64,000 nt of DNA from an uncultured SAR86 cluster bacterium (GCA_902602185.1 CACKPV010000001.1:46785-110784); one strand, 5' to 3'. Positions 1 to 64,000 are shown, counted from the first letter of the stretch. Program-made: numbers and translations. The notes: generated by a model not told the origin, from the letters alone.

Positions 1-1
1 T

Positions 2-1141
2 GAAAGATCCGGTTTACATAAAAGGATTGCCTTGATAATGATCAGTAGAGTTGGGTCCAATGGACCCAAACTTATTGGTGGTTTTATGTTAGTTGCTGCA
101 CTTATAAGCATGTGGGTGATGAATACATCAACAACTTTAATGTTACTACCCATTGGAATTGCTATATGTAATGTTGTTGCTCAAACCATTCCTGGTTTTT
201 CTGAACAAGATAAAGCAAATTTCGATCGTGCTCTCCTATTATCGATTGCTTATGCAGCCACTATTGGCGGCATGTCTACACTTGTTGGAACTGCTCCAAA
301 TATTGTTTTTAGTGCTTTCATGCAAGAGACTTATGGTCTTGAAATAACTATGACCGATTGGATGAAATTAGGAGTTCCTGTATCAGCATGTATGCTTGTT
401 GTTGCATGGTTTTTCTTAACAAAGGTTGTTTACCCAGTTAATTTTAAATCATCAAGTGAAACTCAAATAACCCTAAATAATATGCTCAGCGACATGGGAC
501 CAATGTCAAAAGATGAGTTCAGAGTCCTGCTTATTTTTCTTCTTGCTGCATTTCTATGGATGTTTAGAAGTTTAATTGATAACTATTTAATAGGGCTATC
601 AGATGCTGGTATAGCAATTATCATAGCTATAATGTTATTCATTATTCCATCTGCCAATAAAAAAGGAGAGTTATTGTCTTGGGATCAATCCAGTAAATTA
701 CCTTGGGGTCTCCTTCTTCTTTTTGGAGGAGGTTTATCACTTGGCGTTCAAATTAATACTTCGGGATTAGGACTATGGATTGGTCAAAGTCTTATAAGTC
801 TTCAAGCAGTCCCTTTAATTACTCTCGTGATGGCAGTGGCAGCTTTAATCATCTTTCTTACTGAAGTTACCAGTAATGTAGCAACCACCTCAACTTTCTT
901 ACCAGTTTTTGGAGCTGTTGCGGTGGCAATTGGGATAGCTCCAGAAGTTTTAACAATCCCGGTAGTTTTAGCAGCAAGTTGTGCTTTTATGCTTCCCGTT
1001 GCAACACCACCAAATGCCATTGTGTATGGATCCAATCGGTTTAAAATCATAGATATGATGCGTGCAGGTTTTGCCATTAATCTTGGGGGTATTGTTGTAG
1101 TAACCATCTTTGCCTACTTTCTAGCACCTTCTGTATTTTAA
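2..1141 (+). CDS. DASS/SLC13-type (ion-transporter superfamily) anion symporter, 5'-truncated by window edge
   Basis: The frame is open from the window edge (ERSGLHKRIAL precedes the first Met at 32), so the N-terminus lies upstream. Polytopic hydrophobic protein with paired hairpin-tip motifs GTAPN and ATPPN. Confidence 0.8.
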   Translation, partial: ERSGLHKRIALIMISRVGSNGPKLIGGFMLVAALISMWVMNTSTTLMLLPIGIAICNVVAQTIPGFSEQDKANFDRALLLSIAYAATIGGMSTLVGTAPNIVFSAFMQETYGLEITMTDWMKLGVPVSACMLVVAWFFLTKVVYPVNFKSSSETQITLNNMLSDMGPMSKDEFRVLLIFLLAAFLWMFRSLIDNYLIGLSDAGIAIIIAIMLFIIPSANKKGELLSWDQSSKLPWGLLLLFGGGLSLGVQINTSGLGLWIGQSLISLQAVPLITLVMAVAALIIFLTEVTSNVATTSTFLPVFGAVAVAIGIAPEVLTIPVVLAASCAFMLPVATPPNAIVYGSNRFKIIDMMRAGFAINLGGIVVVTIFAYFLAPSVF

Positions 1142-1143
1142 CA

Positions 1144-2847
1144 ATGCAAATTATCTTTGTTTTACTTTTATTACCGGTCTTTGTCTTGGGGGATTCGTAT
1201 ATCGATTATAAATCACCATTTCACCCAACTATTACTGATAAAGGGGTCGTGGTCTCTCAAAATTTTGAGTCCTCAGCAATTGGGGTGCAAATTCTAAATG
1301 CGGGCGGTAATGCAGTGGATGCTGCTGTTGCTGTTGGCTTTTCCCTAGCTATTACTTTGCCACGAGCTGGTAATCTTGGGGGAGGTGGTTTTATGTTGAT
1401 CTATTTGGAAGATTCAAAAGAAATATTTTCTATTGACTATAGAAGTAGTTCATCTAAAAATGCAAATCTTCAATTTCTCTTTGGCACACAAAATCCATCA
1501 AGTCTAAAAAATATTGATTATTCAAAAACTACCTACGGTTACAGTGCTTCAGCCACACCTGGAACAGTATATGGATTATTAGAAGCTCATGAAAAATTTG
1601 GTAAATTGCCACTAAGTGAAGTTCTGAATCCTGTTATTGAACAAGCTGAACGAGGAATAAAAGTTTCATATGACTTACATCACTCCATAGGCAGTGCTGA
1701 ACAATTACTAATGGATCCTGAATCCAAACGAATCTTTTTTAGAAACAACAACCCCCTTCCGGTTGGATCAATAATGCAAAGACCTGATTTAGCTAAAACC
1801 ATAAAAGCCATTGTAGAAAAGGGTAAGGATGGGTTTTATAAAGGATGGGTGGCTGAAGCTTTTTCTTCTACCATGAAAACAAATAAAGGATTTATTGATA
1901 AGAATGATTTATTGAACTACAAGTCAACATTTCGTGATCCAATAGGTACAAATTATAGAGGTTATAAAGTTTTCACTCAGGCCCCTCCTTCAGGAGGTGG
2001 GATTACTTTTATAACTGCACTAAATATTTTGCAGTTTTTTAATCTAGAAAAATATCAACCCAATTCAGCTGCAACTTACCATTTATTAGCAGAGGCTTTA
2101 CGCAGAGGCCACAACAATAGATCTCATCATGTTGGTGATCCAGCTTATTACAATGTTCCTTTAAATGAATTAATTTCAATAAGAAGAGCAAAAATGTTGG
2201 CAGAAAACATAAACTTTAAAGCAGCAACTCTATCTAAGTCTATTCAGTCTTTTGAAATAGAAGAAAGTAAAGATACCACTCATTATTCTATTGTCGATGC
2301 TGACGGAAATGCGGTTTCAAATACCTATACCCTTGGTTATTCTTTTGGTTCAGGAGTTACTATTCCCGGTACTGGCATTTTGATGAACAATCAGATGAGA
2401 AACTTTGCATACCTATATGGAAAAAAAGGGGTGACAGGAAGAGCTGCGAGTCCTGGAAATAAATTTGAGCCAGGAAAAAAACCAATGAGTACAATGCATC
2501 CCATTATCGTCTTTGATAAAAATGATAATCTTTTTCTTGTGACTGGATCACCAGGTGGCTCGCAAATTCCTGCTGCTAACCTAAGAATAGTAACTGGAGT
2601 GATAGATTTTAAATTGAATGTAGCTGATGCTACGATGCTTCCCAGAATTCATAAAGATTGGCCCTATAAAGAACTTGAATATGAATCTTTAATTAGCTCA
2701 GATAGTTATAGAGTCCTAGATAAGCTAGGACATTACATGGAATTATCCGACACCATTGGCAGCACTCAATCTATTCAGATTATTGATGAAACAAGGTATG
2801 GTTTTGCCGATCTTCGAAGGCCAAATGCTGGCGTTTCTATCCAATAA
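1144..2847 (+). CDS. ggt: gamma-glutamyltranspeptidase
   Basis: 567 aa with a signal-like N-terminus. GGT family blocks are present, including the autoprocessing Thr context (DTTHYSIVD), GNLGGGGF and TGSPGGSQIP. It starts 2 nt after the upstream permease stop. Confidence 0.9.
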   Translation: MQIIFVLLLLPVFVLGDSYIDYKSPFHPTITDKGVVVSQNFESSAIGVQILNAGGNAVDAAVAVGFSLAITLPRAGNLGGGGFMLIYLEDSKEIFSIDYRSSSSKNANLQFLFGTQNPSSLKNIDYSKTTYGYSASATPGTVYGLLEAHEKFGKLPLSEVLNPVIEQAERGIKVSYDLHHSIGSAEQLLMDPESKRIFFRNNNPLPVGSIMQRPDLAKTIKAIVEKGKDGFYKGWVAEAFSSTMKTNKGFIDKNDLLNYKSTFRDPIGTNYRGYKVFTQAPPSGGGITFITALNILQFFNLEKYQPNSAATYHLLAEALRRGHNNRSHHVGDPAYYNVPLNELISIRRAKMLAENINFKAATLSKSIQSFEIEESKDTTHYSIVDADGNAVSNTYTLGYSFGSGVTIPGTGILMNNQMRNFAYLYGKKGVTGRAASPGNKFEPGKKPMSTMHPIIVFDKNDNLFLVTGSPGGSQIPAANLRIVTGVIDFKLNVADATMLPRIHKDWPYKELEYESLISSDSYRVLDKLGHYMELSDTIGSTQSIQIIDETRYGFADLRRPNAGVSIQ

Positions 2848-4216
2848 ATTTAATTGCCGTTTGAATTCTTTTCAAAGATTCTTCTTTGCCAAATAATTCT
2901 AGTGTATAGCCTAGGGATGGTGACATGGTAGTCCCCATTAAGGCAATTCGAAGCGGTTGATTGACTTTAGGAACAGGATAATTGAAGAAATCTCGAATCT
3001 GAATTAACAACATATCCAGTTCGGTTTCAGTCCACTCATTAAGATTTTGTAACTTATCAAAAGCATGCTCAAGCAACTCCTTTGATCCCTTCAGAAATTT
3101 CTCTGTACCTTTTGGGTCATATTCCTCTAGAGGGAAAAAGAATGGTTTAGTAGATTCTGCTATTTGTCTCAAGGAGGGTTTTGAAGTTCTCATGGCTAAT
3201 ATTATTGCTTCATAATTTTGCGCATCGGCATGAATATTTATTTCCTCCATAAATGGCCCAATAATTTTTATAAAATCATCATTATTAAGATTTGATAAAT
3301 GTTGTGAGCTAATCCAATCCATTCTTTTCAAATCAAATATTGCAGCTCCTTTTTGAACATTTTTTATATCAAAATTTGCAATCAAATCATTTGTTGAGAA
3401 GATTTCTTCCTGTGTGGACCATCCTAATAAGGCAAGTGTATTGATGATAGTTTCTTTGGTGTACCCCATTTCTTTGTAGGCATTTAAGCTGGTTGCAGCA
3501 TGCCTCTTAGATAGACGTTTTTTGTCCTCACCTAAGACAAGTGGAAGATGGGCATACTCTAAGTCTGGATAGCCCAATGCTTTTTGAATATGAATTTGTC
3601 TTGGAGTATTACTTATATGGTCTTCTCCTCTAATAACAGTAGTAATTTTTTGTTCATAATCATCTACTACATTGCAAAAATGATAGGTTGGACTTCCGTC
3701 ACTTCGCAATAAAATCAGATCATCCAACTCATTATTATTAAACTTAATTTCTCCGCGAATTAAATCATTGACAATCGTTTCTCCATTTTCCGGAGTGGCA
3801 AGGCGCAAAACGGTTTCAGATGAGCGTGCTAATCCTAAATTTCGACTTCTACCATCATACATAGGTTTCTTTCCTGCAGCACTTTGAGCTTTTCGCATTT
3901 CATCAAGTTCCTCAGGTGTACAATTACACCAATAAGCACTGCCAGAATTGATTAATTTTTCAGCAGCTTTTCGATACAGTTCAGACCTTTCAGACTGTCT
4001 AACAGGTTCTTGATCTGCCTCTATCCCCAGCCATTGAAGACCTTGCAAGATATCTACTTCAAATTCTTTTTTTGACCTCTCTTGATCAGTATCTTCAATT
4101 CTGATGAGAAATAATCCATTGTGTTGTCTAGAAAAAATATAGTTAAATAATGCTGTTCTTACTCCTCCAATATGCAAGGTACCTGTTGGGCTTGGGGCAA
4201 ATCTAGTTATCTTCAT
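2837..4216 (-). CDS. gltX: glutamate--tRNA ligase
   Basis: 459 aa with class I aaRS motifs PSPTGTLHIGG (HIGH) and RLSKR (KMSKS variant). ATGA start/stop overlap with dnaQ. Confidence 0.93.
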   Translation of the reverse strand: MKITRFAPSPTGTLHIGGVRTALFNYIFSRQHNGLFLIRIEDTDQERSKKEFEVDILQGLQWLGIEADQEPVRQSERSELYRKAAEKLINSGSAYWCNCTPEELDEMRKAQSAAGKKPMYDGRSRNLGLARSSETVLRLATPENGETIVNDLIRGEIKFNNNELDDLILLRSDGSPTYHFCNVVDDYEQKITTVIRGEDHISNTPRQIHIQKALGYPDLEYAHLPLVLGEDKKRLSKRHAATSLNAYKEMGYTKETIINTLALLGWSTQEEIFSTNDLIANFDIKNVQKGAAIFDLKRMDWISSQHLSNLNNDDFIKIIGPFMEEINIHADAQNYEAIILAMRTSKPSLRQIAESTKPFFFPLEEYDPKGTEKFLKGSKELLEHAFDKLQNLNEWTETELDMLLIQIRDFFNYPVPKVNQPLRIALMGTTMSPSLGYTLELFGKEESLKRIQTAIKFIG

Positions 4217-4950
4217 TTATCTAATCCTATTGGCTTTACTCCAGAACTTTCTTCCATTTGTTGAAGTCTTTTAATGTGAATTTGCTCTTCTTTCTTAGAA
4301 GTTAATATTTTTTTTAATTTGATATTATTTGGATTGGTATATGTGCTAGATGATGCTCCATCACTTTTTTGATCTCTTGTATTCTTATTATCGGCACTAA
4401 AGTCAATATTTGACTGTCCACCAGTTAAAAAACCATAAGCATCGGCAAGAATGTTTGCATCTTTCAAACCGCCATGTTGGGCACGGTCATAATCATTTAT
4501 ATCAAATTTCTTCATTAGTCCATCGAGTGTCATGCGGTGCCCAAAAACCTCTCTTGACAAAATTACTGTATCTACAATTTCATCAACTACATCCTCAATT
4601 AATGGTAATGAAGAAGATGCAATTTTTAGTTCATTATTTAGATGTCCTACATCAAAAGGAGCATTATGCATAACTAATTTACTCCCCGAAATAAAAGTAA
4701 GAAAATCCTCTGCAATATCCCTAAAAAAAGGTTGTTCTATTAACATATCATCGGTGTAGCCAGTAATATTTTTAGCCCCCTCTCCCATTTTTCTTTCTGG
4801 ATTGAGAAAGGTATGAAATTCTTCATTAGTCTTAGTTCTTCCATGCAAGAGGACTGCCCCTATTTCCACAACACGATGTCCCTCTTCTATATCTAAGCCG
4901 GTAGTTTCAGTATCTAAACAGATTATTTTTTTTAAATTTTCAAAGTTCAT
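4213..4950 (-). CDS. dnaQ: DNA polymerase III epsilon subunit (3'-5' proofreading exonuclease)
   Basis: DEDDh motifs DTETTG, NAPFD and HGGLKDANILADAY. I moved the start from ORF-track 4998 to Met17 (MNFENLKK) because the longer form lies inside the rnhA 3' end. Confidence 0.88.
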   Translation of the reverse strand: MNFENLKKIICLDTETTGLDIEEGHRVVEIGAVLLHGRTKTNEEFHTFLNPERKMGEGAKNITGYTDDMLIEQPFFRDIAEDFLTFISGSKLVMHNAPFDVGHLNNELKIASSSLPLIEDVVDEIVDTVILSREVFGHRMTLDGLMKKFDINDYDRAQHGGLKDANILADAYGFLTGGQSNIDFSADNKNTRDQKSDGASSSTYTNPNNIKLKKILTSKKEEQIHIKRLQQMEESSGVKPIGLDK

Positions 4951-5374
4951 CAATACCCCTATTTGCCAGCATATCAGCAGTCTCATTACCAATATCACCT
5001 GAGTGCCCTTTTACCCATTGCCATTCAATTTTATGTTTTGATACAAGTTGATCGAGCTGCAGCCAAAGTTCTTTATTTTTTACAGGTTCACCTTTTGCAT
5101 TTCTCCAACCTCTTTTTTTCCAATTGTCCATCCAATCATTGATACCACCAATTACGTATTTTGAATCAGTTGTTAAAACAATCTGATGGGGCTCGGTTAA
5201 GTATTCAAGAGCTTTAATGACAGCAGTTAATTCCATCTTATTATTAGTGGTAATCTCATCACCACCATAGAGTTCTTGGGTTTTATCTCCAAAATCCATC
5301 AAAGCACCCCAGCCACCTGGCCCTGGATTATGTCGACATGCTCCGTCAGTATGAATTTCTACAGTTTTCATCAT
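4940..5374 (-). CDS. rnhA: ribonuclease HI
   Basis: 144 aa with RNase H hallmarks HTDGAC, MELTAV, TDSKYV and KGHSGDIGNETAD. Confidence 0.93.
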   Translation of the reverse strand: MMKTVEIHTDGACRHNPGPGGWGALMDFGDKTQELYGGDEITTNNKMELTAVIKALEYLTEPHQIVLTTDSKYVIGGINDWMDNWKKRGWRNAKGEPVKNKELWLQLDQLVSKHKIEWQWVKGHSGDIGNETADMLANRGIDEL

Positions 5375-5394
5375 ATAGGTTGTAAAATCTAAAT

Positions 5395-6135
5395 ATGCAA
5401 ATTAATTTTTTAAAAGCTTATACAGACAATTATATTTGGTTGCTGGAAACAAACAAAGAAATTTCTGTGATTGATCCTGGTGAGGCAACACCAGTGCTGA
5501 ACTACCTATCTCATTCTAAAAAGGTCCTTAAAGATATTTTAATAACGCATCATCACTTTGATCACACGGGAGGTATCGAAGATTTAAGGAAATATGTTAA
5601 CGGGAAGATATATGGTCCCAAAAATGACATTTCATCTATAACTGATAGAGTTATTGATGGTGATTGTTTCTCAACATTAGATATAAAAATGCAGACCATT
5701 GCTGTTCCTGGACATACACTTGATCATGTTGCATTTTATTGCCAAGAAATGGATTCACTTTTTTGTGGGGATACATTATTTGCTGGTGGTTGCGGAAGAG
5801 TATTTGAGGGAACTCATGAGGATATGTTTCAATCAATCCAAAAACTAAAAGATTTACCACCCGAAACTAAAGTGTACTGTGCACATGAATATACTGAGTC
5901 TAATCTTGAATTTGCACTTGAGGTAGATGCATCAAATCATGATCTCAAAAAACGTGTTGCTGATTTATCAAAAAAAATGACTGCTAATAATGGCTGTTCG
6001 ATTCCATCAGATCTCGCACTTGAATTAAAAACTAATCCATTTCTAAGATGTGATCTGTTAAGAGATTCACTTAAAGACTGCAAAACTGAGATGGATGCCT
6101 TTTCTTATCTTCGATCATGGAAAGACAACTTTTAA
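5395..6135 (+). CDS. gloB: hydroxyacylglutathione hydrolase (glyoxalase II)
   Basis: 246 aa with the metallo-beta-lactamase motif THHHFDHTGG and glyoxalase II length and C-terminal region. Confidence 0.88.
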   Translation: MQINFLKAYTDNYIWLLETNKEISVIDPGEATPVLNYLSHSKKVLKDILITHHHFDHTGGIEDLRKYVNGKIYGPKNDISSITDRVIDGDCFSTLDIKMQTIAVPGHTLDHVAFYCQEMDSLFCGDTLFAGGCGRVFEGTHEDMFQSIQKLKDLPPETKVYCAHEYTESNLEFALEVDASNHDLKKRVADLSKKMTANNGCSIPSDLALELKTNPFLRCDLLRDSLKDCKTEMDAFSYLRSWKDNF

Positions 6136-7595
6136 CATTATTATTAATTTTATTGTTATCCGGTTGCCAAACTCCTGAGCAATTTTCTTTCATAAAAGAA
6201 GTCCCTGAATCTGGATCCATAGAACAAATATCTCTTGAGGAACCAATGCAAACTGTTGAGGAAATCATTGATTATGAAAATATTTGGGATGCTTTTATCG
6301 ATAAATCAACATTTTCAGACTATCAAATTGATGCCTTAACACTGAATTACATGAATAAGCATTTAGATAATCCTGAATTGTTTACAAATTATCTGGATAA
6401 TTCTTATTTTTTTATTTTCTACATCATGCAAGAATTAGAAAAAAAGGGGTTGCCAATAGAATTTGCATTATTGCCGTTTATTGAAAGCAGTTATGATCCT
6501 TTTTCAATTTCTTCTTCTGGAGCAGTAGGTTTGTGGCAAATTATGCCTCCCACTGCAAATTTACTGGGTTTACGAAAGGATTGGTGGATAGAAGAGAGGC
6601 ATGATCCATTCAAATCGTCTCTTGCTGCAATCAACTACATTGATTACCTCTATCAAAGATTTGATAATAACCTTTATTTTGTATTAATTGCATATAATGC
6701 AGGTCCAACCTTTACACAAAAAGCCATAAATCAGATTGGACGGAGAAATGCAGAAAAAAACTACAAACAATTAAGACTCCCTTCGCAAACACAAAATTAT
6801 GTTCCTAAGTTTTTGGCATTACTTGAATTAATTAAAAATTTTGAAAAATATGGGGTCGAACTTCCTAATATACCCTACACACCTGTTATTGATAGGGTGA
6901 GTTTTGAACAACAAGTTGAAATTATAAACTTTAGTGATTTCATCGGTGAAAAACCAGAATTAATTTATTTACTGAATGCGGGGTATACCAAGTGGGCAAC
7001 GAGCCCAAAAAAACCTAGCATGTTCTATATTCCGATTGAAAAAAAACAGATTGTGATTGAGAAAGGTAATGAATTTGCTGTAAGTAAGAATATAAACTGG
7101 ATATCTCATGAAGTATCTACCGGTGATAACTTATGGGATCTTGCAAAAAAATATGAAACGAAAATACAAATTATCCGTGATGTTAATCAACTTGAAAGAG
7201 ATTTGCTTTCAATTGATCAGATACTTCTTATTCCCGTTGGGAATCCAAAAAATATTATCATACCCTTTGATTCTCATGTTGTGAGTGAGGGGGATACGCT
7301 ATGGAGTCTTTCAAATAAATATAATGTCACTCCAAAACAAATTATGTTAATGAATGATATTAAAAATCCAAATGAAATTCGCATAGGAGCTAAGTTAAAT
7401 ATTGGAAATAAGAATATTTATCGCAACATAGAATCGAAAAAAAGGACAATACTGTACTCAGTAAAACAAGGAGATAATTTATATAAAATTTCACAATTAT
7501 TTAATGTATCTGTGGAAAGTATTAAAAGGAACAATAGTGGAATCACTCTCCTTAAACCTGGACAAATAATAAAAATTACAATTTTAGCTTTTTAG
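6117..7595 (+). CDS. mltD: membrane-bound lytic murein transglycosylase D-like lipoprotein with LysM repeats
   Basis: Lipobox LLSGC. SLT catalytic block (IESSYDP...GLWQIMP). Three C-terminal LysM-like repeats (GDNLWDLAKKY, GDTLWSLSNKY, GDNLYKISQLF). Confidence 0.85.
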   Translation: MERQLLTLLLILLLSGCQTPEQFSFIKEVPESGSIEQISLEEPMQTVEEIIDYENIWDAFIDKSTFSDYQIDALTLNYMNKHLDNPELFTNYLDNSYFFIFYIMQELEKKGLPIEFALLPFIESSYDPFSISSSGAVGLWQIMPPTANLLGLRKDWWIEERHDPFKSSLAAINYIDYLYQRFDNNLYFVLIAYNAGPTFTQKAINQIGRRNAEKNYKQLRLPSQTQNYVPKFLALLELIKNFEKYGVELPNIPYTPVIDRVSFEQQVEIINFSDFIGEKPELIYLLNAGYTKWATSPKKPSMFYIPIEKKQIVIEKGNEFAVSKNINWISHEVSTGDNLWDLAKKYETKIQIIRDVNQLERDLLSIDQILLIPVGNPKNIIIPFDSHVVSEGDTLWSLSNKYNVTPKQIMLMNDIKNPNEIRIGAKLNIGNKNIYRNIESKKRTILYSVKQGDNLYKISQLFNVSVESIKRNNSGITLLKPGQIIKITILAF

Positions 7596-8443
7596 TCTTC
7601 TGCTGTTTTAGGGTCCAATGCATCTCTGAGCCCATCTCCAAAAAAGTTAAGAGCAAATAACGTAATGCTGAAGGTTAATCCTGAAAAGATCAAAATCCAT
7701 GGATATGATTGCATGCTGACAACACCATCCTTTATCAAAGAACCCCAACTGCTCATCTCAGCTGGAACACCAAGACCTAAAAAACTTAGGAATGATTCCA
7801 GTAGCATGACTGAGGGTATTGTCAAAGTTGCATACACTGCAATAGGGCCCAAGATATTCGGAAGAATATGTCGACGGAACATAGCAAAGTTACTCACACC
7901 CATTGCTTGGGCAGCCTGAACAAATTCCTGATTTTTGAGAGTAATTACTTGAGCACGCACGATTCTTGACATTGTTAACCACTCCACCGCGCCAATAGCA
8001 GCAAATAAAAGAAAAATGTTTCTTCCAAAAATTACCATTAAAAGAATGATGAAAATTATAAAAGGTAAACCGTATAGAATATCTACAATACGCATCATGA
8101 TAGAGTCTACTCTGCCTCCACTATAACCGGCTATTACACCCCAAGAAACTCCAATTAACAGCGCTACCGTGGTGGCAACAAAACCAACCATTAAAGAAAC
8201 TCTTGCACCATAAATAATCCTACTCAATAAGTCTCTGCCAAGACTATCAGTACCCAACCAGTGTTCTGCTGAGGGTGGTTGACCTATGCGGTCAACGAAT
8301 TGGAATTCATATGAATACGGAGCAACAAAAGGAGCAAAAATTGCAAGTGTGGACATAATAATAATTACCACGCCACCAAATATTGCAGCTTTGTTTTGCA
8401 GCAATCTTCTGATTGCATCCTGCCAAAGTGAAGAATTATTCAT
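7592..8443 (-). CDS. ABC peptide transporter permease (OppC/DppC-like)
   Basis: 283 aa, multi-TM, with a binding-protein-dependent transport EAA-type loop (AAQAMGVSNFAMFRRHILPN). 4-nt overlap with the upstream permease. Confidence 0.85.
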   Translation of the reverse strand: MNNSSLWQDAIRRLLQNKAAIFGGVVIIIMSTLAIFAPFVAPYSYEFQFVDRIGQPPSAEHWLGTDSLGRDLLSRIIYGARVSLMVGFVATTVALLIGVSWGVIAGYSGGRVDSIMMRIVDILYGLPFIIFIILLMVIFGRNIFLLFAAIGAVEWLTMSRIVRAQVITLKNQEFVQAAQAMGVSNFAMFRRHILPNILGPIAVYATLTIPSVMLLESFLSFLGLGVPAEMSSWGSLIKDGVVSMQSYPWILIFSGLTFSITLFALNFFGDGLRDALDPKTAED

Positions 8444-9363
8444 AATTCACTGCGAGCCTTTGGATTTAAAATTAACACTGCTAAATCGGAAAGCAGATTA
8501 AAGAAGATAATCATAGCTGAGAAAAGAATAGTTGTTCCCATTATCATGGTGTAGTCTCGATTCTGTGCGGCCTCAACATAAAATCTTCCAATACCTGGAA
8601 TATTAAATATGGTCTCTACTACAAATGAACCTCCTAATAAACCAGCAATGGCCGGACCTAAAAAAGATACAACAGGAATGAGACCACCTTGCATTGCATG
8701 CTTAAAAATTACTTGAAATTCAGATAACCCTTTTGCCCTTGCAGTTCTTATAAAATCTTGACCAAAAATTTCTAACATCCCGCCTCTGCTTAAGCGAGCA
8801 ATATAAGCCGCATAAGCAAAACCTAATGTGATTGAGGGCAACAACTTATCACCAGGTTGAAGACCCCAACCTGATACTGGAAGCAATCTTAATTCAACAC
8901 CAAAAATTAATGAAAGCACTGGTCCCAATAAAAAAGTGGGGACACAAATACCAAGCATAGCTATGCTCATTGGAAAATAGTCTAAAAAAGTATTTCTATT
9001 AAATGAAGCTATCACCCCAGCCAGGATGCCAAGAACAATAGCCATCAAAAGAGCATAAAATGCCAGTTCAAAAGTTGTTGGCAAACCAGTTGCAATCATT
9101 TCAGTGACTGTTCTCCCTGGATATCTATAAGATGGACCAAAATCACCAACAAAAATTCCAGTCATGTAATCAAAGTATTGCTGCCAGAGAGGAGCATTTA
9201 AGTTGTAAATTTCATTTAAATTTTCAAGGACTTGAGGTGGCAAACTTTTGTCCGCATCGAAAGGACCTCCTGGAGCAAATCTAATTAAAAAAAAGGTAAT
9301 AGTCGCAACTATTATTAAGACTGGGATAGCAATTAATATCCTCTTAAAAAGAATATTTAGCAT
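8440..9363 (-). CDS. ABC peptide transporter permease (OppB/DppB-like)
   Basis: 307 aa. N-terminus MLNILFKRILIAIP and the block FIRTARAKGLSE are typical of OppB/DppB permeases. Confidence 0.85.
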   Translation of the reverse strand: MLNILFKRILIAIPVLIIVATITFFLIRFAPGGPFDADKSLPPQVLENLNEIYNLNAPLWQQYFDYMTGIFVGDFGPSYRYPGRTVTEMIATGLPTTFELAFYALLMAIVLGILAGVIASFNRNTFLDYFPMSIAMLGICVPTFLLGPVLSLIFGVELRLLPVSGWGLQPGDKLLPSITLGFAYAAYIARLSRGGMLEIFGQDFIRTARAKGLSEFQVIFKHAMQGGLIPVVSFLGPAIAGLLGGSFVVETIFNIPGIGRFYVEAAQNRDYTMIMGTTILFSAMIIFFNLLSDLAVLILNPKARSEL

Positions 9364-9369
9364 AAAGAG

Positions 9370-10977
9370 TTACTCTCTTTCCAAGTAAATTGTTTTTGGG
9401 TGATGATGATCAAGATAATTTGGATAAAACCCCTTTACATCGGGTGACAACTGATAAGCACGAACATATGTATAAATTGGTATTATCGGCATTTCATCAA
9501 TAAGAATTCTTTCAGCCTCTCGAAGTAGCTCATATCTCTTCTCTTGATTAGTAGTCTCATTTGCAAGTTTGACCAAAGAATCAAATTCCTTGTTATCCCA
9601 TCCAGTTTTATTATTTCCTCGGTTGGGACGTAAAGTATCCAAGAATGTATTTGGATCTTCATAATCACCTATCCATCCTGCTCTAGAAATTTGAAAATCA
9701 CCAATCATTTCTCTTGATAAATAAACTTTCCAGTCCATATTATCCAAAATGACGTTGATCCCAAGATTTTTCTTCCACATTTGTTGAATGGCAAGAGCAA
9801 TTTGACGATGTCCTTCGGAGGTGTTGAAAAGAATCTCTAATTCTGGAAAACCTTCTCCATTTGGATATCCTGCTTCAGCAAGCAATGATTTAGCCAATTC
9901 TAAATCAGTACCTATTTTGGTATCTGGAAAATATCCATTTGAACCAGGTGGAGTAAAGGAATATGCAGGAATAGCTCCACACTTATTAACATTTTTAGTG
10001 ATGTGATTACGATCGATAGCCAGTGCCAAAGCTTTTCTTACTCTGACATCATTAAGAGGCTCGATAGTTGTGTTCGTTCGGTAAAAATAGGTTCCCATGT
10101 AAGGATCAATTCGTAAATTTGGATTACCCTGCTCTATCCATAAAGGACACATTTCTGAGGGCACTGTAGAAGTTAAGTGCAACTGTCCAGCACTAAACAT
10201 TCTATCTTCGGTATTGACATCAGAAACAGGATAAAAATGTATTTCGTTAAGTTTTACACTTTCTGCATCCCAATATAGTGGATTTTTCTCAACAACAATC
10301 TTTTTATTCAACTCCCATGACTTTAAATTCATTGCACCATTGCAAACAAAACTTCCAGGACGAGTCCATAGACCTCTTCTATCATCAATATCTCCATACT
10401 CTAGCACTGTTTCTTTATGAACTGGCCAAGTGGAATAGTGACTGAGAAGACCAATAAAAAAAGGTGTAGGATTTTTCAATGTTACTTTCAAAGTTTTATC
10501 ATCAAGAGCTTTTACACCAACAGAATTAAAGGAAGAAAAATCAGGATCACCAGTATGATATTCTTCAGCTCCCTCAACATAATAAAGCATGTCAGGATAT
10601 TGGGATCCCAAGCTCGGAGTTAATATTCTTTTCCAAGACCACACCATGTCATGGGCAGTGAAATCATCACCATTCGACCATTGTGCATTTTTTCTAATAT
10701 TAAAAATATAAGTCTTTCCATCATCACTCACTTCCCAACTTTCTGCCATTCCAGGCAGATTCTCTCCCCCTTCAGGATTAGAGATAGTAAGGCCCTCACA
10801 CATAGTGATTAACAAGTGATGTTCTGGTACTCCGGTTACAATGTGTGGATCGAGTCCTTGAGGTTCTGATCCATTACCAACGTGCATAATTTGATTTTCA
10901 AGACCTTGGTCCACAAGGGAAACTGAAGACCCACAGCCAGCAAGAAAGAAAGTTGCAAATAAAATGAATCTATACAT
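9370..10977 (-). CDS. ABC transporter substrate-binding lipoprotein, family 5 (peptide/nickel, OppA-like)
   Basis: 535 aa with lipobox FLAGC and SBP family 5 length and blocks. It lies directly upstream of the two permease genes. Confidence 0.82.
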   Translation of the reverse strand: MYRFILFATFFLAGCGSSVSLVDQGLENQIMHVGNGSEPQGLDPHIVTGVPEHHLLITMCEGLTISNPEGGENLPGMAESWEVSDDGKTYIFNIRKNAQWSNGDDFTAHDMVWSWKRILTPSLGSQYPDMLYYVEGAEEYHTGDPDFSSFNSVGVKALDDKTLKVTLKNPTPFFIGLLSHYSTWPVHKETVLEYGDIDDRRGLWTRPGSFVCNGAMNLKSWELNKKIVVEKNPLYWDAESVKLNEIHFYPVSDVNTEDRMFSAGQLHLTSTVPSEMCPLWIEQGNPNLRIDPYMGTYFYRTNTTIEPLNDVRVRKALALAIDRNHITKNVNKCGAIPAYSFTPPGSNGYFPDTKIGTDLELAKSLLAEAGYPNGEGFPELEILFNTSEGHRQIALAIQQMWKKNLGINVILDNMDWKVYLSREMIGDFQISRAGWIGDYEDPNTFLDTLRPNRGNNKTGWDNKEFDSLVKLANETTNQEKRYELLREAERILIDEMPIIPIYTYVRAYQLSPDVKGFYPNYLDHHHPKTIYLERE

Positions 10978-11005
10978 ATGATGATTTTATCTCAAATATC
11001 TCTGT

Positions 11006-12859
11006 TTAGATATTAAGATTCTTAATTTTGTCGTTAATATTATTACTAATTTCTGATTCTAAAACTTGATTTAATTTGATCAGTGAAATGGATTCAACAA
11101 ATTCAGCATAATTACTTTGTAAAGCTTCAATTTCAGATATTTCAGGCAAAGTAATGTCATCTACAACCAAAATATAAGTATCATTATTTGAAGATTGAGC
11201 AGCATAAGCAGTATCTTTTTTTGAATCAAAAATTCCTTCGATAATATCTGGAGGAAGCAAAGATGAGTCTCTGCCGAGGGAGTTGTATGATTCTCTGGTA
11301 ACTCCTGATTCTAAAATAATCTCATCAACTTCTCCATTTAATGCATCAAGATAAGATGAACTTAATTGACTTAGCTGGTCATTAGCAAAATCTGTTTTGA
11401 GCATATCAAAAACCGTTTCAACAACTTCCGAAAACTCTTGTTGCTGTGGTTCTATAAGTGTTTTTAAAGATGCTACATAGAATCCAGTTTCAGTTTCAAA
11501 AACTTCAGCATAATCTGTATTCTCTGGTAACCCCATTAAGAATTGATTAAATGCAAAATCCTCTGATGAAAAATCAATATCATCAATGGGTGGAGTCTCC
11601 TTGATTGCAAGGTTCATCTCAAGAGCAATTTCTTCAAGTCTGTAATTATTTAAGATTAAATCTTCGATAGAGTCCCTGTCATCATTCATAAGTGCCAAAG
11701 ATTCCTGATCCATAAGCTCATTAAGAAATTCAACCTCCATTTCCTCAAGTGTTAAAGGATTTTCTTCATTGATTTCTGTTAATTTTAGTAAATGCAAAGT
11801 ATCCCCCAGATCAACAATGTTTGATAATTCATTAATTTGCATATTTTGAATAGCAAGTTCAAATTCAGCAGGGAAAGATTCTCCACTAGAAAAACCAAGG
11901 TCACCTCCTAAATCAACTGTTGCAAAGTCTGAGCTATTATTTATAACTGCATCTTCAAATGTTGTTGATCCATTTTGGATATCTTCTTTAAGAGTCTGTA
12001 AAGTCAAGTTAGCTTCCTGACGTGAATTAAAAGCAGAAACGTCCAACATCAAATGCGAGATCCTTCTCTCTATTCGTTGTTTAAGTTGGATAAGGTATTC
12101 ATTATATTGATCATTGACAAAATTTTCTGGAACTTCAACGTCACTTTTATAATCCTCTTGATCCATCCTTATAAATTGAAAAATTTTCTTCTCTGGTGTT
12201 TGGAATACAAAGCTATTTTCCTCAAAATAACTTTGTGCATCACTTAAAGATATATCTGATGAATCTTTTAGTTTTTGGAAATCAATTTTAAAAAATTCAA
12301 CATTCCGTTTTTGTTCAAGTAGTTCGATAAGTTGATGGATTTCACTATCTAAAACATAGGATGAATTACCCACGGACATAAGAAATTGATTAACTATGAA
12401 ATCATTTCTAACAGCCTCAATAAATTCTTTAGGGACAATACCATTAGATCGAAGCGTTGCTTGAAAAATCTCTTGGTCAAATTTCCCATCTACTTGAAAT
12501 GCAGTATTTTGCATAATGCTTCTTTTTGCATCATCTTCAGAATAATTGAGGCCAAGTTCAATTGCTTGAGAAAGAAGAGCTTTTTGAGCAACAATTTCTT
12601 GCCTGACGTAGCCTTGATAAACACCATCACCTAATAACTCTCTTGAGAATTCACCACCATAAATTTGCTCAAGACGACGATCTACATTTGAAACTGCAAT
12701 ATTAATGTCATAAGGAGTAACCTTAAGTCCATTGACTTTCCCAAAATCAGTAAAAACGGTGCCAAAACTATTTGTCCCAAAAAAAACAAAGGGGACTGCT
12801 AAGAAAATACCAATAAAGATAAGGCGTCTTCCCGTTAAAAAATTTCTTAATCCATCCAT
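11006..12859 (-). CDS. ppiD: periplasmic chaperone / peptidyl-prolyl isomerase PpiD
   Basis: N-terminal membrane anchor and a central parvulin-like segment (ISHLML..GGDLGF..LHLLKL). Conserved position after lon-hupB. Start set to Met18 (MDGLRNF) because the longer ORF-track start (12910) runs through the hupB terminator hairpin. Confidence 0.8.
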   Translation of the reverse strand: MDGLRNFLTGRRLIFIGIFLAVPFVFFGTNSFGTVFTDFGKVNGLKVTPYDINIAVSNVDRRLEQIYGGEFSRELLGDGVYQGYVRQEIVAQKALLSQAIELGLNYSEDDAKRSIMQNTAFQVDGKFDQEIFQATLRSNGIVPKEFIEAVRNDFIVNQFLMSVGNSSYVLDSEIHQLIELLEQKRNVEFFKIDFQKLKDSSDISLSDAQSYFEENSFVFQTPEKKIFQFIRMDQEDYKSDVEVPENFVNDQYNEYLIQLKQRIERRISHLMLDVSAFNSRQEANLTLQTLKEDIQNGSTTFEDAVINNSSDFATVDLGGDLGFSSGESFPAEFELAIQNMQINELSNIVDLGDTLHLLKLTEINEENPLTLEEMEVEFLNELMDQESLALMNDDRDSIEDLILNNYRLEEIALEMNLAIKETPPIDDIDFSSEDFAFNQFLMGLPENTDYAEVFETETGFYVASLKTLIEPQQQEFSEVVETVFDMLKTDFANDQLSQLSSSYLDALNGEVDEIILESGVTRESYNSLGRDSSLLPPDIIEGIFDSKKDTAYAAQSSNNDTYILVVDDITLPEISEIEALQSNYAEFVESISLIKLNQVLESEISNNINDKIKNLNI

Positions 12860-12878
12860 AACGTATACTATTTTACAT

Positions 12879-12903
12879 AAAAAAAAGGGTGCAATCTGCA
12901 CCC
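12879..12903 (-). terminator. rho-independent terminator downstream of hupB
   Basis: On the minus strand, GGGTGCA-gat-TGCACCC stem-loop followed by T8, about 20 nt after the hupB stop. Confidence 0.8.
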
Positions 12904-12922
12904 TTTTCAAGATAAATTCTTG

Positions 12923-13198
12923 TTAACCTTTCACAGCCATTTTTAAAGCTTTAGCAGCTTTGAACGCAGGTACTTTCGTTGCAGCAATGTGAATAGTTTC
13001 ACCAGTTTGTGGATTTCTTCCCATTCTTGCACTTCTGTCTCTGACCTCAAAATTACCAAAACCACCAATTGAGACCTTAGTACCAGCTGCTAGTGAATCA
13101 GTAATAGATCCAAGAACTGCATCTACTGCTCGACCAGCTTCCGCTTTAGACATGTCAGTGCTAGAAGCAACTGCATCAATTAATTCTGCTTTATTCAT
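12923..13198 (-). CDS. hupB: DNA-binding protein HU
   Basis: 91 aa HU/IHF family (MNKAELID..., [22 protein letters not shown]). AGGAG Shine-Dalgarno upstream. Sits in the lon-hupB-ppiD arrangement. Confidence 0.92.
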
Positions 13199-13276
13199 TT
13201 GAACTCCTCTAAATTAAAAATTACCCTTCTATGAAAAGCTAAGATGCTTCAAAAGTCAAGTAAATAAAGGCTTAAA

Positions 13277-15667
13277 TTAATTTATAATCTCAGGATTTTT
13301 TTTAGATTTTTTAGATTTTTGTTTGTATGTTGCAGACTGTTTTTGTGGCTTTGGTTGTGATTCTAAAGAGTGAGTGATTACATCATCAATCCACTCAACA
13401 GGAACAATTTCTAAATTGTCTGTTATTACATCTGGAATCTCTTTGAGATCAGATTGATTATCGATCGGTATTATTACTTTTTTAATTCCTCCTCTCTTGG
13501 CAGCAAGTAATTTTTCTTTTAATCCACCAATTTTCAAGACTTGTCCTCTTAGGGTAATTTCACCAGTCATTGCAACATCAGAACGGACAGGAATATTCGT
13601 AAATGCAGATATCAATGCTGTTCCCATTCCAACTCCAGCACTAGGACCATCTTTTGGTGTTGCACCCTCAGGAACATGAATATGAACATCAAAGTCTTCA
13701 TAAAAGTTTTGATTTATACCAAGGGATTCTGATCTTGATCTAACTACAGTAAGTGCAGCTTGTATCGATTCCTGCATAACATCTCCAAGTGATCCAGTTT
13801 TTATAATTTTTCCCTTGCCGGGAACTTTTGAAGCTTCAATAGTTAGTAACTCTCCACCAACCTCAGTCCAGGCCAAACCACAGACTTGTCCAACAGTATT
13901 TGATGACTCTGCTTCACCAAATTTAAACTTCCTAACACCTGAATATTCTTCTAAATTTTTGGTGGTGATTTTGGTAGCCCTTTTCGCATTTGATAAATCT
14001 CTTTCTTTAACAACTTTTCTGAGGATTTTCGAAATTTGTCTTTCTAAGCCCCTAACACCTGCTTCTCTTGTGTAATATCTAATTAAATCAAGAATAACCT
14101 CAGAATCAAATTTTATTTCTTTTTCCGATAACCCATTTCTTTCTTTTTGTTTTGGAAAAAGATAGTCTTGGGCAATATTTAGTTTTTCATCTTCAATATA
14201 ACCAGGAATTCTGATGATTTCCATCCGATCCAATAAGGGTCCAGGTATATTTAAACTGTTAGCAGTACATACAAACATCACCTCAGATAAATCATAATCA
14301 ACCTCAAGATAATGATCACTAAAAGATGAATTTTGCTCAGGATCTAAAACTTCTAAAAGTGCTGAAGCAGGATCACCTCGGTGATCCATTCCAATTTTGT
14401 CGACTTCATCTAACAAAAATAAAGGGTTTTTCACTCCAACTTTGATTAATTTTTGAATTATTTTCCCAGGCATAGAACCAATGTATGTTCTTCTATGGCC
14501 TCTAATTTCTGCTTCATCTCGAACTCCACCAAGAGACATTCGAGTGAATTTTCTGTTAGTAGCTCTAGCAATAGATTCTCCGAGTGAAGTTTTACCGACA
14601 CCTGGAGGCCCTACTAAACATAAGACCGGAGCCTTTAAATTTTTTACTCTCTTTTGGACAGCTAAATATTCTAAAATCCTATCTTTTACTTCCTCTAACC
14701 CATAATGGTCTCCATTTAAGATAGATAGAGCAGCCTTGAGATCAGATTTAACTTTTCCCCTTTTTTTCCAAGGAATATCAATGAGAGTATCAAGATAAGA
14801 TCTCACTACAGATGCTTCTGCTGAGGTTGGTGACATCATCTTAAATTTCGTTAACTCACTATTTGCCTTTTTAAGAGCATCTTTAGGCATGCCTGAAGAT
14901 TTAATCTTCTTCTCAAGGTTTTCAAATTCGTCCCCCTCTTCTCCTATTTCACCAAGTTCTTTTTGAGCAGCCTTTATTTTTTCATTTAAATAATACTCCC
15001 TTTGCGATTTTTCCATTTGTTTCTTAACTCTAGACCGGATTCTCTGCTCAACATCGATTACATCCAATTGAGATTCAATAAACGTTAGGATATTTTCAGC
15101 CCTTTTTTGCAAATCGATAATTTCTAAGATTTCTTGTTTTTGAGAAGTATCAACATTCAAATGATTAACAATATTGTCAATTAGGTTAGATAAGTCATCA
15201 ATTGCTTCAATGGTTGAATAGATTTCAGGAGGTATCTTTTTTGTTGATGATACATAATCCTTAAATTTACCTTTAATAAACTTGACCAAATTCATGGACT
15301 CAGACACTTTAATAACGTCATCGGGGATTTCTGAAACGATTGCTTTTAAATAATTTTTTTCTTCAGTAATTTTTTTAATTTTGCAACGCTTGTCACCTTC
15401 AACTAAAACTTTCATAGTACCATCTGGAAGCTTTATTAACTGCAAAATATTACTTACGGATCCATATTCATAAATATCACTAAATCCTGGATCTTCGTTA
15501 GCTGCATCTCTCTGAGCAACTAGAACGATTTTTTTATTAGAATTTGTTGCGGCATTGAGTGCTTCGACTGATTTTGATCGGCCTACAAACAGAGTAGTTA
15601 CAATTCCGGGAAAAATAACTACATCGCGTAAAGGAATTATAGGATAACTTTTTGATATGTCACTCAT
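13277..15667 (-). CDS. lon: ATP-dependent Lon protease
   Basis: 796 aa with Walker A GPPGVGKTS and the protease Ser context PKDGPSAG. Follows clpX. Confidence 0.96.
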   Translation of the reverse strand: MSDISKSYPIIPLRDVVIFPGIVTTLFVGRSKSVEALNAATNSNKKIVLVAQRDAANEDPGFSDIYEYGSVSNILQLIKLPDGTMKVLVEGDKRCKIKKITEEKNYLKAIVSEIPDDVIKVSESMNLVKFIKGKFKDYVSSTKKIPPEIYSTIEAIDDLSNLIDNIVNHLNVDTSQKQEILEIIDLQKRAENILTFIESQLDVIDVEQRIRSRVKKQMEKSQREYYLNEKIKAAQKELGEIGEEGDEFENLEKKIKSSGMPKDALKKANSELTKFKMMSPTSAEASVVRSYLDTLIDIPWKKRGKVKSDLKAALSILNGDHYGLEEVKDRILEYLAVQKRVKNLKAPVLCLVGPPGVGKTSLGESIARATNRKFTRMSLGGVRDEAEIRGHRRTYIGSMPGKIIQKLIKVGVKNPLFLLDEVDKIGMDHRGDPASALLEVLDPEQNSSFSDHYLEVDYDLSEVMFVCTANSLNIPGPLLDRMEIIRIPGYIEDEKLNIAQDYLFPKQKERNGLSEKEIKFDSEVILDLIRYYTREAGVRGLERQISKILRKVVKERDLSNAKRATKITTKNLEEYSGVRKFKFGEAESSNTVGQVCGLAWTEVGGELLTIEASKVPGKGKIIKTGSLGDVMQESIQAALTVVRSRSESLGINQNFYEDFDVHIHVPEGATPKDGPSAGVGMGTALISAFTNIPVRSDVAMTGEITLRGQVLKIGGLKEKLLAAKRGGIKKVIIPIDNQSDLKEIPDVITDNLEIVPVEWIDDVITHSLESQPKPQKQSATYKQKSKKSKKNPEIIN

Positions 15668-15702
15668 AATTATTTAATTAAGGGTTAAATTGAAATTATC
15701 AA

Positions 15703-16956
15703 TCAATTAGCAGTTTTTTCTTTCTTGCTAGATTTAAAAACTTGAATTGGCTTTGCATCTAACGATGCAGAATTTTCATCAACAATGATTTTTTCTAAAT
15801 CATCGTTGGGCAAGTCGAACATAACCTCCATCAGGATATCTTCAAGAATAGAACGAAGGCCTCTGGCACCTGTCTTTCTTTCAATAGCTTTTCGTGCAAT
15901 ATATTTTAAAGCCTCATCTCTGAAAACCAGTTCGACTTTATCAATTTCGAAAAGATATCGATACTGGTTGACCAAGGCATTTTTGGGCTCTTTTAAGATC
16001 CTAACAAGGGAATCTTCATCTAACTCTTTCAATGTTGTAATAACTGGCAACCTGCCAACAAACTCAGGAATCAGTCCATATTTAACAAGATCTTCAGGCT
16101 CAACAATTTCCAAGTTTTCTTGCATTATTTCTTTTTCATTTTTGGATGAAACACTAGCACTAAAACCTATACCGGTTTTGTTAACTCTTTGAGTAATAAC
16201 TTTATCGAGACCAGAAAAGGCACCACCACAAATAAACAAAATATTGGAGGTATCAACTTGAATAAAATCTTGTTGTGGATGCTTCCTTCCCCCTTGTGGA
16301 GGAATAGAAGCAATTGTTCCTTCAATTAATTTCAGAAGTGCCTGTTGAACACCCTCTCCAGAGACATCTCTTGTTATGGAGGGGTTGTCAGTCTTTCGAG
16401 CAATTTTGTCAATTTCGTCAATGTACACAATTCCCAATTGAGCTTTCTCTGGATCATATTCAGCCCTTTGCAGTAACCTTTGAATAATATTTTCAACATC
16501 TTCTCCAACATATCCTGCTTCTGTCAATGTGGTTGCATCAGCAATTGCAAACGGCACATTTAAAATTTTTGCCAGGGTTTGTGCAAGTAAAGTTTTACCA
16601 CTTCCTGTTGGCCCCAAGAGCAAAACATTACTTTTTTGTAACTCTACAGAATCTTTTGCAGGATTATTGAGTCTTTTATAGTGATTATATACAGCAACCG
16701 AAAGAACTTTTTTTGCCTTATCTTGTCCGATGACATACTCATCAAGGCGTTGATAAATCTCAACTGGTGACATCAAAGATGATTCAGTTGTTGCTTCTGT
16801 TACTTTTAATTCTTCAGCAATGATATCGTTACAAAGTTCAACGCAATCGTTGCAGATACAGATGTTATCTTGACCAGAGATAAGTTTTTTAACTTCAGAG
16901 TAGCCTTTTTTACAAAACGAACAACTTAGTTTCTTTAAATCAGCGTTATCTGTCAT
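15703..16956 (-). CDS. clpX: ATP-dependent Clp protease ATP-binding subunit ClpX
   Basis: N-terminal C4 zinc finger (CSFC...CNDC), Walker A GPTGSGKT, and IGF-type loop region. Confidence 0.97.
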
Positions 16957-17555
16957 GCGTCCCTCATTGTAAGAATATCATCAACAATGCCGTAATCCTT
17001 AGCCTCATTGGCATTTAAAAAATTATCTCTATCCGTATCCTTTTCGATGGTTTTCATTGACTTACCTGTATGTTTAGCTAAAATCTCGTTGACTTTCTTT
17101 TTCATAAGTAAAATTTCTTTGGCATGAATTTCAATATCTGAGGCTTGACCTTGAAAACCACCCAGGGGCTGATGGATCATTATTCTTGAATTTGGTAAGG
17201 CAAATCTCTTTTTTTTATCTCCACCGCATAACAGTAGAGCACCCATACTAGCCGCTTGACCTATACAAAGTGTCGATATAGAGGGAGAGACAAACTGCAT
17301 CGTGTCATAAATGGCTAAACCAGAAGAAATAACACCCCCAGGGGAATTGATGTAAATATTTATATCTTTTTTTGGATTTTCAGACTCTAAAAATAAGAGT
17401 TGAGCTACAATTAAATTAGATAAATTATCATTTATAGGGCCAGTTATGAAAATAACCCTCTCCTTTAAGAGTCGGGAATAAATATCGAATGCCCTCTCTC
17501 CCCGAGCTGTTTGCTCAACTACCATAGGCACGAGAGTTTGGTATTGGTCTTTCAT
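16953..17555 (-). CDS. clpP: ATP-dependent Clp protease proteolytic subunit
   Basis: 200 aa with the catalytic Ser block GQAASMG and His block IMIHQP. 4-nt overlap with clpX. Confidence 0.97.
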
Positions 17556-17575
17556 ATTAATTTGTTGTTTTTTTA

Positions 17576-18886
17576 TTATTTTCTTTGCATTTTAGCAACA
17601 TCACTAAAATTAACCTCTTTGTTATTTGATTTAAGATCAATCTTTAATTTTTCAACTAGGAGGTCTTCTAGTATTACCATTCTATATTGTTCTAAGTAAT
17701 TTGGCTGATTTTTAACCCAACTCTTAAATTGTGCTGGATCTTTATATTTTGCAGACTCTTGATCAATAAAATTATCAAGGTCAGTTTCCTCAACTTTTAA
17801 TGAAAAATGAGATACAAGAGAAGAAAATAGTAGGTCTAATTTCACCCTTTTTTCAGCACTTTCAAGAAAGGTTTCCACCGCAAATAAATCATTGCTATCC
17901 TCATCATCAATTTTTTTACCAATTCTTGACAATGATTCTTCACGCATTTTCTGAGCTTGATCTTTGACAATCTGTTCTGGAACTAAAAATTTATTGATTT
18001 TTAATAAGAGCTCATAAATAGACTCTTTAGTTAAAGCATTTTGCTGAGTTGCAGCTTCATTTTCCATACGTTTTTTGATCTCAGATTTAAATTCCTTTAC
18101 TGATTTAGCCTCCATTGAAAGTTTTTCAAAAAGTTTTTTATCAAGTTTTGCATTACTCAATTCTTGAACTTCTTTTAAAGAAATTTTAAAAACTGCTGCT
18201 TTATTTGCAAGATCACCTTTAAAATAATCTGGAGGAAAAGAAACTTTGATATCAAATTTTGAATCTGCTTTTTTACCAACTAACTCATCTTCAAAACCTG
18301 GAATCATCGATTTAGATCCTAGAATCAGTTTAAAATCTTTTGAAGCATTGCCTTCAAAAGGTTTGTTATCAATAAATCCTTCGAAATCCATAATGACTTG
18401 ATCACCATTTTTAGATACTCTTTTTACTGTCTTCCACTCACCATATCTTTCGGTAATATCTTCGATAGCTGAGTCGATATCTGAGTCGATTATTTTTATT
18501 TGATACTCATCATATTTAGTCCAACTTTTTACCTTAGGTTTAATTTCAGGAAAAATCTCAAAGGTAGCAAGATACTTCATTTGTTTCTTTGGATTATCTT
18601 CTAAAATTGAAACCGAAGGTGGAGTTGCTGGATTTAACTTATGTTCAGTTATTTCATTTGGATAAGTTTCTTGAATCAACTCATTTAAAACTTCTGCATG
18701 GACTGATGTCCCATATCTTTGTTCTACAACATCAAAAGGAACTTTACCTTTTCTAAAACCATCCATTTTAAGAGTTCGTCCTAGATTACTTATTTTTTTC
18801 GAAAATTTATCTTCATACATTTCGCTGGGAATTTGAATTTCTAAGCTTCGCTCTAATTTTTTAAGTTTTTTTAATTTACTTAACAT
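17576..18886 (-). CDS. tig: trigger factor
   Basis: About 436 aa with a ribosome-binding-type motif GFRKGKVP and a central FKBP-like region. Start set to Met20 (MLSKLKK) with GGAGA upstream; the longer ORF-track start runs into tRNA-His. Confidence 0.9.
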
Positions 18887-18898
18887 ATATCTCCTCAC

Positions 18899-18976
18899 TG
18901 GGGCGAGCGATGGGGTTCGAACCCACGGCCTCCGGAGCCACAATCCAGCGCTCTAACCAACTGAGCTACGCCCGCC
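18899..18976 (-). tRNA. tRNA-His (GTG)
   Basis: Hand-folded cloverleaf. Anticodon loop TTGTGGC, extra 5' G(-1) opposite C73 characteristic of tRNA-His, T-loop GGTTCGAAC, encoded CCA. Confidence 0.9.
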
Positions 18977-18993
18977 ATGAAGTATGTATTATA

Positions 18994-20436
18994 ATGATCG
19001 CAGACAAAAAAAATAGCAGTATGTCGTCATCAGTAAATGAGTCTACCTTTTGGAAAACCATTAACAGCTTTGTTGATGATGCTCTCAGTTTTTCCAAAAT
19101 AACAAAAGCACTAGCAGATCAAATAAAAACTTGTAACTCCACTTACACTGTAAGTTTTGGTGTGCAACTCGATAAAAAGATTGAAATCTTTACCGGGTGG
19201 AGATCAGTTCACTCTGATCATATCATGCCTGCGAAAGGTGGTATTAGATACTCCAAAGACGCAAATCAACTTGAAGTGGAATCTATGGCTGCTTTGATGA
19301 CCTATAAAAACGCTTTGATAGATGTACCTTTCTCAGGATCTAAAGGTGCTCTTAGAATTGATCCCTCAAAATATACAAGGGCTGAACTTGCAAAAATAAC
19401 TAGACGATTCACCCAAGAGTTAGTTAAAAGGGATTTAATAAATCCCAGTCAAAATGTGCCTGCACCTGATCTGGGAACATCCGAAAGAGAAATGGCTTGG
19501 ATTGCAGATGAATATCAAAAATTAAATCCCAATGACATTAATGCGAAAGCTTGTGTTACTGGTAAGCCTTTAAATAAAAAAGGTATTGCCGGCCGAAATC
19601 AAGCAACAGGCAAAGGAGTACAGTTTGGATTGAGAGAAATTTTTAACGATGAAAAAATTACAACTATGATTGGTATTAAGCCTGGACTTGAAGGAAAAAC
19701 TGTTATCGTTCAGGGTTTAGGGAAAGTTGGGTATCACGCAGCCAAACATTTACAAGAAGAAGATGGTTGTCTCATTACCTGTGTTATCGAAAAAAATGGG
19801 GCAATATATAATGAAGACGGTCTTCCTATCTCCAAGCTAAAAAAATGGATGGATGCTGGCAAAAATTTTAAGAATTGCCCATACGGTAAATTTTTTGCAG
19901 AGAGCGCAAAACAAATTGAAAGAGAGTGTGATGTGTTAATTCCAGCTGCCATTGAAAGTGTTATTCATAAAGGCAATGCTGCCAAAATACAAGCAAAAGT
20001 TGTGGCTGAAGCAGCCAATGGACCGGTTACATACAAAGCTGACAAAATTTTGAACAAAAAAAATATTCTTGTAATTCCAGATATTTATTTAAATGCAGGA
20101 GGTGTTGCTGTTAGTTATTTTGAATGGGTAAGAAATATTTCTCAAATGCGCTTTGGAAGACTTGAAAAAAGAAGAGATGAAAATCAGTTAAAAGAAGTCA
20201 TTCGTTTAATTGAAAAAATGACCAAGCAAAAATTAACAAAAAAGGATAAGCTTACTTTGATGAATGGTTCCGATGAAATTGATCTAATCTACTCAGGTTT
20301 GAATGACATGATGGTAGAGGCATATCAGCAAATAAGAACACATATGCTGCGCAGTAAGTTGCCTAATCTCAGAGTTGCTGCATATAAATATTCTATCGAA
20401 AAAATTGCTACAGCCTACGACACGATTGCACTCTAA
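18994..20436 (+). CDS. Glu/Leu/Phe/Val-family glutamate dehydrogenase
   Basis: Catalytic block KGGIRY...PFSGSKG and a Rossmann GLGKVG motif. The ORF-track start (18910) overlaps tRNA-His. The first non-overlapping ATG is 18994; 19021 is an alternative. Confidence 0.85.
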   Translation: MIADKKNSSMSSSVNESTFWKTINSFVDDALSFSKITKALADQIKTCNSTYTVSFGVQLDKKIEIFTGWRSVHSDHIMPAKGGIRYSKDANQLEVESMAALMTYKNALIDVPFSGSKGALRIDPSKYTRAELAKITRRFTQELVKRDLINPSQNVPAPDLGTSEREMAWIADEYQKLNPNDINAKACVTGKPLNKKGIAGRNQATGKGVQFGLREIFNDEKITTMIGIKPGLEGKTVIVQGLGKVGYHAAKHLQEEDGCLITCVIEKNGAIYNEDGLPISKLKKWMDAGKNFKNCPYGKFFAESAKQIERECDVLIPAAIESVIHKGNAAKIQAKVVAEAANGPVTYKADKILNKKNILVIPDIYLNAGGVAVSYFEWVRNISQMRFGRLEKRRDENQLKEVIRLIEKMTKQKLTKKDKLTLMNGSDEIDLIYSGLNDMMVEAYQQIRTHMLRSKLPNLRVAAYKYSIEKIATAYDTIAL

Positions 20437-20440
20437 AATT

Positions 20441-21364
20441 TTAATTAGCTCTGGGTCCAAGATGTCTTTGATGTCTTTGCTTAGCTAGATCTATTTGTTT
20501 TTGTCTGCTTCTATATCTTGCTTTTTGTTTTTCAGTTTTGACGCTATAACAATGAGGGCAAGATACTCCTTTAACATAGTGCGAAGAGGTTTTATCAGCA
20601 TCAGTGATTGGCATTCTACAACCATGGCATAAATCATATGATCCCTCAGATAAGTCATGTTTCACAGAAACCCTATCATCAAAAACAAAACACTCCCCTT
20701 CCCATAAACTCTCGTCTTCGGTGGTTTCCTCAAGATACTTTAAGATACCCCCATGTAAGTGGTATACATGCTCAAAGCCTTCAGACTTCATTAAAGAGGA
20801 AGCTTTCTCACATCTTATGCCTCCAGTACAGAACATTGCTATTTTTTTATTATTTTTATCATCCTCAGAGAATTTTTGACTTTCTAACCATTGAGGAAAT
20901 TCCCTAAACTTTGTTGTTTTGGGGTTGATTGCATTCTTAAAGGTTCCAATGGAATTTTCATAATTATTTCTAGTATCAATAATCAAAGTATCTTTATCTG
21001 CAATAAGAGCATTCCAATCTTTGGCATTGACATATTCACCCACCTGAGAGTTGGGATTGATTGATGGATCACCAATAGTGACAATTTCTTTTTTTAATTT
21101 TATTTTTAAACGAATGAATGGGTTAACCTCAGATTGCGAAAACTTAATATCTAAGTTTTCTAAATCAAGTATTTGTTTTAAGAATTCAATGGCTTGAAGT
21201 AATTTAGTTTCCTTTTCTGCACTAATAGTTCCATTGATGCCTTCGTGTCCAATTAAAATAGTTCCAGTAATCGATAATTCCTCTAACTTTTCGGCAATCG
21301 ACTGTCGTATAGGATGCGGTTCCAAAATCTCTGTAAATTGATATAAAGCTGCTATGTAATTCAT
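20441..21364 (-). CDS. trhO: rhodanese-domain tRNA U34 hydroxylase TrhO/YceA family
   Basis: YceA-like N-terminal domain, rhodanese active-site CTGGIRCE, and a C-terminal Cys-rich tail (CHGC...CPHC). Start set to Met17 (MNYIAALYQF) because the longer form overlaps tRNA-Arg. Confidence 0.8.
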   Translation of the reverse strand: MNYIAALYQFTEILEPHPIRQSIAEKLEELSITGTILIGHEGINGTISAEKETKLLQAIEFLKQILDLENLDIKFSQSEVNPFIRLKIKLKKEIVTIGDPSINPNSQVGEYVNAKDWNALIADKDTLIIDTRNNYENSIGTFKNAINPKTTKFREFPQWLESQKFSEDDKNNKKIAMFCTGGIRCEKASSLMKSEGFEHVYHLHGGILKYLEETTEDESLWEGECFVFDDRVSVKHDLSEGSYDLCHGCRMPITDADKTSSHYVKGVSCPHCYSVKTEKQKARYRSRQKQIDLAKQRHQRHLGPRAN

Positions 21365-21377
21365 TTTATAAAATAAA

Positions 21378-21454
<77 letters not shown>

Positions 21455-21456
21455 AC

Positions 21457-21533
21457 TGGTCGGGGTAGTAGGATTTGAACCTACGACCACTCGCTCCCAA
21501 AGCGAGTGCGCTACCAGACTGCGCTATACCCCG
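21457..21533 (-). tRNA. tRNA-Pro (TGG)
   Basis: 77-nt cloverleaf. Anticodon loop TTTGGGA, T-loop TTCAAAT, encoded CCA. It lies 2 nt from tRNA-Arg. Confidence 0.9.
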
Positions 21534-21612
21534 ATTGCAGGAAATCTTAAAGTTTATAGTCTAAATAATCAATGTTCATTGAAAAAATATTAGTTAATGA
21601 GAAAATAACAAT

Positions 21613-22452
21613 ATGTCTTCTAAAATTCTTGATGGGCGAAAAATTGCTGCTGAAACTGAACAAAAAATAACTCAAGAAGTTGCTTTGCTCTCAAATAAGG
21701 GGATTAAACCTACACTAGCAACCATCCTTGTGGGCAATGATCCTGCTTCTGAAACTTATGTAAAGATGAAACAAAATACTTGTGCAAGGGTTGGTATGGA
21801 ATCCAAAGCTATCAACCTAAGTGATAACACTTCGACACAAGAATTATTGAAAGTGATTCAAGATCTGAATAATGATAATGGAGTGCATGGAATCCTCTTG
21901 CAACATCCAGTACCGCAACAAATTGATGAAAGAAAGTGTTTTGATGCCATTAATCCTGCTAAAGATGTAGATGGTGTCACAAGTGCTGGATTCGGAGCAA
22001 TGTCAATGGGTTTGTCTGCCTACGGTTCTTGCACGCCTGCAGGCATCATGCGAATGCTTGAATACTACGAAATTGATTTAACAGGTCTTCATGCTGTGGT
22101 AGTTGGTCGGAGTCCCATATTGGGTAAGCCCATGGCGATGATGTTATTAAATGCTAATGCGACCGTAACTATTTGCCATTCCAGAACACAAAACCTCGAA
22201 TGTAGAGTAAAAGAAGCTGATCTCGTCGTTGGCGCGGTTGGCATTCCAAATTTTATACAACGAAATTGGTTAAAACATAACGTAATTGTCATTGATGCTG
22301 GATATCACCCCCAACAGTGTGGTGATGTAGATTTAGAGGGAATTGAAAATATAGCATCTTTTCATACTCCAGTTCCTGGTGGGGTTGGGCCTATGACAAT
22401 AAATACCCTGATCTTGCAAACTTTAAGAGCAGCGCAAAAAGCTAGTCTTTAG
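21613..22452 (+). CDS. folD: bifunctional methylenetetrahydrofolate dehydrogenase/cyclohydrolase
   Basis: 279 aa with FolD blocks [25 protein letters not shown] and [10 protein letters not shown]. Confidence 0.95.
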
Positions 22453-22831
22453 AATTTTCGGAGGGATTTACAGATTCCTCTTTATCTTCTTGAATATCTT
22501 CTAAATCTTGTTCCAAATCCTCGTCTAAATCATCTATTGGATCATCAGTGACTAGCTCTGAAGTTTCAATATCATTGAACGGAAATGGTGGGTCTTCACT
22601 TTGAAAAAGTAAAAAATTAACAATTTGTATGGTAAATAAGATTAACCAATTACAAACTTTATCCAGACGTTCGTTCACAGTTCCTGTAAACAAATAAAAT
22701 AAAAATTGAAGTAGGCTAAACCCAAAGAGAAAGGGAATGCTAAAATTAAAAATGACTGCATAGATAAGCATATAGACAAATCTTGCCCATTTACTTCGCT
22801 TAGTTAGTTCATTCCTGTCAATTGGTTCCAT
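22442..22831 (-). CDS. small membrane protein with strongly acidic C-terminal tail (recalled resemblance to DUF4389)
   Basis: 129 aa with two or three hydrophobic helices, then PPFPF and a D/E-rich tail. The family name is from memory only. Confidence 0.55.
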
Positions 22832-22833
22832 TG

Positions 22834-23844
22834 TTAAAATTTTACATCAACATTATCAGAATGCATGATTAATTGCTTTAAAAGTGAATTTTTTTCATTC
22901 TTTTTATAAATAATGCCATGCATTGCCTCAAGCAGAGGCATTTTGATATCAAGGTCATCGATTTCTGCTTGCACTATTTCCAAAGTATTCAAACCTTCTG
23001 CGACCTGTCCCACTGTTTCTTTAGCCTCTTTGAGAGTTAATCCATTACCTAAAGCCCAGCCTAGTTGATAATTGCGGGATAATTTAGAAAAACAAGTTGC
23101 TACCAAATCTCCAACCCCAGCTAAACCAAGAAATGTTGAAAAACTTGCTCCTTTGATTTTGGCAAATTGTCCCATTTCCGCAAGAGCTCTTGTTAAGATT
23201 AAACCAATGGCATTTTCTCCCACATCAACAGCATGACAATATCCAGAAATGATTGCATAAATATTCTTTAATGCTCCTGCCAGTTCAACTCCTTGCATGT
23301 CTTCACTCATAAAAATTTTAAAATTTTCCGAACTAAGTGCCTTATCAACTTCGGCTCTTAAAACACTGCTTGCACTTGCGATGACAGCACCCGCAGTTTT
23401 TTTCTGAGCTATTTCTCTAGCTAAATTTGGCCCACTGAGCGCACCAATAGTAATTCCCTGATGTTCAGATAATTCATCAAGAATTATCTCCGAGATGGTC
23501 ATACAAGGATCCCCCTCTAACCCTTTGGTGCAAGACACAATCAATGTTTCATTGGTTATAAAATCTTTCATACGTTGGACAACGCTGCGAATTGTTTTAC
23601 TGGGAGTGGCAATAAAAATAAGGCTAGCATCCTTAAGTACTTCATCCATTTTTTCTGAGGCAATAATATTGGGAGATAAACTTAACTCCGGATGATATTT
23701 CATATTTTTCCCTTCAGAGTTAATTCTTAATGCATGTTCAGTATCTTTGACCCACAGATAAGTTTGAAAGTTATTTTGTGCAGCTTGATTAGCAAGGACA
23801 GTACCAAAGCTGCCCCCACCTAAAACTGCAATTTTTTTACTCAC
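22834..23844 (-). CDS. gpsA: NAD(P)H-dependent glycerol-3-phosphate dehydrogenase
   Basis: 336 aa with N-terminal GGGSFGT dinucleotide fold and GpsA blocks GPNLAREI and NALKNIYAI-like (GALKNIYAI). Confidence 0.93.
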   Translation of the reverse strand: MSKKIAVLGGGSFGTVLANQAAQNNFQTYLWVKDTEHALRINSEGKNMKYHPELSLSPNIIASEKMDEVLKDASLIFIATPSKTIRSVVQRMKDFITNETLIVSCTKGLEGDPCMTISEIILDELSEHQGITIGALSGPNLAREIAQKKTAGAVIASASSVLRAEVDKALSSENFKIFMSEDMQGVELAGALKNIYAIISGYCHAVDVGENAIGLILTRALAEMGQFAKIKGASFSTFLGLAGVGDLVATCFSKLSRNYQLGWALGNGLTLKEAKETVGQVAEGLNTLEIVQAEIDDLDIKMPLLEAMHGIIYKKNEKNSLLKQLIMHSDNVDVKF

Positions 23845-25664
23845 GATTTAGCAGATAAATATTTATCAAGTTGTCGTAAATATTTTGAGGGATTTTTTGG
23901 GGAACCTCCCTCAGCTATTACCGCATAATCAAAGAGAAAATCGACAAAATTGTTAAATTCTTTCTTGGGCAAGTCTTTTAATTTTTTAATGAGTTTGTGT
24001 GTCATGTTAATCTCAAAAATGGGTACAGATTCTCCCAATTTTTGTCCAGCAGCCTCCAAAATTTTACGTAACTGTATCCCTGGTTCATTCTGATTTAACA
24101 CTAAACAACAAGCAGAATCTTTTAAGCGCGAACTCGGTAATACTTCTGAGACTCGGTCACCTAAATGCAGTTTAATTTTTTCTAGCAATGCTTGTTGAGT
24201 TTTACTTGGTTTAGGCTTATCGCTGTCAGATGCAAAAGATTTGGCCACATTGACCAAGGGCTTATCTTTGTAGGCAACCAAAGTTGTCATTAACCATTCA
24301 TCAATACGATCTGTTAGTAAGAGCACTTCTTTATTTTCTGCCTTCATTTTTTCTAAATGCGGGGAGTTAATGGCAGCTTCAAAGGTGTCCGCAACACAAA
24401 AATAAATATCATTTTGATCGGATGGCATCCTTTGAAGATAGTCATCTAAAGTTTCTTTCACCTCATGCGTTTCATTTCTGGATGTGGCAAAGAGCATTAA
24501 ACTGGCAATAGCTTCCCTATTTTCAAAATCTTCTGCAGGCCCTTCTTTTAGCACAAGACCAAAACTGTTCCAAAAGTCTAAATACTCTTCAAATGCATTA
24601 TCTTTAAGATACTGTAAAGCATCCAATATCCTTTTGGTGGAGGCCTTTTTTATGGAACCTACAAGCGGATGATCTTGAAGAATCTCTCTGGAAACATTCA
24701 GAGGTAAATCATTAGAATCAATAACCCCTCTCACAAATCTCAAATATAAGGGAAGAAAATGTTCAGCATCATCCATGATAAACACCCTTTGAACATACAA
24801 TTTGATACCTCTGGGTGACTCACGATTCCATAAATCAAATGGTGCATGTTTTGGAATGTACAAAAGATTGGTATATTCATGATTTCCTTCGACACGATTG
24901 TGTACATGGACAAGAGGGTCATCTTGGTCAGCTGTAAGAAATTTATAAAAGTTATTGTATTCTTCATCGCTTAAAGAGTTCTTGGGTTTCAACCATAGTG
25001 CTTCTTCTTCATTCAGTGTAACTTCAGCACCGGCATCATCTATCCTGATTGGGAAATTAATATATTGGGAGTATTTGCTAATTAGATTTTTTATTTCAAA
25101 GGAATTGGTAAAATTTTTGTTCTCTTCTTTTAAATAGACTATGACATCAGTACCGCAGGTTTCTTTATCGACTTCTTTAAGGATATATTTCTCATCTCCA
25201 CTACTTTCCCAGTGAATAGCTTGGGCAGATTTTGAAAGAGCTGATTTAGAAATTACTACGACCTTCTTGGCAACCATAAATGCTGAATAAAAGCCAACTC
25301 CAAATTGACCGATGAGGTTGGAATCTTTTTTCTTATCTCCGGTCAATTTTTTTAAAAATTCTGACGTTCCAGATCGAGCAATTGTTCCCAGGTTTTGCAC
25401 TATCTCATCTTCATTCATACCGATACCGTTATCAGATATCTTGATAACAGAGTTTTCCTCATCAAGCTCGATCTTAATACCAAGGTTTTGAGAACGCTCA
25501 GCTAACCGAGAATTGGTGAGTGCCCTAAAACGCAGTTTATCCAAAGCATCAGAGGCATTTGAGATTAGCTCCCGCACAAATACTTCCTTATTGGAATAGA
25601 GCGAGTGAATCATCAACTGCAATAATTGAGTGGTTTCGGTTTGAAATTTTTTCGTTTTAGCCAT
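23841..25664 (-). CDS. htpG: molecular chaperone HtpG (Hsp90)
   Basis: 607 aa with the GHKL ATPase N-domain (ELISNASDALDK, GQFGVGFYS). 4-nt overlap with gpsA. Confidence 0.96.
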   Translation of the reverse strand: MAKTKKFQTETTQLLQLMIHSLYSNKEVFVRELISNASDALDKLRFRALTNSRLAERSQNLGIKIELDEENSVIKISDNGIGMNEDEIVQNLGTIARSGTSEFLKKLTGDKKKDSNLIGQFGVGFYSAFMVAKKVVVISKSALSKSAQAIHWESSGDEKYILKEVDKETCGTDVIVYLKEENKNFTNSFEIKNLISKYSQYINFPIRIDDAGAEVTLNEEEALWLKPKNSLSDEEYNNFYKFLTADQDDPLVHVHNRVEGNHEYTNLLYIPKHAPFDLWNRESPRGIKLYVQRVFIMDDAEHFLPLYLRFVRGVIDSNDLPLNVSREILQDHPLVGSIKKASTKRILDALQYLKDNAFEEYLDFWNSFGLVLKEGPAEDFENREAIASLMLFATSRNETHEVKETLDDYLQRMPSDQNDIYFCVADTFEAAINSPHLEKMKAENKEVLLLTDRIDEWLMTTLVAYKDKPLVNVAKSFASDSDKPKPSKTQQALLEKIKLHLGDRVSEVLPSSRLKDSACCLVLNQNEPGIQLRKILEAAGQKLGESVPIFEINMTHKLIKKLKDLPKKEFNNFVDFLFDYAVIAEGGSPKNPSKYLRQLDKYLSAKS

Positions 25665-25672
25665 GAAAACTC

Positions 25673-26083
25673 CTAATTACTCAGACTGATCCGAATAATT
25701 TCGGTCAGTGCAAAAATAAATATAGAAAGTGTAAGATAAATGGTGAGTTTTTCAAAAAAACTCCCGGTTTTTATCCAGTTTCGATCTCGTGCTAAATTCA
25801 TAATAGGCACTGATAACCAGCCGACCAAGGCAAAAGAAGAATTTACCCCAGCCATAATGATAAAACTGCGTTCAAGAAATAAAAATGTTATAAGTACAGC
25901 CAGCAAACTAAAGAGCAATAGCACAAAAAAGAACCTAGTTAATATTTTCCTTTGGAATCTGATAGCCGAAGTATCGTCTAGAATTTGAAAAATTGTGGGG
26001 TATGTAAGCAAATAATGTCCTGAAATAATCCCAATAATAAGGGCATAATCAATTGAAAGAAGAATTGCTATTATTGTTTCCAT
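25673..26083 (-). CDS. hypothetical 4-TM membrane protein
   Basis: 136-aa hydrophobic ORF lying 8 nt upstream of htpG and 6 nt downstream of tRNA-Asp. No family recognised. Confidence 0.5.
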   Translation of the reverse strand: METIIAILLSIDYALIIGIISGHYLLTYPTIFQILDDTSAIRFQRKILTRFFFVLLLFSLLAVLITFLFLERSFIIMAGVNSSFALVGWLSVPIMNLARDRNWIKTGSFFEKLTIYLTLSIFIFALTEIIRISLSN

Positions 26084-26089
26084 ATCTAG

Positions 26090-26167
26090 TGGCGGACCGG
26101 ACGGGACTCGAACCCGCGACCTCCGGCGTGACAGGCCGGCATTCTAACCAAACTGAACTACCGGTCC
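26090..26167 (-). tRNA. tRNA-Asp (GTC)
   Basis: 78-nt cloverleaf. Anticodon loop CTGTCAC, T-loop TTCGAGT, encoded CCA. Confidence 0.9.
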
Positions 26168-26222
26168 GCGAAAATAGTATTTGCGCATAATATCTGGTTC
26201 TAAAAATACTTCAAGTCAAACT

Positions 26223-26299
26223 TGGTGGGTGATGACAGGCTCGAACTGCCGACCCCCTCGGTGTAAACGAGATGCTCTACCAAACTGAGCTAATCACCC
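26223..26299 (-). tRNA. tRNA-Val (TAC)
   Basis: 77-nt cloverleaf. Acceptor GGGTGAT/ATCACCC, anticodon loop TTTACAC, encoded CCA. Confidence 0.9.
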
Positions 26300-26349
26300 A
26301 AGAGTTGTATTATATTGATAAATTACTCTGCTACAAAAGAAATTTTAAA

Positions 26350-27234
26350 CTAATTTATAGTTAAGTTTCTTGCTAAATAAATTCCTGAAAAAACAATAAG
26401 GGCAAAAATAATTTGAATTAATGAAAGATACTCTGCAAAAATAAAAGCAGCAAACAAAACCGCTGTTACCGGTTGCATTAATAGCCCAATTGATCCAGCA
26501 GAAGCATTAATACGAGCAATACTGAATGTAATTAAGAACACACCTATAACCTGACAAATTATGGCAAGGCTAAGCATATTTACCCACTCTGAGGCATTCA
26601 AAGGTGCTTGAGGTACAAATGAATTTTCAAACAATCCACTAAGAAAAGCAAAAAAGCAGCAAAACGAGGTTGTTAAAAAAATGACAGTCAACGCTTGCTC
26701 ATGGCCAAGACGAGAGATCATAACTAAGTAAATGGCATAAAACATGGATGCAAGAATACAGATTAGATCTCCATACAAACTTCCTTCTTGATAACTTGAA
26801 GAAAAAAAGGTGAGACCAAAGACTCCTATAAACGTGGTAATTAAGGCTATGAAGAAATGTATGGAAAATTTCTCATTAAAAAACATAAAGTAAATCATTG
26901 CGACAAAAATGGGAGCAATGTTAATAATAATAGTTGCATTAGCAATCGAAGTGATATGAATGCTGTAATGCCACAGAATTAAATCGAGTGAAAAAGCAAA
27001 ACTCCCCCAAAAAGCTATCAATAGAGTTTGAGAGGGGTCTTTGATCACAAAAAAAAATTTTTTATTCCACAAAAGATTTATCAAAATTAAAAAAGGAAGT
27101 GCCAGGAACATCCTCCAAAATAAAATCCATGACGGCATTAACTCACTTAACCTTACAAAAATTGGAGCCAAACCAATACATGCAGCACCGATTACAAGCA
27201 AAATAAAATAATTAGATTTAATTAAAAAGGACAT
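26350..27234 (-). CDS. EamA/DMT-superfamily transporter
   Basis: 294 aa with about 10 TM helices arranged as two EamA-like halves. Confidence 0.75.
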   Translation of the reverse strand: MSFLIKSNYFILLVIGAACIGLAPIFVRLSELMPSWILFWRMFLALPFLILINLLWNKKFFFVIKDPSQTLLIAFWGSFAFSLDLILWHYSIHITSIANATIIINIAPIFVAMIYFMFFNEKFSIHFFIALITTFIGVFGLTFFSSSYQEGSLYGDLICILASMFYAIYLVMISRLGHEQALTVIFLTTSFCCFFAFLSGLFENSFVPQAPLNASEWVNMLSLAIICQVIGVFLITFSIARINASAGSIGLLMQPVTAVLFAAFIFAEYLSLIQIIFALIVFSGIYLARNLTIN

Positions 27235-27250
27235 AGGATATACTCATATT

Positions 27251-28606
27251 ATGACCAGTATTTTAGATGAAAATCTTCAAGTAATCTCAGTAAGCGAATT
27301 AAATCTTAATGCTAGGAATATTTTAGAAAGTAAATTTCATAATGTAGCTATTTCTGGAGAGATTTCCAATTTTAATCACCATAGCTCAGGGCATATGTAC
27401 TTCTCATTAAAAGACGATGAAGCAAGTATTGGTTGTGCAATGTGGAAAGGAGTGAATGCAAGACTAAACTTTGCTCCAAAGAATGGAGATAAATGCATTG
27501 TGATGGGAAAAGTCAGTTTATTTACCAAGCGAGGTGATTATCAATTAATTGCAAATCGCATTCAGCTATCGGGTGTGGGTGATTTGTATCGTCAGTTCGA
27601 GGAATTAAAAAAGAAGTTATCATTAGAGGGTTTATTTGAGAAAACACAAAAAGCGTCCTTGCCCGAGCTGCCACAACATATTGCTGTAATAACCTCTTTA
27701 ACAACAGCAGCATTGCAAGATATCTTGACTACCATCAGACGACGAGCTCGGAATATCACCGTTACTGTAAGTCCTGCTCTGGTGCAAGGAGATCATGCTC
27801 CGGGATCGATAATTAATGCTTTGGATAACGTTCTGGCATATAACAAAGAAAATGATGAGATGCCAATTGAGTGTATTTTATTATGCAGAGGTGGTGGTTC
27901 ATATGAGGATTTATCTTGCTTTAATGATGAATTGTTAGCGCGCAAAATCTTCGAGTGCCCTATTCCCATTATCTCCGGTGTGGGTCATGAAATTGATTGG
28001 ACCATTGGTGATTATGTAGCTGATTTACGGGCTGCAACACCGACGGCTGCTGCTGAACTCATTACACAATCTCATTATGATCTGGAAAATAGATTACAGA
28101 AATATATTGAAACTCTTAAACAAAATATTGAAAACATTTTTAATATTAAATCGCAAGAATTTGATTACCTGCAAAGCAATTTAAAACATCCGCAAGCAGC
28201 ACTGAAAGAACAAGCAACCAAACTCGATTTTTTAGGTGAGCAACTCAAAATGCAATTGGTAAATATCATAAAATCCAAAACGTTAAGGCTAACAAACAAG
28301 CAATCTTCATTATTTATCAATACACCTAAGCATAATATTGTAAATTCAAAGAATCATCTGAAAACATTATCCAGTGAGATGCACCAACATATGGGTAACA
28401 AGATTGTTAAAGTAAAAAATCAATTAGCATTGGTAGCATCAGCAATTGAAACTGTGAGTCCAATCAGTGTGTTGGATCGAGGCTATTCGATTGTGACTGA
28501 TGCACAAGGCAAAATTGTTTCCGATGCTGACCAACTTAAAAATAAAGATAAAATCACCACGAGATTCGCAAAAAATTCGGTGACTTCGATCGTCAAAAAA
28601 ACATGA
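27251..28606 (+). CDS. xseA: exodeoxyribonuclease VII large subunit
   Basis: 451 aa with an N-terminal OB-fold block (GEISNF..HSSGHMYFSLKD), catalytic-region blocks RGGGSYEDL and GHEIDWT, and a long C-terminal helical region. Confidence 0.92.
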   Translation: MTSILDENLQVISVSELNLNARNILESKFHNVAISGEISNFNHHSSGHMYFSLKDDEASIGCAMWKGVNARLNFAPKNGDKCIVMGKVSLFTKRGDYQLIANRIQLSGVGDLYRQFEELKKKLSLEGLFEKTQKASLPELPQHIAVITSLTTAALQDILTTIRRRARNITVTVSPALVQGDHAPGSIINALDNVLAYNKENDEMPIECILLCRGGGSYEDLSCFNDELLARKIFECPIPIISGVGHEIDWTIGDYVADLRAATPTAAAELITQSHYDLENRLQKYIETLKQNIENIFNIKSQEFDYLQSNLKHPQAALKEQATKLDFLGEQLKMQLVNIIKSKTLRLTNKQSSLFINTPKHNIVNSKNHLKTLSSEMHQHMGNKIVKVKNQLALVASAIETVSPISVLDRGYSIVTDAQGKIVSDADQLKNKDKITTRFAKNSVTSIVKKT

Positions 28607-29385
28607 AGTATTTTGCTTTTTGTTGTCTCTTCGCAATTTCGGTTGTGGCAAAAGATTTTGTTGGCGAATCGGGAGGATTCATTGCAATTCCAGTCACTGG
28701 AGAGACCACAACCATGCCAACTTTTTCGACAAACGGGCAAAAGTTTCATTTGTATGGATTGCCTTATGTAGATGTGCAAACTGAACTCTCAATATTTGAC
28801 TCTAAAATTACAGTAAATCCAGTTGATTTTGGGGAATCAAGAATTACCATCACAAATACTGCTTTGGTAACCCCAAGCGCAGAAGATCAAAAAAGAAGCG
28901 CACAAGAATCAAAGCAACTGCGAAGTGTCTTATCCCGTAAATCTAATCTTACAGCTCACTCGGTAGATTTTTTACGGCCTGTTACAGGTGTCATAACAAG
29001 TCGGTATGGGAAAAAAAGATTTATCAATGACCTCCCGAGAGCACCCCACTTAGCATTAGATTTGGATGGAGAAATTGGTGACCCGATTATTGCTCCTCTT
29101 GATGGAAAAGTCATTTTGGTGGATAACTTTTTTTATGCTGGAAATTTTATAGTTCTCGATCATGGTAGTTCTATTTTTACCTCTTACAGTCATATGCATT
29201 CAACCGATGTTGTGGTTGGGCAATATGTAACTAAAGGGGAGAAAATAGGCACTGTGGGTTCTACCGGACGTGTCACCGGACCTCACCTTCACTGGACTGT
29301 CTACTTCAATGGTAATCGTGTAAATCCAGAAAAGTTAATAGAAGATGGGTTTATTGATACTCTTGTTGGAGAGAATCCAGAGTAG
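28603..29385 (+). CDS. M23 family metallopeptidase
   Basis: Signal peptide. M23/LytM motifs HLALD and GPHLHWTV. ATGA overlap with xseA. Confidence 0.85.
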   Translation: MKYFAFCCLFAISVVAKDFVGESGGFIAIPVTGETTTMPTFSTNGQKFHLYGLPYVDVQTELSIFDSKITVNPVDFGESRITITNTALVTPSAEDQKRSAQESKQLRSVLSRKSNLTAHSVDFLRPVTGVITSRYGKKRFINDLPRAPHLALDLDGEIGDPIIAPLDGKVILVDNFFYAGNFIVLDHGSSIFTSYSHMHSTDVVVGQYVTKGEKIGTVGSTGRVTGPHLHWTVYFNGNRVNPEKLIEDGFIDTLVGENPE

Positions 29386-29824
29386 TTTGAAGTGACTCTA
29401 ATGTCTGTGGTTTGAATAAACTGAGAACAACTTCACCACTAGGTTTGATAAAGTATGTTGCCGGGAGAGTTTGAGGCTTATCTATCCCCCAAATATCTTT
29501 TGGATACGTTGTAATAGATGGGACATTCACCCCAAATTTTTTAATAATTGGTCCTAGATAAGTTGCATCGAGATCATCTGGATTGTGAGCAAAAACAAAA
29601 ATATCTGGATTGTTATCCGAGAATTCAACAATTTCAGGCATTTCTTTGAGACAAGGGGGACACCAGTCTGCCCAATAGTTAATCACAACCCAGTGCTTAT
29701 TTAATTCATCTGAATACGCAGTACTTCCGTCGAAAAATTTTATATCCCCTTTACTACAAGCACTGACCAAGAGCATAATGATAAGCATACGTAATGAGTT
29801 TGTTAAAGGTTGAATTTTCATCAT
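29351..29824 (-). CDS. TlpA-like periplasmic thiol:disulfide oxidoreductase lipoprotein
   Basis: Thioredoxin fold with WCPPC and lipobox LLVSAC. Start set to the internal MM(K) at 29824/29821; the 43 upstream codons lack signal-peptide character. Confidence 0.75.
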   Translation of the reverse strand: MMKIQPLTNSLRMLIIMLLVSACSKGDIKFFDGSTAYSDELNKHWVVINYWADWCPPCLKEMPEIVEFSDNNPDIFVFAHNPDDLDATYLGPIIKKFGVNVPSITTYPKDIWGIDKPQTLPATYFIKPSGEVVLSLFKPQTLESLQTTLDSLQQEYQ

Positions 29825-30155
29825 GAATGTTTTTTTTAAATATCCCCAATCGACCATCATTTTAGTGTCTATTCTTGTTTCTCTTAAATTGGTAGCAAAG
29901 TTTATATTTTCAATACCAATTTTTGTTTTTTTGCTCTGGAGCACACCTCTCATAGTATATGCTTTTCTTCTTAGAAGTTTGGATATTCGCTATTTTCAAA
30001 CGTTTGCTTTCTTACTCCTCATTTATTTTATGTTTGCTTCACTGAGAGTATTTGGGATGTCCACTCCTGCTGTAATTGATATTTTTATTTTTGTTTTTAT
30101 TGTCTTTCTTTTTATTAATGTGGCTTTGGCGCCTAAAAAAATTCGCTCGATATAA
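29823..30155 (+). CDS. small hydrophobic membrane protein (hypothetical; faint recalled resemblance to DUF2069)
   Basis: 110-aa ORF with three or four hydrophobic segments filling the gap before sppA. Its ATG overlaps the divergent TlpA-like start, so the start is uncertain. Confidence 0.4.
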   Translation: MNVFFKYPQSTIILVSILVSLKLVAKFIFSIPIFVFLLWSTPLIVYAFLLRSLDIRYFQTFAFLLLIYFMFASLRVFGMSTPAVIDIFIFVFIVFLFINVALAPKKIRSI

Positions 30156-30199
30156 ATTTTTTCCTTTTGTTATTTAGACTTTTCCCATAGAATTACTAA

Positions 30200-32017
30200 A
30201 TGTCTAAATCTAAAACAATTTTTATCTGGGTAGATAATTTCTTAGAGAAATCTAGAAAGGTCTTATTAAATATTTTTACTGTCTTTATTCTGCTGACTAT
30301 TTCCTTAGGATTTTTGGGTGGCTTAGCCTCTATTTTCACTGGCGAGGATAGTGTCAAAACTAAAGGGCAAATACTCTATCTTGAGCCAAGTGGGTTTGTT
30401 GTCGATAATGCAGTGGAATCGAATGATCCTTTTAGTGACTATTTTTCAACCTCCCCATCTCAAATCGAATTAGATGATCTTTTAAAGATCATCGATAATG
30501 CTGGAAAAGATAAAAATTTAAAAGCTATCTATCTTGATGTCGATGGCCTCGGTGCATATTGGACCTCAGCAGTAAAAATTGCTGATGCGATTTATGAAGC
30601 AAGACAAAATGGTGCCTACATCATTGGGGTGACAAGTGGTCTATCAACTTCTGGATATCTTATGGCATCGCAAGCTAATGAATTAATTCTTGAAAAAGAA
30701 TCATATGGAAGCATTGAACCTTTTGGATTTTCAAGAGTAAGGCAATATCAAAAAAGTCTATTTGAAAACTTAAAGATTAATATGAATGTATATGCAGCTG
30801 GAGATTTTAAGAGTGGTCCTGAGCCCTTCACCAGAGATGACATGTCTGAAAATGATAAGATTGCCTGGCAAGAGTTTATTGATCCAATTTGGTCATCATT
30901 TAAAACTAAAATGGAACAAGGAAGAGAATTAGAAGCAGGCAGCATCCAAAGCTATGGTGACAATTATACTGATTTAGTCATTAATGCTGGTGGAGATGCT
31001 AATCGAGCAGCGCTTGCAGCACAGTTAGTAGATCAATTGTTGACAAAAGAAGAAATCAAAAGTTACATGAATCAAAATTATGGTGATGCTGATTCCTTTG
31101 ATTGGCCCGATGGCATTAACGAGATGGAATATCTCTATACACTAGATACGAAAAAGAATAAATCAAAAAATAAAATTGCTGTCATTAATGTAGAAGGAGC
31201 TATTACGACTGGAAATATTTCTTTCGATATTGCTGGGTCTGATTCAATTGTAAACAATATACGTATGGCTCGCGATGATGATGATGTTGTTGGGATTGTA
31301 TTACGGGTTAATAGTCCAGGAGGAGATGTTTATGCTTCGGAAATGATCACCAATGCGTTGGAAGAGTTTCAAAGTACAGATAGACCGGTTTTTTCATCTA
31401 TGGGAGACATTGCGGCATCTGGAGGCGTTTGGGTTACGACAACCTCTGAAGAAGTTTGGGCAGAGGAAACAACATTAACGGGCTCCATTGGTGTCTATAG
31501 CATTGTGCCTGTGACTACAGAATTAGAATCTTGGGCAGGAATTAATTATGATGGCACCGATTTAACACAAGCTGCAAGAGACGGTGATTTGAGAAGAGGT
31601 ATGACGCAACAGGCAGATGATCTGTTTAGACTGAGTACCGAAAATTTTTATGATCAATTTGTCAGCAAAGTAGCAGAAAATAGAAACATGGCTAAAGATG
31701 ATGTTTTCCCAATTGCGGGAGGACGGATTTGGTCTGGACAAGCCGCACTAGAACTTGGTCTTGTTGATAAATTAGGTGATTTAGATGCGACTATTGAGGC
31801 GATGGCAGAAAAACTAGAACTAGAGGATTATAAAGTGATTACCTATCAAAATGATGAAAGTTTTGACTTTGAATTATCATTGTTATTAAAAGTTAAAGAA
31901 AAGTTGCCAATGATCCAGAATTTAGATTTTCCACTAGGTCTTATGAAAATTTTTGAAAGTGATCAAAGATACTATGCACTTGCTTATTGTTTTGATTGTA
32001 GGGCAATTACAAATTAA
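30200..32017 (+). CDS. sppA: signal peptide peptidase SppA (protease IV, 67K type)
   Basis: 605 aa with an N-terminal TM and duplicated ClpP/crotonase-like S49 domains (SPGGDVYASE, GDIAASGGVW). Confidence 0.9.
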   Translation: MSKSKTIFIWVDNFLEKSRKVLLNIFTVFILLTISLGFLGGLASIFTGEDSVKTKGQILYLEPSGFVVDNAVESNDPFSDYFSTSPSQIELDDLLKIIDNAGKDKNLKAIYLDVDGLGAYWTSAVKIADAIYEARQNGAYIIGVTSGLSTSGYLMASQANELILEKESYGSIEPFGFSRVRQYQKSLFENLKINMNVYAAGDFKSGPEPFTRDDMSENDKIAWQEFIDPIWSSFKTKMEQGRELEAGSIQSYGDNYTDLVINAGGDANRAALAAQLVDQLLTKEEIKSYMNQNYGDADSFDWPDGINEMEYLYTLDTKKNKSKNKIAVINVEGAITTGNISFDIAGSDSIVNNIRMARDDDDVVGIVLRVNSPGGDVYASEMITNALEEFQSTDRPVFSSMGDIAASGGVWVTTTSEEVWAEETTLTGSIGVYSIVPVTTELESWAGINYDGTDLTQAARDGDLRRGMTQQADDLFRLSTENFYDQFVSKVAENRNMAKDDVFPIAGGRIWSGQAALELGLVDKLGDLDATIEAMAEKLELEDYKVITYQNDESFDFELSLLLKVKEKLPMIQNLDFPLGLMKIFESDQRYYALAYCFDCRAITN

Positions 32018-32699
32018 GTTCGCTCTTAATTAAATCAATCGAGATTATTCTTTTCTTTTCAATGGAAGCTTTATCAAGCTTTACCAAATTTTGATAGATC
32101 TCGTTGATATCCCTCTTACTGCGCAGAATTAAAAATTTCAAACTTCTCTCTGAAATATGCAACTCTAAGTTTTGAATGATCGTTTGAGATGCAGTTAAAA
32201 TCTCTTCATCTAAAACTCCTCTAAGTTCAAGACGATTCATTTTTTTAATTCTAGATAACAAATCTGGAAACAAAATTAAATCATTGGCCCTGCCACTTAA
32301 AATAATTTTTGTGTTTTTTTGATTCACTTCATTAATCAAGTTAAACAAAGCAACTTCCCAATCGCTCTGCCCTGAGATGAAATTGACATCATCTATACAA
32401 ATTAATGGAAAATTTGCTAATCCATCAAGTAATTCTGGTTGTAATTTTTTGAAATCTTTTAATGAGACATAAAAAGCATCAGTACCTTTTGACATTCGAA
32501 AATCATTACATAAAGCATGCAGAATATAAGTCTTACCAGAACTTGCCTCATCATTTAAAAAAATTTCATGTTCATTATTTGAAAGAAATGCATTTAAAGC
32601 TTTGATTGATTCGGTGTTCTGCTTTGAGACAAAGAAAGTTTTCAATGACGCATCATGATGGAAAGGGAAATCGACTATGGATTGTTTAGTTTTAGTCAT
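32007..32699 (-). CDS. hda: DnaA regulatory inactivator Hda
   Basis: 230-aa DnaA-like AAA+ module with Walker A-like ASSGKTYILHA and the short Hda length. Confidence 0.8.
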   Translation of the reverse strand: MTKTKQSIVDFPFHHDASLKTFFVSKQNTESIKALNAFLSNNEHEIFLNDEASSGKTYILHALCNDFRMSKGTDAFYVSLKDFKKLQPELLDGLANFPLICIDDVNFISGQSDWEVALFNLINEVNQKNTKIILSGRANDLILFPDLLSRIKKMNRLELRGVLDEEILTASQTIIQNLELHISERSLKFLILRSKRDINEIYQNLVKLDKASIEKKRIISIDLIKSELNL

Positions 32700-33237
32700 T
32701 TTTAATTATGAAATTATTATAAATCCAAAATCCAAAGTAGTTAGATAAACTTATGATAGTTACAGAACAAACGATAATATGTGCTATAAGAAAATTAAAA
32801 TTTCCATAAAAAGTTGCATTAATCATAATACTTATTATCAAAATCATCTGGCAGATTGTCGTGAATTTTCCAAACAGGTTTGGAGTAGGAGTTCTATCTG
32901 TTAGAGATATTTCATAAGTTGCACCTAATAAAATTAGTAAATCTCTTGCGATAAAAATAGTAAAAACATAAAGGGGAATTTCCGAAATAAACCATAAACA
33001 TCCAATTGCTCCCCCCAAAAGTAATTTATCTGCAACTGGATCAAGAATTTTTCCTAAATTGGTTTGCAAATTTAGGTACCTTGCCAGAAAACCATCCAAT
33101 GCATCACTGATTGCTGCAAGACAAAAGAATAATAATGCAGTGCCAAAATTATGATCAATGATATTTAAACAAGCAGGTAAGACCAAAAACATTCTAAAAA
33201 GTGAAATTATATTTGGCAGAGCTATTAACGAATTCAC
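32692..33237 (-). CDS. pgsA: CDP-alcohol phosphatidyltransferase (PgsA-like)
   Basis: 181 aa with the complete D(x2)DG(x2)AR(x8)G(x3)D(x3)D motif (DALDGFLARYLNLQTNLGKILDPVAD). E. coli PgsA-like length. 8-nt overlap with hda. Confidence 0.7.
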   Translation of the reverse strand: MNSLIALPNIISLFRMFLVLPACLNIIDHNFGTALLFFCLAAISDALDGFLARYLNLQTNLGKILDPVADKLLLGGAIGCLWFISEIPLYVFTIFIARDLLILLGATYEISLTDRTPTPNLFGKFTTICQMILIISIMINATFYGNFNFLIAHIIVCSVTIISLSNYFGFWIYNNFIIKND

Positions 33238-33238
33238 A

Positions 33239-34246
33239 TTAGGTTCCTAACCGAGAAAATATTACATTTGACTCTCTATCAAAATAAATATCATCTATAT
33301 TTTGATAAAACAACAATGAGCTCAGCAATTGATCAACTTGGCCATACGATTCAATTTCTATGGTAAGAGTGTTCGTAACAAACTTTTTAATAGAAAATTC
33401 TTTCACAACAAGGTTCTTATTTAAAAAATCTAATAATGATTCAAAAGTGTTTTTATCTGAGATATTTGAGAATACAATTTCAATTTGATAAGAGTCGTTA
33501 GAAACTTTAAATGCTGAGAGATAGTTGTATATATTTGCCTGTAAATTATTTTGAAAGTATTCAAGAAGCAAATCAATATTTTTAAATGATAAATTGACTT
33601 CTTTATCAGATAGCACCCACTTATTTAAATCCTGTCTTTGAATTAATATTGTTTCTAGAAAATCATAATCATACTCGGAGTAAAAGTTTTTAACCTTTTC
33701 AAATTGTAGTTTCTCATCCTGTATTGGTCGAAGAGTATCAACAGGCAATTCTAGAAAAATACCCCTTTCCTCACTCACTTGCTCTAAGATATTTTGGATA
33801 CTTTGATTAATGCTTTTTTCTGATTTGCTGTTGGTGAGAACATATGGTGATGCAAATCCGTCATCGATAATTACATCAAATAAAACTACCGGTCTATTTT
33901 GAGGAACAAATTCAATGTCTAAACTTCGAAACGATTGAATTACAAAATCTTGGTTAAACTTTGCATTTAAAAAACTTAACTCATTGATTTTGGAATAGGC
34001 ATAGCTTAAAAGAAAATCCTCTGATCTATTTGTAGATAGAATTTCAAAAACAATTTCTTCTGATTCTTGACCAAGCAATTTCACTAAGAGCGCTTCAAAT
34101 GCATAATCTACTTGAGACTCAAATGGAATCTTTGTAGGTTCCATTTGTATATTTACCTCAAAAAGTTTATTAAATTCCTTTCCAAAAGTTAGATTTGAAA
34201 AGATAATGAATATGCAAAAAGAAATGTGAGATAAAAAGTATTTCAT
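33239..34246 (-). CDS. secreted protein of unknown function (recalled as DUF2066-like, the conserved divergent neighbour of purM)
   Basis: 335 aa with a signal peptide. The position divergent from purM matches what I recall for pseudomonad-type genomes. The family name is not verified. Confidence 0.55.
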   Translation of the reverse strand: MKYFLSHISFCIFIIFSNLTFGKEFNKLFEVNIQMEPTKIPFESQVDYAFEALLVKLLGQESEEIVFEILSTNRSEDFLLSYAYSKINELSFLNAKFNQDFVIQSFRSLDIEFVPQNRPVVLFDVIIDDGFASPYVLTNSKSEKSINQSIQNILEQVSEERGIFLELPVDTLRPIQDEKLQFEKVKNFYSEYDYDFLETILIQRQDLNKWVLSDKEVNLSFKNIDLLLEYFQNNLQANIYNYLSAFKVSNDSYQIEIVFSNISDKNTFESLLDFLNKNLVVKEFSIKKFVTNTLTIEIESYGQVDQLLSSLLFYQNIDDIYFDRESNVIFSRLGT

Positions 34247-34275
34247 CTATGACATTTTAGTGAAAAAAACTATCA

Positions 34276-35286
34276 ATGAAAAATGATCCATATAAAAAAG
34301 CTGGTGTTGACATAAATGCTGGCAATGAACTTGTCCAACAAATTAAAGGACCAATTAAAAATACCTTTAATAATAATGTTTTAACAGATCTTGGGGGGTT
34401 TGCTGGACTTTTTTCTCTGCCTAAAGATATAAAAAACCCTACTCTTGTGGCATGTACTGACGGGGTAGGAACTAAGGTTTCCTTGGCTTTGGCTAACAAT
34501 TCATTGCGCACCATTGGGCAAGATTTAGTTGGTATGTGCGTTAATGATTTGATTACTTGTGGTGCAAAACCTTTATTTTTTTTAGATTATTTTGCTACTT
34601 CTAAACTTAATGTTAAACAGGCAAGAATTATCATTGAAAGCATTGCCAATGCTTGCAAATCTTCTAACTGTGTTTTGCTTGGTGGTGAGACTGCAGAAAT
34701 GCCCGGTCACTATGTGAATGATAATTTTGATTTGGCAGGATTTTGTGTAGGCATTGTAGATGAAACAAAAATTATTGATGGAAAAAGTGTTGCTGAGCAT
34801 GACTTAATTATTGGTATTGACTCAAGTGGGGCGCACTCTAATGGTTACTCACTAATTCGAAAAATACTCGATCATGCGAGTGATGCTGATAAGCAAAAGT
34901 GGATTGAGCATGCATTGCAACCCACATATTTGTATCCAAATTTGATAGACGAATTAAAAAATAGTATCAATATTAAATCTATAGCAAATATAACCGGTGG
35001 TGGATTAGTAGAGAATATTCCCCGATCTATTCCAAAGCATCTTGCAGCTGAAATCTTTTATTCAAAATGGAAATTACCCGAATTTTTTCAATGGCTTCAA
35101 ACTAGTGGAAACCTTTCGGATACTGATATGCAAACCATTTTTAATTGTGGTATTGGTTTAACGATTGTCATCGCTCCCAACGAAATAAATAACCTTCAAA
35201 AAGTAATGGAGGATAGAGACATAAAAGCACATGTAATTGGCAAAATTATTAATCAAAAAGATAATCAAAATATTTTCTTTACATAA
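34276..35286 (+). CDS. purM: phosphoribosylformylglycinamidine cyclo-ligase (AIR synthetase)
   Basis: 336 aa with PurM blocks YKKAGVDI, DGVGTK, DYFA and GGETAEMPG. Confidence 0.96.
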   Translation: MKNDPYKKAGVDINAGNELVQQIKGPIKNTFNNNVLTDLGGFAGLFSLPKDIKNPTLVACTDGVGTKVSLALANNSLRTIGQDLVGMCVNDLITCGAKPLFFLDYFATSKLNVKQARIIIESIANACKSSNCVLLGGETAEMPGHYVNDNFDLAGFCVGIVDETKIIDGKSVAEHDLIIGIDSSGAHSNGYSLIRKILDHASDADKQKWIEHALQPTYLYPNLIDELKNSINIKSIANITGGGLVENIPRSIPKHLAAEIFYSKWKLPEFFQWLQTSGNLSDTDMQTIFNCGIGLTIVIAPNEINNLQKVMEDRDIKAHVIGKIINQKDNQNIFFT

Positions 35287-35897
35287 TGTTCAAGATTGTT
35301 GTCCTTGTTTCTGGAAATGGTTCAAATCTTCAAGCACTTATAAATAACTGCATTGAAAACCATATTGCGGGAAATATTGTTGGTGTAATTTGTAATGATC
35401 CTAATGCTTTTGCAATTAAAAGAGCAGAAAATCATTCTATTCCTTGTGAAATTATCGATCACAAAGAGTTTTTATCGCGAGAAGAATTTGATCAAAGAGT
35501 CTTAGACTCTCTTATTAAAATGCAGCCTGATTTGATTGTACTTGCCGGTTTTATGAGGATTTTGACAAACACCATCATTGATAGATTTGAAAATAAAATA
35601 ATAAATATACACCCCTCTTTGCTCCCTAAATATCCAGGGCTCAACACGCATCAAAAAGTTATTGAGAATAATGATAAATTTCATGGTGTCACAATACATT
35701 TTGTAAATAATGAACTTGATGCTGGTAAGATTATTGCCCAAGGAAAACTAAAAGTAGAAAAATCAGAAAATATCGCAAAACTTATTGAAAGAATTCATAA
35801 AATCGAGCATGATTTACTCCCTTATATCGTTAATAAGTTTGCAACTTTAGAAATAGAAAAACAAAATGATATTTATTACAAGACTTATAATTTTTAA
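35286..35897 (+). CDS. purN: phosphoribosylglycinamide formyltransferase
   Basis: 203 aa with blocks VLVSGNGSNLQAL, LAGFMRIL, NIHPSLLP and HFV..ELDAG. TAATG overlap with purM. Confidence 0.95.
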   Translation: MFKIVVLVSGNGSNLQALINNCIENHIAGNIVGVICNDPNAFAIKRAENHSIPCEIIDHKEFLSREEFDQRVLDSLIKMQPDLIVLAGFMRILTNTIIDRFENKIINIHPSLLPKYPGLNTHQKVIENNDKFHGVTIHFVNNELDAGKIIAQGKLKVEKSENIAKLIERIHKIEHDLLPYIVNKFATLEIEKQNDIYYKTYNF

Positions 35898-36573
35898 TAC
35901 TCTTTTATTTGGTGCTTCACTTAATGCATCAGATAATTTTGAAAATTATGAAATAAGATTTGATATTAGTTTTCCTTTTGCCTCTCTTGAAGGTACAAAA
36001 AAATTTAAAAAAACTAAATCATCAAACGAATATGCCATTACCTTTGATGGTAAAAACTCCCTTCTTAATGCTTCTTTGAATCAAACAGCAAGCCTTCGAG
36101 TTGGAAATAAAAAAATTTTTCCTCAATCGTACACGCAACAAATTAAAGCTCCCTTTCAGCGGGAAGCAGGCATTCAGATAATTAATTTTGATTACAAAGA
36201 TCTTACAATCAAATCAACTGGCAATGTAATTTGGATGGTGCCTATTGAAGATGGCTTAATCCCCCTTGATCCCCTATCAATGGCTATGAAAATGAGATCA
36301 AACCTAAAAAAAGGTATCACCGAATTCAGTTTAGATATTTTGAAACTTGATGATGGTGAAATCTATTCAAATGACTTTAAGGTCACTGGCGAAGAAACTA
36401 TAACTATCAAAGATGTAAATTATCCATGCTACGTTGTATTACGGGAAACTGAAAATAGAACTACAAGATATTATTTTGCTAAAAATCTAGATTTTATTTT
36501 GCTGAAAGTTGATGACAAAAGACCTTCAAGAAGAACTTCAATTGATCCAGTAAAAATTCTAAGTTTTGGGTAA
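35866..36573 (+). CDS. secreted protein of unknown function (recalled as DUF3108-like, the conserved neighbour after purN)
   Basis: 235 aa with a signal peptide and beta-rich composition. The family name is from memory only. Confidence 0.5.
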
Positions 36574-37128
36574 AGTCACTCCGGTTTGCCCCTGATATTT
36601 CCCCTCTCTATCCTTGTAACTAACACTACAATTTTCATCTGATTCATGGAAAATCATTTGTGCTACCCCCTCACCGGCATAAATTTTTGCTGGTAAGTTA
36701 CTTGTATTGGAGAATTCCAAAGTTACATGTCCTTCCCACTCAGGTTCAAGAGGAGTGACATTTACGATAATACCGCATCTAGCATAAGTAGATTTACCAA
36801 GACAAATCGTTAAAACATTTCTAGGAATCCTGAAATATTCTATGGTTCTTGCTAGAGCAAAAGAATTAGGAGGGATGATGCAAACATCAGAAGTAATATC
36901 AACAAAACTTTTCTCATCAAAAGATTTTGGATCTACAATGGAAGAGTGAATGTTTGTAAAGACTTTAAACTCGTTGGCACATCTAACATCATAACCATAA
37001 CTGGATAAACCGTATGAGATTACCTTGCTTTGATCATTTGTAACCCTAACTTGATTTTCTTCAAACGGCTCAATCATCCCATCTGATTGTGCTTTTTGCT
37101 TGATCCAATTATCTGATTTAATCGTCAT
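36559..37128 (-). CDS. dcd: dCTP deaminase
   Basis: 189 aa with Dcd blocks SYGYD(V)[11 protein letters not shown] and EPEWEG. Confidence 0.93.
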
Positions 37129-37714
37129 TTATATCTATTCTCCCAATTATTGATCTGGCAATAGTATTGCTATCTACATACTCTAACTCTCCTCCAATAG
37201 GAATACCATAAGAAATTCTTGTAACTTTGACGTTTTCGCAATGATCTTTTATATATATTGCTGTTGCATCCCCCTCAACGGTTGAGCTGGTAGCTAAAAT
37301 TATTTCTTGGATATCTTTACCACGAATTAATTCAAGCAATTTGTCGATTCCTAAATCTTCAGGACCAATATCATCCATTGGAGATAATCTTCCCATTAAT
37401 ACAAAGTACTTTCCTGCAAAACCTCCAGTATTTTCGATAGCTAAATAATCTGCAGGACTTTCAACCACACAAATGCAACTTGAATCTCTTTTGACATCCA
37501 TGCAAACATTACACAGCTTCTGTGATGTTAACATCCTGCATTCTTCACACCTTTGTATCGATTCTATGGCACCAGATAACGAATGCACAATTTCTCTGGC
37601 ACCCTGTTGATTTTTATCTAAAAGAAAAAGAGCCATTCTCTGTGCAGATTTTTTACCTACTCCAGGTAAAATGGTTAGAGCATTAACTAATTTTGTTAGC
37701 AAATCTTCAGACAT
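37118..37714 (-). CDS. recR: recombination protein RecR
   Basis: 198 aa with an HhH block ([11 protein letters not shown]), a C4 zinc finger (CEEC...CNVC) and a Toprim domain. Confidence 0.95.
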
Positions 37715-37715
37715 G

Positions 37716-39275
37716 TTAGCTTTTATTGTTTATGTTTATATTTTCAATTTCTGCACCAAATGATTTAACTAAATTCTGAAAGGCATCACTATTCTCAAGA
37801 TCTGTCTTAGCATTTTTGCGAATTTTTTCGTTGTTTTTAGCTTCTTGCATATTTGGTGTGTCGATAACATTTCCTTTGATAATATTTATTTTAAAGTTTT
37901 TTTGAAAATGCTGGAGAATATGTTTATCTAATTCTTCGGATATTTTAGATGGCAAGATTTCATCTTCATTTGCAATTAGTTCAATTGAAGAATTTGTAAA
38001 TTCTTTAAACTGAAAATTACCAATGTAAGCTTTGGATGTTGGGGAAATATTTGCGGTATCCAAAAATTTATACCAGTCTTTCATCTCCAAAAAATCTTCT
38101 CTTGGTTGGGGTGAAATGCTAATTTCTGATTCTGATGCTGACTTATTATTGGTCTCTTTTACTTTTTTTTTTAAATTAGTGGTGTCTATTGTTACTCCAT
38201 CATTCAATGGTTGAAAAGCAAGCATTCGTAGAATACTCATTTCGACAGCCTCTTTAGGTAGTGGATGCGCATGTAAATTTGAAAAAGAGTTAACAGCAAT
38301 TTCATAAAACAATTGATTTAACTGCGGATCAACTGAAGTGGATAAGGCAATTATGGACTCATCAGTTGAGTTCTTGAGAATCTGATGCAAAGATATTTCA
38401 TGAAAAATAGAAATTAAGTCTTTTAAAAGTAAGTCATAGTCAGCAGAAGTTCTTTCCAATTTTTCAAGAAAGAGAAAAGCATCTGTTTGATTATTATTAA
38501 AAATGGAATCAACCATTTGTAATAACAATGATCTGTCAAAAGTTCCCAATAAATCATTGACTAAGGACTCATCAAGAGTTCCGTTGCCAAAGGCAATTGC
38601 TTGATCCAGTAAAGTTAATCCATCACGAACCGATCCACTTGCTGATAACGACAAAAGCTTGATGGATGCTTCGTCATAGTTTACCGACTCTTTTTTAAGG
38701 ATCATTTTAAAAAGATTTCCTATTAACTCCTGTCCTACTGTTTTGAGGTTTAATTGTAAGCATCTTGATACTACAGTCTTTAAGACTTTATCAGGATTTG
38801 TGGTTGCAAAAAGAAATACAACATTTGGGGGAGGCTCTTCAAGAGTCTTTAAAAGTGCATTAAAACTTGCCTCGGAAAGCATGTGAACTTCATCTATGAG
38901 AAAAACTTTATATCTAAAATTTGCTGAGGTTATATTTACAGAATTAAGTAACTCCCGCATATGATCAATGCCGGTTCTTGATGCCGCATCAATTTCAAGA
39001 AAATCCATGCTGGAGCCTGAATTAATTTCCTTACATGAACTGCACTTACCACAAGGTTCTACCGTTGGAGCATCGTAAGCTGAACAATTAAGACTTTTGG
39101 CAAAAATGCGAGCAATTGTAGTTTTTCCTACTCCTCTGGTACCAGAAAATAGATAGGCTTGATGAATTGAATCACTCTCAATACTATTCTTTAAGACCTG
39201 AAGTACATGATCTTGACCAATAACTTCACCAAAGTCTGCGGGTCTATATTTCCTTGCTAAAACCTTATAGGACAT
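37716..39275 (-). CDS. dnaX: DNA polymerase III subunit tau (possibly also gamma)
   Basis: 519 aa with Walker A GTRGVGKTT, a zinc module CGKCSSC, the SRC motif (VSRC) and a divergent C-terminal tau region. Confidence 0.93.
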   Translation of the reverse strand: MSYKVLARKYRPADFGEVIGQDHVLQVLKNSIESDSIHQAYLFSGTRGVGKTTIARIFAKSLNCSAYDAPTVEPCGKCSSCKEINSGSSMDFLEIDAASRTGIDHMRELLNSVNITSANFRYKVFLIDEVHMLSEASFNALLKTLEEPPPNVVFLFATTNPDKVLKTVVSRCLQLNLKTVGQELIGNLFKMILKKESVNYDEASIKLLSLSASGSVRDGLTLLDQAIAFGNGTLDESLVNDLLGTFDRSLLLQMVDSIFNNNQTDAFLFLEKLERTSADYDLLLKDLISIFHEISLHQILKNSTDESIIALSTSVDPQLNQLFYEIAVNSFSNLHAHPLPKEAVEMSILRMLAFQPLNDGVTIDTTNLKKKVKETNNKSASESEISISPQPREDFLEMKDWYKFLDTANISPTSKAYIGNFQFKEFTNSSIELIANEDEILPSKISEELDKHILQHFQKNFKINIIKGNVIDTPNMQEAKNNEKIRKNAKTDLENSDAFQNLVKSFGAEIENININNKS

Positions 39276-39296
39276 GAATTAGAATAATACCATGTA

Positions 39297-39731
39297 CTAG
39301 TCAAAAACTGATTCAATTTCCTCAAAACTGAAGCCTCTATTTGCAAGAAATCTTTTTTGTTTAAGGACATCTTTTAAAGAATCAGCTTTTCCAAGAGGGT
39401 ACTTTTTTTTGAATGCTTGTTGCATAACTAGATACCAATCTATTTCATCAGAAATATTCTCATTAATTAATTCTGTTGTTATGCCTTTCTCCTTTAGCTC
39501 TTGGGATATTCGCAAACTACCAAATCCTTTTTTAGCCCTCATGCGGATATATGCTTGTGCGTATCTTGTATTATTTAAAAGATTTTCACGTTGCAGGCGC
39601 TCAATGATTTCATTAAAGTCTTTAAAATTAGGAAATTTATTCTGTAGTTTAATGATTAATTCTTTGGTGGAATGCTCCCTAATAGCTAGCAAATCGACTG
39701 CTTTGCTATAAACATCCGAATTCTGAGACAT
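39297..39731 (-). CDS. recX: RecA regulator RecX
   Basis: 144 aa with the repeated three-helix RecX pattern (LAIREHS..., YAQAYIRMRAKKGFG..RISQELKEKGI). Confidence 0.8.
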   Translation of the reverse strand: MSQNSDVYSKAVDLLAIREHSTKELIIKLQNKFPNFKDFNEIIERLQRENLLNNTRYAQAYIRMRAKKGFGSLRISQELKEKGITTELINENISDEIDWYLVMQQAFKKKYPLGKADSLKDVLKQKRFLANRGFSFEEIESVFD

Positions 39732-39738
39732 AAAAAAA

Positions 39739-40191
39739 TTAAAACGGAGAGACTCGTGAACGATTTGAGGTTTTTGTTATTTTGACTCTTTGTCCTTCGA
39801 TCAAAGCAAACTCACTACTTGCTTCTTGAACGATTGAAATTAGTCTGCCCGAATCCAACTCTATTGTAAGTTCCAAGGCATTAACTTTATTTATATTTGC
39901 ACCTACTTCTGATCCTATAGCAGAACCAATGAGGGCACCAATAACTCCAGCTGCCACAGGAGCTTTATCATTGTCAGACCCAAGGTCAGCACCAACTGTT
40001 GCTCCAGCTGTAGCCCCCAAATCTCGATTACCTTCTATCACGACTTCATCAATTTTTAGCAATGTGCCGAGCAGAACGGACTGGATTTTACCAGCATCGG
40101 ATGATTCAACTATGCCAGGTTGGTATGAAGTTAGACTACATCCTGAAACAAGAAATATAAAAAATATAAAATTAAGACTCTTTCGATTCAT
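39739..40191 (-). CDS. outer-membrane lipoprotein with glycine-zipper segment (SlyB-like)
   Basis: Lipobox LVSGC and a Gly/Ala-rich zipper (GATAGATVGADLG...GVIGALIGSAIGSEVG). Confidence 0.65.
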   Translation of the reverse strand: MNRKSLNFIFFIFLVSGCSLTSYQPGIVESSDAGKIQSVLLGTLLKIDEVVIEGNRDLGATAGATVGADLGSDNDKAPVAAGVIGALIGSAIGSEVGANINKVNALELTIELDSGRLISIVQEASSEFALIEGQRVKITKTSNRSRVSPF

Positions 40192-40582
40192 CTTTTTCTA
40201 GTAAAGAAAATTTTTTAAAGACATCATCAACGATCACAAAAAAATATTTGCCCTGCTCTTTGCCATCGAGTAATTCAACTCGCGCAATTTCATCAGAGTG
40301 CATTAAATTCAAAATCTTTATCTCATTGCCTCTTTTTAACCTGAGTAAATCTCTGCTATCAACTCTGGCAAATAAATCCCATTCATCAAATTTTCTTGCA
40401 CGCATAGTATGAAATGCATCTGAGCGCAAACGATATAAAACTTCACTTTTAGATCCAACAAAAGATGCCCCTGAACTTCTTGATTCAAGTTGCCAAATTT
40501 GACCCTCTTCTATGAGCATTTCTGCATAAACTGAAGAACCAAAAAAACAAACCAAAGACAGCATTAATAATTTTTTATTCAT
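40172..40582 (-). CDS. hypothetical secreted protein
   Basis: 136 aa with a cleavable-looking signal peptide (FFGSSVYA). No family recognised. Confidence 0.5.
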   Translation of the reverse strand: MNKKLLMLSLVCFFGSSVYAEMLIEEGQIWQLESRSSGASFVGSKSEVLYRLRSDAFHTMRARKFDEWDLFARVDSRDLLRLKRGNEIKILNLMHSDEIARVELLDGKEQGKYFFVIVDDVFKKFSLLEKDESKES

Positions 40583-40654
40583 TATGTTTCCTTTGACAAT
40601 TAAAAAATTTATTAGTTCCTTGATTATATTTCATAATTAAAAAAAAATCACACT

Positions 40655-40682
40655 CTTGATTTTTCTTTCAAAAGCCACATAT
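40655..40682 (+). promoter_or_regulatory. candidate sigma32 (heat-shock) promoter for ibpA
   Basis: CTTGATT - 13 nt - CCACATAT compared with consensus CTTGAAA-N13-15-CCCCATnT. It lies about 85 nt upstream of the ibpA ATG. A sigma70 reading (TTGATT-N16-CATATT) is also possible. Confidence 0.45.
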
Positions 40683-40766
40683 TTACTGTGTAAGTGCCAT
40701 TAGGGCTTGCATATATTAATTGAGATAAGCTATATGTTATCTCTATAGTCGCTAAGGAGGACTATT

Positions 40767-41213
40767 ATGTTAAATTTTACTGATCCGTTTTTCTCAACCC
40801 GAGTTCTGGGTTTTGAATCTTTATTCGATCGTTTGCAGATGCTCTCTGAATCATCTTCTAGATCTACTTATCCACCATATAATATTCGCAGAGATGGTAA
40901 TGACATTTTTGTTGAAGTTGCAGTGGCAGGTCTCTCAAAAGATGATTTAGAAATTGAACTTGCTGATGGTATTTTATCAATTTCCTATGCAGGGCCTTCT
41001 ACCCAAGTAGTTAATGATAAAAATGAGTTAGTTTATCAAGGAATTGCTCAAAGAGCTTTCAATCAACAATTTACACTGTCTGATGATGTTGTTGTAAAAG
41101 GTGCCGAGTTAGTCAATGGTTTACTAACTATTGGTTTGGAAAGAATTATTCCAGATGAAAGGAAGCCAAAACGAATAGATATTAAAACTCCTAAAAAAAT
41201 ACTAGGGAAATAA
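40767..41213 (+). CDS. ibpA: small heat shock protein (Hsp20/IbpA family)
   Basis: 148 aa with an alpha-crystallin domain (PPYNI..., AVAGLSKDDLEIEL, NGLLTIGLER). Strong Shine-Dalgarno AAGGAGG upstream. Confidence 0.9.
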   Translation: MLNFTDPFFSTRVLGFESLFDRLQMLSESSSRSTYPPYNIRRDGNDIFVEVAVAGLSKDDLEIELADGILSISYAGPSTQVVNDKNELVYQGIAQRAFNQQFTLSDDVVVKGAELVNGLLTIGLERIIPDERKPKRIDIKTPKKILGK

Positions 41214-41225
41214 CAATCTATGAGA

Positions 41226-41249
41226 AAATGGGGCTGTAAAGCCCCATTT
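41226..41249 (+). terminator. stem-loop / probable rho-independent terminator after ibpA
   Basis: AAATGGGGC-tgtaaa-GCCCCATTT hairpin followed by GTTAT. It ends 5 nt before the dsbD ATG. Confidence 0.5.
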
Positions 41250-41254
41250 GTTAT

Positions 41255-43252
41255 ATGCATCTTCCAAATCCCCTAACATTTTTTTTCGTTATATTTTTAG
41301 GTTGTTTACAATCATCAGAGATTGATATTGGCCATGCCAAATTAAGCTTAATTAAAGATCACAGTTCTTTTATTCCAGGAACCTCTATCAATGTGGGTTT
41401 AAAGATAGAGATGGATGAAGGGTGGCATACATATTGGAAAAATCCTGGTGACTCAGGTGGTCCAATTGAAATAAGCTGGGACTTGCCTGATGGTTTTTCT
41501 GCGAGTGATATTCAATGGCCTACTCCTGAAAGAATTCCTTATCCCCCCCTCATGACATATGGTTATGAAGATTTTGTAATCTTCCCATTTGTTTTATCCA
41601 TACCAGAAAACTATGAAGATGATTCCTTTTCATTAAATGTTGATCTTCTTGTATGTGCTGATGTTTGCATTCCTGAATCTGGAATTATTATCGATAATTT
41701 AGAAAATACTCAATCTGATGATGACATTTATTTGTGGTTACAAAAAATACCAAAAGAGGTTATTGATTCTTATGCCTACCTAGAAAATCAGTCACTATTT
41801 CTTGATGTTACCTTTGATCAAATTATCAAAGATATTTATTTTTTTCCAGATAAAGGCTCCTTTTTAAATTTTCCTGATAAAAATGAATTCAATAATGATT
41901 TAAATAAGATTACTATTCAAACATTTTTAAATGATCCACTGCAACAAAACATACAAGGAGTTCTTAAAATCAATAATATTGGTTACCTTGTTGATACCAC
42001 CATAGAAACCGAAATTATTTCTTCAAGTTCTCTAGAAATAACTTTTTTGATTGCTCTGATTTTTGCTTTTATTGGAGGCTTGATACTAAATTTGATGCCT
42101 TGTGTTTTTCCTGTTATTTCTCTCAAAGTATTAAGTTTCGTGTCAATGGGTGGTGATTCTCATGACAAAATTCGAAAGCATGCCTATGCTTTCAGTGCTG
42201 GTGTGTTATTCACATTTTTAACTTTTGCTGTATCAATCATTTTACTAAAACAAGCTGGATACTTGATTGGATGGGGCTATCAGTTGCAATCACCTATTGT
42301 TGTTGGATTCTTAAGTCTGCTTATGGTTTTCCTTGCATTAGTTTTAATCACTGAGAACAGTATTGGAGACTCCCTAACTAAATTAGGGAATATCCAAACT
42401 AATAATGACAGTTATCTTTCATCGCTGTTTACAGGAATATTAGCAGTTGTAGTAGCATCACCATGCACAGCACCTTTTATGGGAGCTGCATTAGGATATG
42501 CTTTTTTGCAACCGGCTAATGAAACAATTCCAGTTTTTATTTCTTTATCAGCTGGATTTTCTTTTCCTTATGTACTGCTTGCAATATTCCCTGATCTTAT
42601 TGCTAAATTACCAAAACCGGGTAAATGGATGAAATCTCTCAAAGAGTTTTTTGCTTTTCCAATGCTGGCAACAGCAATTTGGTTACTTTGGGTTTTTGCT
42701 CTTCAAACTTCTGTCAATACGACCTTAATTCTTTTAATAGGATGGTTATTATTGGGACTAAATTTCTGGAGTTTTCTTAATCTTCAAAATAAATTAATCA
42801 AAATTTTTATTTTCATTATCTCAATTATGGGAGTAACTTTGCCGTCTTTAAGTATTTCTGATAATGCAGTGAATGAAATGAATCAAAGTTTAATTCCTGA
42901 GAGCAATCAGCCAAACCAAAACTATACTAGTTGGTATCCAGGGATTGAAAATGATCTTCAGGAAAAAAATACAGCTTATTTCATTAATTTCACTGCAGCA
43001 TGGTGCATCACATGCCAGACAAATGAACTTACAGCATTTTCAAAAAAAACTTTTAAAAATTATATTGTTGAAAATAACATTACTTACATAAAAGCCGATT
43101 GGACAAATAGAAATGATCAAATATCAGAGGCACTGTTATCATATAAGAGATCGGGTGTGCCTTTGTACGTGTATTGGAAGCCAGGTTTAGAAGAGCCTCA
43201 GATTCTGCCTGAAATTCTTAATGATACGATTTTATTGGGAGCAATCAAGTGA
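41255..43252 (+). CDS. dsbD: thiol:disulfide interchange protein DsbD-family reductase
   Basis: 665 aa. Signal peptide, N-terminal periplasmic domain with CADVC, TM core with MPCVFPV and SPCTAPF, and a C-terminal thioredoxin domain with WCITC. Confidence 0.88.
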   Translation: MHLPNPLTFFFVIFLGCLQSSEIDIGHAKLSLIKDHSSFIPGTSINVGLKIEMDEGWHTYWKNPGDSGGPIEISWDLPDGFSASDIQWPTPERIPYPPLMTYGYEDFVIFPFVLSIPENYEDDSFSLNVDLLVCADVCIPESGIIIDNLENTQSDDDIYLWLQKIPKEVIDSYAYLENQSLFLDVTFDQIIKDIYFFPDKGSFLNFPDKNEFNNDLNKITIQTFLNDPLQQNIQGVLKINNIGYLVDTTIETEIISSSSLEITFLIALIFAFIGGLILNLMPCVFPVISLKVLSFVSMGGDSHDKIRKHAYAFSAGVLFTFLTFAVSIILLKQAGYLIGWGYQLQSPIVVGFLSLLMVFLALVLITENSIGDSLTKLGNIQTNNDSYLSSLFTGILAVVVASPCTAPFMGAALGYAFLQPANETIPVFISLSAGFSFPYVLLAIFPDLIAKLPKPGKWMKSLKEFFAFPMLATAIWLLWVFALQTSVNTTLILLIGWLLLGLNFWSFLNLQNKLIKIFIFIISIMGVTLPSLSISDNAVNEMNQSLIPESNQPNQNYTSWYPGIENDLQEKNTAYFINFTAAWCITCQTNELTAFSKKTFKNYIVENNITYIKADWTNRNDQISEALLSYKRSGVPLYVYWKPGLEEPQILPEILNDTILLGAIK

Positions 43253-43863
43253 AAAAATTGATCTTCATTTTTTTATTAACATCATTTCATGTCAACAGTG
43301 AAATGGTTTTAAATGATCCTATTGTTGGAAAAAAAGCTCCAGAATTTTCTCTGAATAATGAATTTGATAAAAAGATTTCTTTGTTAGATTTTGCTGGGAA
43401 ATATGTCATTCTTGAATGGACAAATCATGAATGTCCATATGTCAAAAGACACTATGATGAAAAAAATATGCAAACAACCCAGAAGTTTGCAAAAGAACAT
43501 GATTTTATTTGGTTGAGTATTATTTCTTCTGCGCCTGGCAAACAGGGTTTTATCGATACCTCAACAGCAAACGCACTAATGAAACAAAGAAATTCTCATG
43601 AAGATCATATGCTCTTTGATGAAAAAGGAGTTGTTGGAAGATTATATGGGGCAAAGACAACACCACACATGTTCATCATTGATCCAGAGGGGTATTTAAT
43701 TTACAAAGGTGGTATTGATGATATTGGTGGTGGGGCAAAATTCTTTCGAACTAATCTAAAACTAGCAAATAATTACATCAATTCCGCAATTGAAAGCATT
43801 GTCAACAAACAAAACATTGTTTCAGATGTAACAATACCCTATGGGTGTTCAGTAAAATATTAA
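43249..43863 (+). CDS. periplasmic redoxin/thioredoxin-fold protein (AhpC/TSA-like, single CPYV cysteine)
   Basis: 204 aa with a signal peptide and block ILEWTNHECPYVKRHY. ATGA-type overlap with dsbD suggests it is a DsbD client. Confidence 0.7.
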   Translation: MKKLIFIFLLTSFHVNSEMVLNDPIVGKKAPEFSLNNEFDKKISLLDFAGKYVILEWTNHECPYVKRHYDEKNMQTTQKFAKEHDFIWLSIISSAPGKQGFIDTSTANALMKQRNSHEDHMLFDEKGVVGRLYGAKTTPHMFIIDPEGYLIYKGGIDDIGGGAKFFRTNLKLANNYINSAIESIVNKQNIVSDVTIPYGCSVKY

Positions 43864-44376
43864 CTAAAAAATATAATTTCCCCAGTCCTGATCCGGGAAC
43901 GTGTTTTTATCAATCTTATGTCCATTTAAAAGATGTGAAAAAGTGGGTTTAAAGGGCTCTTTGATTGGCTTCACTAACTTTGAACCTTTTGATGAGTTAC
44001 ATGATCTGCAGGAAGTTACAACATTTTCCCAATTAGTTAATCCTCCTTTTGATTTTGGAATAACATGATCCAAAGTTAATTCATTCTTTGAAAAGATATT
44101 CTTGCAATATTGACATGTATAAATGTCTCTCAAGAAAACATTTGATCTTGAAAAACGAACATAGTTATGAAATTTATGAAACCTTTTCAACATCAGAATA
44201 CTTGGCAGTGGAATCTCAATTGAGGGAGATCTCACAACTTTATTATCATATTCTTTAACCAAAATTACATTTTTAGCAAGCAGCAACTTTACTGCTGTCT
44301 TCCAATTAATTACTGAAAGTGGGAAAAAACTTACCGGTTTCCCATTCCCGTTTAATAGCAGACAATCTTGTGACAA
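43864..44376 (-). CDS. HNH endonuclease-domain protein
   Basis: 170 aa. HNH/zinc motif CQYC...LTLDHVIPKSKGG..NWENVVTSCRSCNSSK, with an unassigned N-terminal ~85 aa. Confidence 0.8.
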   Translation of the reverse strand: MSQDCLLLNGNGKPVSFFPLSVINWKTAVKLLLAKNVILVKEYDNKVVRSPSIEIPLPSILMLKRFHKFHNYVRFSRSNVFLRDIYTCQYCKNIFSKNELTLDHVIPKSKGGLTNWENVVTSCRSCNSSKGSKLVKPIKEPFKPTFSHLLNGHKIDKNTFPDQDWGNYIF

Positions 44377-44462
44377 AGTTCAATTCCTATAGAAATTTAA
44401 TATGGATTAACTATAATTGTCTGAAAGAATTCATTCAAGATTTTTTTGGGGCGAGGTGCATA

Positions 44463-45158
44463 ATGGAATTTCACATGTTTGATTTTACTCACATACTAAG
44501 TTTAGTTTTAATCTTTGTTGTCATGGTTATGTTCCCGTTTTTTGTGAACAAATATCTTGCAAATAAAATTTCTTTGATTGCAAAAATAATTGCTTTTTTT
44601 GGTATTTTTCATTCAATCTTTTCGCCAATTAAAGACTTATATTTTGTGATTGAGCCTTACGATTGGAGAGAGGTTTTACCCTTTCATATGTGTGATCTTT
44701 CCCTTATCTTTATTTCAATCTTTCTTTTGGGGGGCTCTAAATTTTATTTTAATTGTGCTTTCTTTTGGGGGATTGCCGGAGCATCCATGGCTTTAATAAC
44801 TCCTGACCTTCAATTTGGTTTCCCCTCAATGGATTACTTAACATTTTTTTGGGGGCATGCATTGATTTTATTTGGAGTATTCTTTGCATTGATATCTATG
44901 AACACCCGTCCCTATTTTTCTGAAATGAACAAGGTAATTTTATTTACCTTAGTCCTCTTAATTCCTATTTACTTTATCAATGTTGCTCTGGGTGAACCAG
45001 CTAACTACTGGTATTTAGCAGCAAAACCTGCTGCAGGCAGTTTGATGGATTTTTTCCCAGAACCTCCTTTGCATCTATTGGTTACAACCCCAATTGCATT
45101 AACTTTGTTTTATGTCATTTATTTCCCCCTTTTTTTAAGAGATAGATTAAAGACTTAA
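44463..45158 (+). CDS. polytopic membrane protein (recalled as TIGR02206/YwaF-like)
   Basis: About 231 aa, 7 TM, with block LPFHMCDLS. Start set to the internal MEFHMFDF with GAGGTG upstream; the ORF-track start at 44319 overlaps the HNH gene. Confidence 0.6.
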   Translation: MEFHMFDFTHILSLVLIFVVMVMFPFFVNKYLANKISLIAKIIAFFGIFHSIFSPIKDLYFVIEPYDWREVLPFHMCDLSLIFISIFLLGGSKFYFNCAFFWGIAGASMALITPDLQFGFPSMDYLTFFWGHALILFGVFFALISMNTRPYFSEMNKVILFTLVLLIPIYFINVALGEPANYWYLAAKPAAGSLMDFFPEPPLHLLVTTPIALTLFYVIYFPLFLRDRLKT

Positions 45159-45167
45159 TTTTTTCGA

Positions 45168-46163
45168 TTGAATAAAAACTTAATTAATTTTCAAAAAATT
45201 AACAATCGTTATGAAGAAATTAAAGGTTTGCTTGTAGATACTCCCCTTTTGCAGTCTGATGAAATTAATTCATTATTTTCAAGTAATATTTTCTTCAAAG
45301 CAGAAAATTTACAAAAAACCGGTTCGTTTAAATTTAGAGGAGCCTGTTCAGCAGTTTCATCTTTGAGCATGGAGCAAATCAAGTCTGGGGTAGTATGTTT
45401 CTCATCAGGAAATCATGCTCAGGGTATTGCTCTTGCAGCTAAACTTCATAAAACAACTGCTAAAATAGTTATGCCGAAAGATGCCCCAAAAATTAAAATC
45501 CAAAATACAAAAAAGTATGGTGCAAAAATTGTTTTTTATGACAGGGATATTGATGACAGAGAGTCAATTGGTGAACAAATTGCGCATGATGAAAATAGAG
45601 TGCTCATCAAGCCATTTGATAATTATGATGTGATTCTAGGTCAAGGTACTGCTGCTCTGCAGGCAATAAACAACCTGCAGGAGAAAGAAAAAAATAGCCA
45701 GCAAAAGTTTGATGCTGCAATAATTTGCACTAGTGGAGGAGGATTAGCAGCAGGAAGTGGCACTGTTTTAAAATTTCATAACTCTGATTGTTCTTTGTAC
45801 ACTGCTGAACCGCATAATTGGAATGACCATGAAAAGTCTTTTGAGCTAAAAGAAAGGTTTACTATTAATTCTCAAAAACATGGGATTTGTGATGCTTTAG
45901 AAAATCCAATTCCAGGAGAAATAACCTTCCCTATTAATGTTAAAAATGGTTTCAGAGGATTATCTGCCTCAGAGAATTCAGTAAGAATTGCAATGCAAAT
46001 GATTATGAGAAACTTTAATTTTATAGTTGAACCAAGTGGTGCTATTGGCTTGGCATGTCTCCTTGAGAATGAGAATCTTCTTAAAGATAAAAACGTTTTG
46101 ATCATTCTCTCTGGTGGCAATATTGATCGAACAAGTTACAATAATATTATTTCGGGCAGGTAA
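45168..46163 (+). CDS. PLP-dependent threonine/serine dehydratase family enzyme (serine racemase / hydroxyaspartate ammonia-lyase-like)
   Basis: 331 aa with PLP-Lys motif SFKFRGA, SSGNHAQG and a Gly-rich loop SGGGLAAG. Apparent TTG start at 45168. Confidence 0.8.
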   Translation: MNKNLINFQKINNRYEEIKGLLVDTPLLQSDEINSLFSSNIFFKAENLQKTGSFKFRGACSAVSSLSMEQIKSGVVCFSSGNHAQGIALAAKLHKTTAKIVMPKDAPKIKIQNTKKYGAKIVFYDRDIDDRESIGEQIAHDENRVLIKPFDNYDVILGQGTAALQAINNLQEKEKNSQQKFDAAIICTSGGGLAAGSGTVLKFHNSDCSLYTAEPHNWNDHEKSFELKERFTINSQKHGICDALENPIPGEITFPINVKNGFRGLSASENSVRIAMQMIMRNFNFIVEPSGAIGLACLLENENLLKDKNVLIILSGGNIDRTSYNNIISGR

Positions 46164-47252
46164 ATGAACGAGTTCTTAGATGTTGTTGTAGAAATTTGGA
46201 ATTATGGATTACTAGGCATAAGTGTATCCAAGATTGTTATTTCCTTACTAGTTTTACTATTTGCTTTCATATTTAGGGGCTTTTTTACAAATATTTTTGT
46301 TGGTTTTCTGCAAAATTTAGCATCAAAATCTGAATCTACCATTGATGACGATATTTTAGCAACACTAAAAAAACCCCTGGGTTATGTCCCTCTTACGATT
46401 GGTTTATATGTTGTCACACTTATTCTTGCTTTAGATGGTCAAGCGGGAGAAATTGCTTCTAATGTTGTAAGAGCCGCCATAGTACTTACCATCTTTAGTG
46501 CACTTGCTAATGCAGTAGCCCCCATTTTTGCTGCACTCTCATCTACAGCATGGTTAACAGAATCTATGCAGACATGGTTACAAAGAGCGTCAAAAGCTAT
46601 CATTTGGATTATTGGAATTGCTATAGCATTGGAGATCTTCGGTATTCAGATTGGTCCATTGGTTGCTGGTCTTGGTTTATTTTCAGTTGCTGTTGCTTTA
46701 GGAGCTCAAGATCTTTTTAAAAATTTGATTTCTGGAATTCTAATTATTGGTGAGAATCGTTTCCAACCTGGAGACAGAATCGAGGTGCCTGGTGCTTTAC
46801 ATGGGATAGTTGAAACTATTGGGTTTAGGTCAACAGTTATCAGAACTTTTGATACAGCTCCTATGATTATTCCCAATAAAGATTTATCAGATGTAAAATT
46901 AATTAATCATGGTGAGATGCAATATCGAAGAATTAATTGGACTATCAATCTTTTATACTCAACCTCAAATAATGATTTAGAAAAAATATGTGTTGATATC
47001 AAAAATCATATTTCTGAATCCAAAGATTTTACGAAAAATCCAAATCAAGAAAATTTGGTGACCATTAATGAACTTGGAGCAAGCTCTATAGATGTAGGAA
47101 TTCTTTGTTACAGTGAGCTATGTGGTTTCACTAAGTTTAAACAAATCAAACATAGACTTATAAAGGAAATTATTAAAATTGTTGAACAAAATAATTCTGG
47201 TTTTGCCTATCCTTCCAGCTCTATATACCTTGAACAGATGTCTGAAAAGTGA
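46164..47252 (+). CDS. mechanosensitive ion channel (MscS family)
   Basis: 362 aa with N-terminal TM helices and the MscS pore/beta-domain block GAQDLFKNLISGILII..FQPGDRIEV. Confidence 0.85.
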   Translation: MNEFLDVVVEIWNYGLLGISVSKIVISLLVLLFAFIFRGFFTNIFVGFLQNLASKSESTIDDDILATLKKPLGYVPLTIGLYVVTLILALDGQAGEIASNVVRAAIVLTIFSALANAVAPIFAALSSTAWLTESMQTWLQRASKAIIWIIGIAIALEIFGIQIGPLVAGLGLFSVAVALGAQDLFKNLISGILIIGENRFQPGDRIEVPGALHGIVETIGFRSTVIRTFDTAPMIIPNKDLSDVKLINHGEMQYRRINWTINLLYSTSNNDLEKICVDIKNHISESKDFTKNPNQENLVTINELGASSIDVGILCYSELCGFTKFKQIKHRLIKEIIKIVEQNNSGFAYPSSSIYLEQMSEK

Positions 47253-49015
47253 ATGACCAACTCATACTCAGTCTTGCTATAGTTGTTTTATTAGCATTTT
47301 TTATTTCAGGAAAATATAGATATGACTTTGTTTCACTTAGTGCTCTTGCTTTTTTGGTACTTGCTGGAGTCATCGATATTTCTGATGCATTTACTGGTCT
47401 CAGTCATCCTGCAGTAATTACTGTTGGGTTAGTGCTTCTTATTAGTAAGGGTCTGCAAGATGCTGGTTTAGCTGCTGTAACAGGAAACTTTATCAATAAG
47501 TTTAAACCCAGTGAAATACAGTTTCTTTTTTTAATAATGTTTATTGCTGCAATTCTTTCATCTTTTATAAATAATATTGGTGCAATGGCATTGTTGCTTC
47601 CAATTACTCTTGCAACTTGTCAAAGAATGGGTTGGCATGCTGGGAAATTTCTAATGCCTTTGGCATTTGCATCAATTTTGGGAGGCATGAATACCCTTAT
47701 TGGAACCCCTCCAAATATCATAATTGCTGAGTTTAAAAAAGATTTTGATGGTGTGGCTTTTAGTTTTTTTGATTTCTCATATGTGGGAATTGTTGTAAGT
47801 TTTTTAAGTATAGTTTTAATAGGACTAATAAGTAGATTTCTAGTCAAGCAAAGGAAACTCTCTAATTCACTTAGTCATCTAATAGACCTCGATAATTATC
47901 TTTTCGAATTTGTGGTGAGTGACTCAAGTAGTGCGATCGGTATGACGATAGCGGGTTTTGTGAAATTGGCTGGAAAAGATACAGAGATTTTGGGAATAGT
48001 TAATGAAAATGGATCTGTATCAAAAGTTCGGAATAATTCTAAAATAAGACCAAATCAGCATCTTGTAATGAAGGTTGCTCCAGATCATGCTGCATTTATC
48101 CAAGATAATTTTGGACTCGAAAAAGCAAATGATGATCTAGATATAAATGAAGAGCTTGTAGATGAAATTGAAGTTGTAATTTCTCCATCCTCACGACTTT
48201 TAGGACGAAAGTTAAACTATTTTAAAAAAGTTGCATATGAGGAGTTAGTTTTACTTGGGATGTGGAGGAAAGGCGCAAAGTTTAGAACTAGTCTTGCAAA
48301 ACAGTCTTTTAAAATTGGAGATGTATTATTACTAGGGATAAGAGATCCTGCAGAAGAAGATGTTATTGCAAAAATGAATTATCTCGGTTTGATGCCAATA
48401 CAGTCCCGAGATATTTCAACTTTACCTAGTCGGAGCCGATTTTTAAAAGCCCTTATTTTCTTCACCAGTGCAGTTTTACTTGCAGCGTTTAATGTTATTA
48501 ATGTGATTACTGCTTTTTTAGTGTGTGTTCTTGGATTTGTTGGAATCAAAATCTTAAAGAGTAATTTATATAAACATATAGAATGGCCTATTGTAATGAT
48601 GTTAGCGGCCATGATTCCTATTGGTCAGGCACTTGAAACTACAGGAATTACTGCAAATGTTGCCTCACAGATCATAAGTATTGCTGGAAATCTCGATATC
48701 TTTTGGATTTTAATGATCATCTTAATCTTTACCATGTTAATAACAGATGTAATCAATAATGCAGCAACTGCTGTCATCATGGCTCCCTTTGCAGCTAATA
48801 TTGCTACTCAATTAAATGCTCCCATCGAGCCTTTTTTAATGGTGGTTGCTGTAGGTGCTAGTTGTGCATTCCTGACCCCGATTGGGCATCAATGTAATAC
48901 ATTAGTGATGGGTCCAGGGAATTATAAATTCACAGATTATTGGAAACTAGGCCTTCCTCTTGATATTTTGATTGTTTTAGCCTCAATACCAATGATCTTA
49001 TTTGTTTGGTTATAG
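47249..49015 (+). CDS. SLC13/ion-transporter-superfamily permease with central TrkA-C domains
   Basis: 588 aa. Two TM halves carry the GTPPN and TPIGHQCN motifs and are separated by a ~200-aa soluble insert of tandem TrkA-C-like repeats. Confidence 0.75.
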   Translation: MNDQLILSLAIVVLLAFFISGKYRYDFVSLSALAFLVLAGVIDISDAFTGLSHPAVITVGLVLLISKGLQDAGLAAVTGNFINKFKPSEIQFLFLIMFIAAILSSFINNIGAMALLLPITLATCQRMGWHAGKFLMPLAFASILGGMNTLIGTPPNIIIAEFKKDFDGVAFSFFDFSYVGIVVSFLSIVLIGLISRFLVKQRKLSNSLSHLIDLDNYLFEFVVSDSSSAIGMTIAGFVKLAGKDTEILGIVNENGSVSKVRNNSKIRPNQHLVMKVAPDHAAFIQDNFGLEKANDDLDINEELVDEIEVVISPSSRLLGRKLNYFKKVAYEELVLLGMWRKGAKFRTSLAKQSFKIGDVLLLGIRDPAEEDVIAKMNYLGLMPIQSRDISTLPSRSRFLKALIFFTSAVLLAAFNVINVITAFLVCVLGFVGIKILKSNLYKHIEWPIVMMLAAMIPIGQALETTGITANVASQIISIAGNLDIFWILMIILIFTMLITDVINNAATAVIMAPFAANIATQLNAPIEPFLMVVAVGASCAFLTPIGHQCNTLVMGPGNYKFTDYWKLGLPLDILIVLASIPMILFVWL

Positions 49016-49016
49016 A

Positions 49017-50183
49017 CTACTGAGACAAATCCTGAATTGCATCGAGAATTAGTTGATAATCATCATAGAACTGATCGGATTCACCATCTGATCTTGTATT
49101 TGGGGTGGAGATATCATCATCTGCATTCCCAAAACTCACCAACCCGGTACTCTCTAAACCTTGGTAAAGCCAAATTAAAAAACCTACATTATTGATATTA
49201 CCGATCCAAGATAAACCACCCCAATTTTGTTTAGATCCGAAAGATGGTTGATATTTAGTAATGCGAACAAATACTACATCGTTATCATTGTCTACAAAAA
49301 TATATTGCCCAAATCTTCCACTAGCATTGAAAATTTTGGAATTTTCTTCATACCTGGATACCCACCAATGAAGGGAGTAACCCCTTGTTGATGTCGTCCA
49401 GGTGGATGGAGTATCCCAAACATACTGAAAAGTTTCATCAATTAATTCTTTTGAAATAATTTGTTCTCCGTTAAAAGTTCCATCATTTGCAAATAATTGA
49501 CCGAATTTTGCATAATCTCTTGCAGACATATCAATGCAGCAGTATGTGAGGACATTATCTGCAGCATCTCGCCATAGTGTTTTGTTAGCAATGCCAATTT
49601 TATCGAGTATCCTTTCCTCTAGTAAAATATCTGCCTTTTTTCCAGTTGCAGAAATTAATATTTCTCCCAACAACATTGAATTTATATTGTTATATTCAAA
49701 AAGGGTATCAGGTTGTTTTTCTAACTCAATTTTTTTTGCGTATTCCATATGATCAACTTTAAAAAACATTGCTTCATGCTGATGCCAAGGATACTGAAGG
49801 CCACTGGACATATTTAAGAGTTGTCTTATTGTTATTTCATCTCTTTCATCATTAAAATTAATATAATCCCCTATCCTTTCGTCTAAGCTTTGTATTTCAC
49901 CTTTATCTATGGATATTAAAATTAAAGCTGCATAAAAACTTTTTGCAACTGACCAAGATGTTCCAAATGATTCTTTATCATATCCATTTGCATACCTTTC
50001 ACCAATGAGGAATCCATCTTTTATTAAAACTACAGATTGTGTTGCATCATCTGAAAATGCCAAATCGAACAAGTGCTCAATTTTTTTTGAATCAATATTT
50101 AAATCACTTGGAGATTTTTCATTCCAAGCAAATACATTATTGACAAGAAAGAAGGTAAAGGAAATTACTAGGATCTTAAACAT
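49017..50183 (-). CDS. beta-lactamase-related serine hydrolase (class C / esterase family)
   Basis: 388 aa with a signal peptide, SxxK motif (SVAK), and a YNN segment at the position of the Y-x-N motif. Confidence 0.75.
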   Translation of the reverse strand: MFKILVISFTFFLVNNVFAWNEKSPSDLNIDSKKIEHLFDLAFSDDATQSVVLIKDGFLIGERYANGYDKESFGTSWSVAKSFYAALILISIDKGEIQSLDERIGDYINFNDERDEITIRQLLNMSSGLQYPWHQHEAMFFKVDHMEYAKKIELEKQPDTLFEYNNINSMLLGEILISATGKKADILLEERILDKIGIANKTLWRDAADNVLTYCCIDMSARDYAKFGQLFANDGTFNGEQIISKELIDETFQYVWDTPSTWTTSTRGYSLHWWVSRYEENSKIFNASGRFGQYIFVDNDNDVVFVRITKYQPSFGSKQNWGGLSWIGNINNVGFLIWLYQGLESTGLVSFGNADDDISTPNTRSDGESDQFYDDYQLILDAIQDLSQ

Positions 50184-50207
50184 TGCGGCATGATTATATC
50201 AAATAAA

Positions 50208-50285
50208 TGGTGACTCTGGCTGGACTTGAACCAGCGACCTCTTGCATGTCAAGCAAGCACTCTAACCAAGCTGAGCTACAGAGTC
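50208..50285 (-). tRNA. tRNA-Val (GAC)
   Basis: 78-nt cloverleaf. Anticodon loop TTGACAT, T-loop TTCAAGT, encoded CCA. Confidence 0.9.
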
Positions 50286-50320
50286 ATATCTACAAACTCA
50301 CAAAATTATACAGAAATTTT

Positions 50321-51541
50321 TTATTTCGATATATATTTGCCAAGTTCATATCTTGCAACAGCTCGTCTGTGGACCTCATCAGGACCATCGGCAAGTCTGA
50401 GACACCGCATATGGGCATACATACTGGCTAAAGGTGTAACTTGGGAAACACCCTCCCCACCATGAATCTGAATGGCACGATCAATGATATCCAAGGCCAC
50501 AATTGGAACCATAACTTTGATCTGAGCAATTTCACTTGCAGCTATCTTATTCCCTACAGTATCCATTTTATGAGCAGCATCGAGTGTAAGTAATCTGGCT
50601 GCATTTAATTGTATTCTTGAATCGGCAATGTGATCAAAATTTGCTCCAAGTTGAGCAAGAGGTTTCCCAAAAGCATTTTTATTTGGATCAGTTCCTCTTT
50701 GACACATTAACTCGAGAGCTCTTTCTGCAACACCGATAGATCTCATGCAATGATGAATTCTGCCGGGGCCTAATCGACCTTGAGCAATTTCAAAACCCCG
50801 ACCTTCACCAAGCAGTAAGTTCTCTTTAGGTACTCTGACATTATTGAATTTTAAGTGACCATGTCCATGAGGTGCATCGTCATATCCAAAAACATGCATC
50901 ATTTTTACAATCTCTATGCCCTCACTTTCCATAGGCACTAAGATCATTGAATGCCTTTGATGCTTTGCATTTTCAGGGTTAGTCACACACATAAAGATGA
51001 GAATCTTACACCTTGGATCTCCTGCCCCTGATGTCCACCATTTTTCTCCATTTATGACATATTCATCACCATCAAGAACAGCTGTTGCTGCCATGTTGGT
51101 TGCATCCGAAGAAGCTACTCCGGGTTCGGTCATTGCAAAAGCAGACCTTATTTTCCCATCTAATAAAGGTTGTAGCCATTCTTCTTGATGCACTCTGTTT
51201 CCATAACGCGCAATAACTTCCATATTGCCAGTATCAGGAGCAGAACAATTAAATACCTCTGATCCAAAACTATATCTTCCCATTTTTTCAGCTAGGTGGG
51301 CATATTCATAATTCGTCAAACCAGCACCAAATTCACTTTCTGGTAAAAATAGATTCCACAATCCTTGTGACTTAGCCTTTTCTTTAATTTCTTCTACAAT
51401 TTCAGGATAGTAATTCCAACGATCTTGGTCTTTTCGGATTTGTTGTTCAAATTTTTGTTCGTTAGGTGCAACCTCATCCAGTAAAAATTTACTAACTCTT
51501 TCTAATAAGTCTTTTGCTTCTGGTCTTAATTCTTTAAACAT
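50321..51541 (-). CDS. acyl-CoA dehydrogenase family protein
   Basis: 406 aa with ACAD N, middle and C domains (AFAMTEP..., [10 protein letters not shown]-terminal IHGG.G). Confidence 0.88.
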
Positions 51542-51671
51542 TTTTATCCCCTAATACAAATTTTTTAGAATATATTATAAATACTGTGAATGTTTGTTGT
51601 ATCTTGTTATCATGGTAAGTATATCAACAAGTAATCTTAAATAAAGAAAATTATTATTACTTAAATTTTAT

Positions 51672-52571
51672 ATGAAAATTAGCACCTTTGATCTTAACTT
51701 ATTTGTAGTTTTAAACGCTATCTATACCGAAGGTAGTCTTACAAAGGCAGCTGAGGTGGTTGGAACTACGCAGCCAGCAGTGAGTAATGCATTATCACGA
51801 TTAAGAGAAAAGTTTGATGATGAGTTATTTATTAGAACTGGTTCTGGTATGACTCCTACGCAAAAAACTGAGAATATAATTTTAGATGTTCAAAAAGCAC
51901 TAGCACTGATTCAGAAAAGTGTGAACGAACCGAACGAATTTGATCCCCTTACAAGTGAACTTACCTTTAGAATCTCAATGAATGATTTATCAGAAGTAAG
52001 AATCCTACCCAATATTCTAAAAAAATTAAACTCTGAAGCCCCACATATCACCATTGAAAGTTATCAGTACAATCGTAGAGATTTCATTCATGCCCTAGCA
52101 AGTAATGCTCTAAATTTTGTGATTGATCCAATTATTCCAAAATCAAAAAATATTAAACATGATTTAATCTTTCAAGATGAATTTGTATGTGCTTTTAAGA
52201 AGTCACACCCAATTGCAAAACAAAAAAATCTTTCAATGGAAACTTTTCTTGATTTAAAACAGGTCAATATTTCAAATCGACGGAAAGGTCCTTCCCTAAT
52301 AGATGTTGAACTTGAGAAAGTTCAATTGAAAAGAAATATAGTGCTCCGTGCTCAACATTTTATGGTGACTCCAGAGATAATAAAATCATCTGATTATGTT
52401 TTAGTATGTTCTAAAAGTTTTGCAGTGAACAACGGACTATCTTGGAAAAAACTTCCGATAAGTCTTCCCAAAGTTGAACAGCATCTAATGTGGCATGCAA
52501 GTGACGATAATGATGGATCTCATATTTGGATGAGAGAACTCATTAGAAAAGCTTTCTTAGATTTAGTGTAA
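51672..52571 (+). CDS. LysR-family transcriptional regulator
   Basis: 299 aa with an N-terminal wHTH (GSLTKAAEVVGTTQPAVSNALSRLRE) and a LysR substrate-binding domain. Divergent from the acyl-CoA dehydrogenase. Confidence 0.9.
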   Translation: MKISTFDLNLFVVLNAIYTEGSLTKAAEVVGTTQPAVSNALSRLREKFDDELFIRTGSGMTPTQKTENIILDVQKALALIQKSVNEPNEFDPLTSELTFRISMNDLSEVRILPNILKKLNSEAPHITIESYQYNRRDFIHALASNALNFVIDPIIPKSKNIKHDLIFQDEFVCAFKKSHPIAKQKNLSMETFLDLKQVNISNRRKGPSLIDVELEKVQLKRNIVLRAQHFMVTPEIIKSSDYVLVCSKSFAVNNGLSWKKLPISLPKVEQHLMWHASDDNDGSHIWMRELIRKAFLDLV

Positions 52572-52573
52572 TC

Positions 52574-53374
52574 TTAATCTGTCCAATTACTACTGGAAGC
52601 ATTTACAATCCCACCATCACATGTAATTGTATCCCCTACAGTGTATGCTCCAGCCCTTGAACATAAATAAATCACCAGTCCAGCAATATCTTCAGGTGAT
52701 CCTATTCTTTTTCTAGGGTTAGTTTTTTCAATAAAGCTATAATCATGATTTACTGCTGGTCCCAACATCATGCTTGGGAATGGTCCAGGAGCAATTGCAT
52801 TGACAGTGATGTTTTCTGAAACAAGTTTACGAGCTAAAGCTCTGGTTAGATGATGAACAGCTGCTTTGGAGGCTGCATATGAGTAAGTTTCAAAAGGTGG
52901 GACTTGGATTCCTTCAATTGATCCTATGTTGATTATCCGAGATGGGTCATCTAGAGATGCATTTTTTTTCAATAAATTTGTTAAATTTCTTGATAAGAAA
53001 AACATACTTTTAACATTCAAATCCATAACCTTATCCCATCCACCCTCAGAAAAAGACTCGAAAGGTTCTCCCCAAGCTGCGCCAGCATTATTCACTAGAA
53101 AATCTAGAGAGTCCTCAAAAGAACTATACTTTGCAACTAATTCCTCAACACCATCTAAAGTGCCCAAATCATTATGAATGGGGATGCACTCTCCTCCGAA
53201 TTTCTCAGACAATTCTTCTGCTTTTTGATTTAACTGATCTTCTTTCCTTGCAGATATGTAAACTTTTACTCCATTAGCTAAAAATCCAGCGGCAATCATT
53301 TCTCCGATACCTCTTGAGCCACCAGTAACTAATGCAACCTTACCTTTGATTTTAAATAAATCTTCAATTTTCAT
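52574..53374 (-). CDS. SDR-family oxidoreductase (RhlG-like 3-oxoacyl reductase type)
   Basis: TGGSRGIG cofactor motif, NNAG, and catalytic YxxxK (YAASK). Start set to the second Met (MKIEDL) because GGAG lies 6 nt upstream of it; 53386 is an alternative. Confidence 0.85.
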   Translation of the reverse strand: MKIEDLFKIKGKVALVTGGSRGIGEMIAAGFLANGVKVYISARKEDQLNQKAEELSEKFGGECIPIHNDLGTLDGVEELVAKYSSFEDSLDFLVNNAGAAWGEPFESFSEGGWDKVMDLNVKSMFFLSRNLTNLLKKNASLDDPSRIINIGSIEGIQVPPFETYSYAASKAAVHHLTRALARKLVSENITVNAIAPGPFPSMMLGPAVNHDYSFIEKTNPRKRIGSPEDIAGLVIYLCSRAGAYTVGDTITCDGGIVNASSSNWTD

Positions 53375-53415
53375 ATAGTTCTCCATGAAACTTTAAATAA
53401 TTATATAATCTTGTC

Positions 53416-54369
53416 ATGCTAATGATAAATATTTTCGTTCTGATCATTGCACTTGCTGTGTTAATTTTTGGTGCAAATAAGTTTGTTGATGCTTCTTCAA
53501 ACTATGCTGCATACTTTGGAGTAAATGAATTTTTTATCGGTTTGACTATTGTTGCATTGGGTACATCAATTCCGGAATTGTTTGTTGCTGTAAGTGCTAT
53601 TTTTAATCGTTTGGAGTCCGTTGCCATTGGAACTATAGTTGGTTCCAACATTGCCAATATTGCTTTAATTTTTGGGATTTCCTGTTTTTCAATAGCCTCT
53701 GTAAAGGTCAAAGCAAATTTCATCAGTCTTATTCCAGTTGCTCTAGTAGTAATGTTGTTTGCTGTCACTCTCCAAGATCAAATAATTTCAAATATTGAGG
53801 TATTAGGTTTTATTTTGATTTTTTTGTTTTTTATATATGCACTTTTACAAGATAAAAATAATATTGATATCGAAACCATATCTACTGATTTTTCAAAAAT
53901 TCGGGAATTTATGTACCTCTTAATGGGATTCCTATTTATTGTTATTGGTTCAAATCTGACAGTGATCTATGCTGAAAAAGTAGCAGTAAACTTGGGAGTA
54001 TCTGAGCTTATTATTGGTTTATCAATTCTTGCACTGGGGACAAGCCTGCCTGAATTAGCAACTACTATTACTGCATTATCAAAAGGTAAAAATGAAATGG
54101 TTGTAGGTAATATTATTGGATCAAATGTCCTAAATTTTGTACTTGTAATACCTTTGCTAGGAATTTCTTCCAATTTTGTGATTTCAAATCAACTATTAGA
54201 TCGTGATTTAGTTCCTCTTATAATCTCGACTGCAATGTTCATTGCACTTGCACTTATTATATCTAAATATGTTTTATCAAGATGGATTGGGGTAATGTTT
54301 GGAATTTCTTTTCTGACTTTTTATATTTTATATATTGCTTCAGTTAGTGGTATCGTCGAGATCTTTTAA
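53416..54369 (+). CDS. Ca2+/cation antiporter (CaCA family, YrbG-like)
   Basis: 317 aa with duplicated alpha-repeat motifs GTSIPELF and GTSLPELA. Confidence 0.85.
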   Translation: MLMINIFVLIIALAVLIFGANKFVDASSNYAAYFGVNEFFIGLTIVALGTSIPELFVAVSAIFNRLESVAIGTIVGSNIANIALIFGISCFSIASVKVKANFISLIPVALVVMLFAVTLQDQIISNIEVLGFILIFLFFIYALLQDKNNIDIETISTDFSKIREFMYLLMGFLFIVIGSNLTVIYAEKVAVNLGVSELIIGLSILALGTSLPELATTITALSKGKNEMVVGNIIGSNVLNFVLVIPLLGISSNFVISNQLLDRDLVPLIISTAMFIALALIISKYVLSRWIGVMFGISFLTFYILYIASVSGIVEIF

Positions 54370-54792
54370 AAACTTTAGCATTAATAAACCCAGAAAAAAA
54401 ACAATTATTTCGAATTTCAAAAAACTATTTACAATTATTGGCAGTCCAGCTTGAGTCCCTAAAAGCAAAAAAAATAATCTTCCAAATGCAATACCTGCAA
54501 CTAAGAAAGTAATGAAACTTATCATAAATTTAGCCCATGCTCTTATAAACATTCCTACTAAGCAAAAAACTCCAATGCAAAAGTTTAATCCTCCATAAAT
54601 ACCTGCAAATTCTGAAAAACCTATTGGAGATAAGATTGAGAATCCAACTTGCTCATATAATGAAGGTAAATTTAATTCTAAAGCATCTTGTATAGGTGCT
54701 ACAAAAGCCCAAAGCCCAATGGGCAAATAAATCGCAGCCATTGCAACTAAAAATAGATTTATCAAAACTAAACGGATGCTTATCTTATTCAA
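54340..54792 (-). CDS. hypothetical 4-TM membrane protein (recalled DUF4345-like)
   Basis: 150 aa with block SEFAGIYGGLNF. The family name is from memory only. Confidence 0.5.
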   Translation of the reverse strand: MNKISIRLVLINLFLVAMAAIYLPIGLWAFVAPIQDALELNLPSLYEQVGFSILSPIGFSEFAGIYGGLNFCIGVFCLVGMFIRAWAKFMISFITFLVAGIAFGRLFFLLLGTQAGLPIIVNSFLKFEIIVFFLGLLMLKFLKDLDDTTN

Positions 54793-55196
54793 AATGTATC
54801 TATCCTTATCTCATTCTTAAGTTGATTATGGGCAAGACGGAGAATAAGCATAACAATAATTGAACAAACAAATGTCAAAATACCAGCTAATCCAAATTTA
54901 TATTCTTCATCAAAAAACAGGAAAATTTGGGCTGCAGTAAAGAAACTAAAGATAGCAAAAATTGGCCAAACCGGAGAGGTCGGATTTTTACCAGTTAAAT
55001 ATCTAAATATGAAATAGGCAAGAGTGCCATAAAGTGCTGGTTGAATTGTCCTAGTTCTCCATTCAGACATGATTGAAGGTTCCAGTTTTGTTCCAGGAAA
55101 AACAGTAAGTAATTCATTTGCAAAAATGAATATCAGTGACATACTTAAGAAAAATAACAATAATGATATGAAAAAAAACTTTAAAAATAACTTCAT
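54789..55196 (-). CDS. hypothetical membrane protein
   Basis: 135 aa with four hydrophobic helices and a 4-nt overlap with the downstream gene. The start is uncertain (Met19 at 55142 is an alternative). Confidence 0.45.
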   Translation of the reverse strand: MKLFLKFFFISLLLFFLSMSLIFIFANELLTVFPGTKLEPSIMSEWRTRTIQPALYGTLAYFIFRYLTGKNPTSPVWPIFAIFSFFTAAQIFLFFDEEYKFGLAGILTFVCSIIVMLILRLAHNQLKNEIRIDTF

Positions 55197-55704
55197 TTGT
55201 CTAAAGAAAATCTCACCATTGTATAATTTATTTTACTTGCTTTTTTTTGCTTTGCCCATTTTCTCGATGAATTTACCTGTTCCAGATAACGAAGTAGTTT
55301 CAGAACCACTCCCAGAGTCCTATAAAAATATTTTATTGTCTGAAAGTGATATAAATAAATTTATTGAAAATGCTCTACAAAATAATAAACAACCTGTTTT
55401 CTTTTTTGGAGCAAATTGGTGCCCTGATTGTAGAATTCTGGATGGGACTCTTGAATTACCCACTATAAAAAAATATATGCAAGAAAAATTTGAGGTTTTA
55501 CATATTGATGTTGGAAGATATGACATCAATATGGAGCTCATGCAGTATTTTCAGATTATGCCTCAAAAAGGGATTCCCAGAGTTATTATTTTAGATAAGT
55601 CAAAGCAACCATTAAATTTAGCTGACACTGGTGAGTGGACTACTGCTAGACAAAGATCAAAGCAAGAAATCTTTGATTATTTTCAAAAATATACTGTTGA
55701 ATAA
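55168..55704 (+). CDS. secreted thioredoxin-like protein (WCPDC)
   Basis: Thioredoxin fold with FFFGANWCPDCR. Start set to the internal MKKNFKN, which gives a signal-peptide-like N-terminus. ORF-track start 55069 and Met at 55267 are alternatives. Confidence 0.65.
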   Translation: MKKNFKNNFICLKKISPLYNLFYLLFFALPIFSMNLPVPDNEVVSEPLPESYKNILLSESDINKFIENALQNNKQPVFFFGANWCPDCRILDGTLELPTIKKYMQEKFEVLHIDVGRYDINMELMQYFQIMPQKGIPRVIILDKSKQPLNLADTGEWTTARQRSKQEIFDYFQKYTVE

Positions 55705-55734
55705 AAAAAACCAGGAATTAATCCTGGTTTTTTT
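55703..55734. terminator. bidirectional rho-independent terminator
   Basis: A8-CCAGGA-attaa-TCCTGG-T7 between the convergent thioredoxin-like gene and the TonB-dependent receptor gene. Confidence 0.8.
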
Positions 55735-55749
55735 AAATTTTAATAGAGT

Positions 55750-58107
55750 TTAATATCTATAGGTATAACGCAAACCAATAGTTCTTGGTGGTATCCATTG
55801 TTGATAATCTCTAGGTCTCCAACTTGGACTGTTAATAGCATAAACAAATGCTTGTGTTCTATTATCAAATAAATTATCTACAACAAGCTGAAGTGAAGAG
55901 TTTTCATTTAACTCCATACCTACATTAACATTAAACTTAGTATAACTAGGTGCCATCATACTTTTATCTTGTGCAAATGTTGCATAACTATCACCATAGT
56001 GGAGCATATCCATTCTTGCGTAAGATGGTTTTGAATCGTAAACAAACTCGTAACTCAAACCAACATTATATTGTTCTTCTACAGAGCCCGGCAATCTGTC
56101 ACCAGCAACAGCCCCGAAACTTGGCATATCAACACTAGTTTCAGCACTCATAAATGATCCGGCAAAATCAACATATAAACTATCTGTAAGAGCAAAACTA
56201 AAATCAAGCTCAACACCGCTAGTTTCAGCTTCACCACCATTAGCTTGGAAGCTCCATCCACATGCCGGAGCAATACCTATTTGGATATCTGTCCAATCAA
56301 TCATGAAATAGGTGGCATTTACATTGAATGAATCACCTCTTGCCTTGACACCAAACTCAGTATTTTCAGCTCTATCCGAGGTATATCTTCTTTGGAAAGA
56401 ACTGGCCTCTGGATCATTAGCACAGAAGTATGGCAAGGCAGCATTGTTTCCACCTGGTCTATATCCTGCTGAAGAAACAGCAAAAAGTGTTAAATTTTCA
56501 TTGGGTTGATAGGTAGCAGTAAATTTAGGTCTGTTGTCAGATTCTGACCCGTTTTCTTCAGAACAAGTTGTGCCCTCTGGTGCTGTTCCATCACAACCAA
56601 AAGATCCGCCATAAAAAACTCCAAACTCTGAAGATTTGAAACCATCTGCGATTTCATAATCTCTAAAGCCAGCAGTAAATGTCCATTTATCAAGATTTAA
56701 AGCAACCTGACCATAAAGAGCTTGTTCTTCAGAATAGTTGTAATAAGTATAGCTGCCATAGTAAATATAAGGATAGCCAAGATCACCCTCACAATAAGGA
56801 GGACAATATGCTGAACCATCTGGTCCTGTCCAACCCATAATAACGTTAGCAATATAATCATAGGCATCAGCACTGCTTCCATATTGAGTTTCGACAACCG
56901 AATTTGGGTCAGCTTTTGATTTGTAGTCATAATATCCAAGTGTCCATTCAACCATGCCTGGATTTGAGGTGAGACGAATTTCCCTTATTTCAGTTTCATC
57001 GTCAGATGTAACAACTAATGGACCTGAATAAAGATCATCCATATCAATTCTTGACCACTCTGTATCACTATCTTCATCGTAGTCAGAATCCATGGTGATA
57101 ACGGTAGTAGTGAAATACTCTGATTCAACTGAGGTTGTTGATACAAGAGATGTAGTCACAACATTGTGAATTTCATCAGTAACTTCAGCAAAAGCAAGCA
57201 AAGGATTAAATTGACTCCAATCTCTTCCAAGGCTATTTGCAATTCCTCGAACTCTACAACTATTAGGTTGGTCCATATAGTTATACCAGAAATCAGCCTC
57301 GGGACCACAGTCAGCACTATTAATATCAGCATTACCTGGTTTATCACCGTTGCCTTTTTCCTTCATTCCCTCATCATGTCTATCGTTAACAATGTATCGC
57401 ACCATGGAAGTGACCTTTCCATCATGAAACCTTGGAGCATCGTTTTCGTAACCAAGAGTTATCACATATCTCTCATCGTCTTGATCACCAACACCCATAT
57501 CCATTGTCATAACGTTTTGATAAATACCGGGGTCAAGCGACTTTGAGTATGTTGCTCTCACAGCAAGGTTATCATTTAAGGGGACATTCACCATTGCGTT
57601 ATAACTCACAGCAGAGTTAGGAGCATATTTTTTCTTTCCATATTCTAGTTGATAGCTATAATCAAAACCTGAAGCATCAGGCATTTTTGTTATATATCTT
57701 ATTGTTCCACCAACTGCATTTGATCCGTAAAGAGTACCTTGAGGCCCTCTAAGCACCTCAATTCTCTCGATATCAAAAATGTTCATAACTTCACCTGGAA
57801 CTTCATCTACATAAGTTGATGTTGTACCCGATGATCTTTGGGCAGAACTGGTATTAAGACCCCGAAAGGTAAAATACCTTGATCCACCTGGTGTTGTGAC
57901 ACCGGCTAAAGATCTTAAAAAGTCTTCTGGTGTAGAAATACCTCTCTCTTGAATATCTACATCAGTTATAACCGAAATATTCATTGGAATATCCTGTACG
58001 GTTTCCTCTTTCTTATTAGCAGTAACAATGACTTCCTCAACATCAGCTTGGACTGTTGTAAAACCAATAAACAGTGCTAATGCCGTAAAATTTCTAAAAT
58101 TAAACAT
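55750..58107 (-). CDS. TonB-dependent outer-membrane receptor
   Basis: About 785 aa. Signal peptide, TonB-box-like EEVIVTA, plug-domain blocks (IERIEVLRGPQGTLYGSNAVGG), a long beta-barrel and an aromatic C-terminus. Start set to Met22 (MFNFRNF). Confidence 0.9.
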   Translation of the reverse strand: MFNFRNFTALALFIGFTTVQADVEEVIVTANKKEETVQDIPMNISVITDVDIQERGISTPEDFLRSLAGVTTPGGSRYFTFRGLNTSSAQRSSGTTSTYVDEVPGEVMNIFDIERIEVLRGPQGTLYGSNAVGGTIRYITKMPDASGFDYSYQLEYGKKKYAPNSAVSYNAMVNVPLNDNLAVRATYSKSLDPGIYQNVMTMDMGVGDQDDERYVITLGYENDAPRFHDGKVTSMVRYIVNDRHDEGMKEKGNGDKPGNADINSADCGPEADFWYNYMDQPNSCRVRGIANSLGRDWSQFNPLLAFAEVTDEIHNVVTTSLVSTTSVESEYFTTTVITMDSDYDEDSDTEWSRIDMDDLYSGPLVVTSDDETEIREIRLTSNPGMVEWTLGYYDYKSKADPNSVVETQYGSSADAYDYIANVIMGWTGPDGSAYCPPYCEGDLGYPYIYYGSYTYYNYSEEQALYGQVALNLDKWTFTAGFRDYEIADGFKSSEFGVFYGGSFGCDGTAPEGTTCSEENGSESDNRPKFTATYQPNENLTLFAVSSAGYRPGGNNAALPYFCANDPEASSFQRRYTSDRAENTEFGVKARGDSFNVNATYFMIDWTDIQIGIAPACGWSFQANGGEAETSGVELDFSFALTDSLYVDFAGSFMSAETSVDMPSFGAVAGDRLPGSVEEQYNVGLSYEFVYDSKPSYARMDMLHYGDSYATFAQDKSMMAPSYTKFNVNVGMELNENSSLQLVVDNLFDNRTQAFVYAINSPSWRPRDYQQWIPPRTIGLRYTYRY

Positions 58108-58214
58108 ATAATCCCCTAAATAAATGAAATAAGTTTGCTTAATATAGCATTTTGACCAAAAAAAACACACTTTTTTTCTGTAAATACCCTGTTATGTATA
58201 GCTTTTAAGTGTTT

Positions 58215-59471
58215 TTAATCGAATTGTTTTTTATCGCTGGCAAATAATAAATAAAAAATTCCTCCAAATACGAGCAGTCCTGCAGCTATAAAGAAAACCA
58301 AAGTCCAAGATTGAGTTAAATCAAGCACAATTCCAGAAATAATATTGCCTAATACCCCTGCGGCAGTTCCTAAAGTTGAGGCAATTCCAACTAGGGTACC
58401 TGTAGATTTAGGACCTAAATCAGCATGATTAACACCAAACCCCCCTGCTGCTGCTCCTGTAAAAATATTGGTCATACAAATAAGGCCAATTATCGTGTAG
58501 ACATCATTTAAAAATGGGATGGTGAATAAGCATGCTGCCGAACCAAAAAAACCAATAGAATTTGCACTTTTTCTTACCTTGATTACTTTATAACCTTTCT
58601 TTATCAAGGTATCTGCAATATATCCACCCAAGTTAAGGGCAATTACAGAAACAATGCTGGGGATGATGATAAGAACTAAAAAAGATCCTGACGAAAGGTC
58701 AACACCTAATTCGTTATCAACAAACTTTGGTAAAAAAGATAAAAAAACCAATAAACTCCAATTATTAGCAAAAGTTGCAACTATGATAGCTATAAATGGA
58801 AGATTGCTTAGTAGTTTGGATAAAGGTATTTGCGTAATAGCTTCAGATGCAGGAGCATTATCTTCAATATAACTTAATTCCTCAGAAGATATTTTTTTAT
58901 GGTCTCTGGGGTAAGAGGTTACATTTTTGTTCCAAAAAAAGAACCAAATAATGCCGATAACTCCAAAAAGGTAAAAGGCCCATTCCCAACCCAAACTAAT
59001 GATGATGAGTTGAGTACCTATGTAACCAATAATTGTTCCAATTGCAATTCCACTGTTGGTAAAAGCAATGGCTCTGGTTCTTTCTTTAAAAGGAATCCAT
59101 CTTGCATACAAACTATGCCATGCTGGGAATGTAACTCCCTCTCCAAGCCCTAGGAGTACTCGCATAATTAACAGCACAAAAAAACCATTATGGGCTGCAA
59201 GTGGGGTCAAAATAGTAAACAAAGACCATAAAACCACTCCGCAACCTAAAACAAATTTTCCTCCGAAGCGATCAGCTAAATAGCCACCCAAAGCCATGGT
59301 TAACATATACCCCAGATAAAAAGATGAAAAAATAAATCCAACCTGTGAGTCACTCCATCCAAATTGTTCCTGCATAGGAATGATGGCCACAGAAATATTT
59401 ACTCTATCGATGTAACAGATAATGACAGCTAAAGTGGAATATAAGATCAAGTTAAATCGTTGGGGGATCAT
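58215..59471 (-). CDS. MFS transporter (anion:cation symporter-like)
   Basis: 418 aa, 12 TM, with MFS loop motif GGYLADRFGGK. Confidence 0.85.
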   Translation of the reverse strand: MIPQRFNLILYSTLAVIICYIDRVNISVAIIPMQEQFGWSDSQVGFIFSSFYLGYMLTMALGGYLADRFGGKFVLGCGVVLWSLFTILTPLAAHNGFFVLLIMRVLLGLGEGVTFPAWHSLYARWIPFKERTRAIAFTNSGIAIGTIIGYIGTQLIIISLGWEWAFYLFGVIGIIWFFFWNKNVTSYPRDHKKISSEELSYIEDNAPASEAITQIPLSKLLSNLPFIAIIVATFANNWSLLVFLSFLPKFVDNELGVDLSSGSFLVLIIIPSIVSVIALNLGGYIADTLIKKGYKVIKVRKSANSIGFFGSAACLFTIPFLNDVYTIIGLICMTNIFTGAAAGGFGVNHADLGPKSTGTLVGIASTLGTAAGVLGNIISGIVLDLTQSWTLVFFIAAGLLVFGGIFYLLFASDKKQFD

Positions 59472-59533
59472 GATTCAAAAGTGTGGGTCGCAGTATATCC
59501 AAATGCCAAGATTTTTACACTTTTTTGGAAATA

Positions 59534-60886
59534 CTATTTTAATGTAATTGGCATTTCTTGGATTGCATGTACAAAATTATTGGGAGCAACTTTCCACTCT
59601 CCATTAACTTGATAATCAGGGAAACGAGTCAAAAATTGTGAAAAGAATTCTCGAAGTTGCATCAAGGCAACAGGCTTGCCTAAGCAAGTATGTCTCCCAA
59701 TCCCAAAAGCTAAGTGCTTATCTGCATTTTTTCTGAGAATATTAAAACTATTTGGATCTTTAAATACAGCAGGGTCACGATTGGCAGCTCCATACCATAA
59801 GGCAATTTTTTCATAGGGGCCAATTTTTTGATGTCCAATTTGAGTTTCTTGTAATGTTGTTCTGCGCATATGAATGACTGGTGAAACACAACGAACCGTT
59901 TCATTGACAAAATTATCCATCAAATTCAGGTCATTGATTAACAGCTCCTTTTGATCAGGATTATCATGCAATAATTTCACACCACCACTCATTGTATTTC
60001 GAGTAGTATCATTGCCTGCAAAAATAATTAATAACCAAGAACCATCTAAAAATTCTTGGGATAATTTTTCTCCTTCAATTTTTGCATTTGCAATGGCACT
60101 GAGAAGATCATTAGAAGGCTTTTCTCGTTTAGCTTGCAAAATAGATTTGCCATAATCAAACATTTCATCCACCATGGCATTGAACATGTCAATCATTGCT
60201 GGATCAGGAGTATTATCAGAATGACCTTCATTCTTTTGTTTAATTTGTTCAACAGCAAAATACTGAGCCAGTTCTAGAAACTCCATCCAATCGACAAGTT
60301 TTTGTCTATCAGCTTCGGGTATGCCTAGAATTTCTGAGAGAGTAAATATAGGTAACTGTTGGGAGACCTCTTTTACAAGATTGCATTCACCCATGTCACT
60401 AATATTATCAAGTAATGCTGAAACTTTAAGAGAAACTTTCTCTTGCAATTCTGCAACAAAATTTGGTCGAAAAAAAGGCATATGCTCTTTGCGCAACCCA
60501 AGATGCATTTCTCCGTCTAAATTGAGCATATGATCTATAGTTGTTTGAAATAATCGAGGGTGCCGGTTCTCTTCTTCCCCTAATGTTAGCAAGTTTCCAG
60601 TGGCATACTGAGATGAAAAAATCTCAGGATTCATGGACACAAATTTTATGTCTTCGTAACTAGTTAATGCCCAATAACCAGGTTCCGGGTCTGTAGGCAT
60701 AGGATCATGAAAGTACACGGGGGCATTTTCTCGAAGGGTCTGATACAACTCAAAAGGTTGACCTTGAGTAAACAGATATAAATCATTTAATGAAGCTTCA
60801 GTTCTAAAAGCATAATGTTTTGGATGTGCAGGTTGGTTTATTGTGTGTTGCGGGACTTCCTTTGAGAGAACAAACTCATTACTCAT
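59534..60886 (-). CDS. cytochrome P450
   Basis: 450 aa with heme-thiolate motif FGIGRHTCLG, ExxR (ETVR), and I-helix AGNDTTRN, which resembles the CYP153-type signature as I recall it. Confidence 0.9.
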   Translation of the reverse strand: MSNEFVLSKEVPQHTINQPAHPKHYAFRTEASLNDLYLFTQGQPFELYQTLRENAPVYFHDPMPTDPEPGYWALTSYEDIKFVSMNPEIFSSQYATGNLLTLGEEENRHPRLFQTTIDHMLNLDGEMHLGLRKEHMPFFRPNFVAELQEKVSLKVSALLDNISDMGECNLVKEVSQQLPIFTLSEILGIPEADRQKLVDWMEFLELAQYFAVEQIKQKNEGHSDNTPDPAMIDMFNAMVDEMFDYGKSILQAKREKPSNDLLSAIANAKIEGEKLSQEFLDGSWLLIIFAGNDTTRNTMSGGVKLLHDNPDQKELLINDLNLMDNFVNETVRCVSPVIHMRRTTLQETQIGHQKIGPYEKIALWYGAANRDPAVFKDPNSFNILRKNADKHLAFGIGRHTCLGKPVALMQLREFFSQFLTRFPDYQVNGEWKVAPNNFVHAIQEMPITLK

Positions 60887-61330
60887 TTATATCCAACGTC
60901 TCACTTTGGAACAATACTCGTCATAATCTGCAAACTTTTCTTTCATTACTGCTTCCTCTGGAAGAATTTGAAAAATTGTTATGTAAATCATAAACAATGC
61001 AACAATAGGAAGTGTTAGCCAAGCACCAAAAATAAAACCAAAACCAATAAGTATTTCACTCATACCAAGATACATTGGATTACGGGAAAAAGTAAAAGGG
61101 CCCTCGACGACAAGCATCGAAGCTTGATCAGGATCGACCGGGTTAACTGTGGTGCCCACTTTACGAAATACTCTCACTGATGCAATTAAGATACCAAGCC
61201 CGCTTAAAATAAGAAAAATCCCAATTACACTTTGGTATGCCAACTCAAAAGGTGTAATTAGAGAATTAGATAAATATAAAATACCTACAAAGATCAATGT
61301 CACTATCGGGGGTGGAATTTTTGTTTGCAT
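60887..61330 (-). CDS. ICMT/PEMT-type small membrane methyltransferase family protein
   Basis: 147 aa, 4 TM, with the family block GPFTFSRNPMYLG. Its stop codon directly abuts the P450 start codon. Confidence 0.7.
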   Translation of the reverse strand: MQTKIPPPIVTLIFVGILYLSNSLITPFELAYQSVIGIFLILSGLGILIASVRVFRKVGTTVNPVDPDQASMLVVEGPFTFSRNPMYLGMSEILIGFGFIFGAWLTLPIVALFMIYITIFQILPEEAVMKEKFADYDEYCSKVRRWI

Positions 61331-61350
61331 CTCAAAATTATAGCAAAAAC

Positions 61351-62235
61351 TTAAATTGTTAAAATAGCTTCAACTAAAGCTTGAGGTTGATTTTCTTGCG
61401 AAAAATGACCGGCATTTATAATTTGATGCATCCTGTCTTTGGCACCAGGCACAATATCAATAAAGTTTTTTTCTGCACCAATGAAAGCTTCATCATGAGT
61501 CCCAAAAACAGTAATCGTAGGTTGTGAAAAGCCTCTCAATTTCTCCCAAGCAAGCACATTCTCTTGTGCCTCAGGATCACTAGCAATCAAGGGAAACAAT
61601 CGCGGAAACACCCGAGGTCCAACCTTATACGATTCATCAGGAAAGGGTGCGTTATATGCAGCTATTTCATCTGCATCTAGAGCCTTCATACTGCCTTGGT
61701 TAACAATTTTACCGCAATTAAAGTTTTCCACTTGTTGACTAAATGCTAGCCATTGCATAAAACCCTTCGTAGCTCCCTGCCCCACTGGCAAATCCGAATT
61801 TGAGACCACTAATCCAGAGAACCTATCTTGATGATGCGCTAAAATCCTTAATCCAATCAACCCGCCCCAATCCTGAGCAAATAAAATGATATTTTTAAGA
61901 TCTAACGCTTCGATCAGACATTGCACCCAAGCAACGTGATTCTCATAACTGTAATGCTCAGCTGTGATCAATTTATCTGATTTACCAAATCCAATTAAAT
62001 CTGGAGCAATCACCCGTTTCCCCCCATCGACTAAGGGTGTAATCATATGTCGATACAGATATGACCATGTTGGCTCACCATGCAGTAATAAAACTACCTC
62101 CTCTTGATTACTTCCTTCATCGAGATAATGCATTTGTAACTGATGTCCTTGAAATAGAATTGTCAGATAGTTAGGTGCAAAATTAAAATCTTTGAGGTTT
62201 TCAAAGTACTTCTCAGGTGTGCGTAAAACTTTCAC
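61351..62235 (-). CDS. haloalkane dehalogenase (HLD-I / DhlA-like alpha/beta hydrolase)
   Basis: 294 aa with HGEPTWSYLYR, nucleophile elbow QDWGG (Asp-Trp), a cap-domain Trp (FMQWLAF), an acid in GTHDEAF and a His in AGHFSQE. Apparent GTG start. Confidence 0.85.
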   Translation of the reverse strand: MKVLRTPEKYFENLKDFNFAPNYLTILFQGHQLQMHYLDEGSNQEEVVLLLHGEPTWSYLYRHMITPLVDGGKRVIAPDLIGFGKSDKLITAEHYSYENHVAWVQCLIEALDLKNIILFAQDWGGLIGLRILAHHQDRFSGLVVSNSDLPVGQGATKGFMQWLAFSQQVENFNCGKIVNQGSMKALDADEIAAYNAPFPDESYKVGPRVFPRLFPLIASDPEAQENVLAWEKLRGFSQPTITVFGTHDEAFIGAEKNFIDIVPGAKDRMHQIINAGHFSQENQPQALVEAILTI

Positions 62236-62357
62236 TGTTTGATAGTAACATTTTAGGAGTAATGGAGGGATTTATAGCTTCATCACTGCCAACAATCATC
62301 ATCCTCGATAACTCTTGGAATTTGGATTTTTATGCAAATTAATTTTTTTGACTAGGT

Positions 62358-62495
62358 CTATTTTGTTTCTAAACCATCAAGTTTTTTTTCGATTTCATCC
62401 AATTTAGCTAGTATTTGATGAAAAAAATTCCTTGCTTCTGTCGGACATTTTTCAAAAAAATGCTCGCTCAATTTCATTAAGTCTTCATCTTTCAT
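62358..62495 (-). CDS. candidate small ORF (45 aa, helical, unknown function)
   Basis: Below the ORF-track cutoff; translated by hand as MKDEDLMKLSEHFFEKCPTEARNFFHQILAKLDEIEKKLDGLETK. Protein-like amphipathic composition, no Shine-Dalgarno. It occupies most of the only sizeable gap between tRNA-Leu and the dehalogenase gene. Confidence 0.3.
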   Translation of the reverse strand: MKDEDLMKLSEHFFEKCPTEARNFFHQILAKLDEIEKKLDGLETK

Positions 62496-62514
62496 AAATG
62501 TATTTTAACAAATT

Positions 62515-62599
62515 TGGTAGGGATGGAGGGAGTCGAACCCCCACGCCTTGCGGCACTTGGTTCTAAGCCAAGCATGTCTACCAGTTCCATCACATCCCC
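62515..62599 (-). tRNA. tRNA-Leu (TAG)
   Basis: 85-nt type II cloverleaf with a long variable arm (TGCCGCAAGGCGT), anticodon loop CTTAGAA and encoded CCA. The acceptor top pair reads G1-U72. Confidence 0.88.
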
Positions 62600-62628
62600 A
62601 AAACTGAATCGTGATTATAGGCTTTGTT

Positions 62629-62841
62629 TTATACGATGCCAAGCATGCTCAAAGCAATGAAAATACTGAGCAAAGTTAAGATTAAATAAACGACGAATTC
62701 ACTATTGCGATTAAAGTTATAAGCATTGTAGGTCATGCCACTGAAAATGATTGGTAAGATCACAATAAAAATGCCACCGATGAGGATAACAAAGGGTATA
62801 AAGGCTAAGAACACCAAAATTTGTAATAAATATCTATTCAT
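62629..62841 (-). CDS. hypothetical small 2-TM membrane protein
   Basis: 70 aa with two hydrophobic helices. Its start overlaps the upstream coiled-coil gene stop by 8 nt. Confidence 0.5.
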   Translation of the reverse strand: MNRYLLQILVFLAFIPFVILIGGIFIVILPIIFSGMTYNAYNFNRNSEFVVYLILTLLSIFIALSMLGIV

Positions 62842-63466
62842 TAGTTGAGGGTGTTGGGCTGGCTTCAGGCTCTTCGTTATTGATAGAATTTTGAATCTCT
62901 AAGAGCAGTTGGTTGTTTTGAGCACGATAGGCTTCCAAAGCTTGCAAAGATTCTTCAATAAATAGAATCTGTCGCTGGAGCTGCTGCACATCAACAGCTA
63001 TTGAGTTGGTAGAGCCCTCAAGATTATCAAGATTAGCAGTCTTGAGGTTGAGGGTGCCCACTGCTTGTTGCAACTGTGGAAGAACTTCGTCAATAACAAG
63101 TTGAATGGAGGCAATGATCTCATTTACTTTAGCTAACTCTGTAGTAAGAGTAGCTATGTTTACTTTGTTGCGTTTGTTGCTTAAATCCCATAATAAACGA
63201 ATTTGTTCGTCTAAAAATTGCAGTTCTGTGCCTACCTCGCCAATGGAATCTGATGAAACTTCATCGAGCAGCAATAGTTGTTCTTCGATCAAGCCTATTC
63301 TTTCATCTAAAGGATCATAGATATTGTCGATTTTGGAAATTGTTTGTTCAGAGCGCAAACCGAGAAATAAAATTCCTGATAGAATCAACACAAAAACCAC
63401 CCCAAGGAATAAATTACTACTTCTTTTGGGTTGGAAACCAATACTATCTTCTTTATTAACCTTCAT
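62834..63466 (-). CDS. hypothetical membrane-anchored coiled-coil protein
   Basis: 210 aa with a single N-terminal TM (LFLGVVFVLILSGILFLGL), then heptad-like Leu/Gln/Glu-rich sequence and a Pro/Ser/Thr tail. Confidence 0.55.
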   Translation of the reverse strand: MKVNKEDSIGFQPKRSSNLFLGVVFVLILSGILFLGLRSEQTISKIDNIYDPLDERIGLIEEQLLLLDEVSSDSIGEVGTELQFLDEQIRLLWDLSNKRNKVNIATLTTELAKVNEIIASIQLVIDEVLPQLQQAVGTLNLKTANLDNLEGSTNSIAVDVQQLQRQILFIEESLQALEAYRAQNNQLLLEIQNSINNEEPEASPTPSTNE

Positions 63467-63549
63467 CTTAGGAGTTTTTATCTGTTTTCAAAAGTAATAT
63501 AATTTCAAAAGTTTGTAAAACTAATTGTATCAACAAAAAATAAAAAATT

Positions 63550-64000
63550 ATGAATCTTGATTTTTCGAACGATCAAAAATTGCTTCAAGATGAAGCTAGT
63601 AAGTTCTTGATAAAAGAAGAAGCTTTGAAAGCTAGTCGTGCTGTGATGGAGACTAAAAGTAATTATGATCCAGAACTGTGGCAGAAAATTGTGCAGTTGG
63701 GCTGGACCGGTATTAGGATACCTGAAGAATTTGGAGGTTTGGGTTTAGGTCACCTTGAACTTTGTGTTATTGCTGAAGAACTTGGGCGCCAATTAGCTCC
63801 AGTGCCCTTCTCATCTTCCGTTTATTTATTTACAGAAGCTTTGTTAGAGTTTGCATCTGAAGAGCAAAAAACACAGATTCTGCCACAACTAGTCAGTGGT
63901 GAAGTTGTCGGTACCTTTGCAATGGCAGAAACCGCAGCTGCACCCACAGAACAAAATCTTGTGGTTAATTATGCAGATGGAAAGTTATCTGGAAAGAAAA
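63550..64000 (+). CDS. acyl-CoA dehydrogenase family protein, 3'-truncated by window edge
   Basis: Not in the ORF track because it has no stop. ATG at 63550 opens MNLDFSNDQKLLQDEASKFL..., which has the ACAD N-terminal domain pattern (WQKIVQLGWTGIRIPEEFGGLG), and it stays open to the window end. Confidence 0.75.
   Translation, partial: MNLDFSNDQKLLQDEASKFLIKEEALKASRAVMETKSNYDPELWQKIVQLGWTGIRIPEEFGGLGLGHLELCVIAEELGRQLAPVPFSSSVYLFTEALLEFASEEQKTQILPQLVSGEVVGTFAMAETAAAPTEQNLVVNYADGKLSGKK

Follow-up and report, generated by a model that had tools for sequence, protein, structure and literature searches.

Gene order and boundaries of the locus

The window, a stretch of 64,000 nucleotides from an uncultured SAR86 cluster bacterium (GCA_902602185.1), contains five consecutive genes on its minus strand, which encode a haloalkane dehalogenase, a small membrane methyltransferase, a cytochrome P450, an MFS transporter and a TonB-dependent outer-membrane receptor. 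ORF calling placed the reading frames at 61351-62235, 60887-61330, 59534-60886, 58215-59471 and 55750-58170, respectively, as in the preliminary description, and direct reading of the junctions confirmed the gaps of 20, 0, 62 and 107 nt given there. The 20-nt gap follows the dehalogenase gene. The TAA stop codon of the methyltransferase gene (60889-60887) directly adjoins the ATG of the P450 gene (60886-60884), and 62 and 107 nt precede the MFS and receptor genes in the window. No terminator-like site was predicted in any internal gap of the string. This co-directional layout with its short gaps is compatible with one transcript, and it shows compatibility only.

Both boundaries proposed earlier were recovered. 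Upstream lies tRNA-Leu(tag) (62515-62599, minus strand), identified by ARAGORN and Rfam (55 bits). It serves as a conserved landmark, and beside it a strong site resembling a promoter, TTGGCA-17-TATAAT (62642-62614), is predicted. At the other end a hairpin with a 13-bp stem flanked by A and T runs (55704-55734) sits between the convergent receptor and thioredoxin-like genes and is a candidate bidirectional terminator closing the string. The tRNA-Leu is identical in relatives, sequences diverge right past its 3′ end, and the DNA at this position is, as judged from these sequences, a variable insertion site. The interval between tRNA-Leu and the dehalogenase gene consists of a 45-aa ORF and spacer (62358-62495, minus strand), which is a predicted gene in L002 and L082-L085. 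Its DNA is 89% identical to positions 8246-8420 of L011, a segment that likewise follows tRNA-Leu on its 3′ side and precedes DUF4345.

Beyond the hairpin, Pfam and NCBIfam profiles identified an acyl-CoA dehydrogenase (ACAD; 50321-51541, minus strand), a LysR regulator (51672-52571, plus strand) and an SDR (52574-53386, minus strand). These flanking genes, also noted in the preliminary description, are syntenic across SAR86; the segment 50321-53386 is kept in both cluster layouts, with ACAD and SDR 70-86% identical. An SdsA-type alkyl sulfatase with a lipoprotein-like N-terminus and a third ACAD are further conserved neighbors. Just past the window edge, locus L001 harbors a heteromeric ACAD pair resembling ChsE4/ChsE5 (3970-5199 and 5208-6323). 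The first protein matches Tcur3483 (E 6e-50) and ChsE4 (2e-48), with the next best structure at 2e-33. The second is closest to Tcur3481 (E 1e-35), and ChsE5 ranks sixth (1e-28), behind generic acyl-CoA dehydrogenases. One ACAD of the pair has no match to the middle-domain Pfam profile.

Families of the encoded proteins

All five family assignments of the preliminary description were borne out by profile HMMs, and by structure matches for the P450, dehalogenase, MFS and methyltransferase. The conserved center of the module is the P450 (59534-60886, minus strand; PF00067, 89 bits), a soluble protein of 450 aa with the Cys-ligand loop FGIGRHTCLG (394-403, ligand C401), the I-helix motif AGNDTT (290-295) and ETVR (329-332) as ExxR motif. 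The ranking of PDB entries is led by CYP125MRCA, a reconstructed CYP125 ancestor (264 bits), followed by the CYP153-like 6hqw (203), CYP268A2 (189), CYP124 (181) and CYP153A7 (176). The scores of extant CYP125 enzymes (156-161 bits) fall short of those of CYP153-like, CYP268 and CYP124 proteins, and 6hqw is the top match among extant enzymes. These similarities place the protein among terminal hydroxylases (CYP125/124/153/268-like) acting on lipid and sterol chains; CYP124 is an omega-hydroxylase of methyl-branched lipids. P450 nomenclature requires at least 40% identity for family membership. With 36.8% identity to CYP125MRCA, the protein was not assigned to the CYP125 family (steroid C26-monooxygenase), and with 33.8% identity to 6hqw and no ferredoxin or ferredoxin reductase gene nearby it was not assigned to the CYP153 family (alkane hydroxylase) either. 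CYP153 operons usually contain genes for both redox partners; none is annotated within the window or in L001. The suggestion of a class I P450 that hydroxylates alkyl chains is reasonable, but the redox partners of a class I system are absent from the neighborhood.

The MFS transporter (58215-59471, minus strand; 418 aa; MFS_1, 190 bits) is probably of the organic-anion (ACS/SLC17) type. Its nearest solved structures are sialin (240 bits, E 4e-70), VGLUT2 (211 bits) and DgoT (139 bits, E 2e-39), all of which belong to ACS/SLC17, and it scores below the cut-offs of TIGR00894 (263 bits, cut-off 626) and TIGR00893 (219 bits, cut-off 395). For a neutral sterol or alkane, a transporter of anion type would be an odd partner, which counts against the explanation preferred below.

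The receptor gene (55750-58107, minus strand) is better started at the ATG at 58107 than at the ORF end at 58170, which gives a protein of 785 aa with Plug (PF07715, 67 bits) and TonB_dep_Rec_b-barrel (PF00593, 109 bits) domains. Its N-terminus, MFNFRNFTALALFIGFTTVQA, was judged by eye to be a signal peptide followed by a TonB-box-like DVEEVIVTA. No close relative was found among solved structures. An extended −10-like element, TGCTATATT (58141-58149, minus strand), precedes the receptor ATG by 33 nt and shows no variation when the MFS-receptor spacers of six genomes are aligned. The receptor gene probably has its own promoter, for which this element is the candidate.

The methyltransferase (60887-61330, minus strand; 147 aa) belongs to the PEMT/ICMT superfamily (PF04191, 52.4 bits, cut-off 25). 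Aligned with the structure of Ma-ICMT (4a2n; E 1.8e-4), it retains the RNPMY (R-x-P-M-Y) and EE..F..Y..Y..R motifs. Annotation as a protein-S-isoprenylcysteine O-methyltransferase equivalog was rejected (NF040696, 30.6 bits, cut-off 160). Its probable activity is O-methylation of a carboxylate or hydroxyl group on a lipid. In two distinct contexts, homologues with 46-53% identity adjoin membrane FA_hydroxylase oxygenases; one context also contains genes for phosphatidylserine decarboxylase and a CDP-alcohol phosphatidyltransferase. As these distant homologues occur near membrane-lipid genes, lipid modification fits the methyltransferase as well as catabolism does.

The dehalogenase (61351-62235, minus strand; 294 aa) is a member of HLD-I (NF002043, 379.6 bits, cut-off 265). 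It aligns over residues 1-293, the full length, with DccA (5esr), DpcA (6f9o) and DmrA (4mj3) at E 1e-88 to 1e-84 (287-300 bits), and the alignment to DccA and DpcA from residue 1 supports the GTG start. D122/W123, D248 and H277 align with D124/W125, D260 and H289 of DhlA, so that the nucleophile, the adjacent first halide-stabilizing Trp, the acid Asp and the His are all present. W162 (GFMQW), which DccA, DpcA and DmrA also have, lies three residues off W175, the second halide-stabilizing Trp of DhlA (cap domain), in a gapped part of the HMMER alignment. The enzyme looks catalytically competent.

Conservation of the module in SAR86

In a streamlined genome a tight co-directional gene string is ordinary. 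Conservation across species is the real test, which the P450-MFS-receptor association passes and the dehalogenase fails. The sample comprised 61 SAR86 species-representative genomes, all carrying a P450 orthologue at 65-80% identity; an identical copy of the window P450 is present in GCA_902542115.1. Almost all species-representative genomes with an orthologue are named SAR86 cluster bacterium. An MFS gene follows the P450 gene co-directionally within 200 nt in 32 of the 61 species. In two subclades the junction is tighter, with a 2-nt gap in one and a 4-nt overlap in the other, and the MFS proteins of these subclades are 57-60% identical. A receptor gene is part of the locus in 30 species, upstream in 22 and downstream in 8; orthologues downstream of the MFS gene, as in the window's subclade, are 70% identical to the window receptor and those upstream of the P450 gene in other SAR86 50%. 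The persistence of the receptor association through this rearrangement speaks for selection on proximity. In addition, a conserved 206-aa protein accompanies P450, MFS and receptor in 28 loci. About 23 species harbor the P450 without any partner (types C and D). In locus L048 an arginine-biosynthesis operon is inserted between P450 and MFS, which shows that their linkage is not obligate; other insertions into the cluster are a GH16-like gene (L017) and a DNA methylase-HNH gene (L010). Across many SAR86 (Magnimaribacterales) species, receptor, MFS and P450 have stayed together as a module.

The two remaining genes are distributed differently. A methyltransferase gene abuts the P450 gene in nine species, all of the window's subclade, and wherever a subclade genome contains the two genes, 0-4 nt separate them, which substantiates the tight junction pointed out earlier. 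By sequence, the methyltransferase is an accessory limited to this subclade and translationally coupled to the P450. The dehalogenase gene is located within 10 kb of the P450 cluster in seven species, again all of this subclade, and abuts the methyltransferase gene in none of the 61; the two abut only in the window's own population, where the five-gene order is fixed (at least five independent contigs). In the species closest to this population the dehalogenase has a GST-like gene as its coupled neighbor beyond tRNA-Leu, with the tRNA and 0.5-8 kb of variable DNA between it and the cluster. In the window lineage it stands in for DUF4345 and the conserved 206-aa protein just 3′ of tRNA-Leu. It is missing near the cluster in subclade species L014 and in all type-B species, and abundant homologues with 61-62% identity have an unrelated genomic context. 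The best reading of these sequences is that the dehalogenase is a recent recruit, moved in one lineage from a GST-dehalogenase pair across tRNA-Leu; in this lineage it is probably co-transcribed with the cluster.

The preliminary description had treated the five genes as a candidate unit. All five are adjacent in 0 of the 61 species; the P450-MFS and receptor parts of the arrangement recur in many relatives, but not the dehalogenase part. The single operon stands only as a layout compatible with one transcript. The receptor probably has its own promoter, and the five-gene adjacency is not conserved.

Proposed function and known systems

The module is best explained, with a probability of roughly 55%, by uptake of a hydrophobic or amphipathic, lipid-like compound and its terminal oxidation by the P450, with acyl-CoA dehydrogenases acting onward. 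The conserved association agrees with the earlier suggestion that passage through the outer and inner membranes supplies a P450 in the cytoplasm. Based on family knowledge, the TonB-dependent receptor would bring the compound over the outer membrane, and the SLC17/ACS-type MFS would move it, or an anionic derivative, over the inner membrane. The soluble P450 would then hydroxylate or oxidize the terminal carbon with redox partners encoded elsewhere, and the chain would enter beta-oxidation via the neighboring acyl-CoA dehydrogenases, including the ChsE4/ChsE5-like pair. An ACAD pair of this α2β2 type near the oxygenase is a mark of steroid side-chain degradation, and the locus shows it. No gene for a steroid-CoA ligase, enoyl-CoA hydratase or thiolase/aldolase is annotated in the 10 kb flanking the P450 on each side.

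The same mechanism could act on a linear alkyl amphiphile (alkyl sulfate, fatty acid or alkane) instead of a sterol or branched isoprenoid, which we regard as possible. The conserved SdsA-type sulfatase, the organic-anion type of the MFS, the leading position of CYP153-like 6hqw among extant enzymes and the similarity of the I-helix AGNDTTRN to GGNDTTRN of the CYP153-like 6hqw and 6hqg point in this direction. However, the flanking ACAD pair is closest to steroid side-chain heteromers, the P450 is 34% identical to the CYP153-like enzyme and the ferredoxin and reductase genes of CYP153 operons are absent. It is unlikely that the adjacency has no meaning and that P450, MFS and receptor act on different substrates in a short-spacer, streamlined genome. 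The entire 20-kb block is syntenic across SAR86, unrelated insertions are tolerated and the P450 occurs alone in types C and D, but the translational P450-MFS coupling in two subclades, the receptor that changes sides and stays, and the co-travelling 206-aa protein argue for a functional association.

A pathway for halogenated alkanes or lipids, in which all five genes serve import, dehalogenation to an alcohol and processing by P450 and methyltransferase, appears slightly more doubtful still. The uninterrupted co-directional string, its fixation in the window population, the retained catalytic residues and the proximity of the dehalogenase in seven subclade species are consistent with it. However, the dehalogenase abuts the cluster in none of the other species, its partner in the nearest relatives is the GST-like gene beyond tRNA-Leu and variable DNA, L014 and the type-B species lack it near the cluster, and its abundant homologues reside elsewhere. 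Characterized HLD-I enzymes, moreover, act on small haloalkanes, which should need no TonB-dependent receptor. Since most SAR86 receptor-P450-MFS loci contain neither dehalogenase nor methyltransferase, a haloalkane pathway cannot be the ancestral or general function, and the dehalogenase is outside the general function of the module. Least likely is hydroxylation and methylation of an endogenous, isoprenoid- or hopanoid-like membrane lipid, with the MFS flipping or exporting the product, which would agree with a membrane methyltransferase of the PEMT/ICMT type coupled to an oxygenase, with its homologues beside FA_hydroxylase and phospholipid genes and with the lack of redox partners and CoA ligase nearby, but not with the absence of the methyltransferase from most species, a receptor that implies import, catabolic neighbors (acyl-CoA dehydrogenases, alkyl sulfatase) and P450 relatives that are catabolic terminal hydroxylases.

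Uptake and terminal oxidation of a lipid-like compound, the preferred reading, has counterparts in several known systems. The estrogen-degradation cluster edc of Novosphingobium tardaugens is an experimental precedent for a TonB-dependent receptor (EdcT) together with a soluble P450 (EdcA) in the catabolism of a steroid, a hydrophobic polycyclic lipid, with the redox partners elsewhere in the genome (PMC7793797). EdcA hydroxylates the aromatic A ring ahead of ring-cleavage enzymes, whereas the SAR86 P450 belongs to the terminal-hydroxylase group and has no ring-cleavage genes nearby; the SAR86 locus differs further in the anion-type MFS coupled to the P450 and, in one subclade, the membrane methyltransferase. 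Actinobacterial degradation of the cholesterol side chain employs P450s of the same broad group (CYP125/CYP142/CYP124), and the enzymes ChsE4-ChsE5 (FadE26-FadE27) and Tcur3483/Tcur3481 are the best or near-best solved matches of the SAR86 ACAD pair. Actinobacteria take up cholesterol via Mce4, whereas import in SAR86 is proposed to proceed via receptor and MFS, and no equivalents of FadD19, ChsH or Ltp2 were seen within 10 kb of the SAR86 P450. The CYP153 operons of Alcanivorax and Acinetobacter share the terminal-hydroxylase group and the NDTTRN I-helix motif, but usually have ferredoxin and ferredoxin reductase where the SAR86 P450 adjoins a receptor and an anion-type MFS. The dehalogenase, for its part, resembles DccA, DpcA and DmrA while its genomic partner varies, from the GST-like gene in relatives to the P450 cluster in the window lineage.

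Degradation of steroid side chains is an existing prediction for SAR86, and homologues of cyp125 as well as fadE26/27 genes have been reported throughout the group (PMC11582366). The searched text of Dupont et al. 2012 (PMC3358033) does not describe the receptor-P450-MFS module or its variants and mentions P450 only as possibly xenobiotic-related. SAR86 receptor loci are enriched in lipid-degrading genes (PMC3358033), and the module follows the same logic of a receptor beside lipid catabolism in the same group of organisms. Its substrate would most likely be a lipid whose chain is of long alkyl, isoprenoid or sterol type, and this lipid may be anionic.

Protein families and structure of the gene string

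The five proteins of the string were analyzed by profile searches, and the families named for them in the preliminary description all hold. The haloalkane dehalogenase (HLD, 61351-62235) scores 380 bits against the curated HLD subfamily model, which has a cut-off of 265, and its alignment with DccA, DpcA and DmrA spans the full length. Its residues D122/W123, D248 and H277 correspond to D124/W125, D260 and H289 of DhlA, and Trp162 in the cap domain is common to the three closest enzymes, its equivalence to W175 of DhlA being ambiguous. Judged by its sequence, the protein has probably retained dehalogenase activity. The small membrane methyltransferase (PEMT, 60887-61330) belongs to the PEMT/ICMT superfamily and keeps the C-terminal cofactor motifs of an archaeal ICMT structure; it falls below the threshold of the equivalog model for isoprenylcysteine methyltransferases. 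The P450 (59534-60886) carries the Cys-ligand loop, the AGNDTT motif of the I-helix and ExxR. Its nearest solved relatives, a CYP125 ancestor, CYP153-like enzymes, CYP268A2, CYP124, CYP153A7 and CYP142, are enzymes that hydroxylate the ends of lipid, sterol and alkane chains. Since the identity to the best two of them is only 36.8% and 33.8%, it can be placed in neither CYP125 nor CYP153, and the designation as CYP125, found as KEGG-style annotation in the literature, is rejected at the family level. Sialin, VGLUT and DgoT are the closest relatives of the MFS transporter (58215-59471), which is thereby probably of the organic-anion ACS/SLC17 type. For the TonB-dependent receptor (55750-58107), the search for its specificity among solved structures and NCBIfam models gave generic plug-domain matches only and no close characterised relative.

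ORF calls and direct reading of the junctions bore out the architecture previously described. The five minus-strand genes lie between a tRNA-Leu(tag) at 62515-62599 and a hairpin, a candidate terminator, at 55704-55734, the TAA of PEMT directly adjoins the ATG of the P450, and the remaining gaps measure 20, 62 and 107 nt, the last counted from the receptor start ATG at 58107. With this start the receptor has a signal peptide and the TonB-box-like sequence DVEEVIVTA. None of the internal gaps contains a terminator-like site, and an Rfam search of the spacers for riboswitches and other known RNAs found the tRNA only. In the spacer between MFS and receptor, 33 nt before the receptor ATG, the sequence TGCTATATT (58141-58149) is invariant across six genomes. 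This sequence may be an extended −10 element for a separate receptor transcript, and its constancy suggests that the receptor has its own promoter, which agrees with the change of position of the receptor between genomic layouts.

Conservation among related genomes

GCA_902542115.1 and metagenome contigs of the same layout carry a P450 identical to that of the window. When species-representative genomes were scanned by pattern, 65 loci resulted, 61 of which were tabulated; two from Caulobacterales, one from Pseudomonas and one without a usable P450 match were left out. Nearly all of the 61 bear the title SAR86 cluster bacterium, and the P450 identities are 65-80%. For each locus, tblastn was used to tabulate the five proteins together with six markers of the flanks, and unexplained neighbours were analyzed by ORF calling and Pfam. 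The MFS gene is located co-directionally within 200 nt downstream of the P450 in 32 of the 61 species, and a receptor is present in the locus in 30 (upstream of the P450 in 22, downstream in eight). PEMT abuts the P450 in nine species and HLD lies within 10 kb of it in seven, but HLD abuts PEMT in none of the 61. The adjacency of all five genes is thus not conserved across relatives. The uptake-and-oxidation locus proposed in the preliminary description is half borne out: the receptor/MFS/P450 core is conserved, whereas PEMT belongs to it only in the subclade of the window and HLD only in one lineage.

Four layouts were distinguished. Layout A, found in about nine species of the subclade of the window, has the order 210-aa protein, GST-like gene, HLD, tRNA-Leu, variable insert, DUF4345, 206-aa protein, PEMT, P450, MFS and receptor; one of its loci, L014, shows no HLD within 10 kb of the P450. 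Layout B (about 30 species including SAR86A) consists of the 210-aa protein, tRNA-Leu, the 206-aa protein and the receptor in either order, P450 and MFS, without PEMT and HLD. In layouts C and D the P450 has no partners: in layout C (L036, L046, L047) it is 74% identical and has a gene of the beta-lactamase family on one side and a DAO/GCV_T fusion on the other, and in layout D (L053, L055, L062) it is 65% identical and follows the gene of an M16 peptidase at a distance of 2-10 nt. The spacing of P450 and MFS is 2 nt in layout A, and in layout B the two genes overlap by 4 nt; the 62 nt of the window are the exception. In some species the module is interrupted by unrelated genes, as in L048, where a five-gene arginine-biosynthesis block (11513-17230) separates P450 and MFS, and in L017, where a GH16-like gene separates receptor and P450.

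The 206-aa protein accompanies the module in most species. It occurs with the P450 cluster in 28 loci of both layouts A and B (e.g. L009 8892-9512 and L063 9364-9987), has only a weak PQQ_2/BamB-like match and shares 32-38% identity between the layouts; the window lacks it. One contig binned as 'Crocinitomicaceae bacterium' (L013, PBXW01000139.1) carries the SAR86 cluster in layout A with a P450 identity of 79%, and for some cluster representatives of PEMT and HLD the sources give the names Verrucomicrobiaceae or Verrucomicrobiales. These labels are probably binning errors. Caulobacter homologues of the P450 (49% identity) were rejected as carriers of the module, as receptor and MFS genes are not adjacent and the neighbours encode an enoyl-CoA hydratase and a CoA-transferase.

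Accessory genes and the tRNA-Leu site

The junction between PEMT and P450 measures 0-4 nt wherever both genes occur, which agrees with translational coupling. A pairing beyond the subclade was rejected, because PEMT homologues of 46-53% identity (loci L073-L079) adjoin genes for membrane oxygenases of the FA_hydroxylase family (PF04116) and not P450s. This was observed in two separate marine contexts, one of which also harbors phosphatidylserine decarboxylase and CDP-alcohol phosphatidyltransferase genes of phospholipid synthesis. PEMT is an accessory of the subclade, and the recurring theme is the pairing of a lipid oxygenase with a membrane methyltransferase.

In the layout A relatives, only 2 nt separate the start of HLD from a preceding GST-like gene of 351 aa (L009 7490-8374 and 6433-7488, respectively; also in L010, L011, L012, L015, L040 and L008), and tRNA-Leu separates HLD from the P450 cluster. 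This conserved pair may itself form a unit for the handling of organohalides. The window harbors neither the GST-like gene nor DUF4345. The tRNA-Leu is identical across all genomes, and similarity stops at its 3′ end. The DNA directly 3′ of it (62236-62514 in the window, with equivalents in L009-L012 and L015) is a hotspot of variable content that differs in each genome: a DNA methylase-HNH fusion is found in L010, a sigma-70-like gene with unknowns in L012, a 123-aa ORF in L011 and HLD in the window. The spacer between tRNA and HLD in the window, including a 45-aa ORF, shares 89% identity with a stretch of L011 located 3′ of the tRNA and directly upstream of DUF4345. This match, together with the lack of DUF4345 and the 206-aa protein in the window, indicates that HLD is now in their place. 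As the tRNA precedes the 206-aa gene in layout B as well, the arrangement of the window is derived. It recurs in five further contigs from different samples and is fixed in the window population.

Identity of HLD homologues drops from 97% to 68% or less, so that no intermediate lineage is sampled. An abundant HLD group at 61-62% identity has an unrelated genomic context. An ancestral link between HLD and the 210-aa neighbour was tested via the 213-aa gene that overlaps HLD in this group and was rejected, as no similarity was found; the 213-aa protein showed a marginal match of 73 residues to the GST-like protein. HLD is a single-lineage addition, recruited locally, and does not define the pathway.

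Neighbourhood and possible function

Layouts A and B share a syntenic flanking block, which comprises genes for an alkyl sulfatase, two acyl-CoA dehydrogenases (ACADs), the 210-aa protein, a thioredoxin-like protein, a Na/Ca exchanger, an SDR, a LysR regulator and a further ACAD; among these are the ACAD, LysR and SDR genes previously described beside the string. The remainder of the window consists of housekeeping genes. The ACAD pair is conserved beside the cluster in both layouts and lies just outside the window (equivalent to ~64564-66900), at 3970-5199 and 5208-6323 of locus L001. The first member matches Tcur3483 and ChsE4 best among solved structures and the second Tcur3481, with ChsE5 ranking lower. 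The pair thereby resembles the alpha and beta subunits of heteromeric steroid side-chain dehydrogenases; in NCBIfam, models of further heteromeric ACADs (pimC, pimD and IpdE2) were matched below threshold. Beside the pair lies the gene of an alkyl sulfatase of the SdsA type (L001 2264-3973), which has a lipoprotein-like N-terminus and is likewise conserved in both layouts. At the edge of the syntenic block a beta-lactamase-family protein (49017-50183), conserved there, adjoins tRNA-Val. It reaches 79 bits against the model for 3-succinylated cholic acid synthase, which has a cut-off of 800, and this match is probably meaningless.

Ferredoxin or reductase genes were found neither in the window nor between receptor and P450 in two layout B loci, where the gap is occupied by a 206/207-aa protein in L063 and, in L017 (8997-9977), by a protein whose EIDILE motif is GH16-like. 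Ibero et al. (PMC7793797) demonstrated experimentally that steroids are taken up and oxidised by a TonB-dependent receptor and a P450 of one cluster, the redox partners being encoded elsewhere. Dupont et al. (PMC3358033) described lipid-degrading genes in SAR86 receptor loci and named the P450 only as possibly xenobiotic-related, and steroid catabolism was predicted in SAR86 by Bergstrand et al. and Freel et al. (PMC11582366), with cyp125 homologues and fadE26/27 genes reported. No description of the receptor-P450-MFS module of SAR86 was found in the literature searched.

Receptor, anion-type MFS and terminal-hydroxylase-type P450 are a real, conserved module, probably for uptake and oxidation, in a beta-oxidation neighbourhood. 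The substrate class is inferred, with chains of the sterol or branched isoprenoid type and, alternatively, linear alkyl amphiphiles as candidates. A more specific reading, to which we assign a probability of roughly 0.12, is that the module, the 206-aa protein and the ChsE4/5-like ACADs would form a route by which SAR86 scavenges seawater for sterols of phytoplankton, sterol sulfates or isoprenoid acids derived from chlorophyll, as a Gram-negative counterpart of Mce4/CYP125. Subclades would tune it by accessory swaps at tRNA-Leu, and the lineage of the window would have added HLD to also use halogenated algal lipids. If the genes are unrelated after all, the locus is an ordinary syntenic block.

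Several per cent of the bacteria in the surface ocean belong to SAR86, whose first cultivation is recent (PMC11582366). The fraction of dissolved organic matter that it uses has so far been inferred from genomes only, and the uncharacterised module is present in about half of the species examined in this ecologically important group. The locus is readily testable: the soluble P450 is a concrete target that can be expressed and screened with sterols, isoprenoid acids, alkyl sulfates and alkanes, and the paired receptor and transporter are another, as their ligand would reveal a flux of lipid within the carbon cycle of the ocean. The accessory-gene swaps at tRNA-Leu illustrate the diversification of a catabolic locus in a streamlined genome.
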